From a virus (taxonomy: Duplodnaviria > Caudoviricetes): DNA of 55,013 bases. Position 1 is the first letter of the stretch, and the number at the start of each line of letters is the position of its first letter. The DNA is taken from positions 1 through 55,013 of the IMG/VR virus record IMGVR_UViG_3300022074_000052; one strand, written 5' to 3'. Made by a program: the position numbers and the translations under genes. A model generated the notes under the pieces. The model was not told the origin of the DNA and ran no database searches. It saw only the letters and a list, made by a program, of their open reading frames with translations. Of the stretch, positions 1 to 55,013 are shown in pieces.

Positions 1-2
1 CA

Positions 3-146
3 CAATATACAAAAAATGAAGAAATGGTTAAAGCCACTATTGATGGTGTTCAAGTTAGCGTTCCTAAAGACCCTAACAACAGACACTACGCAGAGATAAT
101 GCGACAAGTAAAGGAAGGCACACTGACCATCAAGGACGCTGACTAA
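3..146 (+). CDS. Partial small tail-associated protein (putative tail fibre assembly chaperone), 5' end outside window
   Basis: Read by eye: ...QYTKNEEMVKATIDGVQVSVPKDPNNRHYAEIMRQVKEGTLTIKDAD*; its TAA overlaps the next ATG (TAATG); resembles the 'P.DP.N..Y.EI..QV..G.LTI..AD' proteins beside marine phage tail fibres. Confidence 0.6.
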   Translation, partial: QYTKNEEMVKATIDGVQVSVPKDPNNRHYAEIMRQVKEGTLTIKDAD

Positions 147-502
147 TGCTTGGCTTTAATGCCATATCAGAGGTAGCGATTGCTGACCAGCCAGGGGTTA
201 CATTATTCTTATCAGGGGTAAGTGGAACTACAGCAATAAGCGCGGTCGGAGTCGAATCGACAGGTGCTGTTAGTGTAACAGGTGTGGCAGCAACATCAGC
301 CTTTGGCAGTCTGTCTAGCGTAACAGGATCAGCGGTTGTAGCCTTAACTGGAATTTCTACTACACTTTCTCAAGGAGATGTACTAATATGGGGTGAAATC
401 CTACCTGGGATAACAACTGATTATACAAATATAACCACAGGAGCGTCACAGACGTGGACAGAAATATCAACAGGAGCTTCACAAACGTGGACAGAAATAT
501 AG
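146..502 (+). CDS. Virion structural/tail-associated protein
   Basis: Gly/Ser/Thr/Val-rich, beta-strand-like; C-terminal tandem repeat (I[TS]TGASQTWTE)x2; tail module context. Confidence 0.6.
   Translation: MLGFNAISEVAIADQPGVTLFLSGVSGTTAISAVGVESTGAVSVTGVAATSAFGSLSSVTGSAVVALTGISTTLSQGDVLIWGEILPGITTDYTNITTGASQTWTEISTGASQTWTEI
428..499 (+). repeat. 33-bp tandem repeat encoding ITTGASQTWTE / ISTGASQTWTE
   Basis: Two near-identical units, aaatataaccacaggagcgtcacagacgtggacag and aaatatcaacaggagcttcacaaacgtggacag. Confidence 0.85.
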
Positions 503-511
503 AGGTAAGGC

Positions 512-1720
512 ATGGTTTCTACATATACAGCTAACGGTGGTATTGAAAAGATTGGTTCAGGCGAACAATCTGGTACATGGGGTACAACCACAAACACAAA
601 CTTTGACATCATAGACAGGCTCACTAACGGTGTTGGGGCTATAACACTCTCAGGCACAACACACACGCTTACAACATCAGAGGGAACTTTATCTGATGGT
701 ATGTTCAAAGTATTAGTATTAGGGGGGTCACCTTCTGGCACAAATACCATAACAATTAGCCCAAATACGGCAGACAAGTTATATTTTGTGCAAAACGGCA
801 CAAGTCAGACAGCTACATTTACACAAGGTTCAGGAGCTAATGTAAGCGTTGCAGCAGGTAAAGCAGCTATTATATTCGCGGATGGGGCAGGTTCAGGGGC
901 TGCGGTTACGGACTTATCGGCCCTACTTGTTGTATCTAGTGCGATTGATGGGGTAAATGTAGGAGCTACAACCCCAGGTACAGGAGCTTTCTCTGCACTA
1001 ACAGTGGACAACGTGGTGGTGAATGGCTCCAACATAGGACACACCGATGATACAGATTTAGTGACAGTAGCAAACGGTGTTGTTACAGTAGCAGGAGAAG
1101 TTAGTGCTACAACCCTAGATATAGGTGGCACAAATATCACATCCACAGCAGCAGAGTTAAACATCCTAGATGGTGTGACGGCAACGGCTTCTGAATTAAA
1201 CATCATGGACGGTGTGACAGCGACCACGGCAGAACTAAACATCCTAGATGGTGTGACGGCAACCACAGCAGAACTAAACATTATGGACGGTGTTACGGCA
1301 ACCACAGCTGAACTTAATCACACAGATGGTGTTACTAGCAATATTCAAACACAGCTAGATTCAAAAGCAACCTCGTCGGGGGTTACCTCTGTATCAGGCA
1401 CTGATCCTATTGTTTCTTCAGGGGGTACAACTCCTGCAATATCGTTAAAAAATGACTTCATACAAAACTCATCTTCTGCAATATCGACTGGAACAACTAC
1501 AAGTTTCACGGCAAGCACTTACCCCACGTTTATTTCTGGTAGAACAACATCAACGGGAGGGGGCGATTTTACAGTAACTATTGGTGGATCAGGTCAGACA
1601 TTAAGTATGAGAGATGGCGATGGTGGCACATTTGATGTTTTTGCCACTTTACTGCCAGCAGGAGCTACGATTGCAGGCAATCAATTTACTTATTTAGCAG
1701 TGCAGTTAAGACCAGGTTGA
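512..1720 (+). CDS. Tail fibre protein
   Basis: RBS GAGG; N-terminus 'G...GTWGTTTNTNFDIID' typical of podophage fibre anchors; five 13-aa repeats TAAELNILDGVTA. Confidence 0.8.
   Translation: MVSTYTANGGIEKIGSGEQSGTWGTTTNTNFDIIDRLTNGVGAITLSGTTHTLTTSEGTLSDGMFKVLVLGGSPSGTNTITISPNTADKLYFVQNGTSQTATFTQGSGANVSVAAGKAAIIFADGAGSGAAVTDLSALLVVSSAIDGVNVGATTPGTGAFSALTVDNVVVNGSNIGHTDDTDLVTVANGVVTVAGEVSATTLDIGGTNITSTAAELNILDGVTATASELNIMDGVTATTAELNILDGVTATTAELNIMDGVTATTAELNHTDGVTSNIQTQLDSKATSSGVTSVSGTDPIVSSGGTTPAISLKNDFIQNSSSAISTGTTTSFTASTYPTFISGRTTSTGGGDFTVTIGGSGQTLSMRDGDGGTFDVFATLLPAGATIAGNQFTYLAVQLRPG
1145..1336 (+). repeat. 39-bp (13-aa) tandem repeat, about 5 copies, in tail fibre
   Basis: TAAELNILDGVTA / TASELNIMDGVTA / TTAELNILDGVTA / TTAELNIMDGVTA / TTAELNHTDGVTS. 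Confidence 0.9.
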
Positions 1721-1722
1721 TT

Positions 1723-1887
1723 ATGACAAAGGCAGATATAACAAACATACTTACTGAACTAGCTGTTTTACAGCAACAAATGCGATCTATAGAGGCAAGG
1801 GTTAGACGTTTAGAACACCTTGTTATATGGGCTTTTGGTATATACACCACAGCTACTTTAGGGGTAATTTTTAGCGGGGTTCTCTAA
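1723..1887 (+). CDS. Small coiled-coil plus single-TM membrane protein (lysis cassette)
   Basis: Not in ORF track; MTKADITNILTELAVLQQQMRSIEARVRRLEHLVIWAFGIYTTATLGVIFSGVL*; fills the gap between neighbours almost exactly. Confidence 0.7.
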   Translation: MTKADITNILTELAVLQQQMRSIEARVRRLEHLVIWAFGIYTTATLGVIFSGVL

Positions 1888-2385
1888 ATGTTTGATCCTG
1901 TAACTATATCCGCTGCTGTAGCCACAGCCAGCACGGCATTTAATGGTATAAAAAGAGCTTTTCAAGCAGGGCGTGATTTGGAATCTATGTCACAGGACTT
2001 GTCTAGATGGATGGGTGCTGTTAGTGATGTGGATGCAGCGCATAATTCTGCTAAGAACCCAACTATGTTTCGTAAAGTGTTTAGTGGTGGTACTATAGAA
2101 CAAGAGGCAATCGAAGCGTTTACGGCAAAGAAAAGGTTGGAAGAGCAGAGATACGAGTTACAACAGTTTATTAAGTTTACACACGGAACAGCGGCATGGG
2201 ATGAATTACTAAGAATGGAAGGCCAAATACGTAAGCGAAGGCAACAAGAGATATATGATAAAAAGATATTTAGAGAAAAAGTTATTGGTATCGTGGCGAT
2301 TACTGTCGTCCTTAGTGTTGGCATCGGTCTTCTTGGTCTTTTCGTCTACTCCCTTATGGGTATCGACAGAGGGTGGTTCGGGTAA
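1888..2385 (+). CDS. Hypothetical membrane-anchored protein (C-terminal TM)
   Basis: Helical N-terminal part; hydrophobic C-terminus VIGIVAITVVLSVGIGLLGLFVY. Confidence 0.75.
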   Translation: MFDPVTISAAVATASTAFNGIKRAFQAGRDLESMSQDLSRWMGAVSDVDAAHNSAKNPTMFRKVFSGGTIEQEAIEAFTAKKRLEEQRYELQQFIKFTHGTAAWDELLRMEGQIRKRRQQEIYDKKIFREKVIGIVAITVVLSVGIGLLGLFVYSLMGIDRGWFG

Positions 2386-2761
2386 TTGTGTACGTAAACA
2401 AGGCGGTCAGGAGACATTTGAATGGTTATGTGTAGAGGGAGACACAATATATCTAGCTAAATCGGACAATATAAAGAACTGTTATACGTGTTTTTTAAAA
2501 AAATTTAGCGATTGGACGTGGGATCAAGAAAAAAGAAAAGGCATTAGAGAAGACCCAAAGTATGTTACATGCAGGAGATACAAAAGAGTGAAAGCTAAGA
2601 ATGGTCAACAAGTTTGTCTATACAGAGGAGCCAATAATACTTATAGTTTAGTTGTAGAAGGCGAGTGTCCTGTTGAGTTTAGGTGTAAATACGATCCAAA
2701 CGGTAAAGAACCAAATATAGATAGTGTGGTAGATTCATTAAACGATAGTTTTAAGAGGTAA
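2255..2761 (+). CDS. Cys-rich, probably exported protein (start uncertain)
   Basis: Hydrophobic N-terminal segment followed by a domain with 8 Cys; overlaps the upstream gene in another frame; ends 1 nt before the next ATG. Confidence 0.6.
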   Translation: MIKRYLEKKLLVSWRLLSSLVLASVFLVFSSTPLWVSTEGGSGNCVRKQGGQETFEWLCVEGDTIYLAKSDNIKNCYTCFLKKFSDWTWDQEKRKGIREDPKYVTCRRYKRVKAKNGQQVCLYRGANNTYSLVVEGECPVEFRCKYDPNGKEPNIDSVVDSLNDSFKR

Positions 2762-2762
2762 A

Positions 2763-3101
2763 ATGGCGCAGAAAACATTAGAAAAAGGTTCAGTCTGGGA
2801 GAAAGCCGACACTAATGGTGATGGTATGGTAACCGATAAAGAGATGGCTATCAAAGAACGCATGGTGCTTTTAGAGAATAGAGATAAGAAAGAAGACCAA
2901 CAACGTTACCTTGTGTGGTTTTCAGCACTTACAGTAACAGCTTTTATTATAGTGCTAATGACACCCCTTGTTCCTATAGAAAGAATTGACCACCTCTCAG
3001 GCATCGCTGAAATTTGGGTATTATCTAACATGGGCGTTTTGGCCTCTTTCATCGGGTTTAACCAGCTTGCAAAGAGAGCAGATAAAGGAGAAGTAAAATG
3101 A
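2763..3101 (+). CDS. EF-hand-loop plus 2-TM membrane protein (holin/antiholin-like)
   Basis: DTNGDGMVTDKE matches the 12-residue EF-hand loop; two hydrophobic helices; immediately upstream of the holin. Confidence 0.65.
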   Translation: MAQKTLEKGSVWEKADTNGDGMVTDKEMAIKERMVLLENRDKKEDQQRYLVWFSALTVTAFIIVLMTPLVPIERIDHLSGIAEIWVLSNMGVLASFIGFNQLAKRADKGEVK

Positions 3102-3496
3102 GTTTATTAACCTCGCTTGTAGGACCTGTCACAGGGTTGCTAGACAAGTTTGTAGAAGATAAAGATCAAAAAGCTGCCTTGGCACACGAGATAGCTACTA
3201 TGGGCGAAAAACATGCGAAGGAGCTGGCACTCGCGCAAATTAAAGTAAATCAGGAGGAAGCCAAGGGAAATTGGTTTCAGTCGTCGTGGCGACCCTTGAT
3301 TGGCTGGATCTGCGGGCTGTCCCTCGCTATAAATTACCTCGTATCGCCAATCTGTGCAGGATTTGGTATAATAATACCACAAGCGGATATGAGTGTAATG
3401 ATGCCGTTATTGCTCGGAATGCTAGGAATTGCGGGAATGCGCAGTGTAGATAAGGCGTTTAAAACAGACACAAAGGGGAAACAAAATGGCGTTTAA
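3098..3496 (+). CDS. Holin (GTA-type 3TM holin family)
   Basis: 'GPVTGLLDKFVEDKD...WRPLIGW.CG...LLGMLG.AG.RS.DK' pattern; directly upstream of the endolysin. Confidence 0.85.
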   Translation: MSLLTSLVGPVTGLLDKFVEDKDQKAALAHEIATMGEKHAKELALAQIKVNQEEAKGNWFQSSWRPLIGWICGLSLAINYLVSPICAGFGIIIPQADMSVMMPLLLGMLGIAGMRSVDKAFKTDTKGKQNGV

Positions 3497-3938
3497 ATTA
3501 TCACAAAGAAGTTTAGGACGATTAGACGGAGTAAAGAATGAAATGCACTCAGTTGTTACGCATGCCATTACGGTGAGTAACGTCGATTTCGGAGTGATCT
3601 GTGGTTTAAGGACGGAAGCAGAACAGGCTGACCTTGTAGCTCGTGGAGCATCGCAAACACATAAGTCAAAACACCTTACAGGAGATGCCGTTGATTTAAT
3701 GGCGTATGTTTCTGGACGGGCGAGCTGGGAGTTGAACCTGTACGATGACATAGCCGATGCAATGAAAGAAGCAGCCGTGCGAGAAGGCGTTAAAATTAGG
3801 TGGGGTGCGGCATGGCACATAGACGATTTCCGTGATTGGGAAGGTACAGCAGAAGAAGCTATGAACGCCTACATAGACCTACGTAGATCTCAAGGTCGTC
3901 GCCCGTTCATAGATGGACCACATTTTGAGTTGATGTAA
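3486..3938 (+). CDS. Endolysin, peptidase M15 (L-Ala-D-Glu peptidase type)
   Basis: GLRT...Q; SKHLTGDAVD (SxHxxGxAxD); WG..W; DGPHFE. Confidence 0.9.
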   Translation: MAFKLSQRSLGRLDGVKNEMHSVVTHAITVSNVDFGVICGLRTEAEQADLVARGASQTHKSKHLTGDAVDLMAYVSGRASWELNLYDDIADAMKEAAVREGVKIRWGAAWHIDDFRDWEGTAEEAMNAYIDLRRSQGRRPFIDGPHFELM

Positions 3939-3942
3939 GACA

Positions 3943-5820
3943 ATGCCTCTAAAGAAGTTAGTATTTAAATCTGGTGTAGATCGTGAAAATACTCGTTATG
4001 CTAACGAGGGTGGATGGTTTGACTGTGATAAGATACGTTTTCGTCAAGGTAGCCCTGAAAAAATAGGAGGATGGACACGTATATCTACTAACACGTTTAT
4101 AGGAACAGCACGATCTCTACGTGCTTGGACAACTCTTGGTAGCATACCTTTGGTGGGTGTTGGTACACATAAAAAGTTTTATATAGAACAAGGTGGGGCG
4201 TACTATGATGTAACTCCTCTACGTAAGACCACAACGAACGCGGCCACCTTATCGGCATCAAACGGATCTACCACAATAACTGTGACGGACAATGGACATG
4301 GTGTAGGTGTAGGAGACTTCGTTACTTTCTCAGGGTTTGTAACTCTGGGAGGTAATATAACAGCGACAGTGCTGAATACAGAACATATAGTCACAGCTGT
4401 CACATCAGCAAATGTATATACGTTTACAGCTACAGCCACAGCTACGGGTAGTGACTCAGGTAATGGTACATCTGGAGCGGATGAAGTGGTGCAATACCAA
4501 GAAAATATAGGTAAAGAAGGCCAGACTCCCATCACAGGCTGGGGCGGAGGTGCATGGAACGAGTCAGGTACAACATGGAACAATAGTGGTACAACTACAT
4601 TTGGTATTCGTTTATGGCATCAACAGAACTTTGGAGAGGATCTTATAATAGGATTTAGGGGTAGTGCTTTGTACGTGTGGGACGCTACAAATAACGTTTC
4701 TACTAGAGCCGTAGCTGTAACAGGACTGGCAGGTGCATCAGGTGTGCCTACCACACACAACAATGTAGTGGTGTCCGACGTGAGTCGTTTCGTTTTCTGC
4801 TTGGGGGTTAACCCAGTAGGAAGTTCTGACATAGATCCCTTGTTGATTAGATGGTCTGACCAAGAAAGCTTAGTGGACTGGACACCTGCAGCAACAAACC
4901 AAGCAGGTAGTTTACGTCTTTCGCAAGGTTCTGAGATTGTTGCAGGGGCAAACTCACGTCAGGCTGTGTTAATTTGGACAGATGCCGCGTTATACAGCTT
5001 ACAGTATGTAGGTGCGCCCGTGGTGTGGGGGGCTACGTTGGTTGGAGAGAACATATCCATAGCCTCTAAAAATGCTGTGGCGTACGCAAACGGTGTAGCT
5101 TACTGGATGGGTACAGATAAGTTTTACAAATATGACGGTAGAACTGAAACTCTGCCCTGTAACCTACGTAGGTATGTATTTAATGATTTTAACAGCGATC
5201 AGACAGATCAAGTATTTGCAGGGACAAACGAGTCGTTTAACGAGATATGGTGGTTTTACTGTTCTGCTAGCTCTACTGTGCCAGATAGATACATCATATA
5301 TAATTACTCTGAAAACGTGTGGTATTTTGGCAACTTAACACGGACAGCATGGGTAGAGTCAGGTGCTAGAGACCATCCGTTAGCGGCTACCACCTCAAGT
5401 AATTTAGTAGAGCATGAACAGGGGCTAGATGACAACGTCACAGGCACACCTGCAGCGATAACTGCGTTTATAACCTCTGCAGACTTTGATCTTGATGATG
5501 GGCATAGGTTCTTTTTAGTAGACCGTGTGTTACCTGATGTGACTTTTGATGGGTCTACAGTGGATAATCCGTCTGTCACCTTAACACTTGACCCCCTAGA
5601 ATCTTCAGGTTCAGGTATAAAGTCCACTCCTTCTGAGGGCGGAAACAGTGATGCTACCGTAACACGTTCTGCTACAACACCTGTGGAGGCTTTTACAGAC
5701 CGCGCTGACATACGTGTTAGAGGACGACAGCTAAACTTAAAGATACAATCAGCTAGAACAGGCGTACAATGGCAGTTGGGAGCTACCCGACTCGACATGC
5801 GTCCTGATGGGAGACGATAG
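3943..5820 (+). CDS. Tail nozzle / DNA stabilisation protein (P22 gp10-like)
   Basis: 625 aa, beta-rich; 'RFRQG.PEKIGGW', 'IRWSDQE...W', C-terminal 'RVRGRQ...G..W.LG..R.D..PDGRR'; lies before the ejection proteins. Confidence 0.75.
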   Translation: MPLKKLVFKSGVDRENTRYANEGGWFDCDKIRFRQGSPEKIGGWTRISTNTFIGTARSLRAWTTLGSIPLVGVGTHKKFYIEQGGAYYDVTPLRKTTTNAATLSASNGSTTITVTDNGHGVGVGDFVTFSGFVTLGGNITATVLNTEHIVTAVTSANVYTFTATATATGSDSGNGTSGADEVVQYQENIGKEGQTPITGWGGGAWNESGTTWNNSGTTTFGIRLWHQQNFGEDLIIGFRGSALYVWDATNNVSTRAVAVTGLAGASGVPTTHNNVVVSDVSRFVFCLGVNPVGSSDIDPLLIRWSDQESLVDWTPAATNQAGSLRLSQGSEIVAGANSRQAVLIWTDAALYSLQYVGAPVVWGATLVGENISIASKNAVAYANGVAYWMGTDKFYKYDGRTETLPCNLRRYVFNDFNSDQTDQVFAGTNESFNEIWWFYCSASSTVPDRYIIYNYSENVWYFGNLTRTAWVESGARDHPLAATTSSNLVEHEQGLDDNVTGTPAAITAFITSADFDLDDGHRFFLVDRVLPDVTFDGSTVDNPSVTLTLDPLESSGSGIKSTPSEGGNSDATVTRSATTPVEAFTDRADIRVRGRQLNLKIQSARTGVQWQLGATRLDMRPDGRR

Positions 5821-6011
5821 TGCCTACATCCAAAGGAATAGATGTTCAGTTTAGATCACCTCCTCTGCCCTTACCTAGCACGGAGTATAGTAAAGAAGAG
5901 GCTATGAAGTTAAACGATGCGTTGCGTTTGTATTTTAATCAGGTTGACGAGCAGTTTAGAAAGACTGATTTAAAAAGCGAAGTCGATGCTCAATCGTGGT
6001 TCCTAGGATAA
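5820..6011 (+). CDS. Small tail-associated hypothetical protein
   Basis: Translationally coupled on both sides; 'PLP..EY......LRLYFNQ'. Confidence 0.7.
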   Translation: MPTSKGIDVQFRSPPLPLPSTEYSKEEAMKLNDALRLYFNQVDEQFRKTDLKSEVDAQSWFLG

Positions 6012-6331
6012 TGGCAAACACATTTAAAAATGCAAAAGTAGACCTATCAAGCACAAGCATAACCACGCTGTATACATGCCCTGCAAGCACCACAGCCATT
6101 GTAAAATCTATATTAGTATCTGAAGACTCAGGTAACGCTGATACTATAACATTGACCCTAACAAGTGGGTCGGATGTGTTTAGTCTTTATAAAGTAAAGG
6201 CTGTAAGTGCTAATGCCACGGTAGAACTGCTGTCTGCACCCCTCGTTGTAGATGCTTCAGAGATATTAAAGGTAACAGCAGCAACGGCTAACAGACTGCA
6301 CGTAGTAGCTAGTTTGCTAGAGGTAACGTAA
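6011..6331 (+). CDS. Small beta-rich virion protein (paralog of 54534..54860)
   Basis: Likely start ATG at 6011 (TAATG coupling), MANTFKNAK...TLYTCP...IVKSILVS. Confidence 0.7.
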   Translation: MANTFKNAKVDLSSTSITTLYTCPASTTAIVKSILVSEDSGNADTITLTLTSGSDVFSLYKVKAVSANATVELLSAPLVVDASEILKVTAATANRLHVVASLLEVT

Positions 6332-6807
6332 TGGAGCTAAAAGACAGCAAGAAAGAAAAACTAAGTTACAACCAAGTGTTGTTTGGTTCTATAGTTAATC
6401 TTAAGAGTTCAGGGCAAATACCAGAAAACATCACTATGCAACAAGCTGTGGCTACGATTCTTAAAGAGATAGAAGGTAAAAATGTGCAAACTGTGCAGAT
6501 AGGCAATAGCATATTTGTAGGTGCGTTTACCCCTGAAAAAAATAACATGTATATTAGGCTGTATAACATGGACGTGGGACGTAATGTTTTAGATAATATG
6601 TATAGGTATGTAGCCTTTTTGCAAAAAAAGGGGGTTGCTTTCGCTAGCGCACAGATAAGGAATGAAAAATTACTACCAGGGTTACGTGTGTTAAAGAAAA
6701 AACTGGAAGAAAAAGATACAAAGTTAGAGGTTGTAGAGTTAGAAAATATAGATGGGCATGCTATGTTTATTAAGTTTGGAAAAGAACCTCTTATGAAGGC
6801 TGCGTAA
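6331..6807 (+). CDS. Hypothetical protein
   Basis: 158-aa ORF with TAATG coupling at both ends. Confidence 0.7.
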   Translation: MELKDSKKEKLSYNQVLFGSIVNLKSSGQIPENITMQQAVATILKEIEGKNVQTVQIGNSIFVGAFTPEKNNMYIRLYNMDVGRNVLDNMYRYVAFLQKKGVAFASAQIRNEKLLPGLRVLKKKLEEKDTKLEVVELENIDGHAMFIKFGKEPLMKAA

Positions 6808-9800
6808 TGGTAAATTTTATACAAGAAGTAGGGGATAGAATTGGTGATGCAATTAGACCTGTTGCGGATGCAGCTGCTGATGCGTTACGTCCTGTAGGCG
6901 AAGCTATATTGAGAAGTGACGAGGTAAGAACTGTTGTAAATGTAGCAGCGGTGGCAACAGGTAACTCATGGGCTGTCCCTATTATAAACGGTGCAAAGGA
7001 TATAGATAATGGGGCTGATCCTGAAGATGTATTTAAAAATATTGCTATACAAACCGTGACCGCAGGAGTAGCAGATGCTGTAGGTGAGGTAGCTTCAGCA
7101 GCTTTGACTGACCAAATAGGTTCTACTATGGCTAACTTTGTGGCTGATACAGGTGTGAATGTAGTAACAAACGGTGGTGACATAGGTGCTGCTGTTTTTG
7201 ATGCAGGACTAAAAGGCTCTCAGATTGTCTCTAATACAACAAACACTATAGTAGACTCTTTGGGCATAGACACTTCTACTGATCTGGGTAAATCGTTAGA
7301 CAAGTCTTTAAAAACGGGTATATCAGCAGAGATTATGGGCGAAGACGGTGTAAAGGCTGCATCTATATCTGCCATATCAGACACAATCATCAATCCTGTG
7401 CTGGCAAAAGGAGAAGATTTAACTCCTGAAGCTCTTGGAGATGTATCCAAACTTGTTTCTACAGCGTTGGTCGCAGGTGCAAAGGGTGAGAATGTCTACG
7501 ATGCCATAAATCAAGAGCTAGGCAATACAGCCACAGCTGACCTACGAGATCTTGTAAAAACAAAAGTTAAGGACTTTATAGACCCTGTAGAAGAACTGCC
7601 TATGGATACAGGAGAGTTCTTGACTGAAGCAGTGCTACCTGATGCGGAGACATTAGATAAGTTTAGAGACAAACCAGATACAAGCGTTACAGAGAGCGAC
7701 TTACCTTATTCACCACAAAACTTACAAGCACCGTTTATATCAGAAGAGGAACGACAGAAGTTTTTAAATTCTACAGGTATAGATCTGGGTAAACCGTCAG
7801 ATATAGCTAAACTTATGGACGACTATGAAAAAAGAGTAAGTACTACAAGTAAATCTCTGTCAGAACAAGAAATACTAGATGACCCAAAAACTTTCAAAGG
7901 TCCTACAGGAGCAGGTATAGGGCCTGAAGTAACAGATGAAGATTATCAGAGTCAGTTAGCAGGTATATTAGGAAAAGGAGATGAAAAAGCAGATGCAGCT
8001 GCATTAAGAAAACAAGCTCTTTTAGCACCATACAAACAACTAGCTACCGATTTCGGGTTAAATTTTTCTTCAGGAGCTTTGGAAGAGTTAGCTCTATCTG
8101 CGGGAGGTACAGGCAGAGGGCTAGATGAGTTTGCAGAATTTTTAGATAGAAGCTATGGAGTTACAGGGTCTGGTCCGCTGTCTCTAGCACTTGCCGCTAC
8201 TGATGTTGTAGAAGGTTTAACGGGGTATGATGTTAATCCCATAGATAAAACTAAGTTTGCTCAAAGAACATATTTTAAAAATATGTCAGACCCAATTAAA
8301 ACCTATTTAATGGGTGAATCTGAAAATATGAAGGAGGGCATAAGTGAAGAAATGACAGAGCGGCAGAAGTTAGCTGCTCCTGCCCCTGATACCACGTTGG
8401 AACAAGTTCTTAGAGGAGAGGCAAAAGATGTTGCGGGTAGACCTTTTGGATTTGGAGATCCTCTTGCCACATTTATGAGTGCTGCTCAAGATTTACCTGA
8501 CATATTATCAGATGTTGCTCTCATAGCTATAAATCCTATAATCGGAGGAGCGGCATCGCTAGGACTAAGTGGTACATCAGCGTATGAAGACGCTGCTCAA
8601 GAAATAGAAGATAAGATAAAAAAGGCTCGTGCTAGCGGAGAACTCCAAAAGACAGACGCATATAAATTACTGGTAGAAAAAAATGGTGGGGACGAATCTA
8701 AAGCCTATGAACAGCTACAAGATTCGGCTCAAGGTTACGCAAAGATAGCAGGAACCGTTGGGGGTGTAGCAGACGCAGTATTCGGTAAGCTTGCAATCAC
8801 TTCAGGAATTAAAGATGCTGCGGGGAAAATCCCATCTGCTTTTTCTAAGGTAATCGGAGGAGCAGGAACAGAGTTTACCACAGAATATAACGAGAAGAAA
8901 TTAGCCAATCTTGGTACAAAGTTTTTAGGGACAGACCCTACAGAAGGAGCAGCGGCTGAAGGACTTTCGGCAATGGTTGCAGGGGGTACTGGGTCGTCTA
9001 TTACAGCAACTGCTGATTTAGTCAGTAAAGATATATCTCCTGCCGATAAAGAGGCTTGGATACGTACCATAATAGGAGAAGCTGCAGGAGAGTCTGACGA
9101 CGGACAGGCAGCGGTAGCTCATACTATATTAAACAGATTTAAAGACGGTAATTTTGGTGACTCTTTAAAAAATGTTGTAGAAGCTCCATATCAGTTTTCT
9201 ACATATAATAGTCTAGACCAAGGCGGTAACACACTTCACAAAAAGAGCAAAAGCAGTCCTGAGTACAAAAGAGCAGAGAAATTAACAAATGACATATTAA
9301 GTGGTAAAATAAAAGACCCTACAGAAGGAGCCACGCACTACTGGAACCCTGACGCTGCTAATCCTTCTTGGGGGGATGAAATACTATCTCAACATAAGTC
9401 TGGTGGAAAAAAGATAGACAGCCATATATTTGGAGGTAATACGAGTTCCGCGGACACAACAGATGTAGCAGAGGTTGCTGATAATATAGATAAAAAACCT
9501 ACAGTCCCTACAACATCTGTTGACGTGTTGGATACGGGTCAGGTAGACGCAGAACCTGAAGTAGACGTATCTGCAGAAGTAGTGGCTGAAATACTAAATA
9601 AACCCAAAAACTTTGTTACTGACTCAGATGTAGATGTGGTTACAGATGCTGTGGCTTCTCTTGAAACGGCCACAGATACCACTACAGATATTACTACAGA
9701 ACCCACTACTACTGTCACGCCTACCACCACCACTACCACCACTACTACCACAACACCTTCTCTTGACACTCCTGTAGCCCCTGACCAAGGGATTGCACAA

Positions 9801-10043
9801 CTTGCGGGTGCAAGACAAGTTACGTTAGACCCACCAGAAGTGGCAGATATTGGCTATTTATACGATTTTGACAGTATTTTTGCTACCCCAGAACAAGAAA
9901 AGTTGTTTACTAGCCCATATAAAAACTTTACTACTGAGAGAGATGTATTTGATAATTTCAATAATGATGCTAGAATGACTAGAACCACTCCGTATGAGCG
10001 AACAACAGATGAAATATTAAACATATTAAGAGGCGTAGCGTAA
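6807..10043 (+). CDS. Internal virion (ejection) protein with SleB/Hydrolase_2 cell-wall hydrolase domain
   Basis: About 9051-9434: RTIIGEAAGE...AVAHTILNR...VV.APYQFS...DPTEGATHYWNP...PSW...IDSHIF; Thr-rich linker follows. Confidence 0.8.
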   Translation: MVNFIQEVGDRIGDAIRPVADAAADALRPVGEAILRSDEVRTVVNVAAVATGNSWAVPIINGAKDIDNGADPEDVFKNIAIQTVTAGVADAVGEVASAALTDQIGSTMANFVADTGVNVVTNGGDIGAAVFDAGLKGSQIVSNTTNTIVDSLGIDTSTDLGKSLDKSLKTGISAEIMGEDGVKAASISAISDTIINPVLAKGEDLTPEALGDVSKLVSTALVAGAKGENVYDAINQELGNTATADLRDLVKTKVKDFIDPVEELPMDTGEFLTEAVLPDAETLDKFRDKPDTSVTESDLPYSPQNLQAPFISEEERQKFLNSTGIDLGKPSDIAKLMDDYEKRVSTTSKSLSEQEILDDPKTFKGPTGAGIGPEVTDEDYQSQLAGILGKGDEKADAAALRKQALLAPYKQLATDFGLNFSSGALEELALSAGGTGRGLDEFAEFLDRSYGVTGSGPLSLALAATDVVEGLTGYDVNPIDKTKFAQRTYFKNMSDPIKTYLMGESENMKEGISEEMTERQKLAAPAPDTTLEQVLRGEAKDVAGRPFGFGDPLATFMSAAQDLPDILSDVALIAINPIIGGAASLGLSGTSAYEDAAQEIEDKIKKARASGELQKTDAYKLLVEKNGGDESKAYEQLQDSAQGYAKIAGTVGGVADAVFGKLAITSGIKDAAGKIPSAFSKVIGGAGTEFTTEYNEKKLANLGTKFLGTDPTEGAAAEGLSAMVAGGTGSSITATADLVSKDISPADKEAWIRTIIGEAAGESDDGQAAVAHTILNRFKDGNFGDSLKNVVEAPYQFSTYNSLDQGGNTLHKKSKSSPEYKRAEKLTNDILSGKIKDPTEGATHYWNPDAANPSWGDEILSQHKSGGKKIDSHIFGGNTSSADTTDVAEVADNIDKKPTVPTTSVDVLDTGQVDAEPEVDVSAEVVAEILNKPKNFVTDSDVDVVTDAVASLETATDTTTDITTEPTTTVTPTTTTTTTTTTTPSLDTPVAPDQGIAQLAGARQVTLDPPEVADIGYLYDFDSIFATPEQEKLFTSPYKNFTTERDVFDNFNNDARMTRTTPYERTTDEILNILRGVA

Positions 10044-10807
10044 TGTCTACATGGTTTGAAAAGATAACAGGTGCGTTTAAACCTCCCTCAACAGGTTCTT
10101 CTTACCTAGAAGTCAGTGACGGGGGGTCAGGCGCAGGTATAAATCCCGATACTGGGGGTATCTTAAGTAGTTTATTATATACAAAAAACCCAACGACAGG
10201 AGCATCTGAGTTTGATTACAATAAGGTAGCAGGGTTGGCAGGACTAGCAGGAAGTGCGTTTGGGTTATTTCCTAACAGTCAACCTGTAACAGGCTACCAA
10301 GGAGAGATACCTAGGTATAGAGCTGTTAGATCACGAGTTCCTGGAACGTTTGATCCCGCCCGAAGACCTGGGAGTGGTGGACAACGATATTTTTCCGATA
10401 TGCAATTTGTACCTGATGCGGATAGAGAAACAGCAATGGCGGCAGCGGCTACAGAAGCAAAGGGACTACAGTCTGTGAATCTGGCTAATCCTGCCCAAGA
10501 ACGCCCAGCAACAACATTTATGGCAGAAGGTGGTATAGCGACGGCAAGAAGTAAACCTAAGTATTTAGACGGAGACACTGATGGTATGGCTGATGAAGTC
10601 CCTGCCATGATAGACGAAGAACAACCAGCAGCGTTAAGTGATGGTGAATTTGTAATTCCTGCAGATGTGGTTAGTCATCTAGGCAATGGTAATTCTGATG
10701 CAGGTGCAAAAGTTTTAGAGGAAATGATGGATGAAGTTAGAGTGGCAAGGACAGGTACGAAGAAACAAGCTCCTGAGATTGACCCCGAAGACTTCTTACC
10801 GACATAG
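10043..10807 (+). CDS. Internal virion protein with MAEGG motif and 'DG.AD.VPA...LSDGEFVIPADVV' domain
   Basis: Ejection-protein locus; the C-terminal motif is recurrent in phage virion proteins. Confidence 0.65.
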   Translation: MSTWFEKITGAFKPPSTGSSYLEVSDGGSGAGINPDTGGILSSLLYTKNPTTGASEFDYNKVAGLAGLAGSAFGLFPNSQPVTGYQGEIPRYRAVRSRVPGTFDPARRPGSGGQRYFSDMQFVPDADRETAMAAAATEAKGLQSVNLANPAQERPATTFMAEGGIATARSKPKYLDGDTDGMADEVPAMIDEEQPAALSDGEFVIPADVVSHLGNGNSDAGAKVLEEMMDEVRVARTGTKKQAPEIDPEDFLPT

Positions 10808-10816
10808 GAGGGTATA

Positions 10817-11698
10817 ATGGCAACAGATCCAGCAATAGCTAATGTAGGCGGGCTAACCTCTCAGCCTTTAGCTAAAGAGTCTTCTCTATCTTCATACATA
10901 GGGCCTTATGTAACGGAGATGTTAGGCAGAGGCGCAGGCATTGCAAGTGAACCTTATCAAGCATATATGGGTCCTCTTACAGCGGGAACTTCTGATTTAC
11001 AAGACAAAGGTTTTCAAGGACTTGCAGGTCTTAATATACCTACAGATCAAATGGGGTCGTTTACTCCTCAAACATTTACAGGGGGCATCGCTACACAATA
11101 TATGAACCCTTTTTTGGATGCTGCGCTTGCACCACAAATAGCTGAAGCACGACGGCAATCAGACATATCTGCTCTTGCTGACCGATCAAGACTCACAAAA
11201 GCAGGAGCGTTTGGGGGAGGTAGACAAGCTATAATAGATGCCGAAAGAGATAGAAACCTACAACAAAATTTATCCGCCATAACAGGTAAAGGGTATTCAG
11301 ACGCATTTAGTCAGGCTATGAAACAATTTAATGTAGAACAAGACAGGTCTAGAGGAGTGCAGGAAGATGTGAATAAATATGGACTTGCAGCTTTAGGAGA
11401 CCAGTTAGATGCAGGTGCGATACAGAGGGGTATAGAGTCTGAAGGTGTATTAGCAGATAGAGAGCAGTTTATAGAAGAACGTGACTTCCCATACAAGCAA
11501 GTGCAGTACATGCAGTCATTACTGCAGGGGCTACCGTTAGCTACACAATCTGTAACATACGCTCAACCTACATTTCTAGAACAGTTAAGAGCAGATTCTG
11601 GAGATACTATGGCGTTGCTAGCAAGTATTTTTGGGACAGGTGACAAGCCTAATCCGTCATCAAACGCAGCAGATTTTATTGAGAAGGTAATATCATGA
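10817..11698 (+). CDS. DNA pilot/ejection protein
   Basis: 'QYMNPF', 'AGAFGGGRQAI', 'QF.EE..FPY.Q' patterns; Ala/Gln-rich; RBS AGGAGG. Confidence 0.65.
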   Translation: MATDPAIANVGGLTSQPLAKESSLSSYIGPYVTEMLGRGAGIASEPYQAYMGPLTAGTSDLQDKGFQGLAGLNIPTDQMGSFTPQTFTGGIATQYMNPFLDAALAPQIAEARRQSDISALADRSRLTKAGAFGGGRQAIIDAERDRNLQQNLSAITGKGYSDAFSQAMKQFNVEQDRSRGVQEDVNKYGLAALGDQLDAGAIQRGIESEGVLADREQFIEERDFPYKQVQYMQSLLQGLPLATQSVTYAQPTFLEQLRADSGDTMALLASIFGTGDKPNPSSNAADFIEKVIS

Positions 11699-13074
11699 GT
11701 ATGGGTATAAACTCTTTACTATCTAACCTAGACGACAAGATGCAAGTGTTTAGGGCAAACCCAGAACAAGCGATGCAACGTGCTAAGATTACAGGGAAAA
11801 CACTAGATGCCATAGCTGCAGAAAAAGTATTGAATGAAAAACTAGACGCTGCTAACGAGTTACAACGCCAACTTGTACCTAATGAGAACACAATAACAGG
11901 TCAAACTGACCAAGCGTTACAGGGCATGGCAGTGCAGGAGCTTGCCGAAGGTATAGGAAAAGTATTTCAAGTAAATCAGGCTAGAAAACAAAAAAATCTT
12001 AATAAAGTGGCTAGTATGGGTTTAGCAGGTGCGCCTGTACAACGGAAGATGGCTATGGCAGATGGGGGTATTGTTGGGTATTTTGATGGTAAAGCCATAG
12101 ACATGGAAAATGAAAGAGAAGAGGAGGAGAGAAAGAAAAGGTTTCTTGCTCCTGGGCTTGGGGGCATCATGCAACCTAACTTAAAAAAGCTAAAAGAGGA
12201 CGCATTTACAGACATAGCAGAGCGGTCTGGTATAACACCTATGGAATCTACGATAACAACAGACGAGTCTGGATTCGTAAAAGGCACAGACAATTTTAAC
12301 ATTCCAACCACACAGCTAGGTAAATATGAACCTCCAGTAGCTAAAGATAGAAGTGAGATGGGAGCTGACCCCTCAATGATGCCTAATATGCCTAACCAAA
12401 ATATTATTCCACCTGCTGAAGAGGACTTGCAAGAAAAATTAGAAAACCCACCTGAAGATCTTAATCCTACTGACACACCAAAAGAAAGAACAAGAAAGAA
12501 AAACACTTACAATGAGTGGTTTGAAAGACTATTAACAGTATTGTCTGCACCTGCCACAGGTAGAGGGTTAGGTGGAGGAAACGTGGCTAGGGCTTATGTT
12601 CAATTTAGTCAACGAGTTATAGATAACTTTAATGATGTCTTAACCTTGGAGATTGAAGAAGAAAAAGTAAAAGCTGCCAAAAAGTTTAATGCGTTGAAAG
12701 CACAGGGTATGAACGATGCTAAATTAATGGCATTAAAAGAAGATTATGTGAATCAAATAAGGCAAATTAGAGATAAAGCGAATACGTCTACTGTTGCGTT
12801 AAGATTAGAAGGGGATAAAAATAAGTTAATAGAGTTGCAGACTAAAGATAGTCCCGATACAGATACTATAAACGCACTGAAGGCTAAGATACGAGCCGCA
12901 GAAAGAATCATAGAGGCAGGTATAAAACAACAAACAAAAATGCAAATAGCTGAGATAGAGACTATAGATCAAATATTACGAGGTAGTATAAAAGGACTAC
13001 CCTCTTTAACTACGGGCGGCTCTGGTGTGCCTCAAGGGTTTCAAAACAAAGCAAACGTAGTTCAAGGCCCATAG
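11695..13074 (+). CDS. Internal virion/ejection protein
   Basis: Coiled-coil-rich; contains MADGGIVGY; ejection locus. Confidence 0.6.
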   Translation: MSMGINSLLSNLDDKMQVFRANPEQAMQRAKITGKTLDAIAAEKVLNEKLDAANELQRQLVPNENTITGQTDQALQGMAVQELAEGIGKVFQVNQARKQKNLNKVASMGLAGAPVQRKMAMADGGIVGYFDGKAIDMENEREEEERKKRFLAPGLGGIMQPNLKKLKEDAFTDIAERSGITPMESTITTDESGFVKGTDNFNIPTTQLGKYEPPVAKDRSEMGADPSMMPNMPNQNIIPPAEEDLQEKLENPPEDLNPTDTPKERTRKKNTYNEWFERLLTVLSAPATGRGLGGGNVARAYVQFSQRVIDNFNDVLTLEIEEEKVKAAKKFNALKAQGMNDAKLMALKEDYVNQIRQIRDKANTSTVALRLEGDKNKLIELQTKDSPDTDTINALKAKIRAAERIIEAGIKQQTKMQIAEIETIDQILRGSIKGLPSLTTGGSGVPQGFQNKANVVQGP

Positions 13075-13084
13075 GGAGGGACAG

Positions 13085-16000
13085 ATGCCCACCTATGAAA
13101 TATACAGAGATGATGGCACACCTATAAGGGTGGAAGGACCTGACGGGGCTACTCCAGCGGAACTTGTTAGAAAGTATTTAGATGAACAAGAAACAGCTTC
13201 CGTAGTTGCTGAAGCAAGAGAGAGGCAACGAAAAAAACCCGTACGACTTAGTCAATATCTAACAGAGATACCTAAAGCAGGTGCAAGAGGTTTAGCAGGT
13301 ATATTTGAAACAGGTCTTCTTGGAGGAGCGACGGTGCTTCCTGAATCTGTAGAGGCCCCTGTGCGTGATGTAATTAAACGTGGGGGTGAAGGTATACGAG
13401 ACTTATTAGCACCTGCGCCAAATGTACAAGCAAGACTAGAAGACGACGAATTTCAACTAGCTGAAGCCCCAATAAAATTCTCAGAGGCTTTAGGTTCTTT
13501 TGGAGGTATATTAGGCACGGCTCTTGTCAATCCTTTAGCCGCTGGAGCTTTAGCCGCTGGAGCAGGAGCAGGAGAGGCTAGCGAACGTGCCAGAGCCGCA
13601 GACGCTACGCAAGAAGAGCGTAATATAGCAGCGTTAAAAGGTGTAGGTGCAGGATTAACTGAATTAATACCTCTAGCAGGTCCTGTAGGACGTATATTAA
13701 AAAGAGTTCCTGACAAGATAAAAGATGGTTTTGCGGATAAGGCGATAGATCTGGGCATAGCAACCACTGCAGAAGGCGCACAAGAAGCACTTGCTGCCTC
13801 ATTGCAAAACATGATTGAGCAGGGGTATAATCCAGAACAAGTTATATCAGAAGGCGTTACGGAGGCAGGTCTATACGGTGGGGGCGTAGGTGGCGCAGTT
13901 GAGGCGATAATACAATTTGTTGAAGGGCGTAAACGCAGGAGAGCTGGAGATGATACAGAGACTGACGACACAAGAGATGGAGAAGGCACTGCAGTTAATA
14001 CACAAGGCGAACGAACAGAAGCAGGACTTACCGATACCAAAGGAATTACAGATGCTACATCCACTAGAGTGGGTATTACTGGAACAACTACTGCAACTGA
14101 TACTGGAAGAAAAGAACCAGAAGACGTTGCATTAAAAACAGAAGAGAAAAAAACAGAGGAGACAGAGACACAGGAAGCCGTGGCTGGGTTCGATGCGGTA
14201 TATAGTGGTGAGAAGCAGGAGAAGCCAAGGGTTAGAATACCTGGGAAGATGGTAAAACAGAAGTCAACTGCTCCTATAAAAGGTAAAAACTCTACAAATA
14301 ATGAAGAAGCAAATACAAGAGCCGAGTCAACCTACAATCAAAATGTATATGATGAGTACTATCTTGCTGATATTAAAGATGACAAAGGTAACGTTGTAGG
14401 CAAACAAAGTTCTGAAGAACTGCAACAATACAACAACCTTACACGATTTACAGTAGGGACTAGAGAAGGCACTGATGAAGTCGCTAGAACTTCAAAGAAG
14501 TCAAAATACGACGCTCCTAGCCTACCTTTGAAAGATAAAAATAAAATACTAGAGTTAGTTGAAGCTAGACCTGAACGCCCTACAAAAGAAAACATTCTAA
14601 AAGACAAGTTCGATACTGAATTTTTTGTGGCTCAAACTCTAAGTAAAGATCCTGTGGTGGAAGATGTGTTGGATGAAGCTGCATACATACTAACTCAACC
14701 TGAAAAAGATAGAATAAAAACGTTTGAGGAAAAAATAGATAAGCCTCAGATGGTTGTTGATAAAGAGACAGGAAAGTTAAAACCAAAACTAGATGAGGAG
14801 GGTAAACCCATAGTGAAGAAGGGTGCAGTAAAAGAAGTAGACCCTTCACGAGTGTACTTTCAAGGCGATAAGATAAAAGTTAAAAAGCCAGACGGAAAGT
14901 TTAAAACGGTAAATAACTCAGGGTCAGAAGCTGCCACTATGGTATCCAACTGGGTAAACAATAATCTATCTCCTGCAGGGCAAAGTTGGTTTAGGAACAG
15001 GGTAGCGTATTACGGTAAAGATAAAGCAGTAGGCACTAGAGGACAACTAGGTAAGTTAAGAACAAAGAAACAAGCAGAACTAACTGAAGCCACAAAAGTG
15101 CAGGCTAGAGAAGCGCAAGAGAAGGCTACACAAGAAGAGTTAGAAGCAAAAGATATAAAAGAAGCCGCAGAAAGAGCAGCAAAAGAAGGCACGGGTCTGC
15201 AACCTGTGTCCCTCCCTGCGTTGGAAATGGACGGTCTAGACCTAAATAGGTTCATGATGAGTACGCAACGTGGCGATGTGCGGATGATACAACGAGAGGA
15301 GCAAACAAGGCTATCGGAAGTCGCAAAAGAGTTAAAAGGGAAAAGAGAGAGGGCAGAGGCTCTTCACGCTATTTTAGTAAAGAAAGGTATGAAGAAAAAG
15401 GCTCTAGATATTGAGGCTGTTATAGATATGGACGTGCCTTTGATGGACAGCACAAAAAATCTAATAGAAGAGGGCAAGTTGCAAGAAGCATTAGAGGATT
15501 TATCTACAACCTCTGACAATAGTGTGGTTCAAAAAATATCTAAAAAGTTAGCTGAAAATGTGAAGGATACAAAGGTAGTATTATCCCCTCAGATAATGGT
15601 AGATGGGAGAAGACGAGCTGGAGCTTTTGATCCACAAACTAACACCATAGAACTAGATGCGGAAAGAGGTATGACTCCTCACGTGTTACTACATGAGATG
15701 ACACATGCCCAAACATCTGCAGCGATTGCAAATCCGTCCAATCCTTTAACAAAGCAAATACAATTTATATACGACAATGTAAAAGATAAATTAGACACAT
15801 ATTTTGGAACAGAAAACTTAGATGAGTTTGTAGCAGAGGCTTTTACCAATCCACAGTTTCAACAAAAGTTAGCCAGATTAAATATAAAAGGAGAGAAGAT
15901 AACAGCCTTTCAACGTCTTGCTAACAGCATTGGTAACTTTATAAGACGGCTCGTGGGCTTGCCGCAAAAAAACATAGACGTTGCTACCGTAACAAGTGAC

Positions 16001-19000
16001 ATAGTAGAGAGCCTGTTAGCTCCTGCACCTGAGTATAGAGACGCTGGTAAACTTGGCATGGGGCCAGAGTCTATATCTAAAATACTTTCTAATCTTGGTA
16101 AGAAAGAAAAAACCAAGACGTATATGGGAGATAAAGACAAGGAGAAGTTTTTAGATGACGTGAATGAGGCTTTAGGAGACCCAGGATTCTCAGGTATAGC
16201 CAAGGACATACTACTCAGTCTAGGGGACTTAGTTACAGCTACAGAGATAGGAGAGGCTGTTGTACGAAAGGGCATGGGGGAAGATAAGACAGGTACTTTT
16301 AGAAAGATTAACAGAACGGTGCAAACACTTAGAGGTGAAACAGAAAAAGCAGGTAGGCGATTTGATGACGTATTTAAACAAATAAAACCATTCTTTAAAA
16401 ACAAGCAGCAAAGAGATCTGCTCGACGACATAATATATAATTTAGATTATGGAGCTACGATACATCAAGTTGACCCTGACGGTGGAGTAGAGTCTGATTA
16501 TAAAGATGACCAAGGAAATGATATAAATGTAGAGCTAACAAATGGTAAGACTAAGACCTTAGTTCAAGTATGGAAAGACAATAAAAACAAATGGAAAAAT
16601 TTAGGTGCGCCTGGAAAAAGAGTGTTCAGAGCCATGCGCGATCATTACAAGAACGAGTTCAAGGATGTGCAACGAGTAATAAATAAGCAGGTTGATGAAA
16701 ATCTAGGAGCAAACTCACCAGAAGCAAAGGCGTTAAAGAAAGATGTGTTTGATAAAATATTTAACGAAAAAACTCTAAACGTATACTTTCCGTTAGTCAG
16801 AGAGGGAGACTATCTAATAAGATTTAGTAGGCTTGACCCACAAAAACCTGATGACAATCTTGTGGTGGTTGCAGTAAAGACAGAGAGGGCGGCAAAAAGA
16901 TTATCAAAAGAACTTATGGCTGACCCCACCATAGATTCAAATTCGGTTGAGTTTAAAAAATCTGGCGATATGGTGAGTGATTTTATACAAAAACCTCCCA
17001 CAGGGTTTGTAAATAATATACTAGAAACTCTAGATAAGGGTATCACCAACAAAAAAGAAAAAGACGCTTTTAAGAAAGAAGTAGTAAAACTATTCTTAAC
17101 AACTCTACCAGAAACATCTTTAGCTAAATCCATAAGCAAACGACAAAATAGAGAAGGGTTCAACCCCGACTCACTCGCTGCATTTAAAGAAAAAGGTTTT
17201 ACGTTAGGACGACAAGCTGCACGATTATCTGTGGGTAAAGAACTAAGAACGTTATCAGGAGAGTTAGATTCTCTTAGAAAAGAGTTCTACGCCATACCAA
17301 AAAATAGACAAAAAGCAGAAAGAAACTTACGAAATCTTTTTGGAGTTGTAGACCAGATGCCGTCTTTAGACCGAGTGATAAAAGATGTAAAAGATCGTAT
17401 GAACTTTGCGCTGGAGGGGGCATCTAACAAAAACATGGAACCCGTGTTTAAGAATTTAAACCAAGGAGCTTTTTTATACACTATAGGAATAAACGCTTCA
17501 TCTGCACTGGTTAACTTATCTCAAATACCTTTATTCGCTTACCCAATGCTTGGAGCTAGGTACGGTTATGGCAACGCATTTGGAGCTATAATGAAAGCAG
17601 GACGAATAACAACAAACTCAAGAAAAGGTTTAGATTTAGATTTGATGAGTTATGTTACTGTCTCACGTGATCCAAATACTGGTAAAGACACATACACGAT
17701 TGATAAAAATTTTAGGCAGGGGATGGCGTTTAAACAAGATATGAACCCTAAAGAAGTACAAGCACTGGAGGCATATCTGCCATTACTACAAGAAGCGGAT
17801 GGACGAGGACAGCTTACAAAAAACTGGATAATGGATGCTCTAGGGTTAGGAGAGTCAGGGCGAGAGACAAGTATACCTGATAAGGTTGTGGGGGTATCTG
17901 CTTACATGTTTAACTTGGCGGAGAAGATAAACAGACAGACACTACTATTGGCTAGTTATGAGCTGGCAATACGAAAAGCAGTTGACCCAAAAAACAAAAT
18001 AAAAGAGTTATCGGCAGTTGTTAAACAAGCCTCTTCAGAACAGATAGCTGCAGCAACTGATACAGCCTTACGTGAAACACAGGAAGTTAACGGTGGAGCC
18101 ACATTGGAGACAGGCGCAAAGATATCAAGAGAAGGCATACCTCGTGTAGCTTTTATGTATAAAGGTTATGGTCTACGTATGTATTCTTCTATGCTAATGT
18201 CTGCACGTGAACTTCTTAGAACGGACAAAACTTTAACAAATGAGGAACGAGCAGTAGCTATGAAACAAGTTGTGGGGTTTCATCTATCTGCGTTAGCGTT
18301 TGCAGGTGTGTACGGACTGCCTCTATACGGAGCTATAAGTATGATAGCAAATATGTTTTTGGGTGACGATGAAGACGATGCGGACACCATTGTGCGAAAA
18401 ACAGTTGGAGAAGAGTGGTACAAGGGGGTTGCTAACCTACTATCAGGTGTAGACGTAGCCTCTCGTGTTCGTCTAACAGGTCTATTAATACAACAAAATA
18501 GATACAATAGAGATGCTACTTGGGAAGAGAATGTCTTGTTCTACGCAGGTGGACCTGCTTTATCCACTATGGACAGGTTATATAGAGGTTCTGTGGACGT
18601 ATTAAACGGAGACTTAGAGCGTGGGTTTGAAAGTCTTCTACCTCCTTCTGTGTCCAACGTCTGGAAAGGAGGCTTTGGCAGGATATCGCGAGATGGTTAC
18701 ATGTCACGTCGTGGCGATGAGATATACGGTGATCCTAGTCGTGGAGAGCTTTTCGGACTTACATTAGGGTTTGCTCCTGCTGAATATATACGGCAAATGG
18801 AGAGAAACGCCTATAAGAAGGGTTTAGATAATGCACTAAATACTAAGAGAACTAAGATACTAAAGAAACTGTATGTAGGACTTAGGACTGGTGACATGCC
18901 CATGTACGACGACGCATTTCAAGAGTTAATGGATTTTAATGAGAAGCATCCCTTTGCAGCCATAACAGGTGATAGTGTGTATAGATCTATGCAAAGTCAT

Positions 19001-19129
19001 AAAGAAACCTCAAAGAACATAATGGTGAACAACGGTATAAACATATCTAAACAAAACAGAGCATATCTCATGCTTCTTGAAGACGAGTGGGACCCTGACT
19101 ACAACTTTGACAGACTGTTTGGTTTTTAG
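13085..19129 (+). CDS. Very large internal virion protein (polyvalent-type) with zincin HExxH metallopeptidase-like domain
   Basis: 2014 aa; AGAFDP..NTI...LLHEMTHA (15692-15706) ... DEFVAEAFTN; RBS GGAGG; last gene of the late operon. Confidence 0.75.
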   Translation: MPTYEIYRDDGTPIRVEGPDGATPAELVRKYLDEQETASVVAEARERQRKKPVRLSQYLTEIPKAGARGLAGIFETGLLGGATVLPESVEAPVRDVIKRGGEGIRDLLAPAPNVQARLEDDEFQLAEAPIKFSEALGSFGGILGTALVNPLAAGALAAGAGAGEASERARAADATQEERNIAALKGVGAGLTELIPLAGPVGRILKRVPDKIKDGFADKAIDLGIATTAEGAQEALAASLQNMIEQGYNPEQVISEGVTEAGLYGGGVGGAVEAIIQFVEGRKRRRAGDDTETDDTRDGEGTAVNTQGERTEAGLTDTKGITDATSTRVGITGTTTATDTGRKEPEDVALKTEEKKTEETETQEAVAGFDAVYSGEKQEKPRVRIPGKMVKQKSTAPIKGKNSTNNEEANTRAESTYNQNVYDEYYLADIKDDKGNVVGKQSSEELQQYNNLTRFTVGTREGTDEVARTSKKSKYDAPSLPLKDKNKILELVEARPERPTKENILKDKFDTEFFVAQTLSKDPVVEDVLDEAAYILTQPEKDRIKTFEEKIDKPQMVVDKETGKLKPKLDEEGKPIVKKGAVKEVDPSRVYFQGDKIKVKKPDGKFKTVNNSGSEAATMVSNWVNNNLSPAGQSWFRNRVAYYGKDKAVGTRGQLGKLRTKKQAELTEATKVQAREAQEKATQEELEAKDIKEAAERAAKEGTGLQPVSLPALEMDGLDLNRFMMSTQRGDVRMIQREEQTRLSEVAKELKGKRERAEALHAILVKKGMKKKALDIEAVIDMDVPLMDSTKNLIEEGKLQEALEDLSTTSDNSVVQKISKKLAENVKDTKVVLSPQIMVDGRRRAGAFDPQTNTIELDAERGMTPHVLLHEMTHAQTSAAIANPSNPLTKQIQFIYDNVKDKLDTYFGTENLDEFVAEAFTNPQFQQKLARLNIKGEKITAFQRLANSIGNFIRRLVGLPQKNIDVATVTSDIVESLLAPAPEYRDAGKLGMGPESISKILSNLGKKEKTKTYMGDKDKEKFLDDVNEALGDPGFSGIAKDILLSLGDLVTATEIGEAVVRKGMGEDKTGTFRKINRTVQTLRGETEKAGRRFDDVFKQIKPFFKNKQQRDLLDDIIYNLDYGATIHQVDPDGGVESDYKDDQGNDINVELTNGKTKTLVQVWKDNKNKWKNLGAPGKRVFRAMRDHYKNEFKDVQRVINKQVDENLGANSPEAKALKKDVFDKIFNEKTLNVYFPLVREGDYLIRFSRLDPQKPDDNLVVVAVKTERAAKRLSKELMADPTIDSNSVEFKKSGDMVSDFIQKPPTGFVNNILETLDKGITNKKEKDAFKKEVVKLFLTTLPETSLAKSISKRQNREGFNPDSLAAFKEKGFTLGRQAARLSVGKELRTLSGELDSLRKEFYAIPKNRQKAERNLRNLFGVVDQMPSLDRVIKDVKDRMNFALEGASNKNMEPVFKNLNQGAFLYTIGINASSALVNLSQIPLFAYPMLGARYGYGNAFGAIMKAGRITTNSRKGLDLDLMSYVTVSRDPNTGKDTYTIDKNFRQGMAFKQDMNPKEVQALEAYLPLLQEADGRGQLTKNWIMDALGLGESGRETSIPDKVVGVSAYMFNLAEKINRQTLLLASYELAIRKAVDPKNKIKELSAVVKQASSEQIAAATDTALRETQEVNGGATLETGAKISREGIPRVAFMYKGYGLRMYSSMLMSARELLRTDKTLTNEERAVAMKQVVGFHLSALAFAGVYGLPLYGAISMIANMFLGDDEDDADTIVRKTVGEEWYKGVANLLSGVDVASRVRLTGLLIQQNRYNRDATWEENVLFYAGGPALSTMDRLYRGSVDVLNGDLERGFESLLPPSVSNVWKGGFGRISRDGYMSRRGDEIYGDPSRGELFGLTLGFAPAEYIRQMERNAYKKGLDNALNTKRTKILKKLYVGLRTGDMPMYDDAFQELMDFNEKHPFAAITGDSVYRSMQSHKETSKNIMVNNGINISKQNRAYLMLLEDEWDPDYNFDRLFGF

Positions 19130-19131
19130 GG

Positions 19132-19161
19132 AAAAAGAGTGACCACCCGAAGATGGTCACT
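19132..19161 (-). terminator. Intrinsic terminator of the replication operon with cUUCGg tetraloop
   Basis: Minus strand AGTGACCATC-TTCG-GGTGGTCACT-CTTTTT, between convergent genes. Confidence 0.75.
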
Positions 19162-19205
19162 TAAGAGAAAGAGAGTGACAAGGATAACCTGTCACCCCAG
19201 ATTTA

Positions 19206-19439
19206 TCACAAAATTCTCCAGATGCGAACACCTAATTTATTATTCTCTACACGGACATACGCTTTTACGTCCCAACCCTTTGTTTTTGTTATAATTTTTA
19301 CTTGTTGTATAGCCTTGTGAGTGTTGACACACGGAATAAATACAGAGGAACTTGTTACCATATCACCCCATTTCACTATTATTCGCACCCCATCAGGGTT
19401 TAAATCATCAGTTTTCAGTATTCCCTGTCGTAGCTTCAT
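19206..19439 (-). CDS. Small hypothetical protein downstream of primase
   Basis: 'W......SVFIPC.N...........E..KLGVRIWR'; ATG at 19439 overlaps the primase end. Confidence 0.7.
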   Translation of the reverse strand: MKLRQGILKTDDLNPDGVRIIVKWGDMVTSSSVFIPCVNTHKAIQQVKIITKTKGWDVKAYVRVENNKLGVRIWRIL

Positions 19440-22152
19440 CTTCAATCAAACAGTCTACGGATATCACATCTGTAGGGGGTAAGTTCATGTGAGTGCCTTT
19501 GCTAAGACGTATCTTCACCCTCTTAGCGTTCAGTTTTTGTTTTAAATCCCCTATAAAAGCGTTGTAATTTATCTGATGCTGTCCACACCATGACTTCAAA
19601 GGTTTTGGTACGAGATACGCACGTTTTAAGTCTGTCTCGTATCGGGCTACAAGTTTACCTCTTGGTAACGCTTCAGGTATAACAAGGTTAGCTACGTCCC
19701 CCTCCTGCCTACGTAGGTCATCAGTGCTTTTAATCCATAGCACGTTGCTCCAATGCTCATGTATATAGTCGTTTAATGTCTCTTCTACCGACACGCTCAT
19801 TTCTTCTACCTGCCGTTTGTTTTCTTTTAAACACTTTATAGCCCAATCAAATATTTTCTTAGTGTCGTATTGAATTAGATCTAGGCGTTTAGCTATAACC
19901 AAACCTGTCATTGTACAAGCCACCAATACAGACCAAAACCTGTTCTCTGCTGTAAGTCCTGCCTTCTCGTCAACCCTACGTTGTATCTGATTGAGAAGCT
20001 TCTTAACTTCTTCTATATTATTTAAAACATACTTTATGTATACCTTTCCTGCATGACCATAGTTCTGTGATAGTCGTGAGGTAAACTCATCTGTCTCAGC
20101 TTTTGTATAGTAATTCTGCTTTGTAGCTTTATGCTCTAATATACGCTGTGCTTCTGCCTTGGGCATAGATTTTGCCATGCCTATCATTTCTACCACACTC
20201 GTATTGCCTGTGGTCACTGAAAGAAGTTTCCATACTTTACCTCTAGCTCTCTCTACGTTACTACTTGCTGACATACGACCACGCTGTCTACCACCCGTTA
20301 ACTGATACGCTAAATTAGAAAGTTCCATACTTTTCATATTAGTAAGTTCGTCCATATACAACGGTAGGTTATGGTATATCTCGCCCCTGTTCATCTTAGT
20401 ATTGTACGTATCTTCTTTATCTAATATCAACTCATCAGGATCTCCCCATGCAGATACACCTGCAATCATGGCAGTTGTCTTACCTAAACCTGACTCCTTA
20501 CTGTGCGTGTGAAAGCAAGCACACTTTATTGGTAGGAAACTCATTAGTGGAGACCCAAAGGACGTACCTACTATAAACTGATGTAATTCAAAGTTATCTA
20601 TATTATAGAAGTTCATTATGTCTTTCCACTCCTCCAGAGTGCCTTTAGGTTCAAAGTACGGAAACAAACCTGCAGTGGGTGTTGATGGGGGATTAAACTT
20701 TGTTTCGTTGGCGTGTACTTCTTGATTGCCAACCACAAACCCTGTATGCTCGTCGTCCGTCCAACCAAACTGTCTTCGAGCTTGATCTGCAGACCCCTTT
20801 GCTTGAAGTTGTGTTACCCATGTAGTTGTGTATGCCATGATATCATCCATTTTTGGTACAGCTATGCCTTGCATAGACAAATTTTTTCTTAACTCTTCTC
20901 TAGATGTTACAGAGGTCAAAGGTATTGTAAACTCTCTTACACCATCTTTAGGTAGGTGCAGACGCATGACTATGGCTTCGCCCATCTCTACGTCCATTAT
21001 ACGTTTTATCACGTAAAGGTCGTTTTGGTATATAACTTTATCCTCTTTATTACCATCCTTGTCTTTAAAGCGTAAATAGACACCTCCGTTTGCCCCCCGA
21101 AAATAGGGTTCTGGATATAACGGTATGTCTTTAGACGCAGGTGCTTTCTTTATACTCTTACCTAAAGATATAGGTGAAGTTATTTTGCCCCAATGTGGAC
21201 AAGTCGAGCATGGCTCTGGATCTTCTTCCGCAAACGTGGAACACGTATAAGGGCCTTTTATAAGCTCAACCTTATCATCTGTCAGGTGTTTGCTGTATTC
21301 TGGGTGTCTATCAGACATCTTATGCACTGCTTTGTCGGCATCGTTGCAGAACTTAGCTATAGACAGCCCTGCTCTCCATAAAGGCTCGCTTACGTCCTGT
21401 TGATTCTCCATGATGTTTTTGATTTGCTCACACCCTGTGCCTCTTATTGTTCTTGATAATATATCTTTGAACCCAAACTCTGAGTTCTCTATCAAAGCCT
21501 GTTTTAGGGCGTTAGCTTCATTGTCTACTTTCGTAGGCACAGTTACACCTTCTTTACCAACTACCCGTGCAAATTCGTCAAACTCCGTGCTACGAAACTC
21601 TCCTGTGCCAAAGAACATAACAGGTTTCTGTGTACCACGCTTATGGTTTTGTGTGCCAGGGACTCTGAGTACCCGCGCAGCGTCCGCAGTTACACCATTG
21701 TCTGCTGACAAGTTATGACGTATACACATATCTTTGAGGGCCTGCGCTACAGGTAACCACTCACCATACGATACACTCTCTGTAAGAACCCAGTATACAT
21801 GTATCCCATACCCAGAGTTTATAAGCATGGGTCGAGGCAATCCTGTCTCCTGCACAAATCTTTTTAGGTCTAAAAAAGCTGTATTCTGGTCGGAGTATTC
21901 TTTACCAACTCCACAGTCTAGATCTAAGTAGAAAGAACTGAGGCTCTTTACATTTGTTACTCGTCTGTCTTTATTTGTTTCGAATGTAGCTAAACCAAAG
22001 TATGCGTTGACACCTTCAGCGTCTAACTCGTTAGCCTTCTTTATAACATCGTCTATAGTTGCATGGAAGCTCTGTACCTTCTTGTCGCCAAGACCTAATA
22101 CAGAGTAGTATCCATCACCTAAAACCTTCTCTAAAAATTCTTTTGTTTCCAT
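19408..22152 (-). CDS. Primase-helicase: AEP/RepB-like primase, Cys cluster and DUF927-type ATPase
   Basis: YLDLD, SGYGIHVYW, RVLRVPGTQNHK; GPYTC..F...C..CPH; Walker A GLGKTT, Walker B YMDE; true start probably ATG 22152 behind RBS AAGGTGG. Confidence 0.85.
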   Translation of the reverse strand: METKEFLEKVLGDGYYSVLGLGDKKVQSFHATIDDVIKKANELDAEGVNAYFGLATFETNKDRRVTNVKSLSSFYLDLDCGVGKEYSDQNTAFLDLKRFVQETGLPRPMLINSGYGIHVYWVLTESVSYGEWLPVAQALKDMCIRHNLSADNGVTADAARVLRVPGTQNHKRGTQKPVMFFGTGEFRSTEFDEFARVVGKEGVTVPTKVDNEANALKQALIENSEFGFKDILSRTIRGTGCEQIKNIMENQQDVSEPLWRAGLSIAKFCNDADKAVHKMSDRHPEYSKHLTDDKVELIKGPYTCSTFAEEDPEPCSTCPHWGKITSPISLGKSIKKAPASKDIPLYPEPYFRGANGGVYLRFKDKDGNKEDKVIYQNDLYVIKRIMDVEMGEAIVMRLHLPKDGVREFTIPLTSVTSREELRKNLSMQGIAVPKMDDIMAYTTTWVTQLQAKGSADQARRQFGWTDDEHTGFVVGNQEVHANETKFNPPSTPTAGLFPYFEPKGTLEEWKDIMNFYNIDNFELHQFIVGTSFGSPLMSFLPIKCACFHTHSKESGLGKTTAMIAGVSAWGDPDELILDKEDTYNTKMNRGEIYHNLPLYMDELTNMKSMELSNLAYQLTGGRQRGRMSASSNVERARGKVWKLLSVTTGNTSVVEMIGMAKSMPKAEAQRILEHKATKQNYYTKAETDEFTSRLSQNYGHAGKVYIKYVLNNIEEVKKLLNQIQRRVDEKAGLTAENRFWSVLVACTMTGLVIAKRLDLIQYDTKKIFDWAIKCLKENKRQVEEMSVSVEETLNDYIHEHWSNVLWIKSTDDLRRQEGDVANLVIPEALPRGKLVARYETDLKRAYLVPKPLKSWCGQHQINYNAFIGDLKQKLNAKRVKIRLSKGTHMNLPPTDVISVDCLIEDEATTGNTEN

Positions 22153-22164
22153 TTTTCCCACCTT

Positions 22165-22228
22165 GTGCCGAAGACACCACGACAAGATACGGCACGTTAT
22201 CCTTTCGGTAAAAACCTAGTCGTGGTGT
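22165..22228 (-). promoter_or_regulatory. Putative RNA pseudoknot in the primase 5' leader
   Basis: 10-bp stem ACACCACGAC/GTCGTGGTGT; loop GTGCCG pairs with CGGCAC 3' of the stem, adjacent to the RBS. Confidence 0.6.
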
Positions 22229-22235
22229 AGTTCTA

Positions 22236-22904
22236 TTAGTCGTCCCAATCGTCAACGATAGAACTCAAGTTGCCATCAGCATCCTTGGTGGGAGGGGAGG
22301 GCTTCTTAGCAACTTTCTTTGGCTCCGCCACAGCGTCCTCTGCTTCAGTCTCACCTGCATCAAAAGGGTTTTCTTCCTTTGCTTCAAACACAAACCCATC
22401 AGTTTCTTCAAATGGATTTCTATCTTCATAAGGTATGTACTTTATGACCTGTACCCCTTTAAGACGCAGTGAAATATTTTGCTTAGTACCCATCTCATAT
22501 GGAGTAAATGTTACAGCTATGTTAACCGTGCTACCTGTAGTCAACATAAAATCTGCTGGTAATCTGTTACCCTTGGTATCAACCTGTATGGGTCTAGGAG
22601 TAGCTTGGTTTTTATACGCACCTTTTAAAACAGCCTTGTGCGTAAACATACCCTCGTCGTCTTTGACAAACAGACGTTCCAACTTTTCTGCCCATTTATC
22701 TTTCCTATTGGCTTGGTAGCTTTCAGACATAGCTAGAAATAAAGCCTTGGCGGTTGGATTATCCATACGAAACTGTATAGAATATTCTGCCCCATCAGCT
22801 TTGGCATCACATGCCATAGACCTACCAGCTACATTATCAAAGCGATAGGTTGTATTTATTTTAGGCCATAGAGCCTCTACGTTTTTTATAATATATGGTT
22901 CCAT
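22236..22904 (-). CDS. ssb: Single-stranded DNA-binding protein (T7 gp2.5-like)
   Basis: 'GSTVNIAV.F.PY...ISLRLKGVQVI.Y'; acidic/aromatic C-terminal tail IVDDWDD; next to the primase. Confidence 0.75.
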   Translation of the reverse strand: MEPYIIKNVEALWPKINTTYRFDNVAGRSMACDAKADGAEYSIQFRMDNPTAKALFLAMSESYQANRKDKWAEKLERLFVKDDEGMFTHKAVLKGAYKNQATPRPIQVDTKGNRLPADFMLTTGSTVNIAVTFTPYEMGTKQNISLRLKGVQVIKYIPYEDRNPFEETDGFVFEAKEENPFDAGETEAEDAVAEPKKVAKKPSPPTKDADGNLSSIVDDWDD

Positions 22905-22925
22905 TTATCTCTCCTTCTTTCTATA

Positions 22926-23162
22926 TTATAAGTCTTCATCTAGTTCAGCTAGTGAATCTTCGTCCACCGTTTCTTCGCTACGTTTACTAGATACTTTAGT
23001 CAATGCGGTGGCTACGTCTCCAACACGAAACCTATAAGTATTACCTATCTTTACATAGGTATCTTTTGGTATGTGCTTTTGACGTACCCAGGCACGAACA
23101 GTTGATACGGACACACTAAAATGTTTAGCTACGTCCTCTATTGGTACAAAAGGTTCATTCAT
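22926..23162 (-). CDS. Excisionase-like (HTH_17/MerR-type) DNA-binding protein
   Basis: IEDVAKHFSVSVSTVRAWVRQKHIP...KIG.TYRF. Confidence 0.8.
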   Translation of the reverse strand: MNEPFVPIEDVAKHFSVSVSTVRAWVRQKHIPKDTYVKIGNTYRFRVGDVATALTKVSSKRSEETVDEDSLAELDEDL

Positions 23163-23554
23163 GCTTTCCTCACAGAAATTGTTAACTCTTCTTCAATCTC
23201 TAACCCCTCTGGTTTGAGGTCAGGATTCTCTTCCAGAAACTCTTTCATGTTCGCCTGATTGATACGTTTGTCTAATAACTGAGGTGCGTTCTGTTCCACA
23301 ATAAGCTTGTGTATGGCATCCCATTCACTGACCCAGTATTTCTTTTTAGCCGAACGAAAGAATAGTCCTTCCGAAGTTCTCACGCTTTCTACATTGTGGT
23401 CTTCACAATGATCTAGCATTGCCTGTTTTATTATATCTAACTGCCGTGTAAGGTTGCCGTCTTCTTCCTTATACTTGGCTGACAGTATAGATCTCTCTGC
23501 TCGTATACGTAGATACGTTTTTGCCAATTTGTCAGGTGTTATCTTGTCACCCAT
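23159..23554 (-). CDS. Conserved replication-module hypothetical protein (coiled coil)
   Basis: RBS AGGAG; 'L...Y..IR..R...SVRT..G...W....L..RI.Q.N...FL...P..P.GL' pattern. Confidence 0.7.
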   Translation of the reverse strand: MGDKITPDKLAKTYLRIRAERSILSAKYKEEDGNLTRQLDIIKQAMLDHCEDHNVESVRTSEGLFFRSAKKKYWVSEWDAIHKLIVEQNAPQLLDKRINQANMKEFLEENPDLKPEGLEIEEELTISVRKA

Positions 23555-23605
23555 ATCTCTCTCCTATTTCTTATTATATAATAACATATAATAGTAAAAA
23601 GTATC

Positions 23606-25141
23606 TTAGTCAAGTACTTCTTTGTAAAGTTCTATAAATTTTGTGTGTACGTTTATTTTTCTATCTAATAGTCGGTATACGTGCTTTTCTGCGTCAGAAC
23701 CTTGTAGTTGTACAACAGTGCATTTATGTGTCTGACCCGATCTATGTACACGTGCGTTTGCTTGGTCGTAGGTTTCTAACGAACTGGTTGGCCCCCACCA
23801 CACCACTGTGTTAGCTCGTGTTAACGTGACACCATGCGCAGCTGCTTGTGGTTGGATCACGAGTACCTGTGGATCAACATCCTGTTGGAATTGTTTAAAT
23901 ATAGTAGTCCTCTTATGCGCAGGTACATCTCCACGTATGACCTCTGTTGTTATACCCTCTGACCGTAATCTATCTGTAAGTATATCTATGGCGTGTTTAA
24001 AAGGCACAAATACAAGAACCTTTTGACTAGACTCATCAATTACTTCGCGTAGCACCTTGTATCTATTGTTTATGTCAAACTGCAATACATCGCCATCATC
24101 TGTATACACTGCACCTGCTGATATTTGTAATAACTTGTTAAGAGTCACAGCCGCGTTTATAGCTGTTATCTCCTCACCTGTGATTTCTAACACAAGTTTT
24201 GTTTTTAATTCTTTGTAATATTTCTTCTGTTGCGCTGTAAGCTCCACCTGTCTCTTAGTGTATACCATCGGTGGTAAGTCTAGACACTGATCTTTTGTAA
24301 AACGTATGGCAGGTTGCAATGCTCTGAACACTACATCTGTAGCGTTTGGGCGTATCTTCCATGTAAACTGAGAGACTTTAAACATCACCATATCTTTAAA
24401 CGCACCAAAAAATCTTGGCACTCTGTTAGGACTAACGAGTTTTGCTAGACCATATGCGTCTGTAGGGTTTTGCGCAGCGGGTGTGCCTGTCATCATCCAC
24501 AGCCACGTGTTATCGTGTATTAACTGACGTAGTAATTTCCAGCGCCTTGTTTGGGCGTTTTTGTAGTGTGTGGCTTCGTCCACAATAATTAAATCAAACC
24601 CACCTTTTTTTAGTTCGTCTAACACAATGCCAATACCATCGTAGTTTATAATCACGTAATCTGCGCCTTCCTGCACGATCTTCTTACGTTTATCTGCTGA
24701 TCCATGTGCTACTGACACAGTTCTATGTGTTGCGAATGTAAACAAGTCATCACGCCATGCGCTGTCCATGATCGACAGCGGGCATACTACAAGCACCCTG
24801 TTTATGATTCCTTGTTTTAGTAAAAAGTCTGATGCCCATATGGCACTTGCTGTCTTGCCTGTGCCTTGTTCGTTGAAACAAAAACCTTTCTGGTGTATGG
24901 TAAGGAATGATGAAGTCGAGACTTGGTGGTCAAATGGTTGGTATCTTCCTGTCCATATGTATTTTACTTCTATGGGTGATGGTGATTTTATACCTAGCTG
25001 ATTCAGGATCTGTGCTTCTTCAAGACCCCACTTAACTACAACTTCGTTATCCCCTACCTTTTGACTTTTAGGTATGGCATTTGTAACTTTGTCAGGGTCA
25101 CGTAAGCGTAGACGTAAAGCCTTGTTGTCTATTATCTGCAT
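23606..25141 (-). CDS. SNF2-family (SF2) helicase
   Basis: EQGTGKT, VVCPLS, IVDEATH, MTGTP, HGVTLT.A, QANARVHRSGQ. Confidence 0.9.
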   Translation of the reverse strand: MQIIDNKALRLRLRDPDKVTNAIPKSQKVGDNEVVVKWGLEEAQILNQLGIKSPSPIEVKYIWTGRYQPFDHQVSTSSFLTIHQKGFCFNEQGTGKTASAIWASDFLLKQGIINRVLVVCPLSIMDSAWRDDLFTFATHRTVSVAHGSADKRKKIVQEGADYVIINYDGIGIVLDELKKGGFDLIIVDEATHYKNAQTRRWKLLRQLIHDNTWLWMMTGTPAAQNPTDAYGLAKLVSPNRVPRFFGAFKDMVMFKVSQFTWKIRPNATDVVFRALQPAIRFTKDQCLDLPPMVYTKRQVELTAQQKKYYKELKTKLVLEITGEEITAINAAVTLNKLLQISAGAVYTDDGDVLQFDINNRYKVLREVIDESSQKVLVFVPFKHAIDILTDRLRSEGITTEVIRGDVPAHKRTTIFKQFQQDVDPQVLVIQPQAAAHGVTLTRANTVVWWGPTSSLETYDQANARVHRSGQTHKCTVVQLQGSDAEKHVYRLLDRKINVHTKFIELYKEVLD

Positions 25142-25162
25142 GTCTCTCTCTCATTTTTATAT

Positions 25163-25294
25163 TTATTTTTTATTTTTAGTTTTAGTTTTTGTTAGTACGG
25201 ACTTTATAGTCTTTGCTTGTTTCGCATGGGTCTTTGACGCTTTGCTTAGACCCTTGGCTACTTTCTTTAGTTTGTTTTGTATCTGTCTAGTCAT
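25163..25294 (-). CDS. Tiny Lys-rich basic protein
   Basis: Not in ORF track; MTRQIQNKLKKVAKGLSKASKTHAKQAKTIKSVLTKTKTKNKK*; ATGA-coupled to the upstream gene. Confidence 0.7.
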   Translation of the reverse strand: MTRQIQNKLKKVAKGLSKASKTHAKQAKTIKSVLTKTKTKNKK

Positions 25295-25596
25295 TTTTTC
25301 TTGGTCGCCCCCTTTTTCGCTTCGTGCTTGGCTCTGAGTTCTTGCTTGGCTCTTTTTGCGATGGCGGCTTGCCTTGGCTTTCCTGCAACTTTGGCTCTTT
25401 GCTCCACCACAGTAAGGATTTGAATCTTCCTAGCATATGGCTTATTGATTCGTTTAACCTTACGAGCAGTTGCTTGGGCATCTGCCACAGTGGCAAACTT
25501 AATAGGGACTGTATCTTTGGGGTTTTCATCTGTGTAAAGCCTCCTTCCTGTTCCTTTTGGTTTCTTACCTGTTCCTGTTTTAGGGTCTTTCGTCAT
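25291..25596 (-). CDS. Lys-rich basic protein ('RRLYTDENPKDTV' type)
   Basis: ATGA coupling at both ends; very basic. Confidence 0.75.
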   Translation of the reverse strand: MTKDPKTGTGKKPKGTGRRLYTDENPKDTVPIKFATVADAQATARKVKRINKPYARKIQILTVVEQRAKVAGKPRQAAIAKRAKQELRAKHEAKKGATKKK

Positions 25597-25844
25597 TTCT
25601 TTTTCTTCTTCTGTCCGTTTCTTGCTCTGTTCTTTGAAGGACTCTCTAACTTTGTGCCGTCCTTGTTTGAGCCACCCTTACTTAACATCTTATTGTGCGA
25701 TACATCTTTACCTTTACGACTTATACCCTTCTTGTCATAAGACCTTCTAGCACGTTGACGCTCCATCCTATCTGGGTGTTCACCACGCTCCTTCTGCTTT
25801 TTATATTCTTTCTTGTAGGGTCTAGGTGACTTCGTGTATGGCAT
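25593..25844 (-). CDS. Minimal HNH-like protein (T7 gp7.7-like)
   Basis: GKDVSH.K.LSKGGSN...L...SKNRARN; start ATG 25844 (MPYTKS). Confidence 0.65.
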   Translation of the reverse strand: MPYTKSPRPYKKEYKKQKERGEHPDRMERQRARRSYDKKGISRKGKDVSHNKMLSKGGSNKDGTKLESPSKNRARNGQKKKKK

Positions 25845-26509
25845 CAGTTGCTCCCATTGTATACGCACTCTATTACCGCGCAGTGTTTACGGCATAACCC
25901 ACTAGGTCGTGCGTTCCACGTATCGTTATCGTGAGCTATCTGCATACGCTTAAAACTAGCTAACCATTTATCCCACAGGTCTGTCAACATATCTATAGTG
26001 TACTTTGCTTTTATAAACTTCTTAGCAATCACATACATCAAAGCCGCGTTGACTTGTTTTACTGAGGGGAAGTGTTTAAATGTAGCCATAGCCATAAGCT
26101 CTAATTGTCCTTTATCTGCATACTCCGCATTCCGTCCAGTCTTATAGTCTACCACCCATGCTTTTGTATCGTCAACTATTACTAAATCTGCTATCCCACG
26201 CCACCACACATTCTTGTCGCTAAACCCACAAGGTTCAAGCTCTGCGGTTAGACCCATACGCATCTCTGTAAACTTGTTACCCTGCTTACGTTCAAGTGCC
26301 TCCAGGGGGCCTTTGAGGAAAGCAAACTTTTCTGGTACTGGTGTGCCATCGCTTATAAAGTCCTCCGCTACACCATGTAACTCTGTGCCGTAACGCATAG
26401 CTTCTGTGTACGGTTCTTTATAATCTTTTGCTATCTTCATATGGTAGAACTGCTTGGGGCATTGCTCGAATGCCTTGATTCTACTATATGACCAAGGTGC
26501 TATACTCAT
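25844..26509 (-). CDS. PD-(D/E)xK exonuclease, Cas4/RecB-like
   Basis: WSYS...FEQCP, GTELH, RGIAD, VVDYKTG, QLELMA, C-terminal C..HC...C (Fe-S-type); start MSIAPW at 26509. Confidence 0.85.
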   Translation of the reverse strand: MSIAPWSYSRIKAFEQCPKQFYHMKIAKDYKEPYTEAMRYGTELHGVAEDFISDGTPVPEKFAFLKGPLEALERKQGNKFTEMRMGLTAELEPCGFSDKNVWWRGIADLVIVDDTKAWVVDYKTGRNAEYADKGQLELMAMATFKHFPSVKQVNAALMYVIAKKFIKAKYTIDMLTDLWDKWLASFKRMQIAHDNDTWNARPSGLCRKHCAVIECVYNGSN

Positions 26510-26757
26510 TCGTACCATCCACATAAATCTTCTTCAATCTCTTTATAAGTTTTTCTTGGTGCTACTTTTATATCATGAACATGATGACAATTTTTACATT
26601 CGTGTCCTTCGCCATTTACATAAACCATCATCCTCGACAATCTTTTAAATTTTTGATAGACATTTTTATGGGGGATAGCTTCTTTTATTTCTCTCCAAGG
26701 TTTTCCTTGCAGGCGCATATGACATATTTTATGTAGTTCTTTACTAGATAAACTCAT
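26506..26757 (-). CDS. Hypothetical protein (possible HTH plus CxxC)
   Basis: ATGA-coupled between polymerase and nuclease; ECKNCHH. Confidence 0.6.
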   Translation of the reverse strand: MSLSSKELHKICHMRLQGKPWREIKEAIPHKNVYQKFKRLSRMMVYVNGEGHECKNCHHVHDIKVAPRKTYKEIEEDLCGWYE

Positions 26758-28559
26758 CCACATTCTCCATAAGATTTGCCTTTACCCGATTCGCAATCTA
26801 TCGGTAGACCTTCTGCCCACTCAGGTGGTTGGCGCATACATTCTTCGACGTATTTCTGTGCTTCGTCCACCTCTTCGTCTTTGACACAACACGCTATACT
26901 GTCATGCACTGTCAAGACAACTCTGTACCTCTTCGCTATTTGTAACATTTGTTCGCCAATAATGCAACGAGCTATCGCTTGACACACGTTCTCTATTACC
27001 TTACCGCCATATATACGTACGCGACCACGTCGTGTTTTGTAATCAAAGTCATACTTACCATCATCAACAGTAAACTGTAAGTCGTCATAGCGTAGACGCA
27101 AACCAGAGGGTAGTATTATGTCCCACTCTTCCGTGCCTAAGACCCCCTCCTTACCAAAGGCATCCCCATCTTTTAAGAAAAGTTGAGCATTAGCCCATAG
27201 GTCTTTTATGTCTGAGTTTGTTTCTCTGTACACCTGTATAACACGTCGCGCCTCATGTAGCTCCATATCAAACCCAAATGTCTTAAGTTGATTTTGGAAC
27301 TTCTGCGCACCCATGCCATACCCTGCCCCTAAAATCGTGGTCTTACCAACAAATCGTTGGTCTTTTGTTACGAGGCTCTCTGCTACACCATATATTTTAG
27401 ATGCCATATTCTTATATACGTCTTCACCGTTTGCAAACGCTTGGGTCAAATCGTCCTGTTCGGCAAGCCACGCCAATACCCTCGCTTCGATTTGTGCTGA
27501 GTCAGCATCTATTATAGAATATCCTTGTGGTGCAATTATGCCACGCTTTAGCATGTTTGCATTTGCGCCTCGGCTGGGTAAATTTTGTAGATTTATCTTA
27601 TCATCACCGCCCCAACGACCTGTATGTGCCGCATAATATCTAACAGGTACAGGCAATAAGCCACGTTTCGCTATATCGATAAATCTTTGCGTCCGTGTTT
27701 CTTCAAGTGTGCTTTTATTACCCAACCTGGCTGCAACAAGTGATTGAACCCTTACGTCCTGATGTGTTAACAGGTGTTTAAACTTTTCGTCTGACTTAGC
27801 AAAAGCCCATGTCTCCTTGCCTGTGGTGGGGCTTATCTTCTTAGGAGGTGACACATTATATGCAGCAAGCAGCTTTGCAAATTTGTCGTTACTCATCAGA
27901 TCTTCTTTAGACGCACGAGCATCCATAAGTAACTCTTCCTTGTGTTGACGTGTGTTGCTGAGATGATCTTCTAACAAGTCCAAGTTCAGATCCAAAATAG
28001 GCTCTACGAACATACGCAGTGATACGTCAATCAGCTTGAGTTCTTTCTTTGGAAACCCCTTTGCCATGATTGTGAACAAGTCATATGTCAGATCTACGTC
28101 ATTTACAGCATAGTCACCTAGTCGCGCCAATTCTTCGTTAGTAAAGTCCTGCCTGTGTTTATCAAGGGTATTCTGTATCTCGTCACCCTTCTCACCCACA
28201 CCGTATCTTTCTGATAACGCTTTTAACGAAACACTGGTCTCAACTCCATCTACGGCTCTCGCTATACAAACTGTATCAGTATAAGCGCGAGGTTTAATAT
28301 CAAATACCCAAGAGAGGATAGCACCATCAAACATAGTATTGTGAGCCAATACCATCGACTTACTCCAGTTGTACTCTTGTAAGAATGCCTTAAGTTGTTC
28401 CTGCGTACCACTTGCCCACTCCGTCTCTCCGTTGTTAACTTTTATAGCGACCCCAAGCACTTCAAACCTAGGGTCGCGCACGTATTCTTCTGTCGTTAGT
28501 TTCTTTAAAGAATACTCTTTGTTGTAATATGTTTCGAAATCAAGAGTTATTAAGTCCAC
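26754..28559 (-). CDS. polA: DNA polymerase family A with 3'-5' exonuclease
   Basis: Exo LDFET, HNTMFD, YAVND; HTGRW, NLQNLP; motif A DSAQIEARV; motif B RFVGKTTILGAGYG; motif C TVHDS; GTG start behind AGGAG. Confidence 0.93.
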   Translation of the reverse strand: MDLITLDFETYYNKEYSLKKLTTEEYVRDPRFEVLGVAIKVNNGETEWASGTQEQLKAFLQEYNWSKSMVLAHNTMFDGAILSWVFDIKPRAYTDTVCIARAVDGVETSVSLKALSERYGVGEKGDEIQNTLDKHRQDFTNEELARLGDYAVNDVDLTYDLFTIMAKGFPKKELKLIDVSLRMFVEPILDLNLDLLEDHLSNTRQHKEELLMDARASKEDLMSNDKFAKLLAAYNVSPPKKISPTTGKETWAFAKSDEKFKHLLTHQDVRVQSLVAARLGNKSTLEETRTQRFIDIAKRGLLPVPVRYYAAHTGRWGGDDKINLQNLPSRGANANMLKRGIIAPQGYSIIDADSAQIEARVLAWLAEQDDLTQAFANGEDVYKNMASKIYGVAESLVTKDQRFVGKTTILGAGYGMGAQKFQNQLKTFGFDMELHEARRVIQVYRETNSDIKDLWANAQLFLKDGDAFGKEGVLGTEEWDIILPSGLRLRYDDLQFTVDDGKYDFDYKTRRGRVRIYGGKVIENVCQAIARCIIGEQMLQIAKRYRVVLTVHDSIACCVKDEEVDEAQKYVEECMRQPPEWAEGLPIDCESGKGKSYGECG

Positions 28560-28998
28560 TATTCTTCTCCTTCATAGCGCATTCGTATTCAATACCAACG
28601 TACGCCATGTTATCTACGTAGTGATCTTTTTTCAACGGACTTGTCTGTCGCCTTGCTAACTTCGTTGCCTGGTGTACCAGAGTGATGTCTCTCGCTGTAA
28701 GACGTTGTCCTGTGATAGCATTATATATACGTGCGATATGTTCGTGGTTGTCCACAGCATCACCATAGTCTTTATTACGATCTGTAGCTGTGAGGCTCGA
28801 CGCTTCACCAAGTAGCTGACAGCGGACGGGGGGTTTGGACTCTGCTAGGATAACTTCTTTTGGTGTGCCTGATTCATTAATAATCTTCAAAGCATAACCA
28901 TACGATACCTTACACGCTTCTGCTACTTTTCTGGGCGTGTCAAGTCTGTTCTTGAGTATGTACTTCCAAACTCTTTCTCTCTTAGTGTTTGTACGCAT
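28540..28998 (-). CDS. DUF6378-like protein with N-terminal HTH-like segment
   Basis: L.EA..L...DRNKDYG....N...IA..........K.AR......D.YVD...Y. Confidence 0.7.
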   Translation of the reverse strand: MRTNTKRERVWKYILKNRLDTPRKVAEACKVSYGYALKIINESGTPKEVILAESKPPVRCQLLGEASSLTATDRNKDYGDAVDNHEHIARIYNAITGQRLTARDITLVHQATKLARRQTSPLKKDHYVDNMAYVGIEYECAMKEKNSGLNNS

Positions 28999-29108
28999 TG
29001 TAATTTCTCCTCTTCTCTTAGTTGTTTAATTAAATAATCTCTGTGCAACTTGGCGTTCTCACGTGCCTTTTTCAATCGCTCAGATACCTTTCTAACAATA
29101 ACAGTCAT
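28923..29108 (-). CDS. Small hypothetical protein
   Basis: ATGA-coupled to the upstream ORF; overlaps the downstream gene. Confidence 0.5.
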   Translation of the reverse strand: MTVIVRKVSERLKKARENAKLHRDYLIKQLREEEKLQCVQTLREKEFGSTYSRTDLTRPEK

Positions 29109-29275
29109 TTCTTCTTACCTTTATTGTTAAACTGGTCAGGTTGAATAAGACCTTTTGCAATGTCACGTCTTATCATGGCTTTGTACTTCTTAATTGTCTC
29201 TGGTTTGAGGTAACGTATTTGCCTTAGTCTTTCATCTTTGGCAATCGGCTTTAATTTAAATCTATCATCTGTCAT
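29105..29275 (-). CDS. Small basic hypothetical protein
   Basis: Not in ORF track; MTDDRFKLKPIAKDERLRQIRYLKPETIKKYKAMIRRDIAKGLIQPDQFNNKGKKK*; ATGA overlaps at both ends. Confidence 0.65.
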   Translation of the reverse strand: MTDDRFKLKPIAKDERLRQIRYLKPETIKKYKAMIRRDIAKGLIQPDQFNNKGKKK

Positions 29276-29499
29276 TTCATAAACTCTGGTTTTGGTAATG
29301 GTATTTTAACCTCGACTATAAAGTTGTCCACCTCTACACAGTTTGCTTTTCCAATTATTGGGTCACGCACTTGTTTTAGGCTCTGCGCTACGTACATGCA
29401 CGTTTCGTGGTCGTGAAAGTGAACCCTGCCCATTTCTATATGGTGGTCTGAAATATCTGGAACTAATAGTAAATGCAATACAAAGTAAGTTGTTTTCAT
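29272..29499 (-). CDS. Hypothetical protein
   Basis: Purine-rich leader AGAAAGAGAGAGAC-ATG; two Cys. Confidence 0.6.
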   Translation of the reverse strand: MKTTYFVLHLLLVPDISDHHIEMGRVHFHDHETCMYVAQSLKQVRDPIIGKANCVEVDNFIVEVKIPLPKPEFMK

Positions 29500-29519
29500 G
29501 TCTCTCTCTTTCTTTAGGT

Positions 29520-29702
29520 TGCCCCCCTTCTAAGAGGGGGGTCTAAGTTTTTACATGCCCTACCATGATGAAGTTACAGGGAAGGATATATGATAAACCT
29601 GCCTTCACCGCAGTGGATTTCGATTAATATGCTTACATGTGTGTCCTCAACGCTCTCACTGCTTACGTCCTACCAAGACAAAAATAATAAAAACTTGGTA
29701 GA
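29520..29702 (-). ncRNA. Candidate structured small RNA (four hairpins, one loop antisense to early-gene RBS)
   Basis: Stems 29670-77/29694-701, 29610-15/29657-62, 29567-80/29598-609 and 29522-27/29536-41; no minus-strand ORF. Confidence 0.5.
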
Positions 29703-30026
29703 TTATTCGTACTGAACTGGGAAGTCCATCTCTTCTATACCTTTGAGTATATTCTCTATATCCATCATGTTCTCTTCGTTAACTACACAGGCGATGCCTC
29801 CCGCTACACCTATGTCTGTTAAGTTCTTATCCTGTAACGGTGTAGGTTTGTTTTTCCCAGCCTTACATTCAAACGCAAAGAAGTTACCTCTATGGCAACC
29901 AACAATATCAGGCACTCCGCTACGTCCATACCCACCTGTGACTGGGTAGAAGTAATACGCTCCTAACTGCTTGAGTTGTTCCGTTACCTTCTTTTTTACT
30001 TTTGCTTCTGGAGTCATCACCATCAT
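29703..30026 (-). CDS. VRR-NUC domain nuclease (Holliday junction resolvase-like)
   Basis: TPEAKVK...GYGRSGVPDIVGC..G.F.AFECKA....PT.LQ; start could be 30017. Confidence 0.85.
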   Translation of the reverse strand: MMVMTPEAKVKKKVTEQLKQLGAYYFYPVTGGYGRSGVPDIVGCHRGNFFAFECKAGKNKPTPLQDKNLTDIGVAGGIACVVNEENMMDIENILKGIEEMDFPVQYE

Positions 30027-30247
30027 TGCTTGCTGTCCTTATCAAAAAACTTTGCGTCCATCCACGCATCAAAGAATGTAGAATATCTACCTACTACCTC
30101 TCCAGTGTTGATAGCATCTGCGTCTGTACATGTTACTGTGAAGTCATCATCACTTTCATCATAATCTATCATGTGCCACTCTGTGTCCATCGGTAACTTT
30201 ACTGTCACCCCATCTTCCTTTATTTGTTTCATAAACTTTCTTTTCAT
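30023..30247 (-). CDS. Hypothetical protein
   Basis: RBS GAGGG; ATGA-coupled to the next gene. Confidence 0.65.
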   Translation of the reverse strand: MKRKFMKQIKEDGVTVKLPMDTEWHMIDYDESDDDFTVTCTDADAINTGEVVGRYSTFFDAWMDAKFFDKDSKQ

Positions 30248-30275
30248 ATCTATCCCTCAAAAAAACTGGTTTCAA

Positions 30276-30301
30276 TGTGGGCAACTCGAAAGCCACCCAC
30301 A
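30276..30301 (-). terminator. Hairpin (possible terminator or processing site)
   Basis: TGTGGG...CCCACA stem just after the stop at 30306; the T7 run is displaced about 10 nt downstream. Confidence 0.4.
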
Positions 30302-30305
30302 CCAT

Positions 30306-30584
30306 TTAGCTTAGTGAACCACTAACCTCTTTTACATAAATATAAAACTCGCTATCGCTTGCTCTATACCCTATCTCTGAATTATACTCTAACATGGGTT
30401 CAAGCATCATCAGCACTACCAACTTATCTTGAACCCACTTAGGTAGATCGTCTACACTGTCATACCACTCTTTTAATTCACTGTCAACACAATACATACC
30501 TAAACATAACACATGAACTCTTTTCGTATTAACATCTATCTTAACTTGGTATAACGTGTAATCCTGTGTGTTACTGTATGACAT
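30306..30584 (-). CDS. Hypothetical protein
   Basis: Likely start MSYSN at 30584; 'Y.SVDDLP.WVQDKL.VL'. Confidence 0.65.
   Translation of the reverse strand: MSYSNTQDYTLYQVKIDVNTKRVHVLCLGMYCVDSELKEWYDSVDDLPKWVQDKLVVLMMLEPMLEYNSEIGYRASDSEFYIYVKEVSGSLS
30309..30327. promoter_or_regulatory. 19-bp palindromic operator-like site 1
   Basis: GCTTAGTGAACCACTAACC. Confidence 0.75.
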
Positions 30585-31422
30585 AAAACATATTGTCTCC
30601 TGCCTTATAGCCCACGTCATCGACAAAGCCTTCACCCTCTAACACGTTAAGAGACATTACCTTACCTTTGATCTCTTCAGGCAGAGTTGCAACAGAGTAC
30701 TCCTCGTAAGGCATATCAGCCCACGACCCTACATAGTTAACATCTTTCGTACACACGATATAGGTTTCGTTACCCCACTTCATGTAAGCATAAACAAAGT
30801 ATAAGTTGAGTTTTTTCTGTTTATCCTCAAACCACTCCTTGCGTTTAGCGACCATCTCTAACACGTTATCATGCAGTTCTTTGTCCAAGAATGTATGTCC
30901 GTTCTCTACTAGGCTTACCAACTCAAGTGCCATCTTCTCTCTGTTGCCACCCTCTAAACCTATCTTATGTTGGCACTCGCTGTAGGCATGCGCGAACTTT
31001 TTACGCACTTGCTCGAACGCCCTATTGATACTTGAATACTCTTTCTGCGCTACCACGCCCCAAGGTATAGGTCTGAGATATGCTTTCGCGTTTCGTATAG
31101 CTTGGTGCATGTTTACAGACATTTTCATATTATAGTTATCGTTGTAGTCAGCATACTTGTCATTGCATATGTTAGGTGATGACACACAAAAGTGTTCGAG
31201 CTGCCTTTCAGCATTTTCTCTTGGGTCGCCAAAGTATAAGCACCCCATAGGATATGGGTGTCCTTCCATATGCACAAACTTGTAATAGTCATTAGTATAT
31301 GTACCAAACTTGATACCTCTAATGGCTTTTCGCACCTCTCTACAAAACTTATCAATAGGTTCGTTCGTAGTCGGTTGGTATTCTGTTAGGTCGTTTACCC
31401 TTATGTCAAATTTTCTATCCAT
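30571..31422 (-). CDS. Hypothetical early protein
   Basis: 283-aa ORF; RBS AAGGAG; C-terminus 'Y....LPEEI..KV..L......VG' resembles the downstream ORF. Confidence 0.75.
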   Translation of the reverse strand: MDRKFDIRVNDLTEYQPTTNEPIDKFCREVRKAIRGIKFGTYTNDYYKFVHMEGHPYPMGCLYFGDPRENAERQLEHFCVSSPNICNDKYADYNDNYNMKMSVNMHQAIRNAKAYLRPIPWGVVAQKEYSSINRAFEQVRKKFAHAYSECQHKIGLEGGNREKMALELVSLVENGHTFLDKELHDNVLEMVAKRKEWFEDKQKKLNLYFVYAYMKWGNETYIVCTKDVNYVGSWADMPYEEYSVATLPEEIKGKVMSLNVLEGEGFVDDVGYKAGDNMFYVIQ

Positions 31423-31618
31423 TACGCTCTCCTTCTCTCTCTATCTTCACGTACTGACGTGTTAGTTTGTGTTTAAAATAATAGTATTCTTTGTCTACGT
31501 GCATGAGCATGTAAAAGTTTTTCATCTGCTCAAACGACCTCTCAAACATCTGCTTCACGTTATCAGGTGTTAGCAAGTCACCGTGTACCACTGCTGTGGC
31601 GTATGTATCATTCTTCAT
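31415..31618 (-). CDS. Hypothetical early protein
   Basis: RBS AAGGAG; overlapping coupling. Confidence 0.65.
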   Translation of the reverse strand: MKNDTYATAVVHGDLLTPDNVKQMFERSFEQMKNFYMLMHVDKEYYYFKHKLTRQYVKIEREGERNG

Positions 31619-31805
31619 TGTACATCTCCTTTCTCCACTTTTTAATTTTGTCTTTTAGTTCGTTAGCATAGATAGTCCTTCCCACAGCAAGTATACTGTC
31701 GTCGGGTTCATCTTCTCTCGTTTTCCATGCCTTATCCAACTCCTTCTCAATCTTCTTGAGTAACTTGTGACAGTCCTCAAGATATACACCACTCCATTTA
31801 GCCAT
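31608..31805 (-). CDS. Hypothetical early protein
   Basis: RBS GGAGGGAG before ATG 31805 (MAKW). Confidence 0.65.
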   Translation of the reverse strand: MAKWSGVYLEDCHKLLKKIEKELDKAWKTREDEPDDSILAVGRTIYANELKDKIKKWRKEMYNEE

Positions 31806-32154
31806 TACTCCCTCCATAATTCATGTAGTCAACAAACCATCGCATGAATGAGTTACAGTTGATGTTAGTTGATACACAACCACACCTAAACTGGTCAGGT
31901 AGAAACCTAAACTCGTACTGCCACTCCATACCCTTGGGGTGATAGAAGTACAAGTCACCTGCACCATAATTTACGTAACCAATTTTACTACGCTCTATAA
32001 CTCTGTGTACTCTCCAAGAAACATGAGCATAGAAAGAACCATCGGGTAATGGGTCGTCTATATCATCTCTACCTCTTGAATACTTGGGTTCGTAAGACAG
32101 TATACGCATCTGCAACGCATGTACCTCTTCTTCACTAAACTTTTTATCAGACAT
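31798..32154 (-). CDS. Hypothetical early protein
   Basis: RBS GGAGGGAG; 118 aa. Confidence 0.7.
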   Translation of the reverse strand: MSDKKFSEEEVHALQMRILSYEPKYSRGRDDIDDPLPDGSFYAHVSWRVHRVIERSKIGYVNYGAGDLYFYHPKGMEWQYEFRFLPDQFRCGCVSTNINCNSFMRWFVDYMNYGGSNG

Positions 32155-32611
32155 CTACTCCCTCCTTCAGTTTTTTAAATGAATCATCGTCGTTAAATAC
32201 TAATACGGCAGGTTCTATTTCCATTCGTTCATCACAAACCTCCTCTAACTCCTTACAGTTCTCGCCCTCGTCTCCACTTGTGGCTCCATCTTCTCCCACA
32301 GTTAGTTCTCTGTAGGCATACTTGAACCCATCTCTTTCCTTGGCAAACTGTTCAACCACTTGGAACAATTTTCGAAACGCTTGCACGTCATCGAACTCGT
32401 CGTACCACTTCACGTAAGTTGTTCGGTACTCCATCATACAATACCCCCCAGTATTACCATCGGGGTCAAACTCACGCTCGTATATTGTCCAATGATTAAA
32501 CACATCTTCTCGTTGCACGTCAGGGTGCATCTTGTACACAGACAAAACTTCTTGTAAGTCATCCCAATCTTTTAGGACAACGACAAGACCAACGTCACTA
32601 TAGTAACCCAT
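32147..32611 (-). CDS. Hypothetical early protein (MGY.SDV type)
   Basis: RBS GGAGG; 'VKWY.E..DV', 'GED' motifs. Confidence 0.7.
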   Translation of the reverse strand: MGYYSDVGLVVVLKDWDDLQEVLSVYKMHPDVQREDVFNHWTIYEREFDPDGNTGGYCMMEYRTTYVKWYDEFDDVQAFRKLFQVVEQFAKERDGFKYAYRELTVGEDGATSGDEGENCKELEEVCDERMEIEPAVLVFNDDDSFKKLKEGVDV

Positions 32612-33549
32612 TACTTCACCTCCTCTGTTCTAGCTTCATGTATGTTCTTGGTAAGACCGAGTGTCTTGTTAACCCATCTGTTCCAACTCACTCTGACCTT
32701 GGACGCATGCTCTTGGTCTTTGACTTCTTGAACTCCTTGATAACCGTATAACGGGCTACCACGTAACCAATCAACAGCAAGATGTAAACGCATGGGGTGT
32801 TTCTCGTCACGCATGATGTTCTTGTACAGTTCTATCTGTTCTTTGTGATATTGCTTTACCCCATACCGATTACTGAAATTATTTATCTTGTTCTCGTTCA
32901 TGTAATCGGTTAACTCTCTCTGCATCTTGTAGTTGTACTCCCAATCATTCACGGGTAACATGGCGTACACAGTTGATATCCACTCGTAGAACTTGTCCGC
33001 ATGAGGTTTAATCTCTGCCTTTGCATCCTTGTTTACTTGGGTCATGGCGTGTCGGAATACGTACTCCTTACCAATGTGTTGCCACGTAGCGTGTTTACGT
33101 GCAAACTGTAGTGACTTACTAATGTCCTTGGGTATATAGAAGTCTTTCTCACCATCGCCTTCCTTTGTCCACTCTCTATCTTCGTCGTAGTTCGTATGTC
33201 TCTGCGTCTTACGATTCATGCTGATGTACTGTCTACCCGAACTGCCAAGAATGAAGAAACGTAGGTCATGAGGTAACAAGTTATCAAGAAACGTGTAACA
33301 ATCGGTATACCCGTTGTTACGTATGGTTATGACTTCGATGTCTTGTTTCATCTCCCACGATACTATCGTGTCACCATTCAGCATCATGTCGTAATGTGTG
33401 TCCGACCTTTTGAGTATGTACTCTCGTCTGCCATACGCTCTGTCACCTATCGGTATGTAATTCGTACCACGTATGGGGTTAGTGTTTGCATACCTTAGAG
33501 ATATGTCTCTGAAATTATTTACTCTGTGATTTGTATGTCTTAATACCAT
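32611..33549 (-). CDS. Hypothetical early protein
   Basis: Probable start ATG 33549 behind GAAAGGATATATC. Confidence 0.75.
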   Translation of the reverse strand: MVLRHTNHRVNNFRDISLRYANTNPIRGTNYIPIGDRAYGRREYILKRSDTHYDMMLNGDTIVSWEMKQDIEVITIRNNGYTDCYTFLDNLLPHDLRFFILGSSGRQYISMNRKTQRHTNYDEDREWTKEGDGEKDFYIPKDISKSLQFARKHATWQHIGKEYVFRHAMTQVNKDAKAEIKPHADKFYEWISTVYAMLPVNDWEYNYKMQRELTDYMNENKINNFSNRYGVKQYHKEQIELYKNIMRDEKHPMRLHLAVDWLRGSPLYGYQGVQEVKDQEHASKVRVSWNRWVNKTLGLTKNIHEARTEEVK

Positions 33550-33572
33550 GATATATCCTTTCAATTGGTAAA

Positions 33573-33591
33573 GGTTAGTGAGTCACTAACC
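33573..33591. promoter_or_regulatory. 19-bp palindromic operator-like site 2 (perfect palindrome)
   Basis: GGTTAGTGAGTCACTAACC, intergenic. Confidence 0.8.
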
Positions 33592-33593
33592 AC

Positions 33594-34802
33594 TTAAAGA
33601 TTTTCTGACTTGACGTGTAACGTCTTGCCAACTTTTGAATGAGTGTTCTTGTTATCCAAGATTACCCATAGTGTAGGGCAAGCCCACTTACCCCACGAAC
33701 CACCCAAGTAACCATCTGTTAGAACAATAGTTGCTTGGGGTTTGATACCATGCTCTGCCATATATTCGGGAACGCATGATACTTCTGTGCCACCACCTCC
33801 ACGTGGTTTTGTGGATTGTGGTAGGTCATCTAGCTTGTCCATCTCATACACCTCGTCACGACATACCTGTGTATCCCAGTAAAGTACACGTACCTTGCTA
33901 GGTTTTACTGTGTCGCATATGCCTTTGACTTCTGACAGGAACGTGGTCAACTCTCGCTGACCAATAGAACCTGATGTGTCGATAGCCAATACCAGTTCCT
34001 CGACCTTCTCCGATATGCCACTAGGCATTATCAAGTCTAGGTGTAGATACCGTCTGTTAGGTTTGTTGTATGTTGAGAAGTCACCACCTGCGCATGTATC
34101 GGTGATGAAGTCACGCAACACTTCACGCCAGTTGACTTGTGGTTCTAGAAATTGTTCGAGTGTCCTATCGCCACCTGACCCAGTCTTCCCTGCGACCAAC
34201 GCACCCTGACGTATTACGTCGTCAATATCCTTCGCCAGTTCTTTCTGTTCCTCGTCGGATATGCCTTGTGCATCTTCCCAACCGTGATCGTCCAGTGGCT
34301 TACCACCTTGACCATCGTTAGGCTGACCACCACCTTGCTTTTTCTTTTTGTACAAAGCATTGAATATCTCTGGAACACTCATGTTAGCATACTCTTCGCT
34401 GTAACAACCTATAGTCAACGCACCAGTCATAGTTGCAAACTTGTCGTCTTTGTTGTCCTCGACGAGCTTGTGGTTTATCCAGAAGTCACACGCCATGTTC
34501 GCGCACTCTGGGTCTGTCTTATGCAAGCCATAGTATATGTGTAGATGACGTGCTAACTTGTGATAGTTCTCATGCAATACCAAAAACCGTAGCTCTGGGT
34601 CGTTCAAGCTATCACAGAAACCACGACCATAACTCTCGTCGCGTCCGTTGGTGCAAGCAGTAGGAATGTCATCTCTGACACTCCTATTACCAATGGCAAG
34701 TAGTCCTGCTAGTGCAATGTACTTGTCGTTCATCATGATATCTGATACTGCCTTCTGTAGTCGCTGTTCGACAGTAAGATTTTGTTTAATCAATAGGTTC
34801 AT
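33594..34802 (-). CDS. DUF2201-type metallopeptidase plus vWA domain protein
   Basis: TACTNG, LHENYH (HExxH), N.ACD..IN; MIDAS DTSGS; GGGGT, LTDG; start MNLL at 34802 behind AAAGGAG. Confidence 0.85.
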   Translation of the reverse strand: MNLLIKQNLTVEQRLQKAVSDIMMNDKYIALAGLLAIGNRSVRDDIPTACTNGRDESYGRGFCDSLNDPELRFLVLHENYHKLARHLHIYYGLHKTDPECANMACDFWINHKLVEDNKDDKFATMTGALTIGCYSEEYANMSVPEIFNALYKKKKQGGGQPNDGQGGKPLDDHGWEDAQGISDEEQKELAKDIDDVIRQGALVAGKTGSGGDRTLEQFLEPQVNWREVLRDFITDTCAGGDFSTYNKPNRRYLHLDLIMPSGISEKVEELVLAIDTSGSIGQRELTTFLSEVKGICDTVKPSKVRVLYWDTQVCRDEVYEMDKLDDLPQSTKPRGGGGTEVSCVPEYMAEHGIKPQATIVLTDGYLGGSWGKWACPTLWVILDNKNTHSKVGKTLHVKSENL

Positions 34803-35008
34803 GTTTTCTCCTTTCCTATCTTCTCTACTTTTATTGACAGTAAATCTTTCCAACTGTGGGTCGGGTGATATACTGGGTGGTCAAGAAACAATCTGCGTAT
34901 GTGTCTCCTACGTATAGCCTTCGCGGGGTCAACTTCATGTTTCTGACATAACGAGTCAAAGTGTATTAACCACTCTTCGAACTTCGGTCCGATTAACCTA
35001 CTACTCAT
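34799..35008 (-). CDS. Small hypothetical protein
   Basis: Between ATPase and vWA genes; G-rich RBS; ATGA-coupled to the vWA gene. Confidence 0.55.
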   Translation of the reverse strand: MSSRLIGPKFEEWLIHFDSLCQKHEVDPAKAIRRRHIRRLFLDHPVYHPTHSWKDLLSIKVEKIGKEKT

Positions 35009-35017
35009 TCACGCCCC

Positions 35018-36115
35018 CTATCTCTTGTCTGCTTGATAAAGATGTTGGTTCTTCGTCGCCCACTCTGTGAACTTAGCGTTAGTCATTACGATAGATTGAT
35101 GCTGATAGTTCTTGGCACGAACACCGTTAACGAATATGGATTGCACCTCTTCATCTAGTCTAACAAGATACTCCATGAACGGTGTCACAAAGTCTCTGCT
35201 CATAGAACCAAGCGAACGAAAGATAACCATGACCTTGGCACTTACGCTATCAGGTATCTTCGCTGTCTGTGGACTGTTCTTGATATCGTCACGGCTAGGC
35301 AACTGACCAAGCAGTTTGACGTATGCCATCAAGTCCAATGCACCACGTTCGCCAATCGTACCAATCAATGCTGACGTTAGTATGTTGTCTCCTAACGTGT
35401 CACGCTTGTGTACCAAGTCGCTTGCTATGTGCAGACCACGTGGCGTAACAAACGCTGTACGCTGTTGATTGGGGTGAAAGATGTATGGGTTGTCGTCTGG
35501 GTTCTTTACTTCTTCGAACGAGTGAAACAACTGTGGTGTGTCTTTCGCCCAACCAAGAACTGACGAGTTGATGCCATTGTTTAGACCCCACGCTAGCCAC
35601 TCTGTGTTTGTAGACTTACGTACGGTGATAAGAACTATCCTGTCACGTTGATGTGCTTCAAGCATATCGCCCACACCTTCGGAACCTTTGTTCGTTGTAC
35701 CAAAGATAATACTGTCTGGGTGTAACGTGTTATTGCCCAACTGTCTTTCTAGTACCAACCTGGTTAACGCCATCTTCACCGACTTGTTTGCTTTACCAAA
35801 CTCGTCGAGGTCAATGATTACTGGCTTGTCCTTGATGTGCAAACCAAACTCTTCATTCGGTACGAACGATACGTAGTCTTGGTCGCCATTCGCTTTGAAC
35901 TTCGGCATCATGATATCGCCCAAGTCTTTGGTAGTGCAGTCAACGTAGCACGGTATGTGATTGGGTAGTTCCTTGGCTAGCATCTTCAATACTGAAGATT
36001 TGCCATTACCCATGTCACCTTGTAACAAGACAGTACGCTGTGTACCGATTTGAAGTATGAGATCTTTACACTCTTCAAGACCGAGTGCGTATGTTGCTTT
36101 TCCTATGTTTTGCAT
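35018..36115 (-). CDS. MoxR-like AAA+ ATPase
   Basis: Walker A GDMGNGKS, Walker B IDLDE, TTN, TPR; adjacent to the vWA partner. Confidence 0.85.
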   Translation of the reverse strand: MQNIGKATYALGLEECKDLILQIGTQRTVLLQGDMGNGKSSVLKMLAKELPNHIPCYVDCTTKDLGDIMMPKFKANGDQDYVSFVPNEEFGLHIKDKPVIIDLDEFGKANKSVKMALTRLVLERQLGNNTLHPDSIIFGTTNKGSEGVGDMLEAHQRDRIVLITVRKSTNTEWLAWGLNNGINSSVLGWAKDTPQLFHSFEEVKNPDDNPYIFHPNQQRTAFVTPRGLHIASDLVHKRDTLGDNILTSALIGTIGERGALDLMAYVKLLGQLPSRDDIKNSPQTAKIPDSVSAKVMVIFRSLGSMSRDFVTPFMEYLVRLDEEVQSIFVNGVRAKNYQHQSIVMTNAKFTEWATKNQHLYQADKR

Positions 36116-36138
36116 AATATATCCTTTCTATGCGTTAG

Positions 36139-36157
36139 GGTTAGTGAACCACTAACC
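36139..36157. promoter_or_regulatory. 19-bp palindromic operator-like site 3
   Basis: GGTTAGTGAACCACTAACC, intergenic. Confidence 0.8.
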
Positions 36158-36159
36158 GA

Positions 36160-37047
36160 TTACCAACCAAGTGATTTGATTGAATTGATTGCGTCATCAA
36201 CACTTTGCTTTGTGTTCTGACGTAGCCTATCATCCTCGCGTAGTGCGTCGGGTGATATACCTTGGAACGTGTCTGACAACTGACGTGTCAACGTTTGTAG
36301 CCTTGCGTCTTGGTTCGACATGGGAACAAGCAAGTCTTCGAGCATACCTGTAATATTAGTCGTTAGGGTATCACGGAATACTTTCTTGTCCTCGTCGGTA
36401 GAGTAGTCTAGACGCTCGGATACGTTCTTCAAATAGACAACAAGTTTCTGCATCATGTTATCGATAGCCTTACCGAACATAGAGTTGTAGTGATTGTCGT
36501 AATCTTCACGCAATGCTTTCTCTTGCTCGTTGCCCATATCCACACGGAAGTCACCACTTGTCGGAAGTGGTACAAAACTCATTCGCCATGAGAACTTGCC
36601 TTGTAACACGTGAGCAGGTGGATAGTTGTCTTGGTGGTACAAGTCCCCTAGTAACGTCTGTGCGTTGACCACTGCGTCCTCATAGATATCAAAGAAGACA
36701 TTGACCAAGTTGTGAAACTCTTGCTCCAAGTTAGTCATGTGTTGCTTGTACTTGAAGAACGTAGCTGTAGGTAGCAGACGCATACCCATGTCTGACCAAG
36801 GTAGTGTCATGGCATAGTGCTGATTACGTGCATTGCCAACAAACTGTTGAATAGCTTTCAGTTCGGGGCAGTTACCCAACAACTTCTTATGAACACTCGC
36901 CACGTTAGGGTCGGTCTTCTTTGCCAACTCTAGTTCTGTCGATGCGTTCTTGTCTTGCTTGCGACCCGTCCAGACAGATGCGTTATATTCGACCAACATA
37001 GCAGAACTTGTTATGCTTGGTGCAGATGTTTCGATTTTGTTTTCCAT
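36160..37047 (-). CDS. DUF3150-like protein
   Basis: 'WTGRKQD...TLPWSD.G.RLLP...F...Y....LGDL....YP......KF'; start MENK at 37047 behind GGAGG. Confidence 0.6.
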   Translation of the reverse strand: MENKIETSAPSITSSAMLVEYNASVWTGRKQDKNASTELELAKKTDPNVASVHKKLLGNCPELKAIQQFVGNARNQHYAMTLPWSDMGMRLLPTATFFKYKQHMTNLEQEFHNLVNVFFDIYEDAVVNAQTLLGDLYHQDNYPPAHVLQGKFSWRMSFVPLPTSGDFRVDMGNEQEKALREDYDNHYNSMFGKAIDNMMQKLVVYLKNVSERLDYSTDEDKKVFRDTLTTNITGMLEDLLVPMSNQDARLQTLTRQLSDTFQGISPDALREDDRLRQNTKQSVDDAINSIKSLGW

Positions 37048-37051
37048 GTTA

Positions 37052-37369
37052 TTAACCTCCAAAGATTGCCCATAGTAGTATGCCAAAACCTAGCATACCG
37101 ATGAATAAAGCCATAAGGCTCACGAACTCGGCAAACATTGCCAAGAACTTATTTTCAATATCGTCGATTGATTTACCGTTGAGACGCATACCGAAAAATC
37201 TGTCAGACCTTCTGTCTTGTTCGAGTAGGTCGGGTAAACTCTTTATGAACTCCATCTCTTTCTTGGCTTTCGTTAGTGACTCACTAACCTCTTCACCTGC
37301 GTCGAACTGGATAATTCTATCGTCTTGCTCGACTTCCTTGATGTAATTTTCTGTTGGTTTATTTGTCAT
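37052..37369 (-). CDS. Hypothetical membrane protein (C-terminal TM)
   Basis: Start MTNK at 37369 behind AAGGAG; hydrophobic C-terminus. Confidence 0.65.
   Translation of the reverse strand: MTNKPTENYIKEVEQDDRIIQFDAGEEVSESLTKAKKEMEFIKSLPDLLEQDRRSDRFFGMRLNGKSIDDIENKFLAMFAEFVSLMALFIGMLGFGILLWAIFGG
37271..37289. promoter_or_regulatory. 19-bp palindromic operator-like site 4 (intragenic)
   Basis: CGTTAGTGACTCACTAACC. Confidence 0.75.
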
Positions 37370-37379
37370 ATCTTTCTCC

Positions 37380-37637
37380 TTAGTTACTTGTTTTGTTGTT
37401 GATGCCAACAAGGTCACTCTTACGAGTTACCACGACGTAGTTGGACTTGTGTACTGGCGCTATACAATACTTCACTTTACGTGCTATCGACTCACCACAT
37501 GATAGGCAAACGTTGTAGCCAAGAGCCGCACGTCGAGGGTCGAACTCGTCACCACAGTTTTCACATGGTATGCTTAGTGAATCACTAACCCACTTGCCAG
37601 TGTCGGGGTTGATGAACTTGTAGAACTTACTGGTCAT
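37380..37637 (-). CDS. C4 zinc-finger protein (DksA/TraR-like finger)
   Basis: CENCGDEFDPRRAALGYNVCLSC; first gene after a consensus promoter. Confidence 0.65.
   Translation of the reverse strand: MTSKFYKFINPDTGKWVSDSLSIPCENCGDEFDPRRAALGYNVCLSCGESIARKVKYCIAPVHKSNYVVVTRKSDLVGINNKTSN
37572..37590. promoter_or_regulatory. 19-bp palindromic operator-like site 5 (intragenic)
   Basis: GCTTAGTGAATCACTAACC. Confidence 0.75.
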
Positions 37638-37681
37638 AATTTGTATCCTTCTAAAAATTTACTCTTTTTTGATTATGACTT

Positions 37682-37710
37682 ATTATAGCATATATACCCT
37701 AACTTGTCAA
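37682..37710 (-). promoter_or_regulatory. Consensus sigma70 early promoter with extended -10
   Basis: Minus strand TTGACA-17 nt-TATAAT with TG at -15/-14. Confidence 0.85.
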
Positions 37711-37988
37711 GTAATACCGAGATTTTACTTTTGGTATTATCAAATTAAGTTTTACGTTACTTACTAAGCTACGGTGTAATGTACTGTAATGTACTCGAAT
37801 GTTCTGTTGTGTACGTCTGTAAGTATTTGATATTATTACAATGTTCTAATGTTCTCTTTTTTGGGGAATTGTGAAGGGGTGGCGGAACGTCTGTAAGAGG
37901 GCGAACATTACATACGCAAAGGTCGGTCGAGAGAATGTTGTCGCTCAATTTTTTAAAAATAGAACATTATATATATATATATAATATA

Positions 37989-38007
37989 GGTTAGTTATTC
38001 ACTAACC
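37989..38007. promoter_or_regulatory. 19-bp palindromic operator-like site 6
   Basis: GGTTAGTTATTCACTAACC, adjacent to the (TA)n run. Confidence 0.7.
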
Positions 38008-38016
38008 CTATGCTAT

Positions 38017-38046
38017 CAGATGTCACCAGATGTCACCAGATGTCAC
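38017..38046 (+). repeat. Perfect 10-bp tandem repeat x3
   Basis: CAGATGTCAC CAGATGTCAC CAGATGTCAC. Confidence 0.95.
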
Positions 38047-38250
38047 AAAAATATAATGTACGTTTTACCCTAAAAAAAAGCGAACATTGCGGAACATTGC
38101 AAAGATAAAAACGAACATTACACCTAGGCTCGACGCTACATAGAAAACTGGCTTCAAAAGGTTAGGCACTAAGCTACATGCTTCAGCAGAAACAGAAAAC
38201 TGGTATCTATCTAACTGGTTTCATATAACTGGCATCAAAAATTTGGACAC

Positions 38251-38282
38251 AAAAAAAGCCACCTAAGTTTCCCTAGGTGGCT
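38251..38282 (-). terminator. Intrinsic terminator after 38298..38978
   Basis: Minus strand GCCACCTAG-GGAAAC-TTAGGTGGC-TTTTTTT. Confidence 0.85.
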
Positions 38283-38298
38283 TAGTGATTGACTAACC
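38280..38298. promoter_or_regulatory. 19-bp palindromic operator-like site 7
   Basis: GCTTAGTGATTGACTAACC, between stop codon and terminator. Confidence 0.7.
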
Positions 38299-38978
38299 TA
38301 CTTGTTTGTTGGGACAGTTATTCGCTGTCTCATAGTCTCTTTTGCCATTGTTAACTGCTTTATGATATTGTCTACATTGGCAAACGTAGTGTCTTTTCTG
38401 TTTTTGATCTTGTTAATCATAATACCTAATGTCTTTATCTGACTATCTTCAAAAGGTAGATTAGGAACTGGGGTAGTTTCTGCTCTTAACCAACCAACCA
38501 ACTTTTTTCTTACTGTGGTTTGTTGCTTGTTCCAGTAATCGAACATTCCCTTATCTTCATTAGATAGTTGAGATTTTCTTTCGTCTCCTGTCATGCAGTA
38601 GATACCATGAATTTTCTTGCCCATGCTTTGGAACATCATATCTTTAATGAATAATGCTTGTTCCACATTGGCAGTACAATTCTCATTGCTTACTTCAAGT
38701 TTGGTAATATCGAAGTGTTGCGGATTTTCAACTGTCACTAACTTACCCTCGGCAGTTCTAGTCTTGAACTTAGGTTCGAAAGCATCAGACTGTTTAAATC
38801 CTAACTTCTTAACAAGTGTATCCTTAACAAACTGCTTTCCAGTCTCGAAAGCTCTATCACTTTCTTCTTTCTTTCTCTCCCCAGTTAGAATGTAAGTGCA
38901 AGCCTCAATAAGTGCAGAGCTTGTTTTATCGTTGATTTGAAAAGAGTTTGTTTTGATTATGTTTGTTTGCTTGTTCAT
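38298..38978 (-). CDS. Hypothetical protein, stand-alone early transcription unit
   Basis: Own promoter, RBS AAAGGA and terminator; flanked by two palindromic sites. Confidence 0.75.
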   Translation of the reverse strand: MNKQTNIIKTNSFQINDKTSSALIEACTYILTGERKKEESDRAFETGKQFVKDTLVKKLGFKQSDAFEPKFKTRTAEGKLVTVENPQHFDITKLEVSNENCTANVEQALFIKDMMFQSMGKKIHGIYCMTGDERKSQLSNEDKGMFDYWNKQQTTVRKKLVGWLRAETTPVPNLPFEDSQIKTLGIMINKIKNRKDTTFANVDNIIKQLTMAKETMRQRITVPTNK

Positions 38979-39013
38979 GATTATATCCTTTATTAAACAA
39001 GTTTAAGTTAACA

Positions 39014-39032
39014 GGTTAGTGAAACACTAACC
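39014..39032. promoter_or_regulatory. 19-bp palindromic operator-like site 8
   Basis: GGTTAGTGAAACACTAACC, downstream of the promoter at 39069-39096. Confidence 0.8.
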
Positions 39033-39068
39033 TAATCAAGTGGGCTTATTCCCTGTCTTGATGAACTC

Positions 39069-39096
39069 ATTATAACAAGTTATTACGTTATGTCAC
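39069..39096 (-). promoter_or_regulatory. Sigma70-type promoter with extended -10
   Basis: Minus strand GTGACA-16 nt-TATAAT preceded by TGT. Confidence 0.6.
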
Positions 39097-39252
39097 AAAC
39101 TACCCCCATACCCTCCCCCATACCACCCTTTTACAAAAGATTGCATCTAGCTGTATATATTACTATTTTACACAAATAAATCACACTTCTCTGAGTTCGA
39201 CCCCCTACCCCCTCCATATATAGAAAGGCCCCCCTTTGGAGTCCCAAACATC

Positions 39253-39282
39253 TTGCGTTTAAAAAATTTTATAGTATATAAT
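39253..39282 (+). promoter_or_regulatory. Sigma70-type promoter for the packaging/late operon
   Basis: TTGCGT-18 nt-TATAAT, ending 8 nt before the terS ATG. Confidence 0.55.
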
Positions 39283-39290
39283 CAAACGAA

Positions 39291-39884
39291 ATGACTATTG
39301 TAGTAGAACCAGAGTTGAACGTACCTATGAAAAAGGGTAGATCTTCGGCTGATCTAAAGGCACGTGTAGGAGCAGCCGCGAACACAGCAAAGGAGTTGGG
39401 AGAGCATGGCATCGACCTTGAACCCACCAAAGAAGACAAAGATACAGCCGCAAGGTTATCCGTTGCTTACGCTGATGATCCTGAAGATGTGTCGAAACAA
39501 GCTACCGAACAGAAAATGGCAACGCTAACCCCCGCCTCTCTTGTCCTAACAGACAGTATTTTGAAGCAGTTTGGTCGTTCTGTGGTTGAAAGTGCTGTAC
39601 AAATACGGCATTTGGTGACAAATAAGCTGATAGAAGAGACTGAAAACCCTGATCCAAGGGTACGTATACGTGCTTTAGAGCTTCTAGGTAAGATTTCGGA
39701 CGTAGGATTGTTCGCTGAGAAGTCCGAAGTCACCATAACACACCAGTCTACGGACGATTTACGGGAAAGATTGCGTTCAAAGCTCACAAAATTGGTAAAT
39801 CCAGTCGAAGATGCGGCTGTAATTGATGGTGAACCCATAGATGTGGACAAAGAACTAGGTTTAGACGAGGAAAAAGGTGAATAA
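39291..39884 (+). CDS. terS: Terminase small subunit (putative)
   Basis: Directly upstream of terL; 'RIRALELLGKISDVGLF.EK.E.T'. Confidence 0.7.
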   Translation: MTIVVEPELNVPMKKGRSSADLKARVGAAANTAKELGEHGIDLEPTKEDKDTAARLSVAYADDPEDVSKQATEQKMATLTPASLVLTDSILKQFGRSVVESAVQIRHLVTNKLIEETENPDPRVRIRALELLGKISDVGLFAEKSEVTITHQSTDDLRERLRSKLTKLVNPVEDAAVIDGEPIDVDKELGLDEEKGE

Positions 39885-41430
39885 ACACGCTCTTGACTTC
39901 TCTGAGGACGAAATTCAGGTCATGTTGAACAATTTAGACAGTTATACGCCTGAAGAAGTGGCTGAAATAGACAGAATGGTCGATGAACTAGCCACACGAC
40001 AGCATAATCAGGCAGCTTATGACGATTTGATAGAGTTTTGTAAGCATATGCAGCCCGATTACATAGTGGGGAAACATCATAGGATGCTCGCTACCATGCT
40101 TATGGACATAGAGCAGGGTCAAAAGGACAGAATCTGTGTAAATATTCCTCCCCGACATGGAAAGTCCCAGCTTGTTTCTATAATGTTTCCCGCTTGGTTT
40201 CTTGGACGTAACCCGAACAAGAAGGTTATGATGGTATCGCACACCACGGACTTAGCGGTGGACTTTGGACGTAAAGTGCGTAACTTAATCGCTACAGAAA
40301 CGTATCAGGAGATATTTCCGACAGTGGCTCTGGCTGTAGACTCTAAGTCGGCAGGGCGTTGGAACACAAATTCAGGAGGTGAATATTATGCGTGTGGTAT
40401 TGGTTCTTCTATTGCTGGGCGTGGTGCTGACCTCTTGCTCGTTGATGATCCCCATTCCGAGCAGGATGTTATAAACGGGAACTTTGAAGTCTTTGAGAAA
40501 GCGTACGACTGGTTCACATTCGGTGCGCGAACACGTCTAATGCCTGGAGGTCGGGTAGCTATCATACAGACACGTTGGCATATGGACGACCTAACAGGAC
40601 GTGTTACCAAGGATATGGCAAACAACGAGAGGTCTGACCAGTACGAGGTGGTAGAGTTTCCCGCCATACTGGACATAGAGGATGAGGAGACGAAAGAACT
40701 TACACAGAAACCCCTGTGGCCTGAGTTCTTTGACATGGAAGCCCTGCTCAGAACGAAAGCATCTATGCCTGTGTTTCAATGGAACGCTCAGTATCAGCAG
40801 GAACCGACAGCAGAAGAGGCTGCTCTGGTCAAACGTGAGTGGTGGCAGATGTGGAAGAAGGAAGATCCACCGATATGTGAATATATTATTATGTCTTTGG
40901 ACGCAGCCGCAGAAACACACAACCGTGCGGACTACACAGGTTTGACGACGTGGGGTGTGTTTTTGAATGAAGAGGTGGACAACTATAACATTATATTGTT
41001 AAATAGCATAAAACGACGGTTGGAGTTTCCCGAACTCAAAGAGTTGGCTATGAACGAATACAAAGAGTGGGAGCCTGACTCGTTCATCGTGGAGAAAAAG
41101 AGTGCAGGAACTGCTCTGTACCAAGAAATGAGGAGAATGGGTATACCTATACAGGAATACACACCACACAGGGGATCTGGTGACAAGCTAGCTAGACTTA
41201 ACTCCGTGACCGACATTGTGTCATCAGGTCTGTGTTGGGTTCCCGAAACACGATGGGCAGAGGAGCTTATCGAAGAGATAGCAGGGTTTCCGTTTATGAG
41301 CCACGATGACTTGGTTGACTCCACCGTCATGGCGTTGATGCGATTTAGACAGGGCGGGTTTATACGACTGCCGAGTGATGAACCTGAAGAAGTGCAATAC
41401 TTTAAACATAGGAGAGGCGGGTACTACTGA
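39877..41430 (+). CDS. terL: Terminase large subunit
   Basis: PPRHGKS, GRGADLLLVDDP, TRWH..DL.G, YQQEP, SLD.A, VEKKSAG, HDDLVD. Confidence 0.95.
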   Translation: MNKHALDFSEDEIQVMLNNLDSYTPEEVAEIDRMVDELATRQHNQAAYDDLIEFCKHMQPDYIVGKHHRMLATMLMDIEQGQKDRICVNIPPRHGKSQLVSIMFPAWFLGRNPNKKVMMVSHTTDLAVDFGRKVRNLIATETYQEIFPTVALAVDSKSAGRWNTNSGGEYYACGIGSSIAGRGADLLLVDDPHSEQDVINGNFEVFEKAYDWFTFGARTRLMPGGRVAIIQTRWHMDDLTGRVTKDMANNERSDQYEVVEFPAILDIEDEETKELTQKPLWPEFFDMEALLRTKASMPVFQWNAQYQQEPTAEEAALVKREWWQMWKKEDPPICEYIIMSLDAAAETHNRADYTGLTTWGVFLNEEVDNYNIILLNSIKRRLEFPELKELAMNEYKEWEPDSFIVEKKSAGTALYQEMRRMGIPIQEYTPHRGSGDKLARLNSVTDIVSSGLCWVPETRWAEELIEEIAGFPFMSHDDLVDSTVMALMRFRQGGFIRLPSDEPEEVQYFKHRRGGYY

Positions 41431-43757
41431 TGGCTGTAGAAAAAGGATTGTTCCAAGCTCCTAAAGGGGTGGAGGAAGAGGAGACAGGACAACTAGAAGT
41501 TGAGATAGTAAACCCTGACATGGTTACACTAGATGATGGTAGTATGGAGATAACCATAGTTCCTGATGCTGAAGGTGTTGGCACAGGGGCATTTGATGAG
41601 AACCTTGCAGAGAATATGGAGGACGATCAACTCGCTTCTGTGGCTGATGAACTATTGGGTAATATAGATTCTGACTTGGAAAGCCGTAAAGAATGGGCAG
41701 ACACGTTTGTTCGTGGTCTGGATGTGTTGGGGTTTAAGTATGAAGAACGTACCGAACCCTGGGAAGGAGCTTGTGGTGTATACTCTAACGTGTTAGCAGA
41801 AGCAGCTATACGATTCCAAGCAGAAACCATGAGTGAGACATTTCCCGCACAGGGGCCTGTAAAGACAAAGATACTGGGTGAAGAGACCCGTGAGAAGTTG
41901 GAAGCCTCTAACCGTGTAAAAGCCGACATGAACTATCAGCTCACAGAGAATATGGTGGAGTATCGGTCTGAACACGAACGTTTGCTCTACAACCTTGGTC
42001 TGGCAGGGTCTGGGTTCAAAAAGGTGTATTACGATCCGAACATGGGACGGCAGGTAGCGGTGTTTGTACCCGCAGAAGATGTGATTGTACCTTATGGCGC
42101 ATCGCACATAGAGACAGCAGAACGTGTAACACATGTCATGCGAAAGACAAAGAACGAGCTGAAGAAGTTACAAGCTAGTGGGTTCTACGTAGATGTGGAT
42201 CTTGGTGAGCCACAGGCATACCACAGTGATATAGAGGAGCGTAAAGCAGAAGAGGGGGGATATTCTCTTACAAACGACAACCGATACAGCATATACGAGG
42301 TACACGCAGACATAATTATAGATGGCGTTGATGACTCCGATGAGGGTATAGCCAAACCGTACATAATATCTATAGAGCGTGGCTCGTACAAAGTATTAGC
42401 CATACGACGTAACTGGAACCCTGACGATGCCTTAATGTTGAAAAGACAGCATTTTGTGCATTACGTATATACCCCAGGGTTTGGGTTCTATGGTCTCGGA
42501 TTGATACATATCATAGGGGGTTACGCAAAAGCAGGAACATCTATCATACGTCAGCTCGTAGACGCAGGCACATTGGCAAACCTTCCAGGGGGTCTAAAGT
42601 CAAGAGGCTTGCGTATCAAGGGAGATGATACACCGATAGAGCCTGGGTCTTTCAGGGATGTTGACGTACCATCGGGCAGTATACGCGACAACATCATGCC
42701 ACTGCCGTACAAAGAACCTAGCCAAGTGTTATTGGCTTTGTTGAAAGATATAACTAATGAGGGTCGTCGGTTGGGAGCTGTGAGTGATATGAATATATCC
42801 GATATGTCAGCTAACGCTCCTGTAGGAACAACACTCGCCCTGTTAGAAAGAACCCTCAAACCAATGGCAGCTGTACAGGCACGTGTGCATTACGCCATGA
42901 AACAAGAGTTCAAGATGTTAAAGATGCTCATGGCAGAGTATGCACCTGCCGAGTATGCGTATGTGCCGACTAGAGGTGACGTATCCGCTAGACAATCTGA
43001 CTATATGATGATTGACGTTATACCTGTATCAGACCCGAACAGCTCTACGATGGCACAACGTGTGGTGCAGTATCAAGCAGTCCTCCAAATGTCCCAGACT
43101 GCACCACAGATATATGACCTGCCTCAGTTACACAGGCAGATGATAGAAGTTCTTGGGGTGAAGAACGCAGAGAAACTTGTACCAACTAAGGATGACCTCA
43201 AGCCTGTTGATCCTATAAGTGAAAATATGGCTGTTTTACAAGGCAAACCGATGAAGGCGTTCATTTACCAAGACCATGACGCACATATATCTACACATAT
43301 GGCGTTTATGCAAGATCCTGTAATAGCACAGATGATAGGGCAGAACCCACAGGCACGACAGATTATGGCAGGATTACAGGCGCATATAGCTGAACATCTT
43401 GGGTATAAGTACAGAAAAGATATGGAGGAGCAGTTAGGTGTTGAACTACCAAAACCAAACGAAGAATTACCAGAAGAGATAGAAGTGAATCTTTCTAGAA
43501 TGATATCTAAGGCAGGTAAGCAACTAGCGCAGAAGAACATGCAGCAGGCAGCACAACAACAGGCACAACAGAAAGCACAAGATCCTGTTGTACAAATGCA
43601 ACAAGCTGAGTTACAAATCAAAGCACAAGAAGTACAACGTAAGTCTGAGAAAGACAAAGCCGATATAGCTATTAAAAAGGCTGAACAAGAACGTAAAGAG
43701 AAGAAAGATCAAGCAGATGCTGTATTGGAAGCAACAAGATTACAGAAAGATAGTTAG
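41430..43757 (+). CDS. Portal protein
   Basis: 775 aa after terL; 'PWEGACGV...L.EA..RFQA', 'GFGFYGLGLIH..GG', Gln-rich C-terminal barrel. Confidence 0.88.
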   Translation: MAVEKGLFQAPKGVEEEETGQLEVEIVNPDMVTLDDGSMEITIVPDAEGVGTGAFDENLAENMEDDQLASVADELLGNIDSDLESRKEWADTFVRGLDVLGFKYEERTEPWEGACGVYSNVLAEAAIRFQAETMSETFPAQGPVKTKILGEETREKLEASNRVKADMNYQLTENMVEYRSEHERLLYNLGLAGSGFKKVYYDPNMGRQVAVFVPAEDVIVPYGASHIETAERVTHVMRKTKNELKKLQASGFYVDVDLGEPQAYHSDIEERKAEEGGYSLTNDNRYSIYEVHADIIIDGVDDSDEGIAKPYIISIERGSYKVLAIRRNWNPDDALMLKRQHFVHYVYTPGFGFYGLGLIHIIGGYAKAGTSIIRQLVDAGTLANLPGGLKSRGLRIKGDDTPIEPGSFRDVDVPSGSIRDNIMPLPYKEPSQVLLALLKDITNEGRRLGAVSDMNISDMSANAPVGTTLALLERTLKPMAAVQARVHYAMKQEFKMLKMLMAEYAPAEYAYVPTRGDVSARQSDYMMIDVIPVSDPNSSTMAQRVVQYQAVLQMSQTAPQIYDLPQLHRQMIEVLGVKNAEKLVPTKDDLKPVDPISENMAVLQGKPMKAFIYQDHDAHISTHMAFMQDPVIAQMIGQNPQARQIMAGLQAHIAEHLGYKYRKDMEEQLGVELPKPNEELPEEIEVNLSRMISKAGKQLAQKNMQQAAQQQAQQKAQDPVVQMQQAELQIKAQEVQRKSEKDKADIAIKKAEQERKEKKDQADAVLEATRLQKDS

Positions 43758-43954
43758 TGGCAAAGACAGTATTTGACGTTTTAGTAGATAGAATCGAAGC
43801 TGAGATAGCTTCTGCACAAAGTTTCCTAGAAGCAGGGTCGGCAAAAGATTTTGCTAATTATAGGGAAATCGTTGGGTTGATCCGAGGTCTAAGATCCAGC
43901 GCGACACATATTAGAGACCTTGCGAAGCAACAACTGGAAGGTGACGATGACTGA
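43757..43954 (+). CDS. Small hypothetical protein
   Basis: GTG start coupled to the portal stop; 'G.A.D...Y...VG.IRGL'. Confidence 0.7.
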   Translation: MAKTVFDVLVDRIEAEIASAQSFLEAGSAKDFANYREIVGLIRGLRSSATHIRDLAKQQLEGDDD

Positions 43955-44318
43955 AGCAGTAAAACTGACGGACAACGAACTAGAGCAGCAACTACCACGA
44001 CCTGTAGGGTATAGAGTGCTTATAGCTTTGCCTGAAATAGAAAAGACGTATGGGAATACTAGCGTTTTGAAAACAGATAAAGAAGTACATCATGACTACA
44101 TAATGTCTATCATGGGACTCGTAATAGACATGGGAGACGGGGCGTACGGAGACAAAGAACGGTTTCCTGATGGCGCATGGTGTAAAGAAGGTGACTTTGT
44201 TATGTTCCGAGCAAACAGCGGAACACGGTTTAAGGTAGCTGGAAAAGAGTATCGTTTATTAAACGATGATTCTATAGAGGCTGTAGTAGCAGATCCTCGT
44301 GGTATCACGAGAGCATAA
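43947..44318 (+). CDS. groES: GroES-like co-chaperonin
   Basis: PVGYRVLI...G.V..MG..AY.D..RFP.G.WCKEGDFV.F...SG.RF...G.EYRLLNDD.I.AVV; start MTEA at 43947. Confidence 0.85.
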   Translation: MTEAVKLTDNELEQQLPRPVGYRVLIALPEIEKTYGNTSVLKTDKEVHHDYIMSIMGLVIDMGDGAYGDKERFPDGAWCKEGDFVMFRANSGTRFKVAGKEYRLLNDDSIEAVVADPRGITRA

Positions 44319-44328
44319 GAGGTAAAAA

Positions 44329-45381
44329 ATGGCATTTGAAAAAGTAGAATATTCATTCCCTGATCCTGACGCGGATGCAGCGAAGCAAAATATAGAGATA
44401 GAGAACTCTAGTGCTATAGAGGTTGATATATCAGGTAAGAAAGAAGAAAAAGATGAACCAAAAGCTAACGGAGCAGAAGATAAAGGAAGCGCGAAAGCTG
44501 CTCCTAAAGATGAGCTTGAAGTTGAAGTTGTCAATGATACACCGAAAGCTGACAGGAATCGTAAACCTTCTACACCACCTGAAGAGATTACTGAAGAGGA
44601 GCTTAAGAAATATTCGGATCAGGTTCAACAGCGGATAAAACATTTAGGTAAGGGCTATCACGACGAAAGACGAGCAAAAGAAGCCGCTATACGAGAGCGT
44701 GATGAGCTGGAAAGGTTTGTAAAGTCCATACAGGATGAGAACAACAAACTAAAAGGTAGTGTTAACAAGAATCAGACAGCTCTTGTTGAACAAGCTAAGA
44801 AAACAGCAGAAGTTGAGCTTGCCCAAGCAAAGAACGCATACAAGACAGCGTATGAAGCAGGTGACGCAGACGCTATTCTTACTGCACAAGAAAGTTTAAC
44901 AAGTGCAAAGATAAAGGCTGACAAGTTAAACAATGTAAAGATTCCCGCTTTACAGGAAGAATCTAATGAGGTAAAAAGTAAAGAAGAGTCTAAACCTACT
45001 GCTCCTACTGTAGATCCAAGAGCGCAGGATTGGGCAAAAAAGAACACTTGGTTCGGTACAGACGATGAGATGACAAGTCTGGCACTGGGCTTGCACAACA
45101 AACTTGCCAAGCAAGGAGTTGATTTGCAGAGTGACGAATACTACGAGGCTATCGATTCTCGTATGCGGCAGCTCTTCCCAGATGAGTTCGAAGAAGAGAT
45201 TGCAGAGACCGAAGAGGCTGAAAAGCCGAAAAAACAGGCTAATGTGGTTGCACCCGCAACGCGGAGCGTAGCACCCAAAAAGGTAAAGCTAACGCAAACA
45301 CAAGTCGCCATAGCGAAACGATTAGGAGTACCTATCGAATTATACGCCCAAAAGGTTGCAGAAGAAATGAGGAAAGAATAA
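44329..45381 (+). CDS. Capsid scaffolding protein (putative)
   Basis: Acidic coiled coil; 'W..KN.WFG.D..MT', C-terminal 'VKLT.TQVAIAKRLGVP.E.YA'; between portal and capsid. Confidence 0.7.
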   Translation: MAFEKVEYSFPDPDADAAKQNIEIENSSAIEVDISGKKEEKDEPKANGAEDKGSAKAAPKDELEVEVVNDTPKADRNRKPSTPPEEITEEELKKYSDQVQQRIKHLGKGYHDERRAKEAAIRERDELERFVKSIQDENNKLKGSVNKNQTALVEQAKKTAEVELAQAKNAYKTAYEAGDADAILTAQESLTSAKIKADKLNNVKIPALQEESNEVKSKEESKPTAPTVDPRAQDWAKKNTWFGTDDEMTSLALGLHNKLAKQGVDLQSDEYYEAIDSRMRQLFPDEFEEEIAETEEAEKPKKQANVVAPATRSVAPKKVKLTQTQVAIAKRLGVPIELYAQKVAEEMRKE

Positions 45382-45830
45382 TGGCTGAAAACAGAATTAA
45401 CAGAGAACTTGAAACTCGTGAGAAGACAGTACAAAAGAAGGCTTGGCAGCGACCCGAAACGTTACCTTCACCTACGCCAGAGCCAGGATATACGTACCGT
45501 TGGATACGAACAAGCACTCAAGGTCAAGTCGATGCCACTAATGTTTCCTCCAAATTACGTGAGGGTTGGGAACCAGTAAAAGCAACGGATCACCCAGAAA
45601 TTACTTTGGTAACTATTGAGAACGAACGGTTCAAAGATAACATTGTAATAGGGGGACTAATGCTGTGTAAGGCTCCAACTGAACTTAAAGATCAGAGGAC
45701 TGCGTACTATAAGTCTCAGACCGATAATCAGATGAAGTCAGTAGACAACAACCTCATGCGAGAAAACGACCCTAGAATGCCGTTATTTAACGAACGGAAG
45801 ACTAAGGTCACTTTTGGCAAAGGCAATTAA
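45381..45830 (+). CDS. Conserved head-module hypothetical protein
   Basis: 'W.RP..LP.P...G..YRWIR...N...KLREGWEPV...GGL.LCK'. Confidence 0.75.
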   Translation: MAENRINRELETREKTVQKKAWQRPETLPSPTPEPGYTYRWIRTSTQGQVDATNVSSKLREGWEPVKATDHPEITLVTIENERFKDNIVIGGLMLCKAPTELKDQRTAYYKSQTDNQMKSVDNNLMRENDPRMPLFNERKTKVTFGKGN

Positions 45831-45851
45831 TTTTAACAGGAGACTATTTTT

Positions 45852-46487
45852 ATGGCTTATCCAACTATCGATGCCCCTTATGGGCTAGTACCCGTTGGTT
45901 TGATTGGTGGTCGTTCCTACACAGGTGCTACTCGACAAATGAAGATAGCTAGCAATTACGGCACAGCTATCGGAAAAGGCGACTTAGTGAAGCGTGTAAA
46001 CGACGGAACTATCGAACGTGACGGAAGTACATCCGCTTTCCCAGCCACTGGGACATTAGGTGTTTTCATGGGTTGTTCGTATACCGACCCTAATACAAAA
46101 CAGCTAACATTCAACAACCAATATCCTGGCAGCATTGTTGCTAGTGATATTCATGCGTTTGTTGTTGATGATCCAGACATCATACTTAAAGCAGCTATAT
46201 GCTCTTCAGGTACGACAATGGCAACATTGGGAAGAACGGCTATTGGCAACAAAACTGCCATCATTAGCAATACACTAAATACTGCTAACGGTGCATCTAA
46301 GCTTGCTGTCAATAACTCCGTTGCTACCACTTCAACACTACCATTTCAAATCATTGATGTAGTTGACACCACCGCGACAGGTAGCGATACCTTCCAAGAA
46401 GTGCTTGTCATATACAGCACACATACTGATAATGGTAGTAACGTGTTCATCGGTGGACACGCTTATCGTAACCCAGTTGGACTGTAG
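45852..46487 (+). CDS. Capsid decoration/cement protein (putative)
   Basis: Beta-rich; 'APYGL.PV...GVF.GC.YTDP...V.DDP'; directly before MCP. Confidence 0.6.
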   Translation: MAYPTIDAPYGLVPVGLIGGRSYTGATRQMKIASNYGTAIGKGDLVKRVNDGTIERDGSTSAFPATGTLGVFMGCSYTDPNTKQLTFNNQYPGSIVASDIHAFVVDDPDIILKAAICSSGTTMATLGRTAIGNKTAIISNTLNTANGASKLAVNNSVATTSTLPFQIIDVVDTTATGSDTFQEVLVIYSTHTDNGSNVFIGGHAYRNPVGL

Positions 46488-46499
46488 GAGGTATAGACA

Positions 46500-47408
46500 A
46501 TGGCAATTTCTAGAGCGCAACTTCTTAAAGAGCTACTTCCTGGTCTTAATGCACTATTCGGTTTAGAGTATGCAAAATACGGGGAAGAACACGCGGAGGT
46601 CTTTGAATCAGAGACTTCTGATCGTTCTTTTGAAGAAGAAACTAAACTATCAGGCTTTTCTGCTGCACCAGTCAAAGACGAAGGTTCTGCCATCGAATAT
46701 GACAATGCACAGGAAGCATTCACAGCTCGCTACACACACGAAACAGTGGCGATGGGCTTCGCAATTACTGAGGAGGCTATCGAAGATAACTTGTATGACT
46801 CTTTGTCAGCACGTTATACAAAAGCACTAGCTCGTGCAATGGCGTACACTAAGCAGGTAAAAGCAGCAACTATTCTAAACAATGCTTTTGACTCTGGTAC
46901 TACTTACGGAGATGGAGTGGAGCTTTGTTCTACTGCGCATCCATTAGTGAGTGGTGGAACTAACTCTAACGAACCATCAGTAGCTGCTGATCTTAACGAG
47001 ACTTCTTTGGAAGCCGCAGTTATTCAGATCGCAGGTTGGACTGATGAAAGAGGACTTCTCATTGCAGCGAGACCTCGAAAGTTAGTGATCCCACCGAATC
47101 TACAGTTTGTGGCAACAAGATTGTTAGAAACTGAAGGTAGAGTAGGAACTGCGGATAACGACCTTAATGCACTACGCAATAATGGTTCTATCCCAGAAGG
47201 CTATACTATCAATCACTATTTGACTGATACAGACGCTTTCTTCCTACTAACGGATGTACCAAACGGTCTTAAGCACTTTACACGTAGTCCAATGGCTACG
47301 TCTATGGATGCTGACTTTGATACAGGCAATAGCAGATACAAGGCTAGAGAGAGATACTCTTTCGGTGTATCTGATCCATTAGGAATCTTTGGTTCCCCAG
47401 GAGCCTAA
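46500..47408 (+). CDS. Major capsid protein
   Basis: MAISRAQLLKELLPGLNALFGLEY...K.EG..I.YD...DFDTGN.RYKARERYSFG.SDP.G.FGSPGA; strong RBS AGGAGG; followed by a terminator. Confidence 0.9.
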   Translation: MAISRAQLLKELLPGLNALFGLEYAKYGEEHAEVFESETSDRSFEEETKLSGFSAAPVKDEGSAIEYDNAQEAFTARYTHETVAMGFAITEEAIEDNLYDSLSARYTKALARAMAYTKQVKAATILNNAFDSGTTYGDGVELCSTAHPLVSGGTNSNEPSVAADLNETSLEAAVIQIAGWTDERGLLIAARPRKLVIPPNLQFVATRLLETEGRVGTADNDLNALRNNGSIPEGYTINHYLTDTDAFFLLTDVPNGLKHFTRSPMATSMDADFDTGNSRYKARERYSFGVSDPLGIFGSPGA

Positions 47409-47417
47409 GAAAAAATC

Positions 47418-47447
47418 AAAGGGGCGGCTTGCGGGTCGCCCTTTTTT
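47418..47447 (+). terminator. Intrinsic terminator after major capsid gene
   Basis: AAAGGGGCGGC-loop-GTCGCCC-TTTTTT. Confidence 0.85.
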
Positions 47448-47457
47448 ACTTTATACT
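47429..47457 (+). promoter_or_regulatory. Sigma70-type promoter overlapping the terminator
   Basis: TTGCGG-17 nt-TATACT. Confidence 0.55.
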
Positions 47458-47515
47458 ACGCTTACCTTGACAATCACATAGTGTGATTGACTTCAGCCAC
47501 GACAAGGAGGTTCAC

Positions 47516-48022
47516 ATGGCTAACACTACATTCGCAGGCCCTATTAGGTCTGAAAGTACAATTAAAACAATCAGTAAAAATTCATCTACTGGCACAATAA
47601 CAGAAGTTATTACTATGGGTGACGCACCAGTTGCATTAGGTGATGAAGATAAAACACTTGATAATGCAACACATAGTGGGAGAGTTCTTGCTGTGCCAGC
47701 ACTTGCATCTAATAGAACAATAACATTGCCAGCACCAGTTGCAGGAGCTACGTTTAAGTTTATCTATGCGGGAGCAGCAGAAGAAGCAGAAAACTTGATT
47801 ATTATCACTCCTGGTAATACTAATTTTTTCCTAGGAAATGTTCAGCATTTAGATACCAACGCAGATAATGTCAGTGTGTATGCAAACGGTAGTTCTAACT
47901 CAAAGTTAACATTAACTGATTTTGGAAGCATGGAAATAAATATAGTAGCTAAAGACAGCACAAATTACTATATTTGGGGTAACGTAGTCTCTGAAGATGC
48001 GCCAGCTTTTGCTGACCAGTAA
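47516..48022 (+). CDS. Virion protein (head fibre/decoration-like)
   Basis: Start MANTTFAGPIRS at 47516 behind AAGGAGG; 'TITLPAP.AG..FKF' beta domain. Confidence 0.7.
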   Translation: MANTTFAGPIRSESTIKTISKNSSTGTITEVITMGDAPVALGDEDKTLDNATHSGRVLAVPALASNRTITLPAPVAGATFKFIYAGAAEEAENLIIITPGNTNFFLGNVQHLDTNADNVSVYANGSSNSKLTLTDFGSMEINIVAKDSTNYYIWGNVVSEDAPAFADQ

Positions 48023-48034
48023 TAGGAGGTATAA

Positions 48035-48316
48035 ATGGCTAGATCAGATGTAAAAGCCTTCAATCACGATCAAGGTGATGCTGCCGCAGTTATTGGCCCT
48101 GCTAGATCAAGGCTAAGACAACTTGTTATTTTTGCTAACTCAGCTGGAGCCGTAACTATTAAAGATGGTTCAGGTGGATCAGATATATTGGTTCAAAGTT
48201 TTCCAACAGGTCTGCATCACTTAAATATTCCAGATGATGGCATTCTTGCAGAAAGTGGTGTTTACATCAACGCTTTTACTGGCAGTGGCAACAAACTTAC
48301 TTTGTTTCTGTCATAA
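48035..48316 (+). CDS. Small beta-rich structural hypothetical protein
   Basis: RBS AGGAGG; 'IPDDGIL...GVY'. Confidence 0.7.
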   Translation: MARSDVKAFNHDQGDAAAVIGPARSRLRQLVIFANSAGAVTIKDGSGGSDILVQSFPTGLHHLNIPDDGILAESGVYINAFTGSGNKLTLFLS

Positions 48317-48325
48317 TGCCTAGTT

Positions 48326-48640
48326 ATGCGTAACGACTACAAAAGAGGCGGTAAGGTTCGCAAAGACAAGGGCATGAAAGGTATGTCCATAAAAAGTGGG
48401 GATAAACGCCCCACTAAGTCTGGCGCGGGTATGACGGCAAAGGGTGTTGCTAAATACAGACGGCAAAACCCTGGATCTAAGTTGAAGACGGCTGTAACGG
48501 AGAAGAAACCTACAGGCAAGCGAGCAGCAAGAAGAAAGTCATATTGCGCTAGAAGTGCAGGTCAGATGAAGAAGTTTCCAAAAGCAGCAAAAGATCCGAA
48601 CAGTCGGTTACGACAAGCAAGAAGAAGGTGGAGGTGTTAA
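48326..48640 (+). CDS. Small Lys/Arg-rich protein (DUF6321-like)
   Basis: GMT.KGV..YRR.NPGSKLK...RRKSYCARS.G...DPNSR..AR.RW.C. Confidence 0.75.
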   Translation: MRNDYKRGGKVRKDKGMKGMSIKSGDKRPTKSGAGMTAKGVAKYRRQNPGSKLKTAVTEKKPTGKRAARRKSYCARSAGQMKKFPKAAKDPNSRLRQARRRWRC

Positions 48641-48771
48641 TGACAATATCTCGCGCACAAATGGGTAAGCAGATCAAAAACTCACCAAACAAAATGTCTA
48701 AGCTTTCCCAGAAGAGGAAGAAAAAGGCAGAGAAAGAGAGAAAGAAGAAAGATGGCGTATTTACAAAGTAA
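48640..48771 (+). CDS. Tiny basic protein whose N-terminus mimics the MCP
   Basis: Not in ORF track; MTISRAQMGKQIKNSPNKMSKLSQKRKKKAEKERKKKDGVFTK*; RBS GGAGG; TAATG coupling. Confidence 0.7.
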   Translation: MTISRAQMGKQIKNSPNKMSKLSQKRKKKAEKERKKKDGVFTK

Positions 48772-49435
48772 TGTACCGTATTTTAAAGCATGGGTAAGAC
48801 GAGAGTACACGAAGAATTTTATAGAGTATCAAGGAGAATTTTTACACGTAATGGTTATAGCTGTAACAACAATGCCGAACCGAAGTCTAAGTTTCCAAGT
48901 AATATTTACTGGGTGCGAGACTGACGACACGGATGAGCCAAACGTACATGGTGGAGCCATGTGGGCTAGAATGCCTATAACAGCGTTGGTTGCTGATACC
49001 AGTTACGAAGAGTGGCCCACAGAGATGCCACCGTATATAGCACAACCGTGGGATTGTATGTCTCACGATCATTCAGTTTACGTATTGAATAGAGCTACAC
49101 CTGCCCCTTGGATAGCCAAGGTAGATGGAGAGTTCTATCCTGCGAAATACTATTTTACTGTGGACTACACAAACAGTGAAGTAGCGGACGATCCTGCCCA
49201 ACACAAACAGAGTCACGTTCTTGAACTGTTAGATGCAGGAGAGTATACAGGTAACATAGTAGCGTTACCTAACAATCGGGTTCGTGTTACACACCCTGCG
49301 TGGTTTGAGACTGGTCAAGGCGCACCAGACTTCAGACCGAATCAACATACTTTTCATTCTAAACAGAACCACGAATACGTTTGGGACACCCAACGTGTTT
49401 TTAATAACTTATACGAGGAGCAAGAAGATGATTAA
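48752..49435 (+). CDS. Conserved hypothetical phage protein
   Basis: 227 aa; 'WVRREY...GGAMWARMPI...QPWDC...Y.FTVD...QHKQSHV...GN..ALPNNR'. Confidence 0.75.
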   Translation: MAYLQSNVPYFKAWVRREYTKNFIEYQGEFLHVMVIAVTTMPNRSLSFQVIFTGCETDDTDEPNVHGGAMWARMPITALVADTSYEEWPTEMPPYIAQPWDCMSHDHSVYVLNRATPAPWIAKVDGEFYPAKYYFTVDYTNSEVADDPAQHKQSHVLELLDAGEYTGNIVALPNNRVRVTHPAWFETGQGAPDFRPNQHTFHSKQNHEYVWDTQRVFNNLYEEQEDD

Positions 49436-49772
49436 AAAGAAGAAGATGATGGCTAACGGTAAAATGGTCAAGAAAATGATGGCTGGCGGTAAGACTAAAA
49501 AAGGCTACGCTATGGGTAAAAAAGTCTTAAAAGATGTACCTGCTGGGAATAAAGGTCTTGGTAAACTACCTGAAGCTGTCAGAAATAACATAGGTTTTAA
49601 AGCCAAAGGCGGAGCTATCAAGAAAATGGCTGGTGGGGGCATGACCAAGAAGATGATGGCTAAAGGTAAGATGGTCAAAGGCGGTGCTAAAGGTGGCAAG
49701 AAGAAGTCTAAAGCCAAGGTAAGAGGCGCAGGTATAGCACAAAAAGGCGTAAGACCAGCGAAAATGGTGTAA
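49428..49772 (+). CDS. Lys/Met/Gly-rich basic protein with repeated MAxGG-like motifs
   Basis: True start ATG 49428 behind GAGGAG (MIKKKKMMANGK...). Confidence 0.75.
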   Translation: MIKKKKMMANGKMVKKMMAGGKTKKGYAMGKKVLKDVPAGNKGLGKLPEAVRNNIGFKAKGGAIKKMAGGGMTKKMMAKGKMVKGGAKGGKKKSKAKVRGAGIAQKGVRPAKMV

Positions 49773-49776
49773 AGGC

Positions 49777-49944
49777 ATGATGCGTAGATACTATAAAAAA
49801 GGGGGCAAGATATGCCCATCAGGTAAAGCTTGGGCTAAACGTACATTTGATACGTACCCAAGCGCCTACGCTAATATGGCAGCATCTAAATACTGCAAAG
49901 ACCCTAACTATGCAAAGGGTGCGAAAGGCAAGAAGAAAAAGTAA
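49777..49944 (+). CDS. Small basic protein ('YPSAYAN' type, DUF5872-like N part)
   Basis: Not in ORF track; MMRRYYKKGGKICPSGKAWAKRTFDTYPSAYANMAASKYCKDPNYAKGAKGKKKK*; TAATG coupling. Confidence 0.7.
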   Translation: MMRRYYKKGGKICPSGKAWAKRTFDTYPSAYANMAASKYCKDPNYAKGAKGKKKK

Positions 49945-50273
49945 TGGGCGCTTTAAAAGATTGGGTAAAACAAGACTGGGTTCGTATCGGTACTGACGGT
50001 AAGATAAAAGGCAAATGTGGTACGTCTAAGGACAAGAAAAATCCTGATAGATGTTTACCCCGCAGTAAAGCTAATAGTCTTAGTCAGTCTCAACGAGCTA
50101 CTACAGCTAAGAAAAAGAAGCGCGAAGGCTCAAAAGGTAAAACTGTGGTAAAAAATACCAAACCTGCTACAGTAAAACTCAGCGGGGGTGGGCTTGCTCG
50201 ACGGAGGCGTGGTATCGCACGAGGGTGTGGGGCTATAATGGAAGGTAGGCGTAAGGAAACACAATATATTTAG
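49944..50273 (+). CDS. Small basic protein ('LK.W.KQDW' type, DUF5872-like)
   Basis: LKDWVKQDWV.I...CG....RCLP..KA..L......KK; LSGGG...RGCG. Confidence 0.72.
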   Translation: MGALKDWVKQDWVRIGTDGKIKGKCGTSKDKKNPDRCLPRSKANSLSQSQRATTAKKKKREGSKGKTVVKNTKPATVKLSGGGLARRRRGIARGCGAIMEGRRKETQYI

Positions 50274-50281
50274 GAGGTATC

Positions 50282-50620
50282 ATGGAACTTATACAGAACG
50301 GTACATTTGCAACAGGAGAACCTGTGTATCAAATAGCAGAAAAGAATAGTAACGGGACACACACCACTGTTGTGTTTGACCCGATGACAAAAGAAGAAGC
50401 TGAAGCAAGACTAAAGTCTATGGGAGGTATGACTAAGGAACCTGTAGCAGAGGTAGTATCTGACGATCCCCCTAACTATGAGTCTATGACAAAGCTAGAA
50501 TTAGAAGCCATGATGCGCGAACATGGTGTAGAGTTAGATAGACGTAAATCAAAAGGAGACTTGTTGAAAGAAGTAAACGACTATTTTACACACGTCTTAC
50601 ATACACCTAGTAAGGACTAA
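50282..50620 (+). CDS. Hypothetical protein with C-terminal HeH/Rho-N-like nucleic-acid-binding motif
   Basis: YESMTKLELEAMMREHGVELDRRKSKGDLLKEV; RBS AGGAGG. Confidence 0.65.
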   Translation: MELIQNGTFATGEPVYQIAEKNSNGTHTTVVFDPMTKEEAEARLKSMGGMTKEPVAEVVSDDPPNYESMTKLELEAMMREHGVELDRRKSKGDLLKEVNDYFTHVLHTPSKD

Positions 50621-50622
50621 TT

Positions 50623-51330
50623 ATGGCTACATCGGGTACTACAGCATTTAACATGGACTTCACAGAGATCGCTGAAGAAGCGTGGGAACGTGCAGGTCGT
50701 GAGATGCGTTCTGGATATGATCTAAGAACTGCCCGCAGATCCATGAACTTACTGACTATAGAATGGCAAAACAGGGGTTTGAATCTCTGGACAATAGACA
50801 GTGCAACACAGGCTGTTACAGCAGGTACAGCACAATACACACTCCCTGCAGATACTATAGACCTATTAGATCAAGTTATACGAACAGGAGACAGTGGTTC
50901 TGGGGGCCAGTATGGTGACGGGGGATCTACACAATCTGATCTCACCATAAGTCGTATTGGTGTGAGTACCTTCGCTACTATCCCTAACAAGTTAATACGT
51001 GGTAGGCCCATCCAAGTATGGGTTGAACGACTACGTGATGCACCGCGAATAAACCTATGGCCTGTGCCTGATAAGTCTTACAGTTTTGTATATTGGCGAC
51101 TACGACGTATGGAAGATGCAGGTAATGGTATAGAAACAGCAGATATGAACTTTAGATTTTTACCTTGTCTGGTGGCAGGGTTAGCGTATAACATAGCTAT
51201 GAAAACACCTGAACTATCGGGCAGATTACAGATGTTGAAAGCTGATTATGATGAGCAGTATAATCTTGCAGCTGGTGAAGACAGGGAGAAAGTGTCTGAA
51301 CGGTTTGTACCACGAGTAGGGAGGATCTAG
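50623..51330 (+). CDS. Head-to-tail adaptor protein (putative)
   Basis: MATSGTT.F...EEA.ER.G...GYDL.TARRS.NL...EW.NRG.NLWT...RF.PCL.AGLAY. Confidence 0.7.
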   Translation: MATSGTTAFNMDFTEIAEEAWERAGREMRSGYDLRTARRSMNLLTIEWQNRGLNLWTIDSATQAVTAGTAQYTLPADTIDLLDQVIRTGDSGSGGQYGDGGSTQSDLTISRIGVSTFATIPNKLIRGRPIQVWVERLRDAPRINLWPVPDKSYSFVYWRLRRMEDAGNGIETADMNFRFLPCLVAGLAYNIAMKTPELSGRLQMLKADYDEQYNLAAGEDREKVSERFVPRVGRI

Positions 51331-51683
51331 TGACTGTAGCATTTGCATCTATCAAAAGAGCGATAGCCGAATGCGATATTTGTGGATTTCGTTTCAAGCT
51401 ACGTGAGTTACGCAACATAATCACTAGAGGTAGGAATACTAATATTAAGGCATGCCCACAATGCTTTAGTCCCGATCACCCACAGAATAAACAAGGTATG
51501 TTTCCTGTACGAGACCCCCAGGCAATACGTGACCCACGTCCTGACTTTGTAGGGTATGAGCAGAGTAGAAATTATGCGTGGGGTTGGAACCCTGTAGGTG
51601 ATGGGCAGAACAACTATGGACTAAGCAAAAGCAGTAGCTTAAAAATGCTCAGTGGTGTGGGATCAGTAACGGTGACAACATGA
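51330..51683 (+). CDS. Zn-ribbon-containing hypothetical protein
   Basis: CDICG...CPQC...HPQ...DPQA...PRPD. Confidence 0.7.
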   Translation: MTVAFASIKRAIAECDICGFRFKLRELRNIITRGRNTNIKACPQCFSPDHPQNKQGMFPVRDPQAIRDPRPDFVGYEQSRNYAWGWNPVGDGQNNYGLSKSSSLKMLSGVGSVTVTT

Positions 51684-52312
51684 ATTATACAGAGTTAAAA
51701 ACAAACATAGCTGACATATGTGAAACGACGTTTACAGATGCACAGGTAAACATGTTTATACAGCAGGCTGAACAGAAGATATACAACACTGTACAGATCC
51801 CTGCTTTACGTAAAAATGTTTCAGCTGCAACCACGTCTAGTAATAAGTATTTAGCCCTACCATCAGATTTTTTATATGCTTACAGCATGGCTATATATAC
51901 GACAGCAGGTAACTCTTATTCTTATTTGTTATATAAGGATGTTAATTTTATGCGTGAAGCGTATCCAAACCCTTCTACAACAGGTACACCAAAGCACTAT
52001 TCACAGTGGTCAGACGGATTTTTCATACTAGGACCCACACCTGATGCTGCGTATAATGTAGAACTTTATTATGGTCACTATCCAACGTCTATCGTTACAG
52101 CTACTAATACTTTCTTGGGTGATGACTTTGATTCAGCCTTGTTAAATGGAGCATTGATAGAGGCCGTGCGGTTTCAAAAACAAGAACCAGATGTCATACA
52201 GAACTACGAGAAACTGTACTTACAATCAATTACGTTGCTTAAAAACGCATATGAGGGTAGAAATGTTACAGATAACTACAGATCTGGAACGTATAAGGTA
52301 GAGGCTAGTTAA
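51680..52312 (+). CDS. Tail tubular/adaptor protein (putative)
   Basis: MNYTELK..I......FI.QAE..I...LP.D...G.PKHY.......PTPD..Y.VEL.Y...LL.G.L.EA. Confidence 0.7.
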   Translation: MNYTELKTNIADICETTFTDAQVNMFIQQAEQKIYNTVQIPALRKNVSAATTSSNKYLALPSDFLYAYSMAIYTTAGNSYSYLLYKDVNFMREAYPNPSTTGTPKHYSQWSDGFFILGPTPDAAYNVELYYGHYPTSIVTATNTFLGDDFDSALLNGALIEAVRFQKQEPDVIQNYEKLYLQSITLLKNAYEGRNVTDNYRSGTYKVEAS

Positions 52313-52605
52313 TGTTAACAAATGCAATAAAAATGGGCGAAAACTTTAGTGTAGATGTAATAACCACTGATAATAGAGGTTTAACTCCTGAAGAGGTTAC
52401 AGCGTTATGTTTGGATAAAATTATAGCTGTAAGCGACACCGCGCCACCCGCCATAAGAGATCAGGCACAAGCATTTCGTAGTGACTTAGAGCGTGTCGTA
52501 TTAGAGTACATGAAACAAGCTATACAACATGATAGAGTAACAATATATAATGCAATAAAAGATGCAGGATACGATAAACTTGCAGAACACATAAGGAGAA
52601 TATAA
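52312..52605 (+). CDS. Conserved hypothetical protein
   Basis: TT.NRG.TPEE......I..S..A...IR.QA.AF. Confidence 0.7.
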   Translation: MLTNAIKMGENFSVDVITTDNRGLTPEEVTALCLDKIIAVSDTAPPAIRDQAQAFRSDLERVVLEYMKQAIQHDRVTIYNAIKDAGYDKLAEHIRRI

Positions 52606-53075
52606 TGGCTTTTTCAGGCAACGCATTATGTAATTCATTTAAACAAGAGTTACTAGAAGGTGTACATAACTTTACAGGTAGTGGGAATACTTTTAAATTT
52701 GCTATGTATACGAACTCTCAGGCAGGTAATGATAGTCTAGGGGGAAGTAGTAGCACTATGGATGCTACAGTCACAGCCTACAGCAGCTCGGCTTCTAATG
52801 AAGTGTCTTCTAGCGGTTATACAGCAGGGGGTGGTACACTAACTAACGTTGCCCCTTCATTAAAGTCTACTTCAACAGCTACAACACAGTTTAGCACCTT
52901 AACATTTTCTGGGGTTACTTTAACTGCGCGAGGGGCGTTGATATATAATGATACAAATAGTGATAAGGCGGTATGTGTGTTAGACTTTGGAGCAGATAAG
53001 TCCGCATCAAGTGGGTCGTTCCAAATAAACTTTCCAACCAATGACGCAAGTAACGCATTGATAAGGATAGCATAA
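52605..53075 (+). CDS. Tail structural protein
   Basis: CNSFKQELL.G.H.F...FK.A.YT...GYTAGG..L...TARGALIYN...AV.VLDFG.DK. Confidence 0.72.
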   Translation: MAFSGNALCNSFKQELLEGVHNFTGSGNTFKFAMYTNSQAGNDSLGGSSSTMDATVTAYSSSASNEVSSSGYTAGGGTLTNVAPSLKSTSTATTQFSTLTFSGVTLTARGALIYNDTNSDKAVCVLDFGADKSASSGSFQINFPTNDASNALIRIA

Positions 53076-54523
53076 TGGCATTTAAAATAGAAGATAGAGT
53101 AAAAGAATCGACTGTAACCACAGGGACAGGGACACTTACTCTAGCCGCTGCTGTAACCAACTTTGAAAGGTTTTCTGCTAATTTATCTAATTCAGATACT
53201 ACCTACTATGCGATTGTAGATAACACTAATAATGCGTTTGAAGTTGGGCTTGGTACATATTCTTCTAACACGTTAGCACGAGGTACTATCTTTGCTAGTT
53301 CAAATAGTGGGAATAAAGTAGATCTTGGTGTAGGCACTAAAGAAGTATTCATAACCGTCCCTGCAAGTAAGATTGTTGTTGAAGACGGTAGTAATAACGT
53401 GTCCATCGGAGGCACAGTAACAGCCACTGCTTTTAGTGGAAGTGGCGCAAGTCTCACAGGTGTTGATGTAGTAAACGACACGAGTCCTCAGTTAGGTGGC
53501 AATCTAGACCTAAATGGTAATGATATTGTTACCACATCCAATGCAGATTTAGAGTTAGCTCCAAACGGAACAGGACACGTTACAGTCAAAGGGAATACCA
53601 ATCAGGGAGCCATACAGTTTAACTGTGAGAATAATAGTCATGGTCAGCTTGTTATAGCAGCCCCTCACTCTGAGAGTGCCAATAATACACTAACCCTACC
53701 TAGTACAGGTGGTGATGCTCGACTAGTCTCAACAGCTTCGACTGCCACGCTGACAAATAAAACCTTTGGCGATAACGTAAGTTTTGGTGACAATAATATT
53801 ACCAACGTAGGCGATATAGCTATAGACTCTATCAGTCCAGACGGCACAGATATAAATGTAGCGGTGTCCGACAACTCAGCAACAGCATTTACTATTAAGC
53901 AAGGGTCAGATAATTACCTCGTTGTGGATACTGGGGATGGTGGTGAGTCTGTAGCGGTAGGCACAGGTGTATCAGGAACGGCTATATCTATCGGTCATAC
54001 CACCTCAGAGACAACTGTGAACGATAACCTTACAGTAACAGGTAATTTGACAGTAAGTGGTACAACCACAACAGTAGACAGTACAACCATAAATGTTCAG
54101 AACACTTTGGTCTTTGAGGGTTCTACAGCCAACGAACACGAGACAACACTCACAACAGTTGATCCTACAGCCGACAGAACAATTAGCTTGCCCAATCAAT
54201 CAGGTACTTTGCCTGTTCTTGCAGCAGCGAGTACCACGCAGATTACATCGACACCAGAGGAGTTAAACCTACTTGATGGTGTGTCAGGATTGGTTCAGGC
54301 TGATTTTACTAAACTGGCTGCGGTTGATGCTACGGCATCAGAGTTAAATTTATTAGATGGTGGAACTTCTGTAGGCAGCTCTATAACAATAGCAGATAGT
54401 GACGGCATAATCGTTAATGATGGGGGAACCATGAAATCTGTACCTGCCTCTGATGTAAAAACATATGCGTCAGCAGATTCAGCAAGTAAAGGTTTTGCTA
54501 CAGCTATGGCGATAGCATTGTAA
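53075..54523 (+). CDS. Tail fibre protein
   Basis: DRVKE.T.TTGTG N-terminus; DTSPQLGGNLD.NG; GNLTVSGTTTTV; FEG.TA..HETTL...DPTADRTI.LP; ELNLLDG repeats. Confidence 0.8.
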   Translation: MAFKIEDRVKESTVTTGTGTLTLAAAVTNFERFSANLSNSDTTYYAIVDNTNNAFEVGLGTYSSNTLARGTIFASSNSGNKVDLGVGTKEVFITVPASKIVVEDGSNNVSIGGTVTATAFSGSGASLTGVDVVNDTSPQLGGNLDLNGNDIVTTSNADLELAPNGTGHVTVKGNTNQGAIQFNCENNSHGQLVIAAPHSESANNTLTLPSTGGDARLVSTASTATLTNKTFGDNVSFGDNNITNVGDIAIDSISPDGTDINVAVSDNSATAFTIKQGSDNYLVVDTGDGGESVAVGTGVSGTAISIGHTTSETTVNDNLTVTGNLTVSGTTTTVDSTTINVQNTLVFEGSTANEHETTLTTVDPTADRTISLPNQSGTLPVLAAASTTQITSTPEELNLLDGVSGLVQADFTKLAAVDATASELNLLDGGTSVGSSITIADSDGIIVNDGGTMKSVPASDVKTYASADSASKGFATAMAIAL

Positions 54524-54533
54524 AGGAGAATAG

Positions 54534-54860
54534 ATGGCACAAGATTTTGAACGGAATACAGCCAACGGTGTAGGCACAAGTGCCGTAACTTTACGAACAG
54601 CAAACTCAGACGATGCTATAGTTGGGATCATGGTGGCAAATGTTACAACATCGCAGATTACGGTTGAAGTGTACATTAACGATAGTTCTAATGATATTCA
54701 TCTAATTAAAGATGCGCCCATACCTTCAGGGTCTTCTTTACAGGTTTTGGATGGAGGCGCAAAAATTGTAATGCAGTCTGGGGATGCACTAAAAGTAAAA
54801 AGCAATACGGCAAGCAGTGCAGATGTTTGGGTATCTGTAGTGGACGCTATTAGTACATAG
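54534..54860 (+). CDS. Small beta-rich tail-associated protein (paralog of 6011..6331)
   Basis: IVG..VAN......V.V.....L.K.APIP.GSSL.V..G.KIV...GD.LKV.S..ASS.D..VS. Confidence 0.72.
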   Translation: MAQDFERNTANGVGTSAVTLRTANSDDAIVGIMVANVTTSQITVEVYINDSSNDIHLIKDAPIPSGSSLQVLDGGAKIVMQSGDALKVKSNTASSADVWVSVVDAIST

Positions 54861-54868
54861 GAGGAATA

Positions 54869-55013
54869 ATGCCATACATAGGAAGTCAAGTTGGTTCTAG
54901 TTTTTCATCAAGACCTGCAACGCAGGAGTTCAACGGAGATAACTCTACAACGGTCTTTACGTTAAACCAGACTGTAGCTCAAGAAGACATCGTAGTAAGC
55001 GTTGACGGTGTAA
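54869..55013 (+). CDS. Partial tail fibre protein (runs off the window end)
   Basis: RBS GGAGG; MPYIGSQVGSSFSSRPATQEFNGDNSTTVFTLNQTVAQEDIVVSVDGV... Confidence 0.7.
   Translation, partial: MPYIGSQVGSSFSSRPATQEFNGDNSTTVFTLNQTVAQEDIVVSVDGV

What the first reader, a model, noticed from the sequence alone, without database searches (positions are those of the whole stretch)
29520..29702. Structured intergenic RNA whose exposed loop is antisense to the early-gene ribosome-binding sites
Seen: the 200-nt gap at the early/replication boundary folds on the minus strand into four hairpins. One has a 12-bp bulged stem (GGTGAAG-GCAGG / CCTGT-aa-CTTCATC) that closes as drawn with G-U pairs on this strand and displays the loop UUUAUCAUAUAUCCUUC. 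AUAUAUCCUU is the exact complement of AAGGAUAUAU in the RBS of genes starting at 33549 (33551-60) and 36115 (36117-26). It matches 9 nt at 38978 (38982-90) and 8 nt at 37637. The first three genes also have a 19-bp palindrome just upstream. Established: phage antisense RNAs such as P1 C4 act through exposed loops on RBS regions. Inference: a trans-acting sRNA that switches off a class of early genes, forming a combined operator-plus-sRNA circuit.
Basis: partly seen in the sequence, partly recalled or inferred. Interest (0 to 1): 0.8.

Follow-up and report, generated by a model that had tools for sequence, protein, structure and literature searches.

The report
Conserved folded RNA before replication genes
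The 200-base gap in this uncultured marine phage encodes a strongly conserved, multi-helix RNA that sits directly in front of the DNA-replication genes and matches no catalogued RNA family; its proposed role as an antisense switch against early genes is possible but not shown.

Summary
The hairpins, the 17-nt loop and the 10-nt complement to two early ribosome-binding sites are all at the stated places. It was found in 69 of 69 element-bearing loci (39 distinct sequences). 99.1% of cells are paired, 12 pairs changed on both sides, and 0 of 500 shuffles reached this. It has no Rfam match and no real match in prokaryote genomes. It also occurs in a second phage type that shares almost no proteins with this one, there in front of integrase, primase and helicase. 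No promoter or terminator flanks it on its own strand. The conserved block runs up to the next gene's start codon. The antisense idea is weakly supported. Complementarity is marginal against shuffles. Foreign loops pair about as well as own loops. The distant clade pairs only at Shine-Dalgarno level, and the second phage type lacks the motif. However, the loop is tightly constrained within the near clade, and one sub-clade shows a matching double change. Best reading: a cis-acting leader of the replication operon. The trans-acting role remains a live minority reading.

The parts
29670..29701 (-). P1 hairpin, starting 1 nt after the stop codon of ORF 29703-30026. It has an 8-bp stem (29701-29694 with 29677-29670) and a U-rich loop of variable length.
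   Evidence: Covariation: four of its eight pairs changed on both sides in 7-9 of 23 sequences. G-U wobbles fall on this strand.
29647..29670 (-). Invariant 24-mer spanning the P1/P2 junction, the 5' strand of P2 and the conserved 5' side of the P2 inner loop.
   Evidence: Unique in the window even with 3 mismatches allowed. Identical or nearly so in all clades. Diversity is 0 over its inner-loop part (alignment columns 19-22) in all 39 distinct sequences.
29610..29662 (-). P2 long-range helix: 29662-29657 with 29615-29610, plus 29655-29654 with 29617-29616. It encloses a distal part of variable sequence and length, which is absent in the second phage type.
   Evidence: 99% of cells are paired. 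5 of 8 pairs never vary, and one changed on both sides (L026).
29568..29608 (-). The loop is 29597-29581. It has an invariant G-U pair and a 2-nt bulge at 29575-29574.
   Evidence: 8 of 11 pairs changed on both sides and 99.5% of cells are paired. Loop diversity is 0.028 within the near clade and 0.593 over all sequences.
29554..29567 (-). P3b, a 4-bp hairpin with a 6-nt purine-rich loop, directly abutting P3.
   Evidence: 2 of 4 pairs changed on both sides and 100% of cells are paired.
29542..29553 (-). Conserved A-rich single-stranded linker between P3b and P4.
   Evidence: It is nearly invariant in all clades. Any role as an RNase site or triplex strand is inference only.
29522..29541 (-). 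P4, a G+C-rich hairpin. Its sequence, length and loop differ between clades, but a hairpin is always present. No U-run follows it on this strand.
   Evidence: read directly. One search shows it is terminator-like on the + strand only.
29497..29521 (-). Purine-rich ribosome-binding tract and ATG of ORF 29272-29499. It is conserved together with the element even where the downstream gene differs.
   Evidence: L003, L005, L010, L029 and L031 carry other downstream genes but the same tract. It is predicted single-stranded.
33551..33560 (-). Candidate target 1: ribosome-binding site of the gene starting at 33549, a 10-nt complement of the P3 loop.
   Evidence: Pairing is predicted only.
36117..36126 (-). 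Candidate target 2: ribosome-binding site of the ATPase gene starting at 36115, a 10-nt complement.
   Evidence: Pairing is predicted only.
38982..38990 (-). Candidate target 3: ribosome-binding site of the gene starting at 38978, a 9-nt complement.
37644..37651 (-). Candidate target 4: ribosome-binding site of the gene starting at 37637, an 8-nt complement.

Best explanation
The gap encodes a conserved, multi-helix RNA domain (P1, P2, P3, P3b, an A-rich linker and P4). It is transcribed as part of the minus-strand operon, between the small nuclease-like gene (29703-30026) and the first gene of the DNA-replication block.

I read it as a cis-acting leader. Its invariant core (the P1/P2 junction, the P2 hairpin and the base of P3) binds something that two unrelated phage lineages both meet. 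That could be host machinery such as the ribosome, RNA polymerase or an RNase, or it could be a small molecule. Through this binding the core sets translation, processing or stability of the mRNA that starts at P4 and the open purine-rich ribosome-binding tract.

The apical loop of P3 is a lineage-specific accessory. Its pyrimidine core is the complement of a Shine-Dalgarno sequence, so it pairs with many ribosome-binding sites.

Shown: the RNA structure and its strand, its position, its spread, and the lack of its own promoter or terminator signals.
Inferred: that it acts in cis, the nature of the partner, and the output.
For: 1. Structure under selection on the minus strand.
- 39 distinct sequences give 99.1% paired cells and 12 pairs changed on both sides. 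0 of 500 shuffles reached this. Slid controls gave 29-51% paired. MAFFT/RNAalifold gave the same helices.
- By my count from the table, 98 of 995 cells are G-U pairs, including one pair that is G-U in all 38 sequences that have letters there. On the other strand these would be A-C mismatches.

2. Pattern typical of ligand- or factor-binding RNAs.
- Junctions and the P2 hairpin are invariant. The peripheral loops (P1 loop, P2 distal part, P4 loop) vary freely in sequence and length.

3. Embedded in the operon.
- P1 begins 1 nt after the upstream stop codon.
- The conserved block runs through the ribosome-binding tract to the ATG. It stays the same where the downstream gene is replaced.
- There is no promoter-like or terminator-like site on the minus strand in the gap.
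- A hairpin with a T-run lies about 600 nt upstream (30264-30301). The element therefore sits inside the next transcription unit.

4. Same position in an unrelated phage type.
- In L090, L100, L130, L143, L159 and L160 it lies directly upstream of integrase, Toprim primase and DnaB-like helicase.
- Of 72 window proteins, only 2 give any tblastn match there, and only in L100: the DUF6378 protein at E 1.6e-10 and a stretch of the 1078-aa protein at E 6.6e-6.
- This argues against a phage-protein partner. It favours a universal partner or a self-contained activity.

5. One copy per genome. R1 finds only this site in the window.

6. The ribosome-binding tract is predicted open.
Against: - No alternative pairing that would hide or free the ribosome-binding site is conserved. 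Loop-to-own-site complementarity is 7-8 nt in the distant clade and in L022/L029, but 4 nt or less in the window's own clade (read by eye; duplex energy -2.5 kcal/mol).
- No ligand, protein or cleavage was tested.
- The tight constraint on the P3 loop within the near clade is not explained by a purely cis model.
- Expression data are contigs only. They show neither ends nor strand.
- The immediately downstream gene is not conserved, so classic autogenous control by that product is unlikely.
Confidence: 0.45

Rival explanations
1. The RNA, made on its own or cut out of the operon transcript, acts in trans. Its P3 loop pairs with the ribosome-binding sites of the first cistrons of the early region and shuts off their translation once the middle operon is transcribed.
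For: - Exact 10-nt complement at two sites, plus 9-nt and 8-nt matches at two more. All four are first cistrons behind palindromes.
- The loop is predicted unpaired, with probability 0.97.
- The same site type and the same loop are kept throughout near-clade genomes whose early genes have diverged to 39-80% identity.
- Loop diversity is 0.028 within the near clade against 0.289 for the P2 distal part, but 0.593 between clades. That is the pattern of a lineage-specific address.
- In variants with a rebuilt 5' half of the loop (L002, L017), the half complementary to the sites is the part that is kept.
- In L132 both orthologous sites and the loop changed together at one position, keeping 9 and 7 nt.
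- One loop variant (L019) extends the match to 13 nt.
Against: - No promoter or terminator of its own.
- Cross-clade matrix: the own loop does no better than foreign loops in 5 of 5 genomes outside the near clade. Foreign loops reach 8-12 nt on near-clade genomes.
- The distant clade shows only 5-7 nt on the two orthologous sites.
- The loop of the second phage type lacks the motif.
- Shuffle tests are marginal, 1.8-8.8%.
- A late gene and two middle genes pair as well energetically. One late gene (2255) has an 11-nt chance complement.
- The 13-nt variant is not linked to the site type. Other genomes have the same site but the common loop.
Confidence: 0.22
2. A processing element. It would be either a self-cleaving ribozyme of an undescribed class or a host-RNase site at the A-rich linker. 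Cutting would separate the upstream mRNA from the replication mRNA and leave P4 as a protective 5' hairpin.
For: - Invariant junction nucleotides, compact abutting helices and an intercistronic position.
- A conserved A-rich single strand lies between two hairpins, followed by a G+C-rich hairpin in every clade.
- Presence in unrelated phages fits a self-contained activity.
Against: - No match to any ribozyme family of Rfam 15, even at E up to 10.
- No cleavage data.
- RNase III or RNase E sites usually lack such invariant single-stranded sequence (general knowledge, recalled).
Confidence: 0.12
3. An RNA that acts on RNA polymerase in cis, by put-like processive antitermination or pausing, so that transcription runs through the 10-kb replication operon.
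For: - It lies early in a long operon, behind an upstream terminator-like hairpin.
- It is a conserved two-domain hairpin array with invariant internal nucleotides.
- Neither a T7-type RNA polymerase nor an integrase was found in the window record, which is 89% complete. The phage probably depends on host polymerase. The control for PF00940 rang nowhere, so that absence is weak.
Against: - No sequence or model similarity to any known antiterminator RNA in Rfam.
- No terminators were mapped downstream.
- The ribosome-binding tract being part of the conserved block points to translation rather than elongation.
Confidence: 0.08
4. A DNA-level site, such as a replication origin, attachment site or protein operator, rather than an RNA.
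For: - The invariant 24-mer is unique in the genome.
- In the second phage type the element is adjacent to an integrase gene.
- It lies at the boundary of the replication module.
Against: - Compensatory changes with many G-U pairs on one strand only.
- No real copy in 185,579 species genomes. The exact 18-mer scan gave 20 hits where about 35 are expected by chance, and none shows further similarity (5 of the 20 were also scanned with R1).
- No integrase in the window record.
Confidence: 0.04
5. A small + strand ORF (29590-29715, 41 aa) with its own Shine-Dalgarno-like sequence. That would explain why the + strand carries the 10-mer.
For: The ORF is listed. The 10-mer on the + strand ends in the ORF's ATG.
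Against: - The ATG lies in the P3 loop and is absent in relatives with other loops.
- Loop lengths differ by non-multiples of 3: 17, 24, 28 and 13 nt.
- The spacing from the Shine-Dalgarno-like core to the ATG is only 3 nt.
Confidence: 0.01

Closest known systems
C4 antisense RNA of phages P1 and P7 (Rfam has a C4 family; its mechanism is recalled, not read here)
   Same: A phage RNA whose exposed loop sequences are complementary to a target that includes a ribosome-binding site. C4 is processed out of a longer transcript, which a trans model would also require here.
   Different: There is no match to any Rfam family, C4 included, at E up to 10. Here there is one candidate loop, many candidate targets and a much larger conserved core. 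The complementarity does not track between clades.
Translational operators in leaders of phage replication genes (T4 gene 32 pseudoknot, T4 gene 43 hairpin; recalled) and the candidate gp32/gp20 leaders of Fremin et al. 2023 (PMC10690425; abstract, outline and section 2.4 read)
   Same: A structured leader directly upstream of the ribosome-binding site of replication genes, followed by an open tract.
   Different: The downstream gene is not conserved. The element is shared by phages with no shared replication proteins, so autogenous protein control is unlikely. Sequence and fold are unrelated as far as Rfam can tell.
Riboswitch leaders in general
   Same: Invariant junction nucleotides, covarying stems, peripheral loops of variable length, a 5' leader position, and occurrence in unrelated genomes.
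   Different: No match to any known class. No conserved switching helix or terminator. No ligand is known.
put RNAs of phage HK022 (recalled)
   Same: A cis-acting hairpin array inside an operon transcript that acts without a phage protein.
   Different: No similarity was detected. A link to translation signals is more evident here.
sRNAs derived from intercistronic regions or UTRs, and phage-encoded sRNAs (search listings only: bioRxiv 10.1101/2024.10.31.621285, PMC12197685)
   Same: A regulator could be cut from an mRNA without a promoter of its own.
   Different: No evidence here for a stable processed species.

Membership tests
Conserved structured RNA (general criterion) | Helices kept by compensatory changes across diverged sequences, beyond the controls | tested here: met
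   99.1% paired, 12 of 26 pairs changed on both sides, 0 of 500 shuffles, slid controls 29-51%. Searches used an alignment not fitted to the model.
Any Rfam 15 family (C4, riboswitches, ribozymes, leaders, phage RNAs) | Covariance-model match at the gathering score, or at least a weak one | tested here: not met
   the only gathering-score hit in the window is Mu-gpT-DE at 47465-47518; at E up to 10 the gap gives only three chance-level hits, the best being 26.7 bits against a cut-off of 54.
tRNA / tmRNA | ARAGORN detection | tested here: not met
   0 genes in the window.
Stand-alone trans-acting sRNA gene | Own promoter upstream and intrinsic terminator downstream on the RNA's strand | tested here: not met
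   no promoter-like or terminator-like site on the minus strand within 29500-29702. Only sigma-70-type promoters and intrinsic terminators are covered by this scan.
Stand-alone trans-acting sRNA gene | A discrete stable transcript | not testable with these tools
   laid contigs only. Contigs from RNA libraries of two studies cover 29536-29683 and 29534-29676, but contigs cannot show ends, strand or level.
Antisense regulator of the early ribosome-binding sites (C4-like mode of action) | Loop and target sequences co-vary in relatives | tested here: inconclusive
   One matching double change in L132. Constancy of both partners in the near clade. No excess of own loops over foreign loops. Only 5-7 nt in the distant clade. 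The motif is absent in the second phage type.
Intrinsic terminator | G+C-rich hairpin followed by a U-run on the transcribed strand | tested here: not met
   P4 qualifies on the + strand only. P1 has no U-run after it.
Attachment site carrying a host RNA gene fragment | Identity of the core with a host genome sequence | tested here: not met
   20 exact 18-mer hits in 596 billion bases, about the number expected by chance, and none with flanking similarity; no integrase in the window record.
Riboswitch | Ligand-dependent structural switch | not testable with these tools
   This needs in-line probing or SHAPE with candidate ligands.
Self-cleaving ribozyme | Site-specific self-cleavage in vitro | not testable with these tools
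   This needs a transcription and cleavage assay.

The most novel reading that the evidence does not exclude
This is a new class of phage RNA, exchanged between or convergently kept by unrelated marine phages at the head of their replication modules. Its invariant core is a riboswitch, a ribozyme or a binder of host translation or transcription machinery. Its apical loop is a programmable anti-ribosome-binding-site address. Once the middle operon is transcribed, that loop silences the first cistrons of the early region. This would be an RNA-only counterpart of the protein-based early shut-off known from T4 (RegA, RegB; recalled).
Probability: 0.2. Interest if true: 0.85.

Novelty: new variant of a known kind. 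Interest (0 to 1): 0.6.

Why it matters
- Well-supported new structured RNA families with this much covariation are rare.
- This one sits at the early-to-replication switch of an abundant, uncultured group of marine phages. Every contig that holds it is marine by its run labels or contig names.
- It is also shared with a phage type that has almost no proteins in common with this one. That points to a function tied to the host or to the RNA itself.
- If the core binds a metabolite or host machinery, it would be a new handle on how phages time replication-gene expression.
- If the loop does act in trans, it would be an RNA-based early shut-off.
- Either way, the covariance model built here gives a concrete object for in vitro probing.

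Tried and rejected
- Single-sequence folding gave no signal.
- The DNA search of the phage collection with 29200-30100 found nothing. By PolA protein the closest named phages are only 34-36% identical: Rhizobium phage RHph_TM3_14A and Pseudomonas phage KPP25. No cultured relative could therefore be used.
- R1 found no element in 0 of 35 loci of more distant PolA relatives (52-67% identity, L044-L080 without L051 and L055). Some of these contigs may not reach the site.
- The + strand ORF reading was rejected (see rivals).
- A sigma-70-like pair inside the P2 distal part of the window was rejected, because that part is deleted or replaced in relatives.
- By eye I tried several pairings. These were the P3 loop with the own ribosome-binding tract, with the purine run in the invariant 24-mer, and with the P3b loop. 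I also tried a preQ1-like pseudoknot of P3b with the A-rich linker. None holds in all clades.
- RNA libraries: one search and one laying gave contigs only.
  - X13 and X14 come from two studies. Each holds a roughly 150-nt contig covering the conserved core (29536-29683 and 29534-29676).
  - X1 and X2 cover parts of the flanks.
  - Contig ends coincide with the variable P1 and P4 loops, where assembly graphs branch between strains. I therefore draw no conclusion on transcript ends, strand or level.
  - Uncovered parts mean nothing.
- Literature searches surfaced no description of this element. Fremin et al. 2023 (PMC10690425) predicted 10,006 candidate structured RNAs from IMG/VR. I read its abstract, outline and section 2.4.
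- PF00940 searches are uninformative, because the control rang nowhere.

Full report
**Setting.**
- The window is a 55-kb virus record, 89% complete by CheckV. It has no close cultured relative. The DNA search of the phage collection found nothing. The best named PolA relatives are 34-36% identical.
- Genes from about 39000 down to 19408 run on the minus strand. First comes an early block of mostly unknown genes, which includes an ATPase and an HNH-type gene. Then comes a replication block with PolA, an exonuclease, a helicase, a Gp2.5-like SSB and a primase.
- The gap 29500-29702 lies between a 107-aa nuclease-like ORF and a 75-aa ORF, about 1 kb upstream of PolA. The nuclease-like ORF has a weak Hjc match.

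**The observation.**
The 9-nt and 8-nt matches and the 19-bp palindromes are there too.
- A single-sequence fold is not better than shuffles: z is -0.65 on the minus strand and -1.9 on the plus strand. The case for structure has to come from comparison.

**What is really there.**
- With PolA as query I fetched 80 related viral loci. 31 of the 80 contain the gap's most conserved 24-mer with at most 4 changes. Many of the others end before the site.
- The gap is better conserved than the flanking genes. Its alignment shows five helices kept by compensatory changes:
  - P1, starting 1 nt after the upstream stop codon.
  - A long-range P2, enclosing a variable distal part.
  - P3b, a 4-bp hairpin abutting P3.
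  - P4, a G+C-rich hairpin 22 nt before the ATG.
- A clade with only about 73% PolA identity has entirely different P1 and P4 stem sequences, but the same architecture and the same invariant junction.
- An exact 18-mer scan found 37 viral stretches, of which 36 are real and 1 is a chance hit. A longer pattern found 41 metagenome stretches.
- In 596 billion bases of species genomes the 18-mer gave 20 hits. I expect about 35 by chance (my arithmetic). None shows any flanking similarity. I scanned 5 of the 20 with the covariance model, and only one chance-level hit came up.
- A covariance model of the core (R1, 126 positions, 26 pairs) matches 69 of 69 element-bearing sources, which hold 39 distinct sequences.
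  - On that alignment 99.1% of 995 cells are paired and 12 of 26 pairs changed on both sides.
  - 0 of 500 shuffles reached the observed values. Sliding the partners gave 29-51% paired.
  - That alignment is fitted to the model. The unfitted alignment gave 99.2% and the same counts.
- By my count from the table, 98 cells are G-U pairs. One pair is G-U in all 38 sequences that have letters there.
- Rfam 15 has nothing at this site, even at E up to 10. ARAGORN finds nothing. R1 finds one copy per genome and none in 35 more distant PolA relatives.

**A second, unrelated carrier.**
- Six loci (L090, L100, L130, L143, L159, L160) carry a shortened version. It lacks the P2 distal part and has a different P3 loop. 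Its R1 scores are 83-93 bits.
- In L100 the element lies directly upstream of a tyrosine integrase, a Toprim primase and a DnaB-like helicase. It lies behind a cytosine methylase, a cell-wall hydrolase and a small ORF.
- Of 72 proteins called in the window, only two have any tblastn match in five of these loci (L090, L100, L130, L143, L160), and both matches lie in L100. They are the DUF6378 protein (E 1.6e-10) and a stretch of the 1078-aa protein (E 6.6e-6).
- The same RNA core thus heads the replication genes of two otherwise unrelated phage types. This argues against a phage-encoded protein partner. It favours a host factor, a small ligand or an activity of the RNA itself.

**Is it a separate gene?**
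- No sigma-70-type promoter and no intrinsic terminator lie on the minus strand in the gap. P4 reads as a terminator on the + strand only.
- A hairpin with a T-run lies about 600 nt upstream, at 30264-30301. Behind it come a conserved short motif and the first cistron at 30247. The same arrangement recurs in relatives. The element therefore sits inside the next operon.
- The conserved block extends through the purine-rich ribosome-binding tract to the ATG. It is kept unchanged where the downstream gene is a different one, as in L003, L005, L010, L029 and L031.
- The tract is predicted single-stranded.
- These points make a cis-acting leader the simplest reading. An RNA cut out of the operon transcript cannot be excluded.

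**Testing the antisense idea.**
- (a) Chance.
  - I kept the pyrimidine core fixed and shuffled the rest of the loop 5000 times. 8.8% of shuffles gave at least one of the 17 early genes a complement of 10 nt or more. 1.8% gave at least two such genes. 3.5% gave at least three genes with 9 nt or more.
  - The observed sites are near-copies of one cassette.
  - A late gene (2255) has an 11-nt complement by chance.
- (b) Energy.
  - The four proposed targets give -9.7 to -10.8 kcal/mol. So do a late gene (10817, -11.2) and two middle genes (30247, -10.5; 22904, -10.3). These are seven of the top seven among 72 genes.
  - The loop behaves as a general complement of Shine-Dalgarno-type sites.
- (c) Relatives.
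  - In near-clade genomes both the loop and the special site type are kept. Their early genes have diverged, the ATPase to 75-80% identity and the 33549 homologue to 39-65%.
  - In L132, the only long contig of a sub-clade with another loop, the two orthologous sites and the loop differ from the window's at matching positions. They still give 9 and 7 nt (read by eye).
  - In the distant clade the same two orthologues give 5-7 nt, which is the Shine-Dalgarno core only.
  - A matrix of 11 loop types against all called early ribosome-binding sites of 12 genomes shows no advantage of the own loop. Near-clade genomes give 10, 10, 9 with the own loop and 8-12 with foreign loops that carry the same core. 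The five genomes outside the near clade give 6-9 with the own loop and up to 12 with foreign ones. A loop without the core gives 5-9.
  - The loop of the second phage type lacks the core. It has only 8-9-nt matches, of a kind expected in A+T-rich DNA.
  - Within the near clade (15 distinct sequences) the loop has a diversity of 0.028. The P2 distal part has 0.289 and the P3b loop 0.111. Over all sequences the loop has 0.593.
  - In the distant clade only the half of the loop that holds the pyrimidine core is kept (0.159 against 0.48).
  - The loop sequence therefore matters in a lineage-specific way, which a purely structural role does not explain.

**Expression.**
- RNA libraries of two studies hold roughly 150-nt contigs covering the conserved core (29536-29683 and 29534-29676). 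Two oligo-dT libraries hold parts of the flanks.
- These are contigs. They show presence in RNA libraries, not transcript ends, strand or level. Their ends fall at the strain-variable P1 and P4 loops, where assemblies branch.

**Verdict.**
- The gap holds a new, strongly supported structured RNA family. It is not in Rfam 15. Whether it is among the 10,006 unnamed candidates of PMC10690425 cannot be checked here.
- My most likely reading (0.45) is a cis-acting leader of the replication operon. Its invariant core would bind host machinery or a small ligand.
In that model an anti-ribosome-binding-site RNA shuts off early genes. It is supported by the constraint on the loop and one matching double change. 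It is weakened by the generic nature of the complementarity and by its absence in two of the three main clades.
- Processing or ribozyme (0.12), polymerase-directed (0.08) and DNA-site (0.04) readings remain.

Noticed in passing
window 47465-47518 (+): The only Rfam gathering-score hit in the window is the Mu-gpT-DE RNA (60.8 bits). It lies just downstream of the 302-aa ORF 46500-47408.
   Followed up: no
window 30309-39032 (minus strand) and relatives L004, L019, L020, L085, L094, L099, L132, L144, L151: The 19-bp palindromes in front of first cistrons change sequence between related phages. They stay palindromic and keep the same outer bases. They are either hairpins or operators co-evolving with their binder.
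   Followed up: partly
window 30264-30301 (minus strand): A hairpin with a T-run, then a short conserved motif, precedes the first cistron (30247) of the operon that carries the RNA element. The same arrangement precedes that operon in relatives, in some of them directly before the nuclease-like gene. It is a possible terminator plus middle-promoter module.
   Followed up: partly
whole window, gene starts: There are two ribosome-binding-site classes. Internal and late cistrons use GGAG-type or GA-repeat sites.
   Followed up: partly
window 28540-28998 (-) and L100 1415-1639: The DUF6378 protein is the one clearly matching protein between the window phage and the second phage type that carries the RNA element (E 1.6e-10).
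   Followed up: no
L040, L042 (gene after the element); L003, L005, L010, L029; L031: The gene directly downstream of the element is replaced in several relatives, while the element and its ribosome-binding tract stay the same. The start codon looks like a recombination boundary.
   Followed up: partly
window 2229-2257 (+): Late gene 2255 has an 11-nt complement to the P3 loop across its start codon. I take it as a chance match and use it as a yardstick.
   Followed up: yes

What the first reader, a model, noticed from the sequence alone, without database searches (positions are those of the whole stretch)
30309..39032. Eight co-oriented 19-bp palindromes blanket the early region (stoperator-like array)
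Seen: 30309 GCTTAGTGAACCACTAACC; 33573 GGTTAGTGAGTCACTAACC; 36139 GGTTAGTGAACCACTAACC; 37271 CGTTAGTGACTCACTAACC; 37572 GCTTAGTGAATCACTAACC; 37989 GGTTAGTTATTCACTAACC; 38280 GCTTAGTGATTGACTAACC; 39014 GGTTAGTGAAACACTAACC. The right end ACTAACC is invariant, so all share one polarity. I noticed none outside 30.3-39.1 kb. Three lie inside coding sequence and none overlaps a -35/-10 box. Deviations are non-compensatory (G-G, C-C, G-A), favouring a dimeric DNA-binding protein over RNA hairpins. Established: mycobacteriophage stoperators are oriented intragenic repressor sites that block elongation. Inference: a road-block silencing system, or sites for stepwise DNA entry or protection of first-injected DNA.
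Basis: partly seen in the sequence, partly recalled or inferred. Interest (0 to 1): 0.8.

Follow-up and report, generated by a model that had tools for sequence, protein, structure and literature searches.

The report
Phage-specific palindromes punctuating the early operon
A marine phage marks the first 9 kb of its early operon with eight copies of one 19-bp palindrome, and its relatives do the same with palindromes of their own, probably as binding sites for a fast-evolving early protein of unknown fold.

Summary
Exactly eight copies of GGTTAGTG-N3-CACTAA[CG][CG], read on the transcribed minus strand, lie at the stated coordinates. None lies elsewhere in the 55 kb; 0.01 are expected by chance. 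The claimed single polarity is weak: 4 of 8 sites are symmetric, and an orthologous site in a relative is flipped.

The feature is family-wide. In 76 of 82 related loci of uncultured seawater phages, one palindrome class recurs at least 4 times. The class differs between phages: GTTAGTG, GTAGTG, TTAGGGA, TTTACGG, ACTTAGTC. In complete genomes the sites stay in the early operon, dense at its start.

At orthologous gene junctions only the inner bases of the palindrome are swapped. Deviations are uncompensated and spacing is nearly fixed. Some sites lie upstream of promoters or behind terminators.

The first early gene (38298..38978) is the only gene that turns over completely with the motif. It is predicted to be a symmetric homodimer with no match to a known fold.

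Best reading, about 0.5: an operator array for this protein. It resembles stoperators in layout but is not a member of that family. No integrase or resolvase was found, so the phages are probably virulent. The scan noted the same motif pattern before on a related genome (e1-6239140).

The parts
39014..39032 (-). Palindrome 1 (GGTTAGTGTTTCACTAACC on the transcribed strand). It lies in the 5' leader between promoter P1 and the first early gene.
38280..38298 (-). Palindrome 2 (GGTTAGTCAATCACTAAGC). It shares one base with the stop codon of the first early gene, and its last 4 bases are part of the terminator stem.
   Evidence: weakest as a hairpin, -4.1 kcal/mol
37989..38007 (-). Palindrome 3. 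It lies in the non-coding origin-like region, between the terminator and promoter P2, next to a (TA)n tract. In L034 and L038 the same position carries their own TTAGGGA palindrome.
37572..37590 (-). Palindrome 4, in frame inside the Zn-ribbon gene just before the first CxxC. The same position carries the relatives' own palindrome class.
37271..37289 (-). Palindrome 5, in frame inside the 106-aa gene.
36139..36157 (-). Palindrome 6, intercistronic between the DUF3150-like 308-aa gene and the AAA+ gene, 23 nt before the ATG. At the orthologous junction in 12 relatives the flanks are conserved and only the inner bases of the palindrome differ.
33573..33591 (-). Palindrome 7, intercistronic between the vWA-metallopeptidase gene and the 317-aa gene.
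30309..30327 (-). Palindrome 8, in the last six codons of ORF 30306..30635. It is followed by a G+C hairpin and the word GAAACCAG, as in relatives.
38298..38978 (-). First early gene (226 aa), flanked by palindromes 1 and 2. It is the candidate sequence-specific binder: hypervariable, with no match to a known fold, and predicted to be a symmetric homodimer.
39069..39096 (-). Promoter-like site P1 (GTGACA-16-TATAAT with a TG extension; 11 of 12).
38256..38283 (-). Terminator-like hairpin (12-bp stem and T run) behind the first early gene.
37682..37710 (-). Promoter-like site P2 (TTGACA-17-TATAAT with a TG extension; 12 of 12) for the rest of the early operon.
37380..37637 (-). Zn-ribbon (DksA/TraR-like C4) gene that carries palindrome 4. 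It is a second, weaker candidate binder, because its tree also follows the palindrome classes.

Best explanation
The eight palindromes are double-stranded DNA binding sites (operators) for a phage-encoded, sequence-specific dimeric protein. The binder is most likely the product of the first early gene (38298..38978). That gene is made from promoter P1 as a short transcript of its own and is flanked by two of the sites. As the protein accumulates it would occupy the sites around its own gene, in the origin-like region, behind promoter P2 and at gene boundaries along the first 9 kb of the operon. In this way it would feed back on its own synthesis and turn down host-RNA-polymerase transcription of the early operon, by road-block or by looping between bound dimers. 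Each phage lineage of this family has its own palindrome and its own version of the protein, so the pair acts as a lineage-specific code. Shown here: the sites, their confinement to the early operon, their class-switching between relatives at orthologous positions, the absence of pairing-type covariation, the turnover of the first gene with the class, and the predicted homodimer. Inferred: that this protein binds the sites, and what binding does.
For: (1) The sites are real and confined. The window holds 8 sites against 0.01 expected. In complete relatives the sites lie only in the early operon, dense at its start. G006 has 10 between 28.6 and 42.8 kb of 61.6 kb. G011 has 9 between 48.8 and 60.8 kb of 62 kb. 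G001 has 9 between 33.3 and 56.2 kb of 64 kb. Reversed-pattern controls gave 0 in the 10 records and at most 1 in those.
(2) Each genome has one class. In 76 of 82 loci one class occurs at least 4 times. The mean is 7.7 sites of the top class against 0.6 of the second class.
(3) At the orthologous junction of the DUF3150-like and AAA genes, 13 loci keep their flanks and the outer TTAG..CTAA. They differ in the inner bases: TG-N3-CA, GGAWWTCC or TC-N3-GA.
(4) The pattern is sequence recognition, not pairing. In 158 unique GTAGTG-class sites the mirrored flank positions are no more complementary than chance: pair 4-20 has 64 against 59.4 expected. None of the 16 deviations at pair 10-14 is compensated. 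Of the mismatched arm pairs, 7 are wobble, 6 are antisense-wobble and 52 are other.
(5) Spacing is nearly fixed: 158 of 163 GTAGTG-class sites have N3, and 29 of 29 TTTACG-class sites have the same spacing. The TTTACGGAATTCCGTAAA and TTAGGGAATTCCCTAA classes are palindromic through the centre.
(6) Some sites lie where little early RNA is expected. The first site is about 26 nt upstream of the -35 of the first-gene promoter in L078. Three further L078 sites, and window site 37989, lie between a strong terminator and the next promoter.
(7) On the binder: among 16 early genes compared with 21 relatives, only the first gene loses all BLAST similarity when the class changes, while the others stay at 39-95%. 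In the clade of 13 close loci with 5 classes, the first-gene tree needs 4 class changes, which is the minimum. The AAA and DUF3150-like trees need 6.
(8) All first genes form one family. The model has pLDDT 85. The homodimer scores ipSAE 0.82 against a best control of 0.00, with partner pLDDT at least 85 and at least 85% of contacts shared between runs. That mark was reached by 20 of 30 proteins solved as pairs and 1 of 23 solved as single chains; the counts hold only roughly, because my own alignment was used.
Against: No DNA-binding fold or motif was found in the first-gene protein. It has no Pfam or PHROG family. The best Foldseek E-values are 0.86 against PDB and 0.47 against BFVD, and the best VIA-align Z is 7.4, on a helical hairpin only. 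Its pI ranges from 5.2 to 9.8 across the family.
Over all 44 loci the first-gene tree needs 10 class changes and the AAA tree 12. Outside the close clade, therefore, the association is hardly better than shared descent. The Zn-ribbon tree also needs only the minimum of 4 changes. L039 and L043 carry the GTTAGTG core with first genes unlike the window's.
The first gene, the origin-like region and the Zn-ribbon gene are neighbours, so linkage within mosaic blocks could mimic co-variation.
There is a strand bias. The central base is C rather than G on the transcribed strand in 79 against 28 unique GTAGTG-class sites and in 35 against 19 GTTAGT-class sites. A symmetric dimer on duplex DNA does not predict this.
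Some GC-rich relatives vary the spacer: G001 has 6 sites with N5 and 3 with N6, and L066 has 6, 4 and 1 sites with spacers of 5, 6 and 7. One G001 site is built into a 12-bp terminator stem.
No binding or transcription data exist. The RNA libraries held only sparse contigs.
Confidence: 0.5

Rival explanations
1. The sites act as hairpins in the early transcript. A lineage-specific RNA-binding protein, possibly the first-gene product in the manner of lambda N with nut, would recognise them to reload antitermination, to process or stabilise the cistrons, or to tune translation of the next gene.
For: The sites occur only in one transcription unit and are co-directional with it. By crude gene calls, 240 of 369 unique sites lie between genes or at gene edges, although such positions make up only 20% of the span. 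A peak lies 10-30 nt before the next start. All eight window sites can fold, at -4.1 to -11.3 kcal/mol. The window's first site lies between P1 and the first gene, like nutL. The central base is strand-biased, 79 C against 28 G. Spacer length varies in some genomes. One G001 site is extended into a true terminator.
Against: There is no compensatory change and no wobble excess. The stems are invariant within a genome while the loops vary, which is the reverse of N-boxB. Several G001 sites would form only 5-bp A/U-rich stems. Two classes are self-complementary through the 'loop'. Some sites lie upstream of promoters or behind terminators. Part of the intergenic bias follows from stop codons within the motif, which leave only one of three frames open (seen directly in the sequence).
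Confidence: 0.2
2. The palindromes are recombination or boundary elements. They would be short repeats at gene borders that promote modular exchange, or that are copied by gene conversion, as proposed for boundary sequences and REP-like elements.
For: The sites sit at gene borders. Between L006 and L039, identity jumps from 80-90% to about 100% within 40 nt of the site between the DUF3150-like and AAA genes. An RNA-library contig diverges from the window at 31805 and shows a TTAGGGATTT word about 20 nt beyond that point. The first gene behaves like a swapped cassette: 63% identity in L004 beside flanks of 95-100%.
Against: In window versus L004 the divergent block starts about 120 nt before site 1 and ends about 150 nt after site 2, so the sites are not its borders. 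No transposase, integrase or resolvase was found in 5 genomes. Boundary repeats do not explain why sites sit inside genes at conserved positions, or why they are absent from the mosaic late region.
Confidence: 0.07
3. The sites serve replication or DNA organisation around the origin-like region. They would work like parS/ParB or KorB operators, or as priming or helicase-loading signals.
For: Site density is highest next to the origin-like AATGTTC iteron and AT-rich region and falls with distance. The window gaps are 734, 291, 417, 301, 1132, 2566 and 3264 bp, and G006 and G011 show the same trend. One to four sites lie inside the origin-like region.
Against: No ParB_N domain was found in 5 genomes. 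The sites extend only into the early operon and never into the late genes, which begin about 1.3 kb away on the other side. The replication proteins are conserved across palindrome classes: between the window and G014 the primase is 81%, SNF2 91% and PolA 90% identical. The iterons are conserved across the family while the palindromes are not.
Confidence: 0.07
4. The sites are hairpin promoters of the N4 kind, or other signals for a phage RNA polymerase, one in front of each early gene.
For: Each site would give an 8-bp stem with a 3-nt loop just upstream of a ribosome-binding site. On the template strand the loop centre is preferentially G. As I recall it, N4 virion RNA polymerase needs a purine there. 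An earlier report of this scan, not tested here, relates the AAA and vWA gene pair to N4 gp24 and gp25.
Against: No RNA polymerase was found. The 2014-aa virion protein matches PLxRFG/DarB-like giant proteins and LPD38/39 clusters and has no PDB relative. Near-consensus sigma-70 promoters P1 and P2 head the operon. Some sites lie inside genes or at the operon end.
Confidence: 0.03
5. The sites bind a host factor, or act as decoys or targets in defence and counter-defence. The class would then follow the host rather than a phage protein.
For: The classes differ between close relatives that could infect different hosts. The giant virion protein also differs: 47% between the window and G002, and 44% between the window and G014.
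Against: The window and G002 share the class although their virion proteins differ strongly. The class follows the first early gene in the close clade. No host is known, so this could not be tested.
Confidence: 0.06

Closest known systems
Stoperators and operators of Cluster A mycobacteriophages (L5 gp71-type immunity repressor)
   Same: Both have many copies of one short site per genome, in promoter regions and in short intergenic spaces of operons read by host RNA polymerase. In both, the site consensus and the binder diversify together between related phages (PMC9283540, passages read; PMC6550527, abstract only).
   Different: Stoperators are asymmetric 13-mers bound by a monomer with an HTH and a 'stoperator' domain. 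They are spread over the whole genome, work in one orientation only, and belong to temperate phages. Here the sites are 15-19-bp palindromes confined to the early operon. The candidate binder is a predicted homodimer without an HTH. No integrase or resolvase was found.
Conserved inverted repeats (CIRs) bound by the repressor of Streptomyces phage phiC31 (recalled from memory; the paper is not in the library)
   Same: As I recall them, CIRs are about 17-bp palindromes in many copies, mostly intergenic in the early region. Several are not at promoters, and a phage-encoded protein binds them.
   Different: phiC31 is temperate and its binder is the immunity repressor. Lineage-specific class switching has not been described for CIRs, as far as I recall.
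Lambda N protein with nut (boxB) hairpins
   Same: In both, the first gene of an early operon is hypervariable between related phages, and it is paired with a lineage-specific inverted repeat that lies between the promoter and that gene (recalled from textbook knowledge).
   Different: Lambda has two nut sites, and their specificity lies in the loop of an RNA hairpin. Here there are 8-13 sites, their specificity lies in the arms, and no pairing-type covariation is seen.
ParB-parS and KorB-OB arrays
   Same: Both have several identical palindromes clustered near an origin, inside and between genes, bound by a dimer that can dampen transcription (recalled).
   Different: No ParB_N domain was found. 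The sites lie on one side of the origin-like region only and follow the transcription unit.

Membership tests
Stoperator system (Cluster A mycobacteriophages) | The site is an asymmetric 13-mer. | tested here: not met
   The sites are 19-bp palindromes with 8-bp arms. The feature is defined in PMC9283540.
Stoperator system (Cluster A mycobacteriophages) | More than twenty sites are spread through the whole genome. | tested here: not met
   The window has 8 sites, all within 30.3-39.0 kb of 55 kb. Four complete relatives (G001, G006, G011, G012) have 7-10 sites of the searched pattern, all in the early region; those of G012 wrap around the record ends.
Stoperator system (Cluster A mycobacteriophages) | Site orientation follows the direction of transcription and is needed for function. 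| tested here: inconclusive
   The window's polarity rests on 4 sites (chance 1 in 8) and is broken in L004 and G001. Family-wide, the central base is biased 79 C to 28 G. Function was not testable.
Stoperator system (Cluster A mycobacteriophages) | The binder is a monomeric immunity repressor with an N-terminal HTH and a stoperator domain. | tested here: not met
   The candidate binder has no HTH family hit and no PDB sequence relative at E up to 1 other than coiled coils. It is predicted to be a homodimer. The only HTH protein in the region is excluded by its 98.5% identity across palindrome classes.
Stoperator system (Cluster A mycobacteriophages) | The phage is temperate and the sites keep the prophage silent. 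| tested here: not met
   No Phage_integrase (PF00589) or Resolvase (PF00239) match was found in 5 of 5 genomes, 4 of them complete. Other routes to lysogeny were not tested.
Lambda N / nut antitermination | An RNA hairpin whose loop carries the specificity and whose stem is kept by pairing. | tested here: not met
   The loops vary freely within a genome while the arms are invariant. None of 16 deviations at pair 10-14 is compensated.
Lambda N / nut antitermination | A small arginine-rich, disordered N-like protein. | tested here: not met
   The first-gene proteins of alignment A1 are 158-269 aa (226 aa in the window). The window protein folds with pLDDT 85, and pI across the family runs from 5.2 to 9.8.
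ParB-parS / KorB-OB | A ParB_N-domain protein is encoded by the element. | tested here: not met
   PF02195 was found in 0 of 5 genomes.
N4-type hairpin promoters | A virion or phage-encoded single-subunit RNA polymerase is present. | tested here: inconclusive
   No polymerase family was found in the large proteins scanned. Distant polymerases can escape such searches.
REP elements with RAYT transposase | An associated Y1 (HUH) transposase, and hundreds of intergenic copies. | not tested
   There are only 8-13 copies per genome. No transposase search was run beyond integrase and resolvase.

The most novel reading that the evidence does not exclude
A large family of probably virulent marine phages carries a previously undescribed recognition code. 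A dimeric early protein with no match to a known fold and a matching palindrome set diversify together, so that each lineage marks its own early operon and origin. The pair would work as a self-identity or 'immunity-group' system in phages without lysogeny. It could let a phage shut off, or shield, only genomes that carry its own code during co-infection with relatives, through a new DNA-binding fold.
Probability: 0.2. Interest if true: 0.85.

Novelty: new variant of a known kind. Interest (0 to 1): 0.66.

Why it matters
Multi-site operator arrays that act inside operons are known from a few temperate phages, such as mycobacteriophage stoperators. Here the same layout appears in a large, uncultured group of seawater phages that seem to be virulent. 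The window's DNA was found in runs of 11 studies, and the AAA gene has 157 relatives in IMG/VR.

The sites are palindromic, and they change class between close relatives at fixed positions. The candidate binder matches no known family or fold. If binding is shown, this gives three things:
- a new DNA-binding fold with a readable specificity code: an outer TTAG anchor and 2-3 inner variable bases;
- a natural series of orthogonal protein-operator pairs;
- a handle on how virulent phages time early shut-off, or tell self from related competitors.

It also gives a simple sequence marker for the early operon and its start in metagenomic phage contigs of this family.

Tried and rejected
Searches that gave nothing useful:
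- Megablast of 30000-39300 against 50,697 phage records found no match. No close cultured relative is held. The best protein-level relatives are Rhizobium, Pseudomonas KPP25-like and Vibrio phages at about 29-36% identity.
- The first-gene protein has no family in Pfam or PHROGs. HMMER against 1.84 billion representatives gave only 7 hits. The ESM Atlas gave unnamed viral clusters at 0.82-0.83, which is only a lead.
- BLASTP of the window's first-gene protein against the G001 protein at the same position found nothing, E 29. Their kinship rests on alignment A1 and the HMM built from it.
- RNA evidence: four RNA or possibly-RNA libraries held only short, sparse contigs, so no transcript ends could be read. 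Uncovered parts mean nothing.

Ideas considered and rejected:
- A MotA-like activator site at about -39 of a -10 element. The only TATATT-like words after sites 36139 and 33573 abut the ATG, so no transcript could start there.
- CRISPR-repeat mimicry (Racr). I saw that paper only in the listing. The sites are 15-19 bp with unconserved flanks, so I dropped the idea without a test.
- The Zn-ribbon protein as binder. Its CxxC-N17-CxxC pattern looks like the DksA/TraR type (weak Pfam and PHROG hits). As I recall, such proteins bind RNA polymerase and not DNA. I keep it as a minor candidate because its tree also follows the classes.

Literature searches found no description of this array. I searched for 'stoperator' (24 papers), for five terms on intergenic palindromic repeats in early genes (107 papers, 20 listed), for six terms on operator road-blocks in lytic phages (3 papers), and for phiC31 conserved inverted repeats (1 unrelated paper). 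Subscription journals and supplementary files were not searchable.

Limits of the counts: the gene calls behind one search are crude (longest non-overlapping ORFs on one strand). Site counts use unique site-plus-flank strings. Orthologous sites of related phages are still not independent.

Full report
**1. The observation**

A search with the consensus GGTTAGTGAACCACTAACC and up to 3 mismatches finds 14 strand-matches at exactly the eight stated places. The expectation from 100 shuffles is 0.01. A looser pattern, GGTTAGT-N5-ACTAASS with up to 2 mismatches, returns the same eight places and nothing else in the 55,013 bases. It gives 16 strand-matches against 1.53 expected, and 0 of 100 shuffles reach 16. 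Two earlier patterns of mine had one N too many and are void.

All genes from 39.0 kb down to 19.4 kb are on the minus strand. Read on the transcribed strand, the motif is GGTTAGTG-N3-CACTAA[CG][CG].

**2. The setting in the window**

The window is an IMG/VR virus record, classed as linear and estimated 89% complete. Its DNA occurs in seawater and viral metagenomes of 11 studies.

The minus-strand operon starts at a near-consensus sigma-70 promoter, P1 (39096-39069). The features then follow in this order:
- site 1, in the leader;
- a 226-aa gene;
- site 2, which shares one base with that gene's stop codon;
- a 12-bp-stem terminator;
- a non-coding region of about 550 bp with AATGTTC/GAACATT iterons and a (TA)n tract, which holds site 3;
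- a perfect consensus promoter, P2 (37710-37682);
- a DksA/TraR-like Zn-ribbon gene with site 4 in frame.

Site 5 lies inside the next gene. Sites 6 and 7 lie between cistrons, 23 nt before the next ATG. Site 8 occupies the last six codons of ORF 30306..30635.

Downstream genes encode the following:
- a DUF3150-like protein
- a MoxR-type AAA+ ATPase
- a vWA-metallopeptidase
- PolA
- a PD-(D/E)XK nuclease
- an SNF2 helicase
- an HTH_17 protein
- a DUF927 primase-helicase

The late genes include terminase, portal and a 2014-aa PLxRFG/DarB-like virion protein. No RNA polymerase was found, and no PDB relative of the giant protein. No integrase, resolvase or ParB_N match was found in 5 genomes, 4 of them complete.

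**3. Polarity**

Four of the eight sites are intact at both ends. The four imperfect sites all deviate in the 3' arm of the transcribed strand, which has a two-sided chance of 1 in 8. In relative L004 the orthologue of site 3 has its imperfect half in the 5' arm. In G001 the deviations also lie in the 5' arms.

**4. Relatives**

An exact-pattern scan of IMG/VR found five further contigs with the motif. Three contigs encode relatives of the 226-aa protein, with sites at the same relative positions.

G001 is a complete 64-kb, G+C-rich relative with proteins 23-77% identical. It has nine GTTAGT-N5/6-ACTAAC sites between 33.3 and 56.2 kb, almost all between a stop codon and the next ribosome-binding site. 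The last one is built into a 12-bp stem followed by a T run at the operon end. G001 also has four GTTAGC-N5-GCTAAC sites around its first early gene and iteron region.

The AAA+ protein has 157 relatives in IMG/VR, and the best 80 loci were kept. I examined 82 loci: the window, G001, L004, L006 and L034-L111. In 76 of them one of five palindrome classes occurs at least four times. The mean is 7.7 sites for the top class and 0.6 for the second class.

| Class | Loci |
|---|---|
| GTAGTG-N3-CACTAC | 36 |
| GTTAGT-N5/6-ACTAAC (the window's class) | 26 |
| TTAGGG-N4/5-CCCTAA | 7 |
| TTTACG-N6-CGTAAA | 5 |
| CTTAGT-N5-ACTAAG | 2 |

In whole records the sites stay in the early operon and thin out downstream.

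**5. DNA site or RNA hairpin?**

For duplex-DNA recognition:
- (a) In 158 unique GTAGTG-class sites the mirrored positions outside the invariant arms are no more complementary than shuffles. Pair 4-20 has 64 against 59.4 expected, and pairs 3-21 and 2-22 fall below expectation.
- (b) The 16 deviations at pair 10-14 are never compensated.
- (c) Among 65 mismatched arm pairs in 369 unique sites, 7 are G-T/T-G, 6 are A-C/C-A and 52 are other, so there is no wobble excess. Some of the 'other' pairs reflect genomes whose true arms are shorter.
- (d) Spacing is nearly fixed per class.
- (e) TTTACGGAATTCCGTAAA and TTAGGGAATTCCCTAA are palindromic through the centre.
- (f) In most GTAGTG-class relatives listed the first site lies upstream of the first gene's promoter-like element. 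Several sites lie between that gene's terminator and P2. Window site 3 lies in the same kind of place.

For an RNA or strand-specific role:
- The sites occur in one transcription unit only.
- By crude gene calls, 240 of 369 unique sites lie between genes or at gene edges, although such positions make up only 20% of the span. Part of this follows from the TAG and TAA inside the motif, which close two of three frames.
- The central base is C rather than G on the transcribed strand in 79 against 28 unique GTAGTG-class sites and in 35 against 19 GTTAGT-class sites.
- Spacers vary in some G+C-rich genomes.
- The window sites would fold at -4.1 to -11.3 kcal/mol.

I weigh this as favouring duplex DNA, without excluding RNA.

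**6. Class switching at fixed positions**

I aligned the junction between the DUF3150-like and AAA+ genes in 13 loci. The flanks are conserved, and so are the outer TTAG...CTAA of the site. The inner bases differ by class: TG-N3-CA, GGAWWTCC or TC-N3-GA. The same holds in the origin-like region and inside the Zn-ribbon gene, where the protein sequence gives way to the site. This calls for a trans-acting, sequence-specific factor that differs between lineages.

**7. Which factor?**

I compared 16 early genes of the window with 21 relatives. Only the first gene loses all BLAST similarity when the class differs, while the others stay at 39-95%.

G014 has the ACTTAGTC class. Against it the HTH_17 protein is 98.5% identical, SNF2 91%, PolA 90% and the primase 81%, so these are excluded as determinants. 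The giant virion protein and its neighbour differ strongly between the window and G002, which share the class.

All first genes form one family, with the motifs ISPxxxGSTATxE and YWxxQ. An HMM built from alignment A1 finds a member in 44 loci.

In the clade of 13 close loci with 5 classes, the first-gene tree needs 4 class changes, which is the minimum. The AAA and DUF3150-like trees need 6. L006 and L039 have nearly identical AAA genes but different classes and unrelated first genes.

Three points count against this:
- The Zn-ribbon tree also needs only 4 changes.
- Over all 44 loci the counts are 10 for the first-gene tree against 12 for the AAA tree.
- The first gene, the origin-like region and the Zn-ribbon gene are neighbours inside mosaic blocks.

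**8. The protein**

The AlphaFold2 model has pLDDT 85.3 and pTM 0.69. It is mostly helical with a small beta insert. Foldseek finds nothing at E up to 0.001 in PDB or BFVD; the best E-values are 0.86 and 0.47. VIA-align against 48,161 chains gives at best Z 7.4, and only for the C-terminal helical hairpin. The profile of A1 finds no PDB sequence relative.

Two copies are predicted to form a symmetric dimer. The ipSAE is 0.82 in 3 of 3 runs, against a best control of 0.00. The partner pLDDT is at least 85, and at least 85% of contacts are shared between runs. That mark was reached by 20 of 30 proteins solved as pairs and 1 of 23 solved as single chains; the counts hold only roughly, because my own alignment was used. 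A symmetric dimer fits a palindromic site, but it does not show DNA binding.

**9. Comparison with what is known**

Stoperators are the nearest described system in layout (PMC9283540, passages read). This array fails four of their five defining features (see the membership test) and is inconclusive on the fifth, orientation. It is stoperator-like in architecture only.

From memory, the phiC31 conserved inverted repeats are a closer formal match: palindromic, intergenic and in the early region. They belong, however, to a temperate phage's repressor, and I could not read that work here.

My four literature searches found no description of this array or of the protein family. The scan itself noted the same kind of palindrome set on a related genome (e1-6239140).

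**10. Verdict**

The best reading is a lineage-specific operator array for a dimeric early protein with no match to a known fold, acting on the early operon, with confidence 0.5. An RNA-level role has 0.2, and the other rivals are smaller. The novelty class is a new variant of a known kind, and interest is 0.66.

Noticed in passing
window 37740-38250; L029 10200-10500 (G001): The AATGTTC(G)/(C)GAACATT iterons of the origin-like region are kept between the window (about 40% G+C) and the G+C-rich G001, although their proteins are only about 50% identical. A conserved protein must read them, distinct from whatever reads the palindromes.
   Followed up: partly
window about 39101-39131 (minus strand); the same place in about 20 relatives: A G-rich word (GGGGTAGGGTATGG-like) is conserved just upstream of the first early promoter or first palindrome in nearly all relatives, whatever their palindrome class. 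Its function is unknown.
   Followed up: no
window about 30250-30300 and 38150-38250; L038 about 11720, L046 about 14930, L078 about 14700: The word GAAACCAG(TT) recurs in the origin-like region. It also recurs, after a G+C hairpin, just downstream of palindrome 8 and of that site's orthologues in relatives. This may mark a second control or origin element.
   Followed up: no
window 38015-38047 and 39088-39096 (minus strand): GTGACATCTG occurs three times in tandem just before palindrome 3, the first copy as TTGTGACATCTG. The word TTGTGACAT also forms the -35 region of promoter P1.
   Followed up: no
L029 8727-10785 (G001 28727-30785): G001 carries two palindrome classes. GTTAGC-N5-GCTAAC occurs 4 times around the first early gene and iteron region, and GTTAGT-N5/6-ACTAAC occurs 9 times along the operon. 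They differ by one mirrored base pair.
   Followed up: partly
window 38137-39153 against L004: The first early gene with its promoter and terminator is a swapped block: 45-82% DNA identity in most 40-nt windows, beside flanks of 95-100%. Palindrome 1 stays conserved inside the block.
   Followed up: partly
L006 about 6218-6258 against L039: Identity between two relatives jumps from 80-90% to about 100% within 40 nt of the palindrome between the DUF3150-like and AAA+ genes. A recombination joint seems to lie at or next to a site.
   Followed up: partly
window 13085-19129: The 2014-aa virion protein is a PLxRFG/DarB-like giant protein with an LPD39 domain. It is only 44-47% identical even in close relatives, so it is probably an injected anti-restriction or host-range factor.
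   Followed up: partly
window 38298-38300; L029 16592 and L030 9616 (G001): At G001 36592 and 49616 the TAG stop of the upstream gene runs into the palindrome. In the window the stop shares one base with site 2. The TAG and TAA inside the motif close two of three reading frames, so intragenic sites are possible in one frame only (V-S-x-S-L-S/T).
   Followed up: yes
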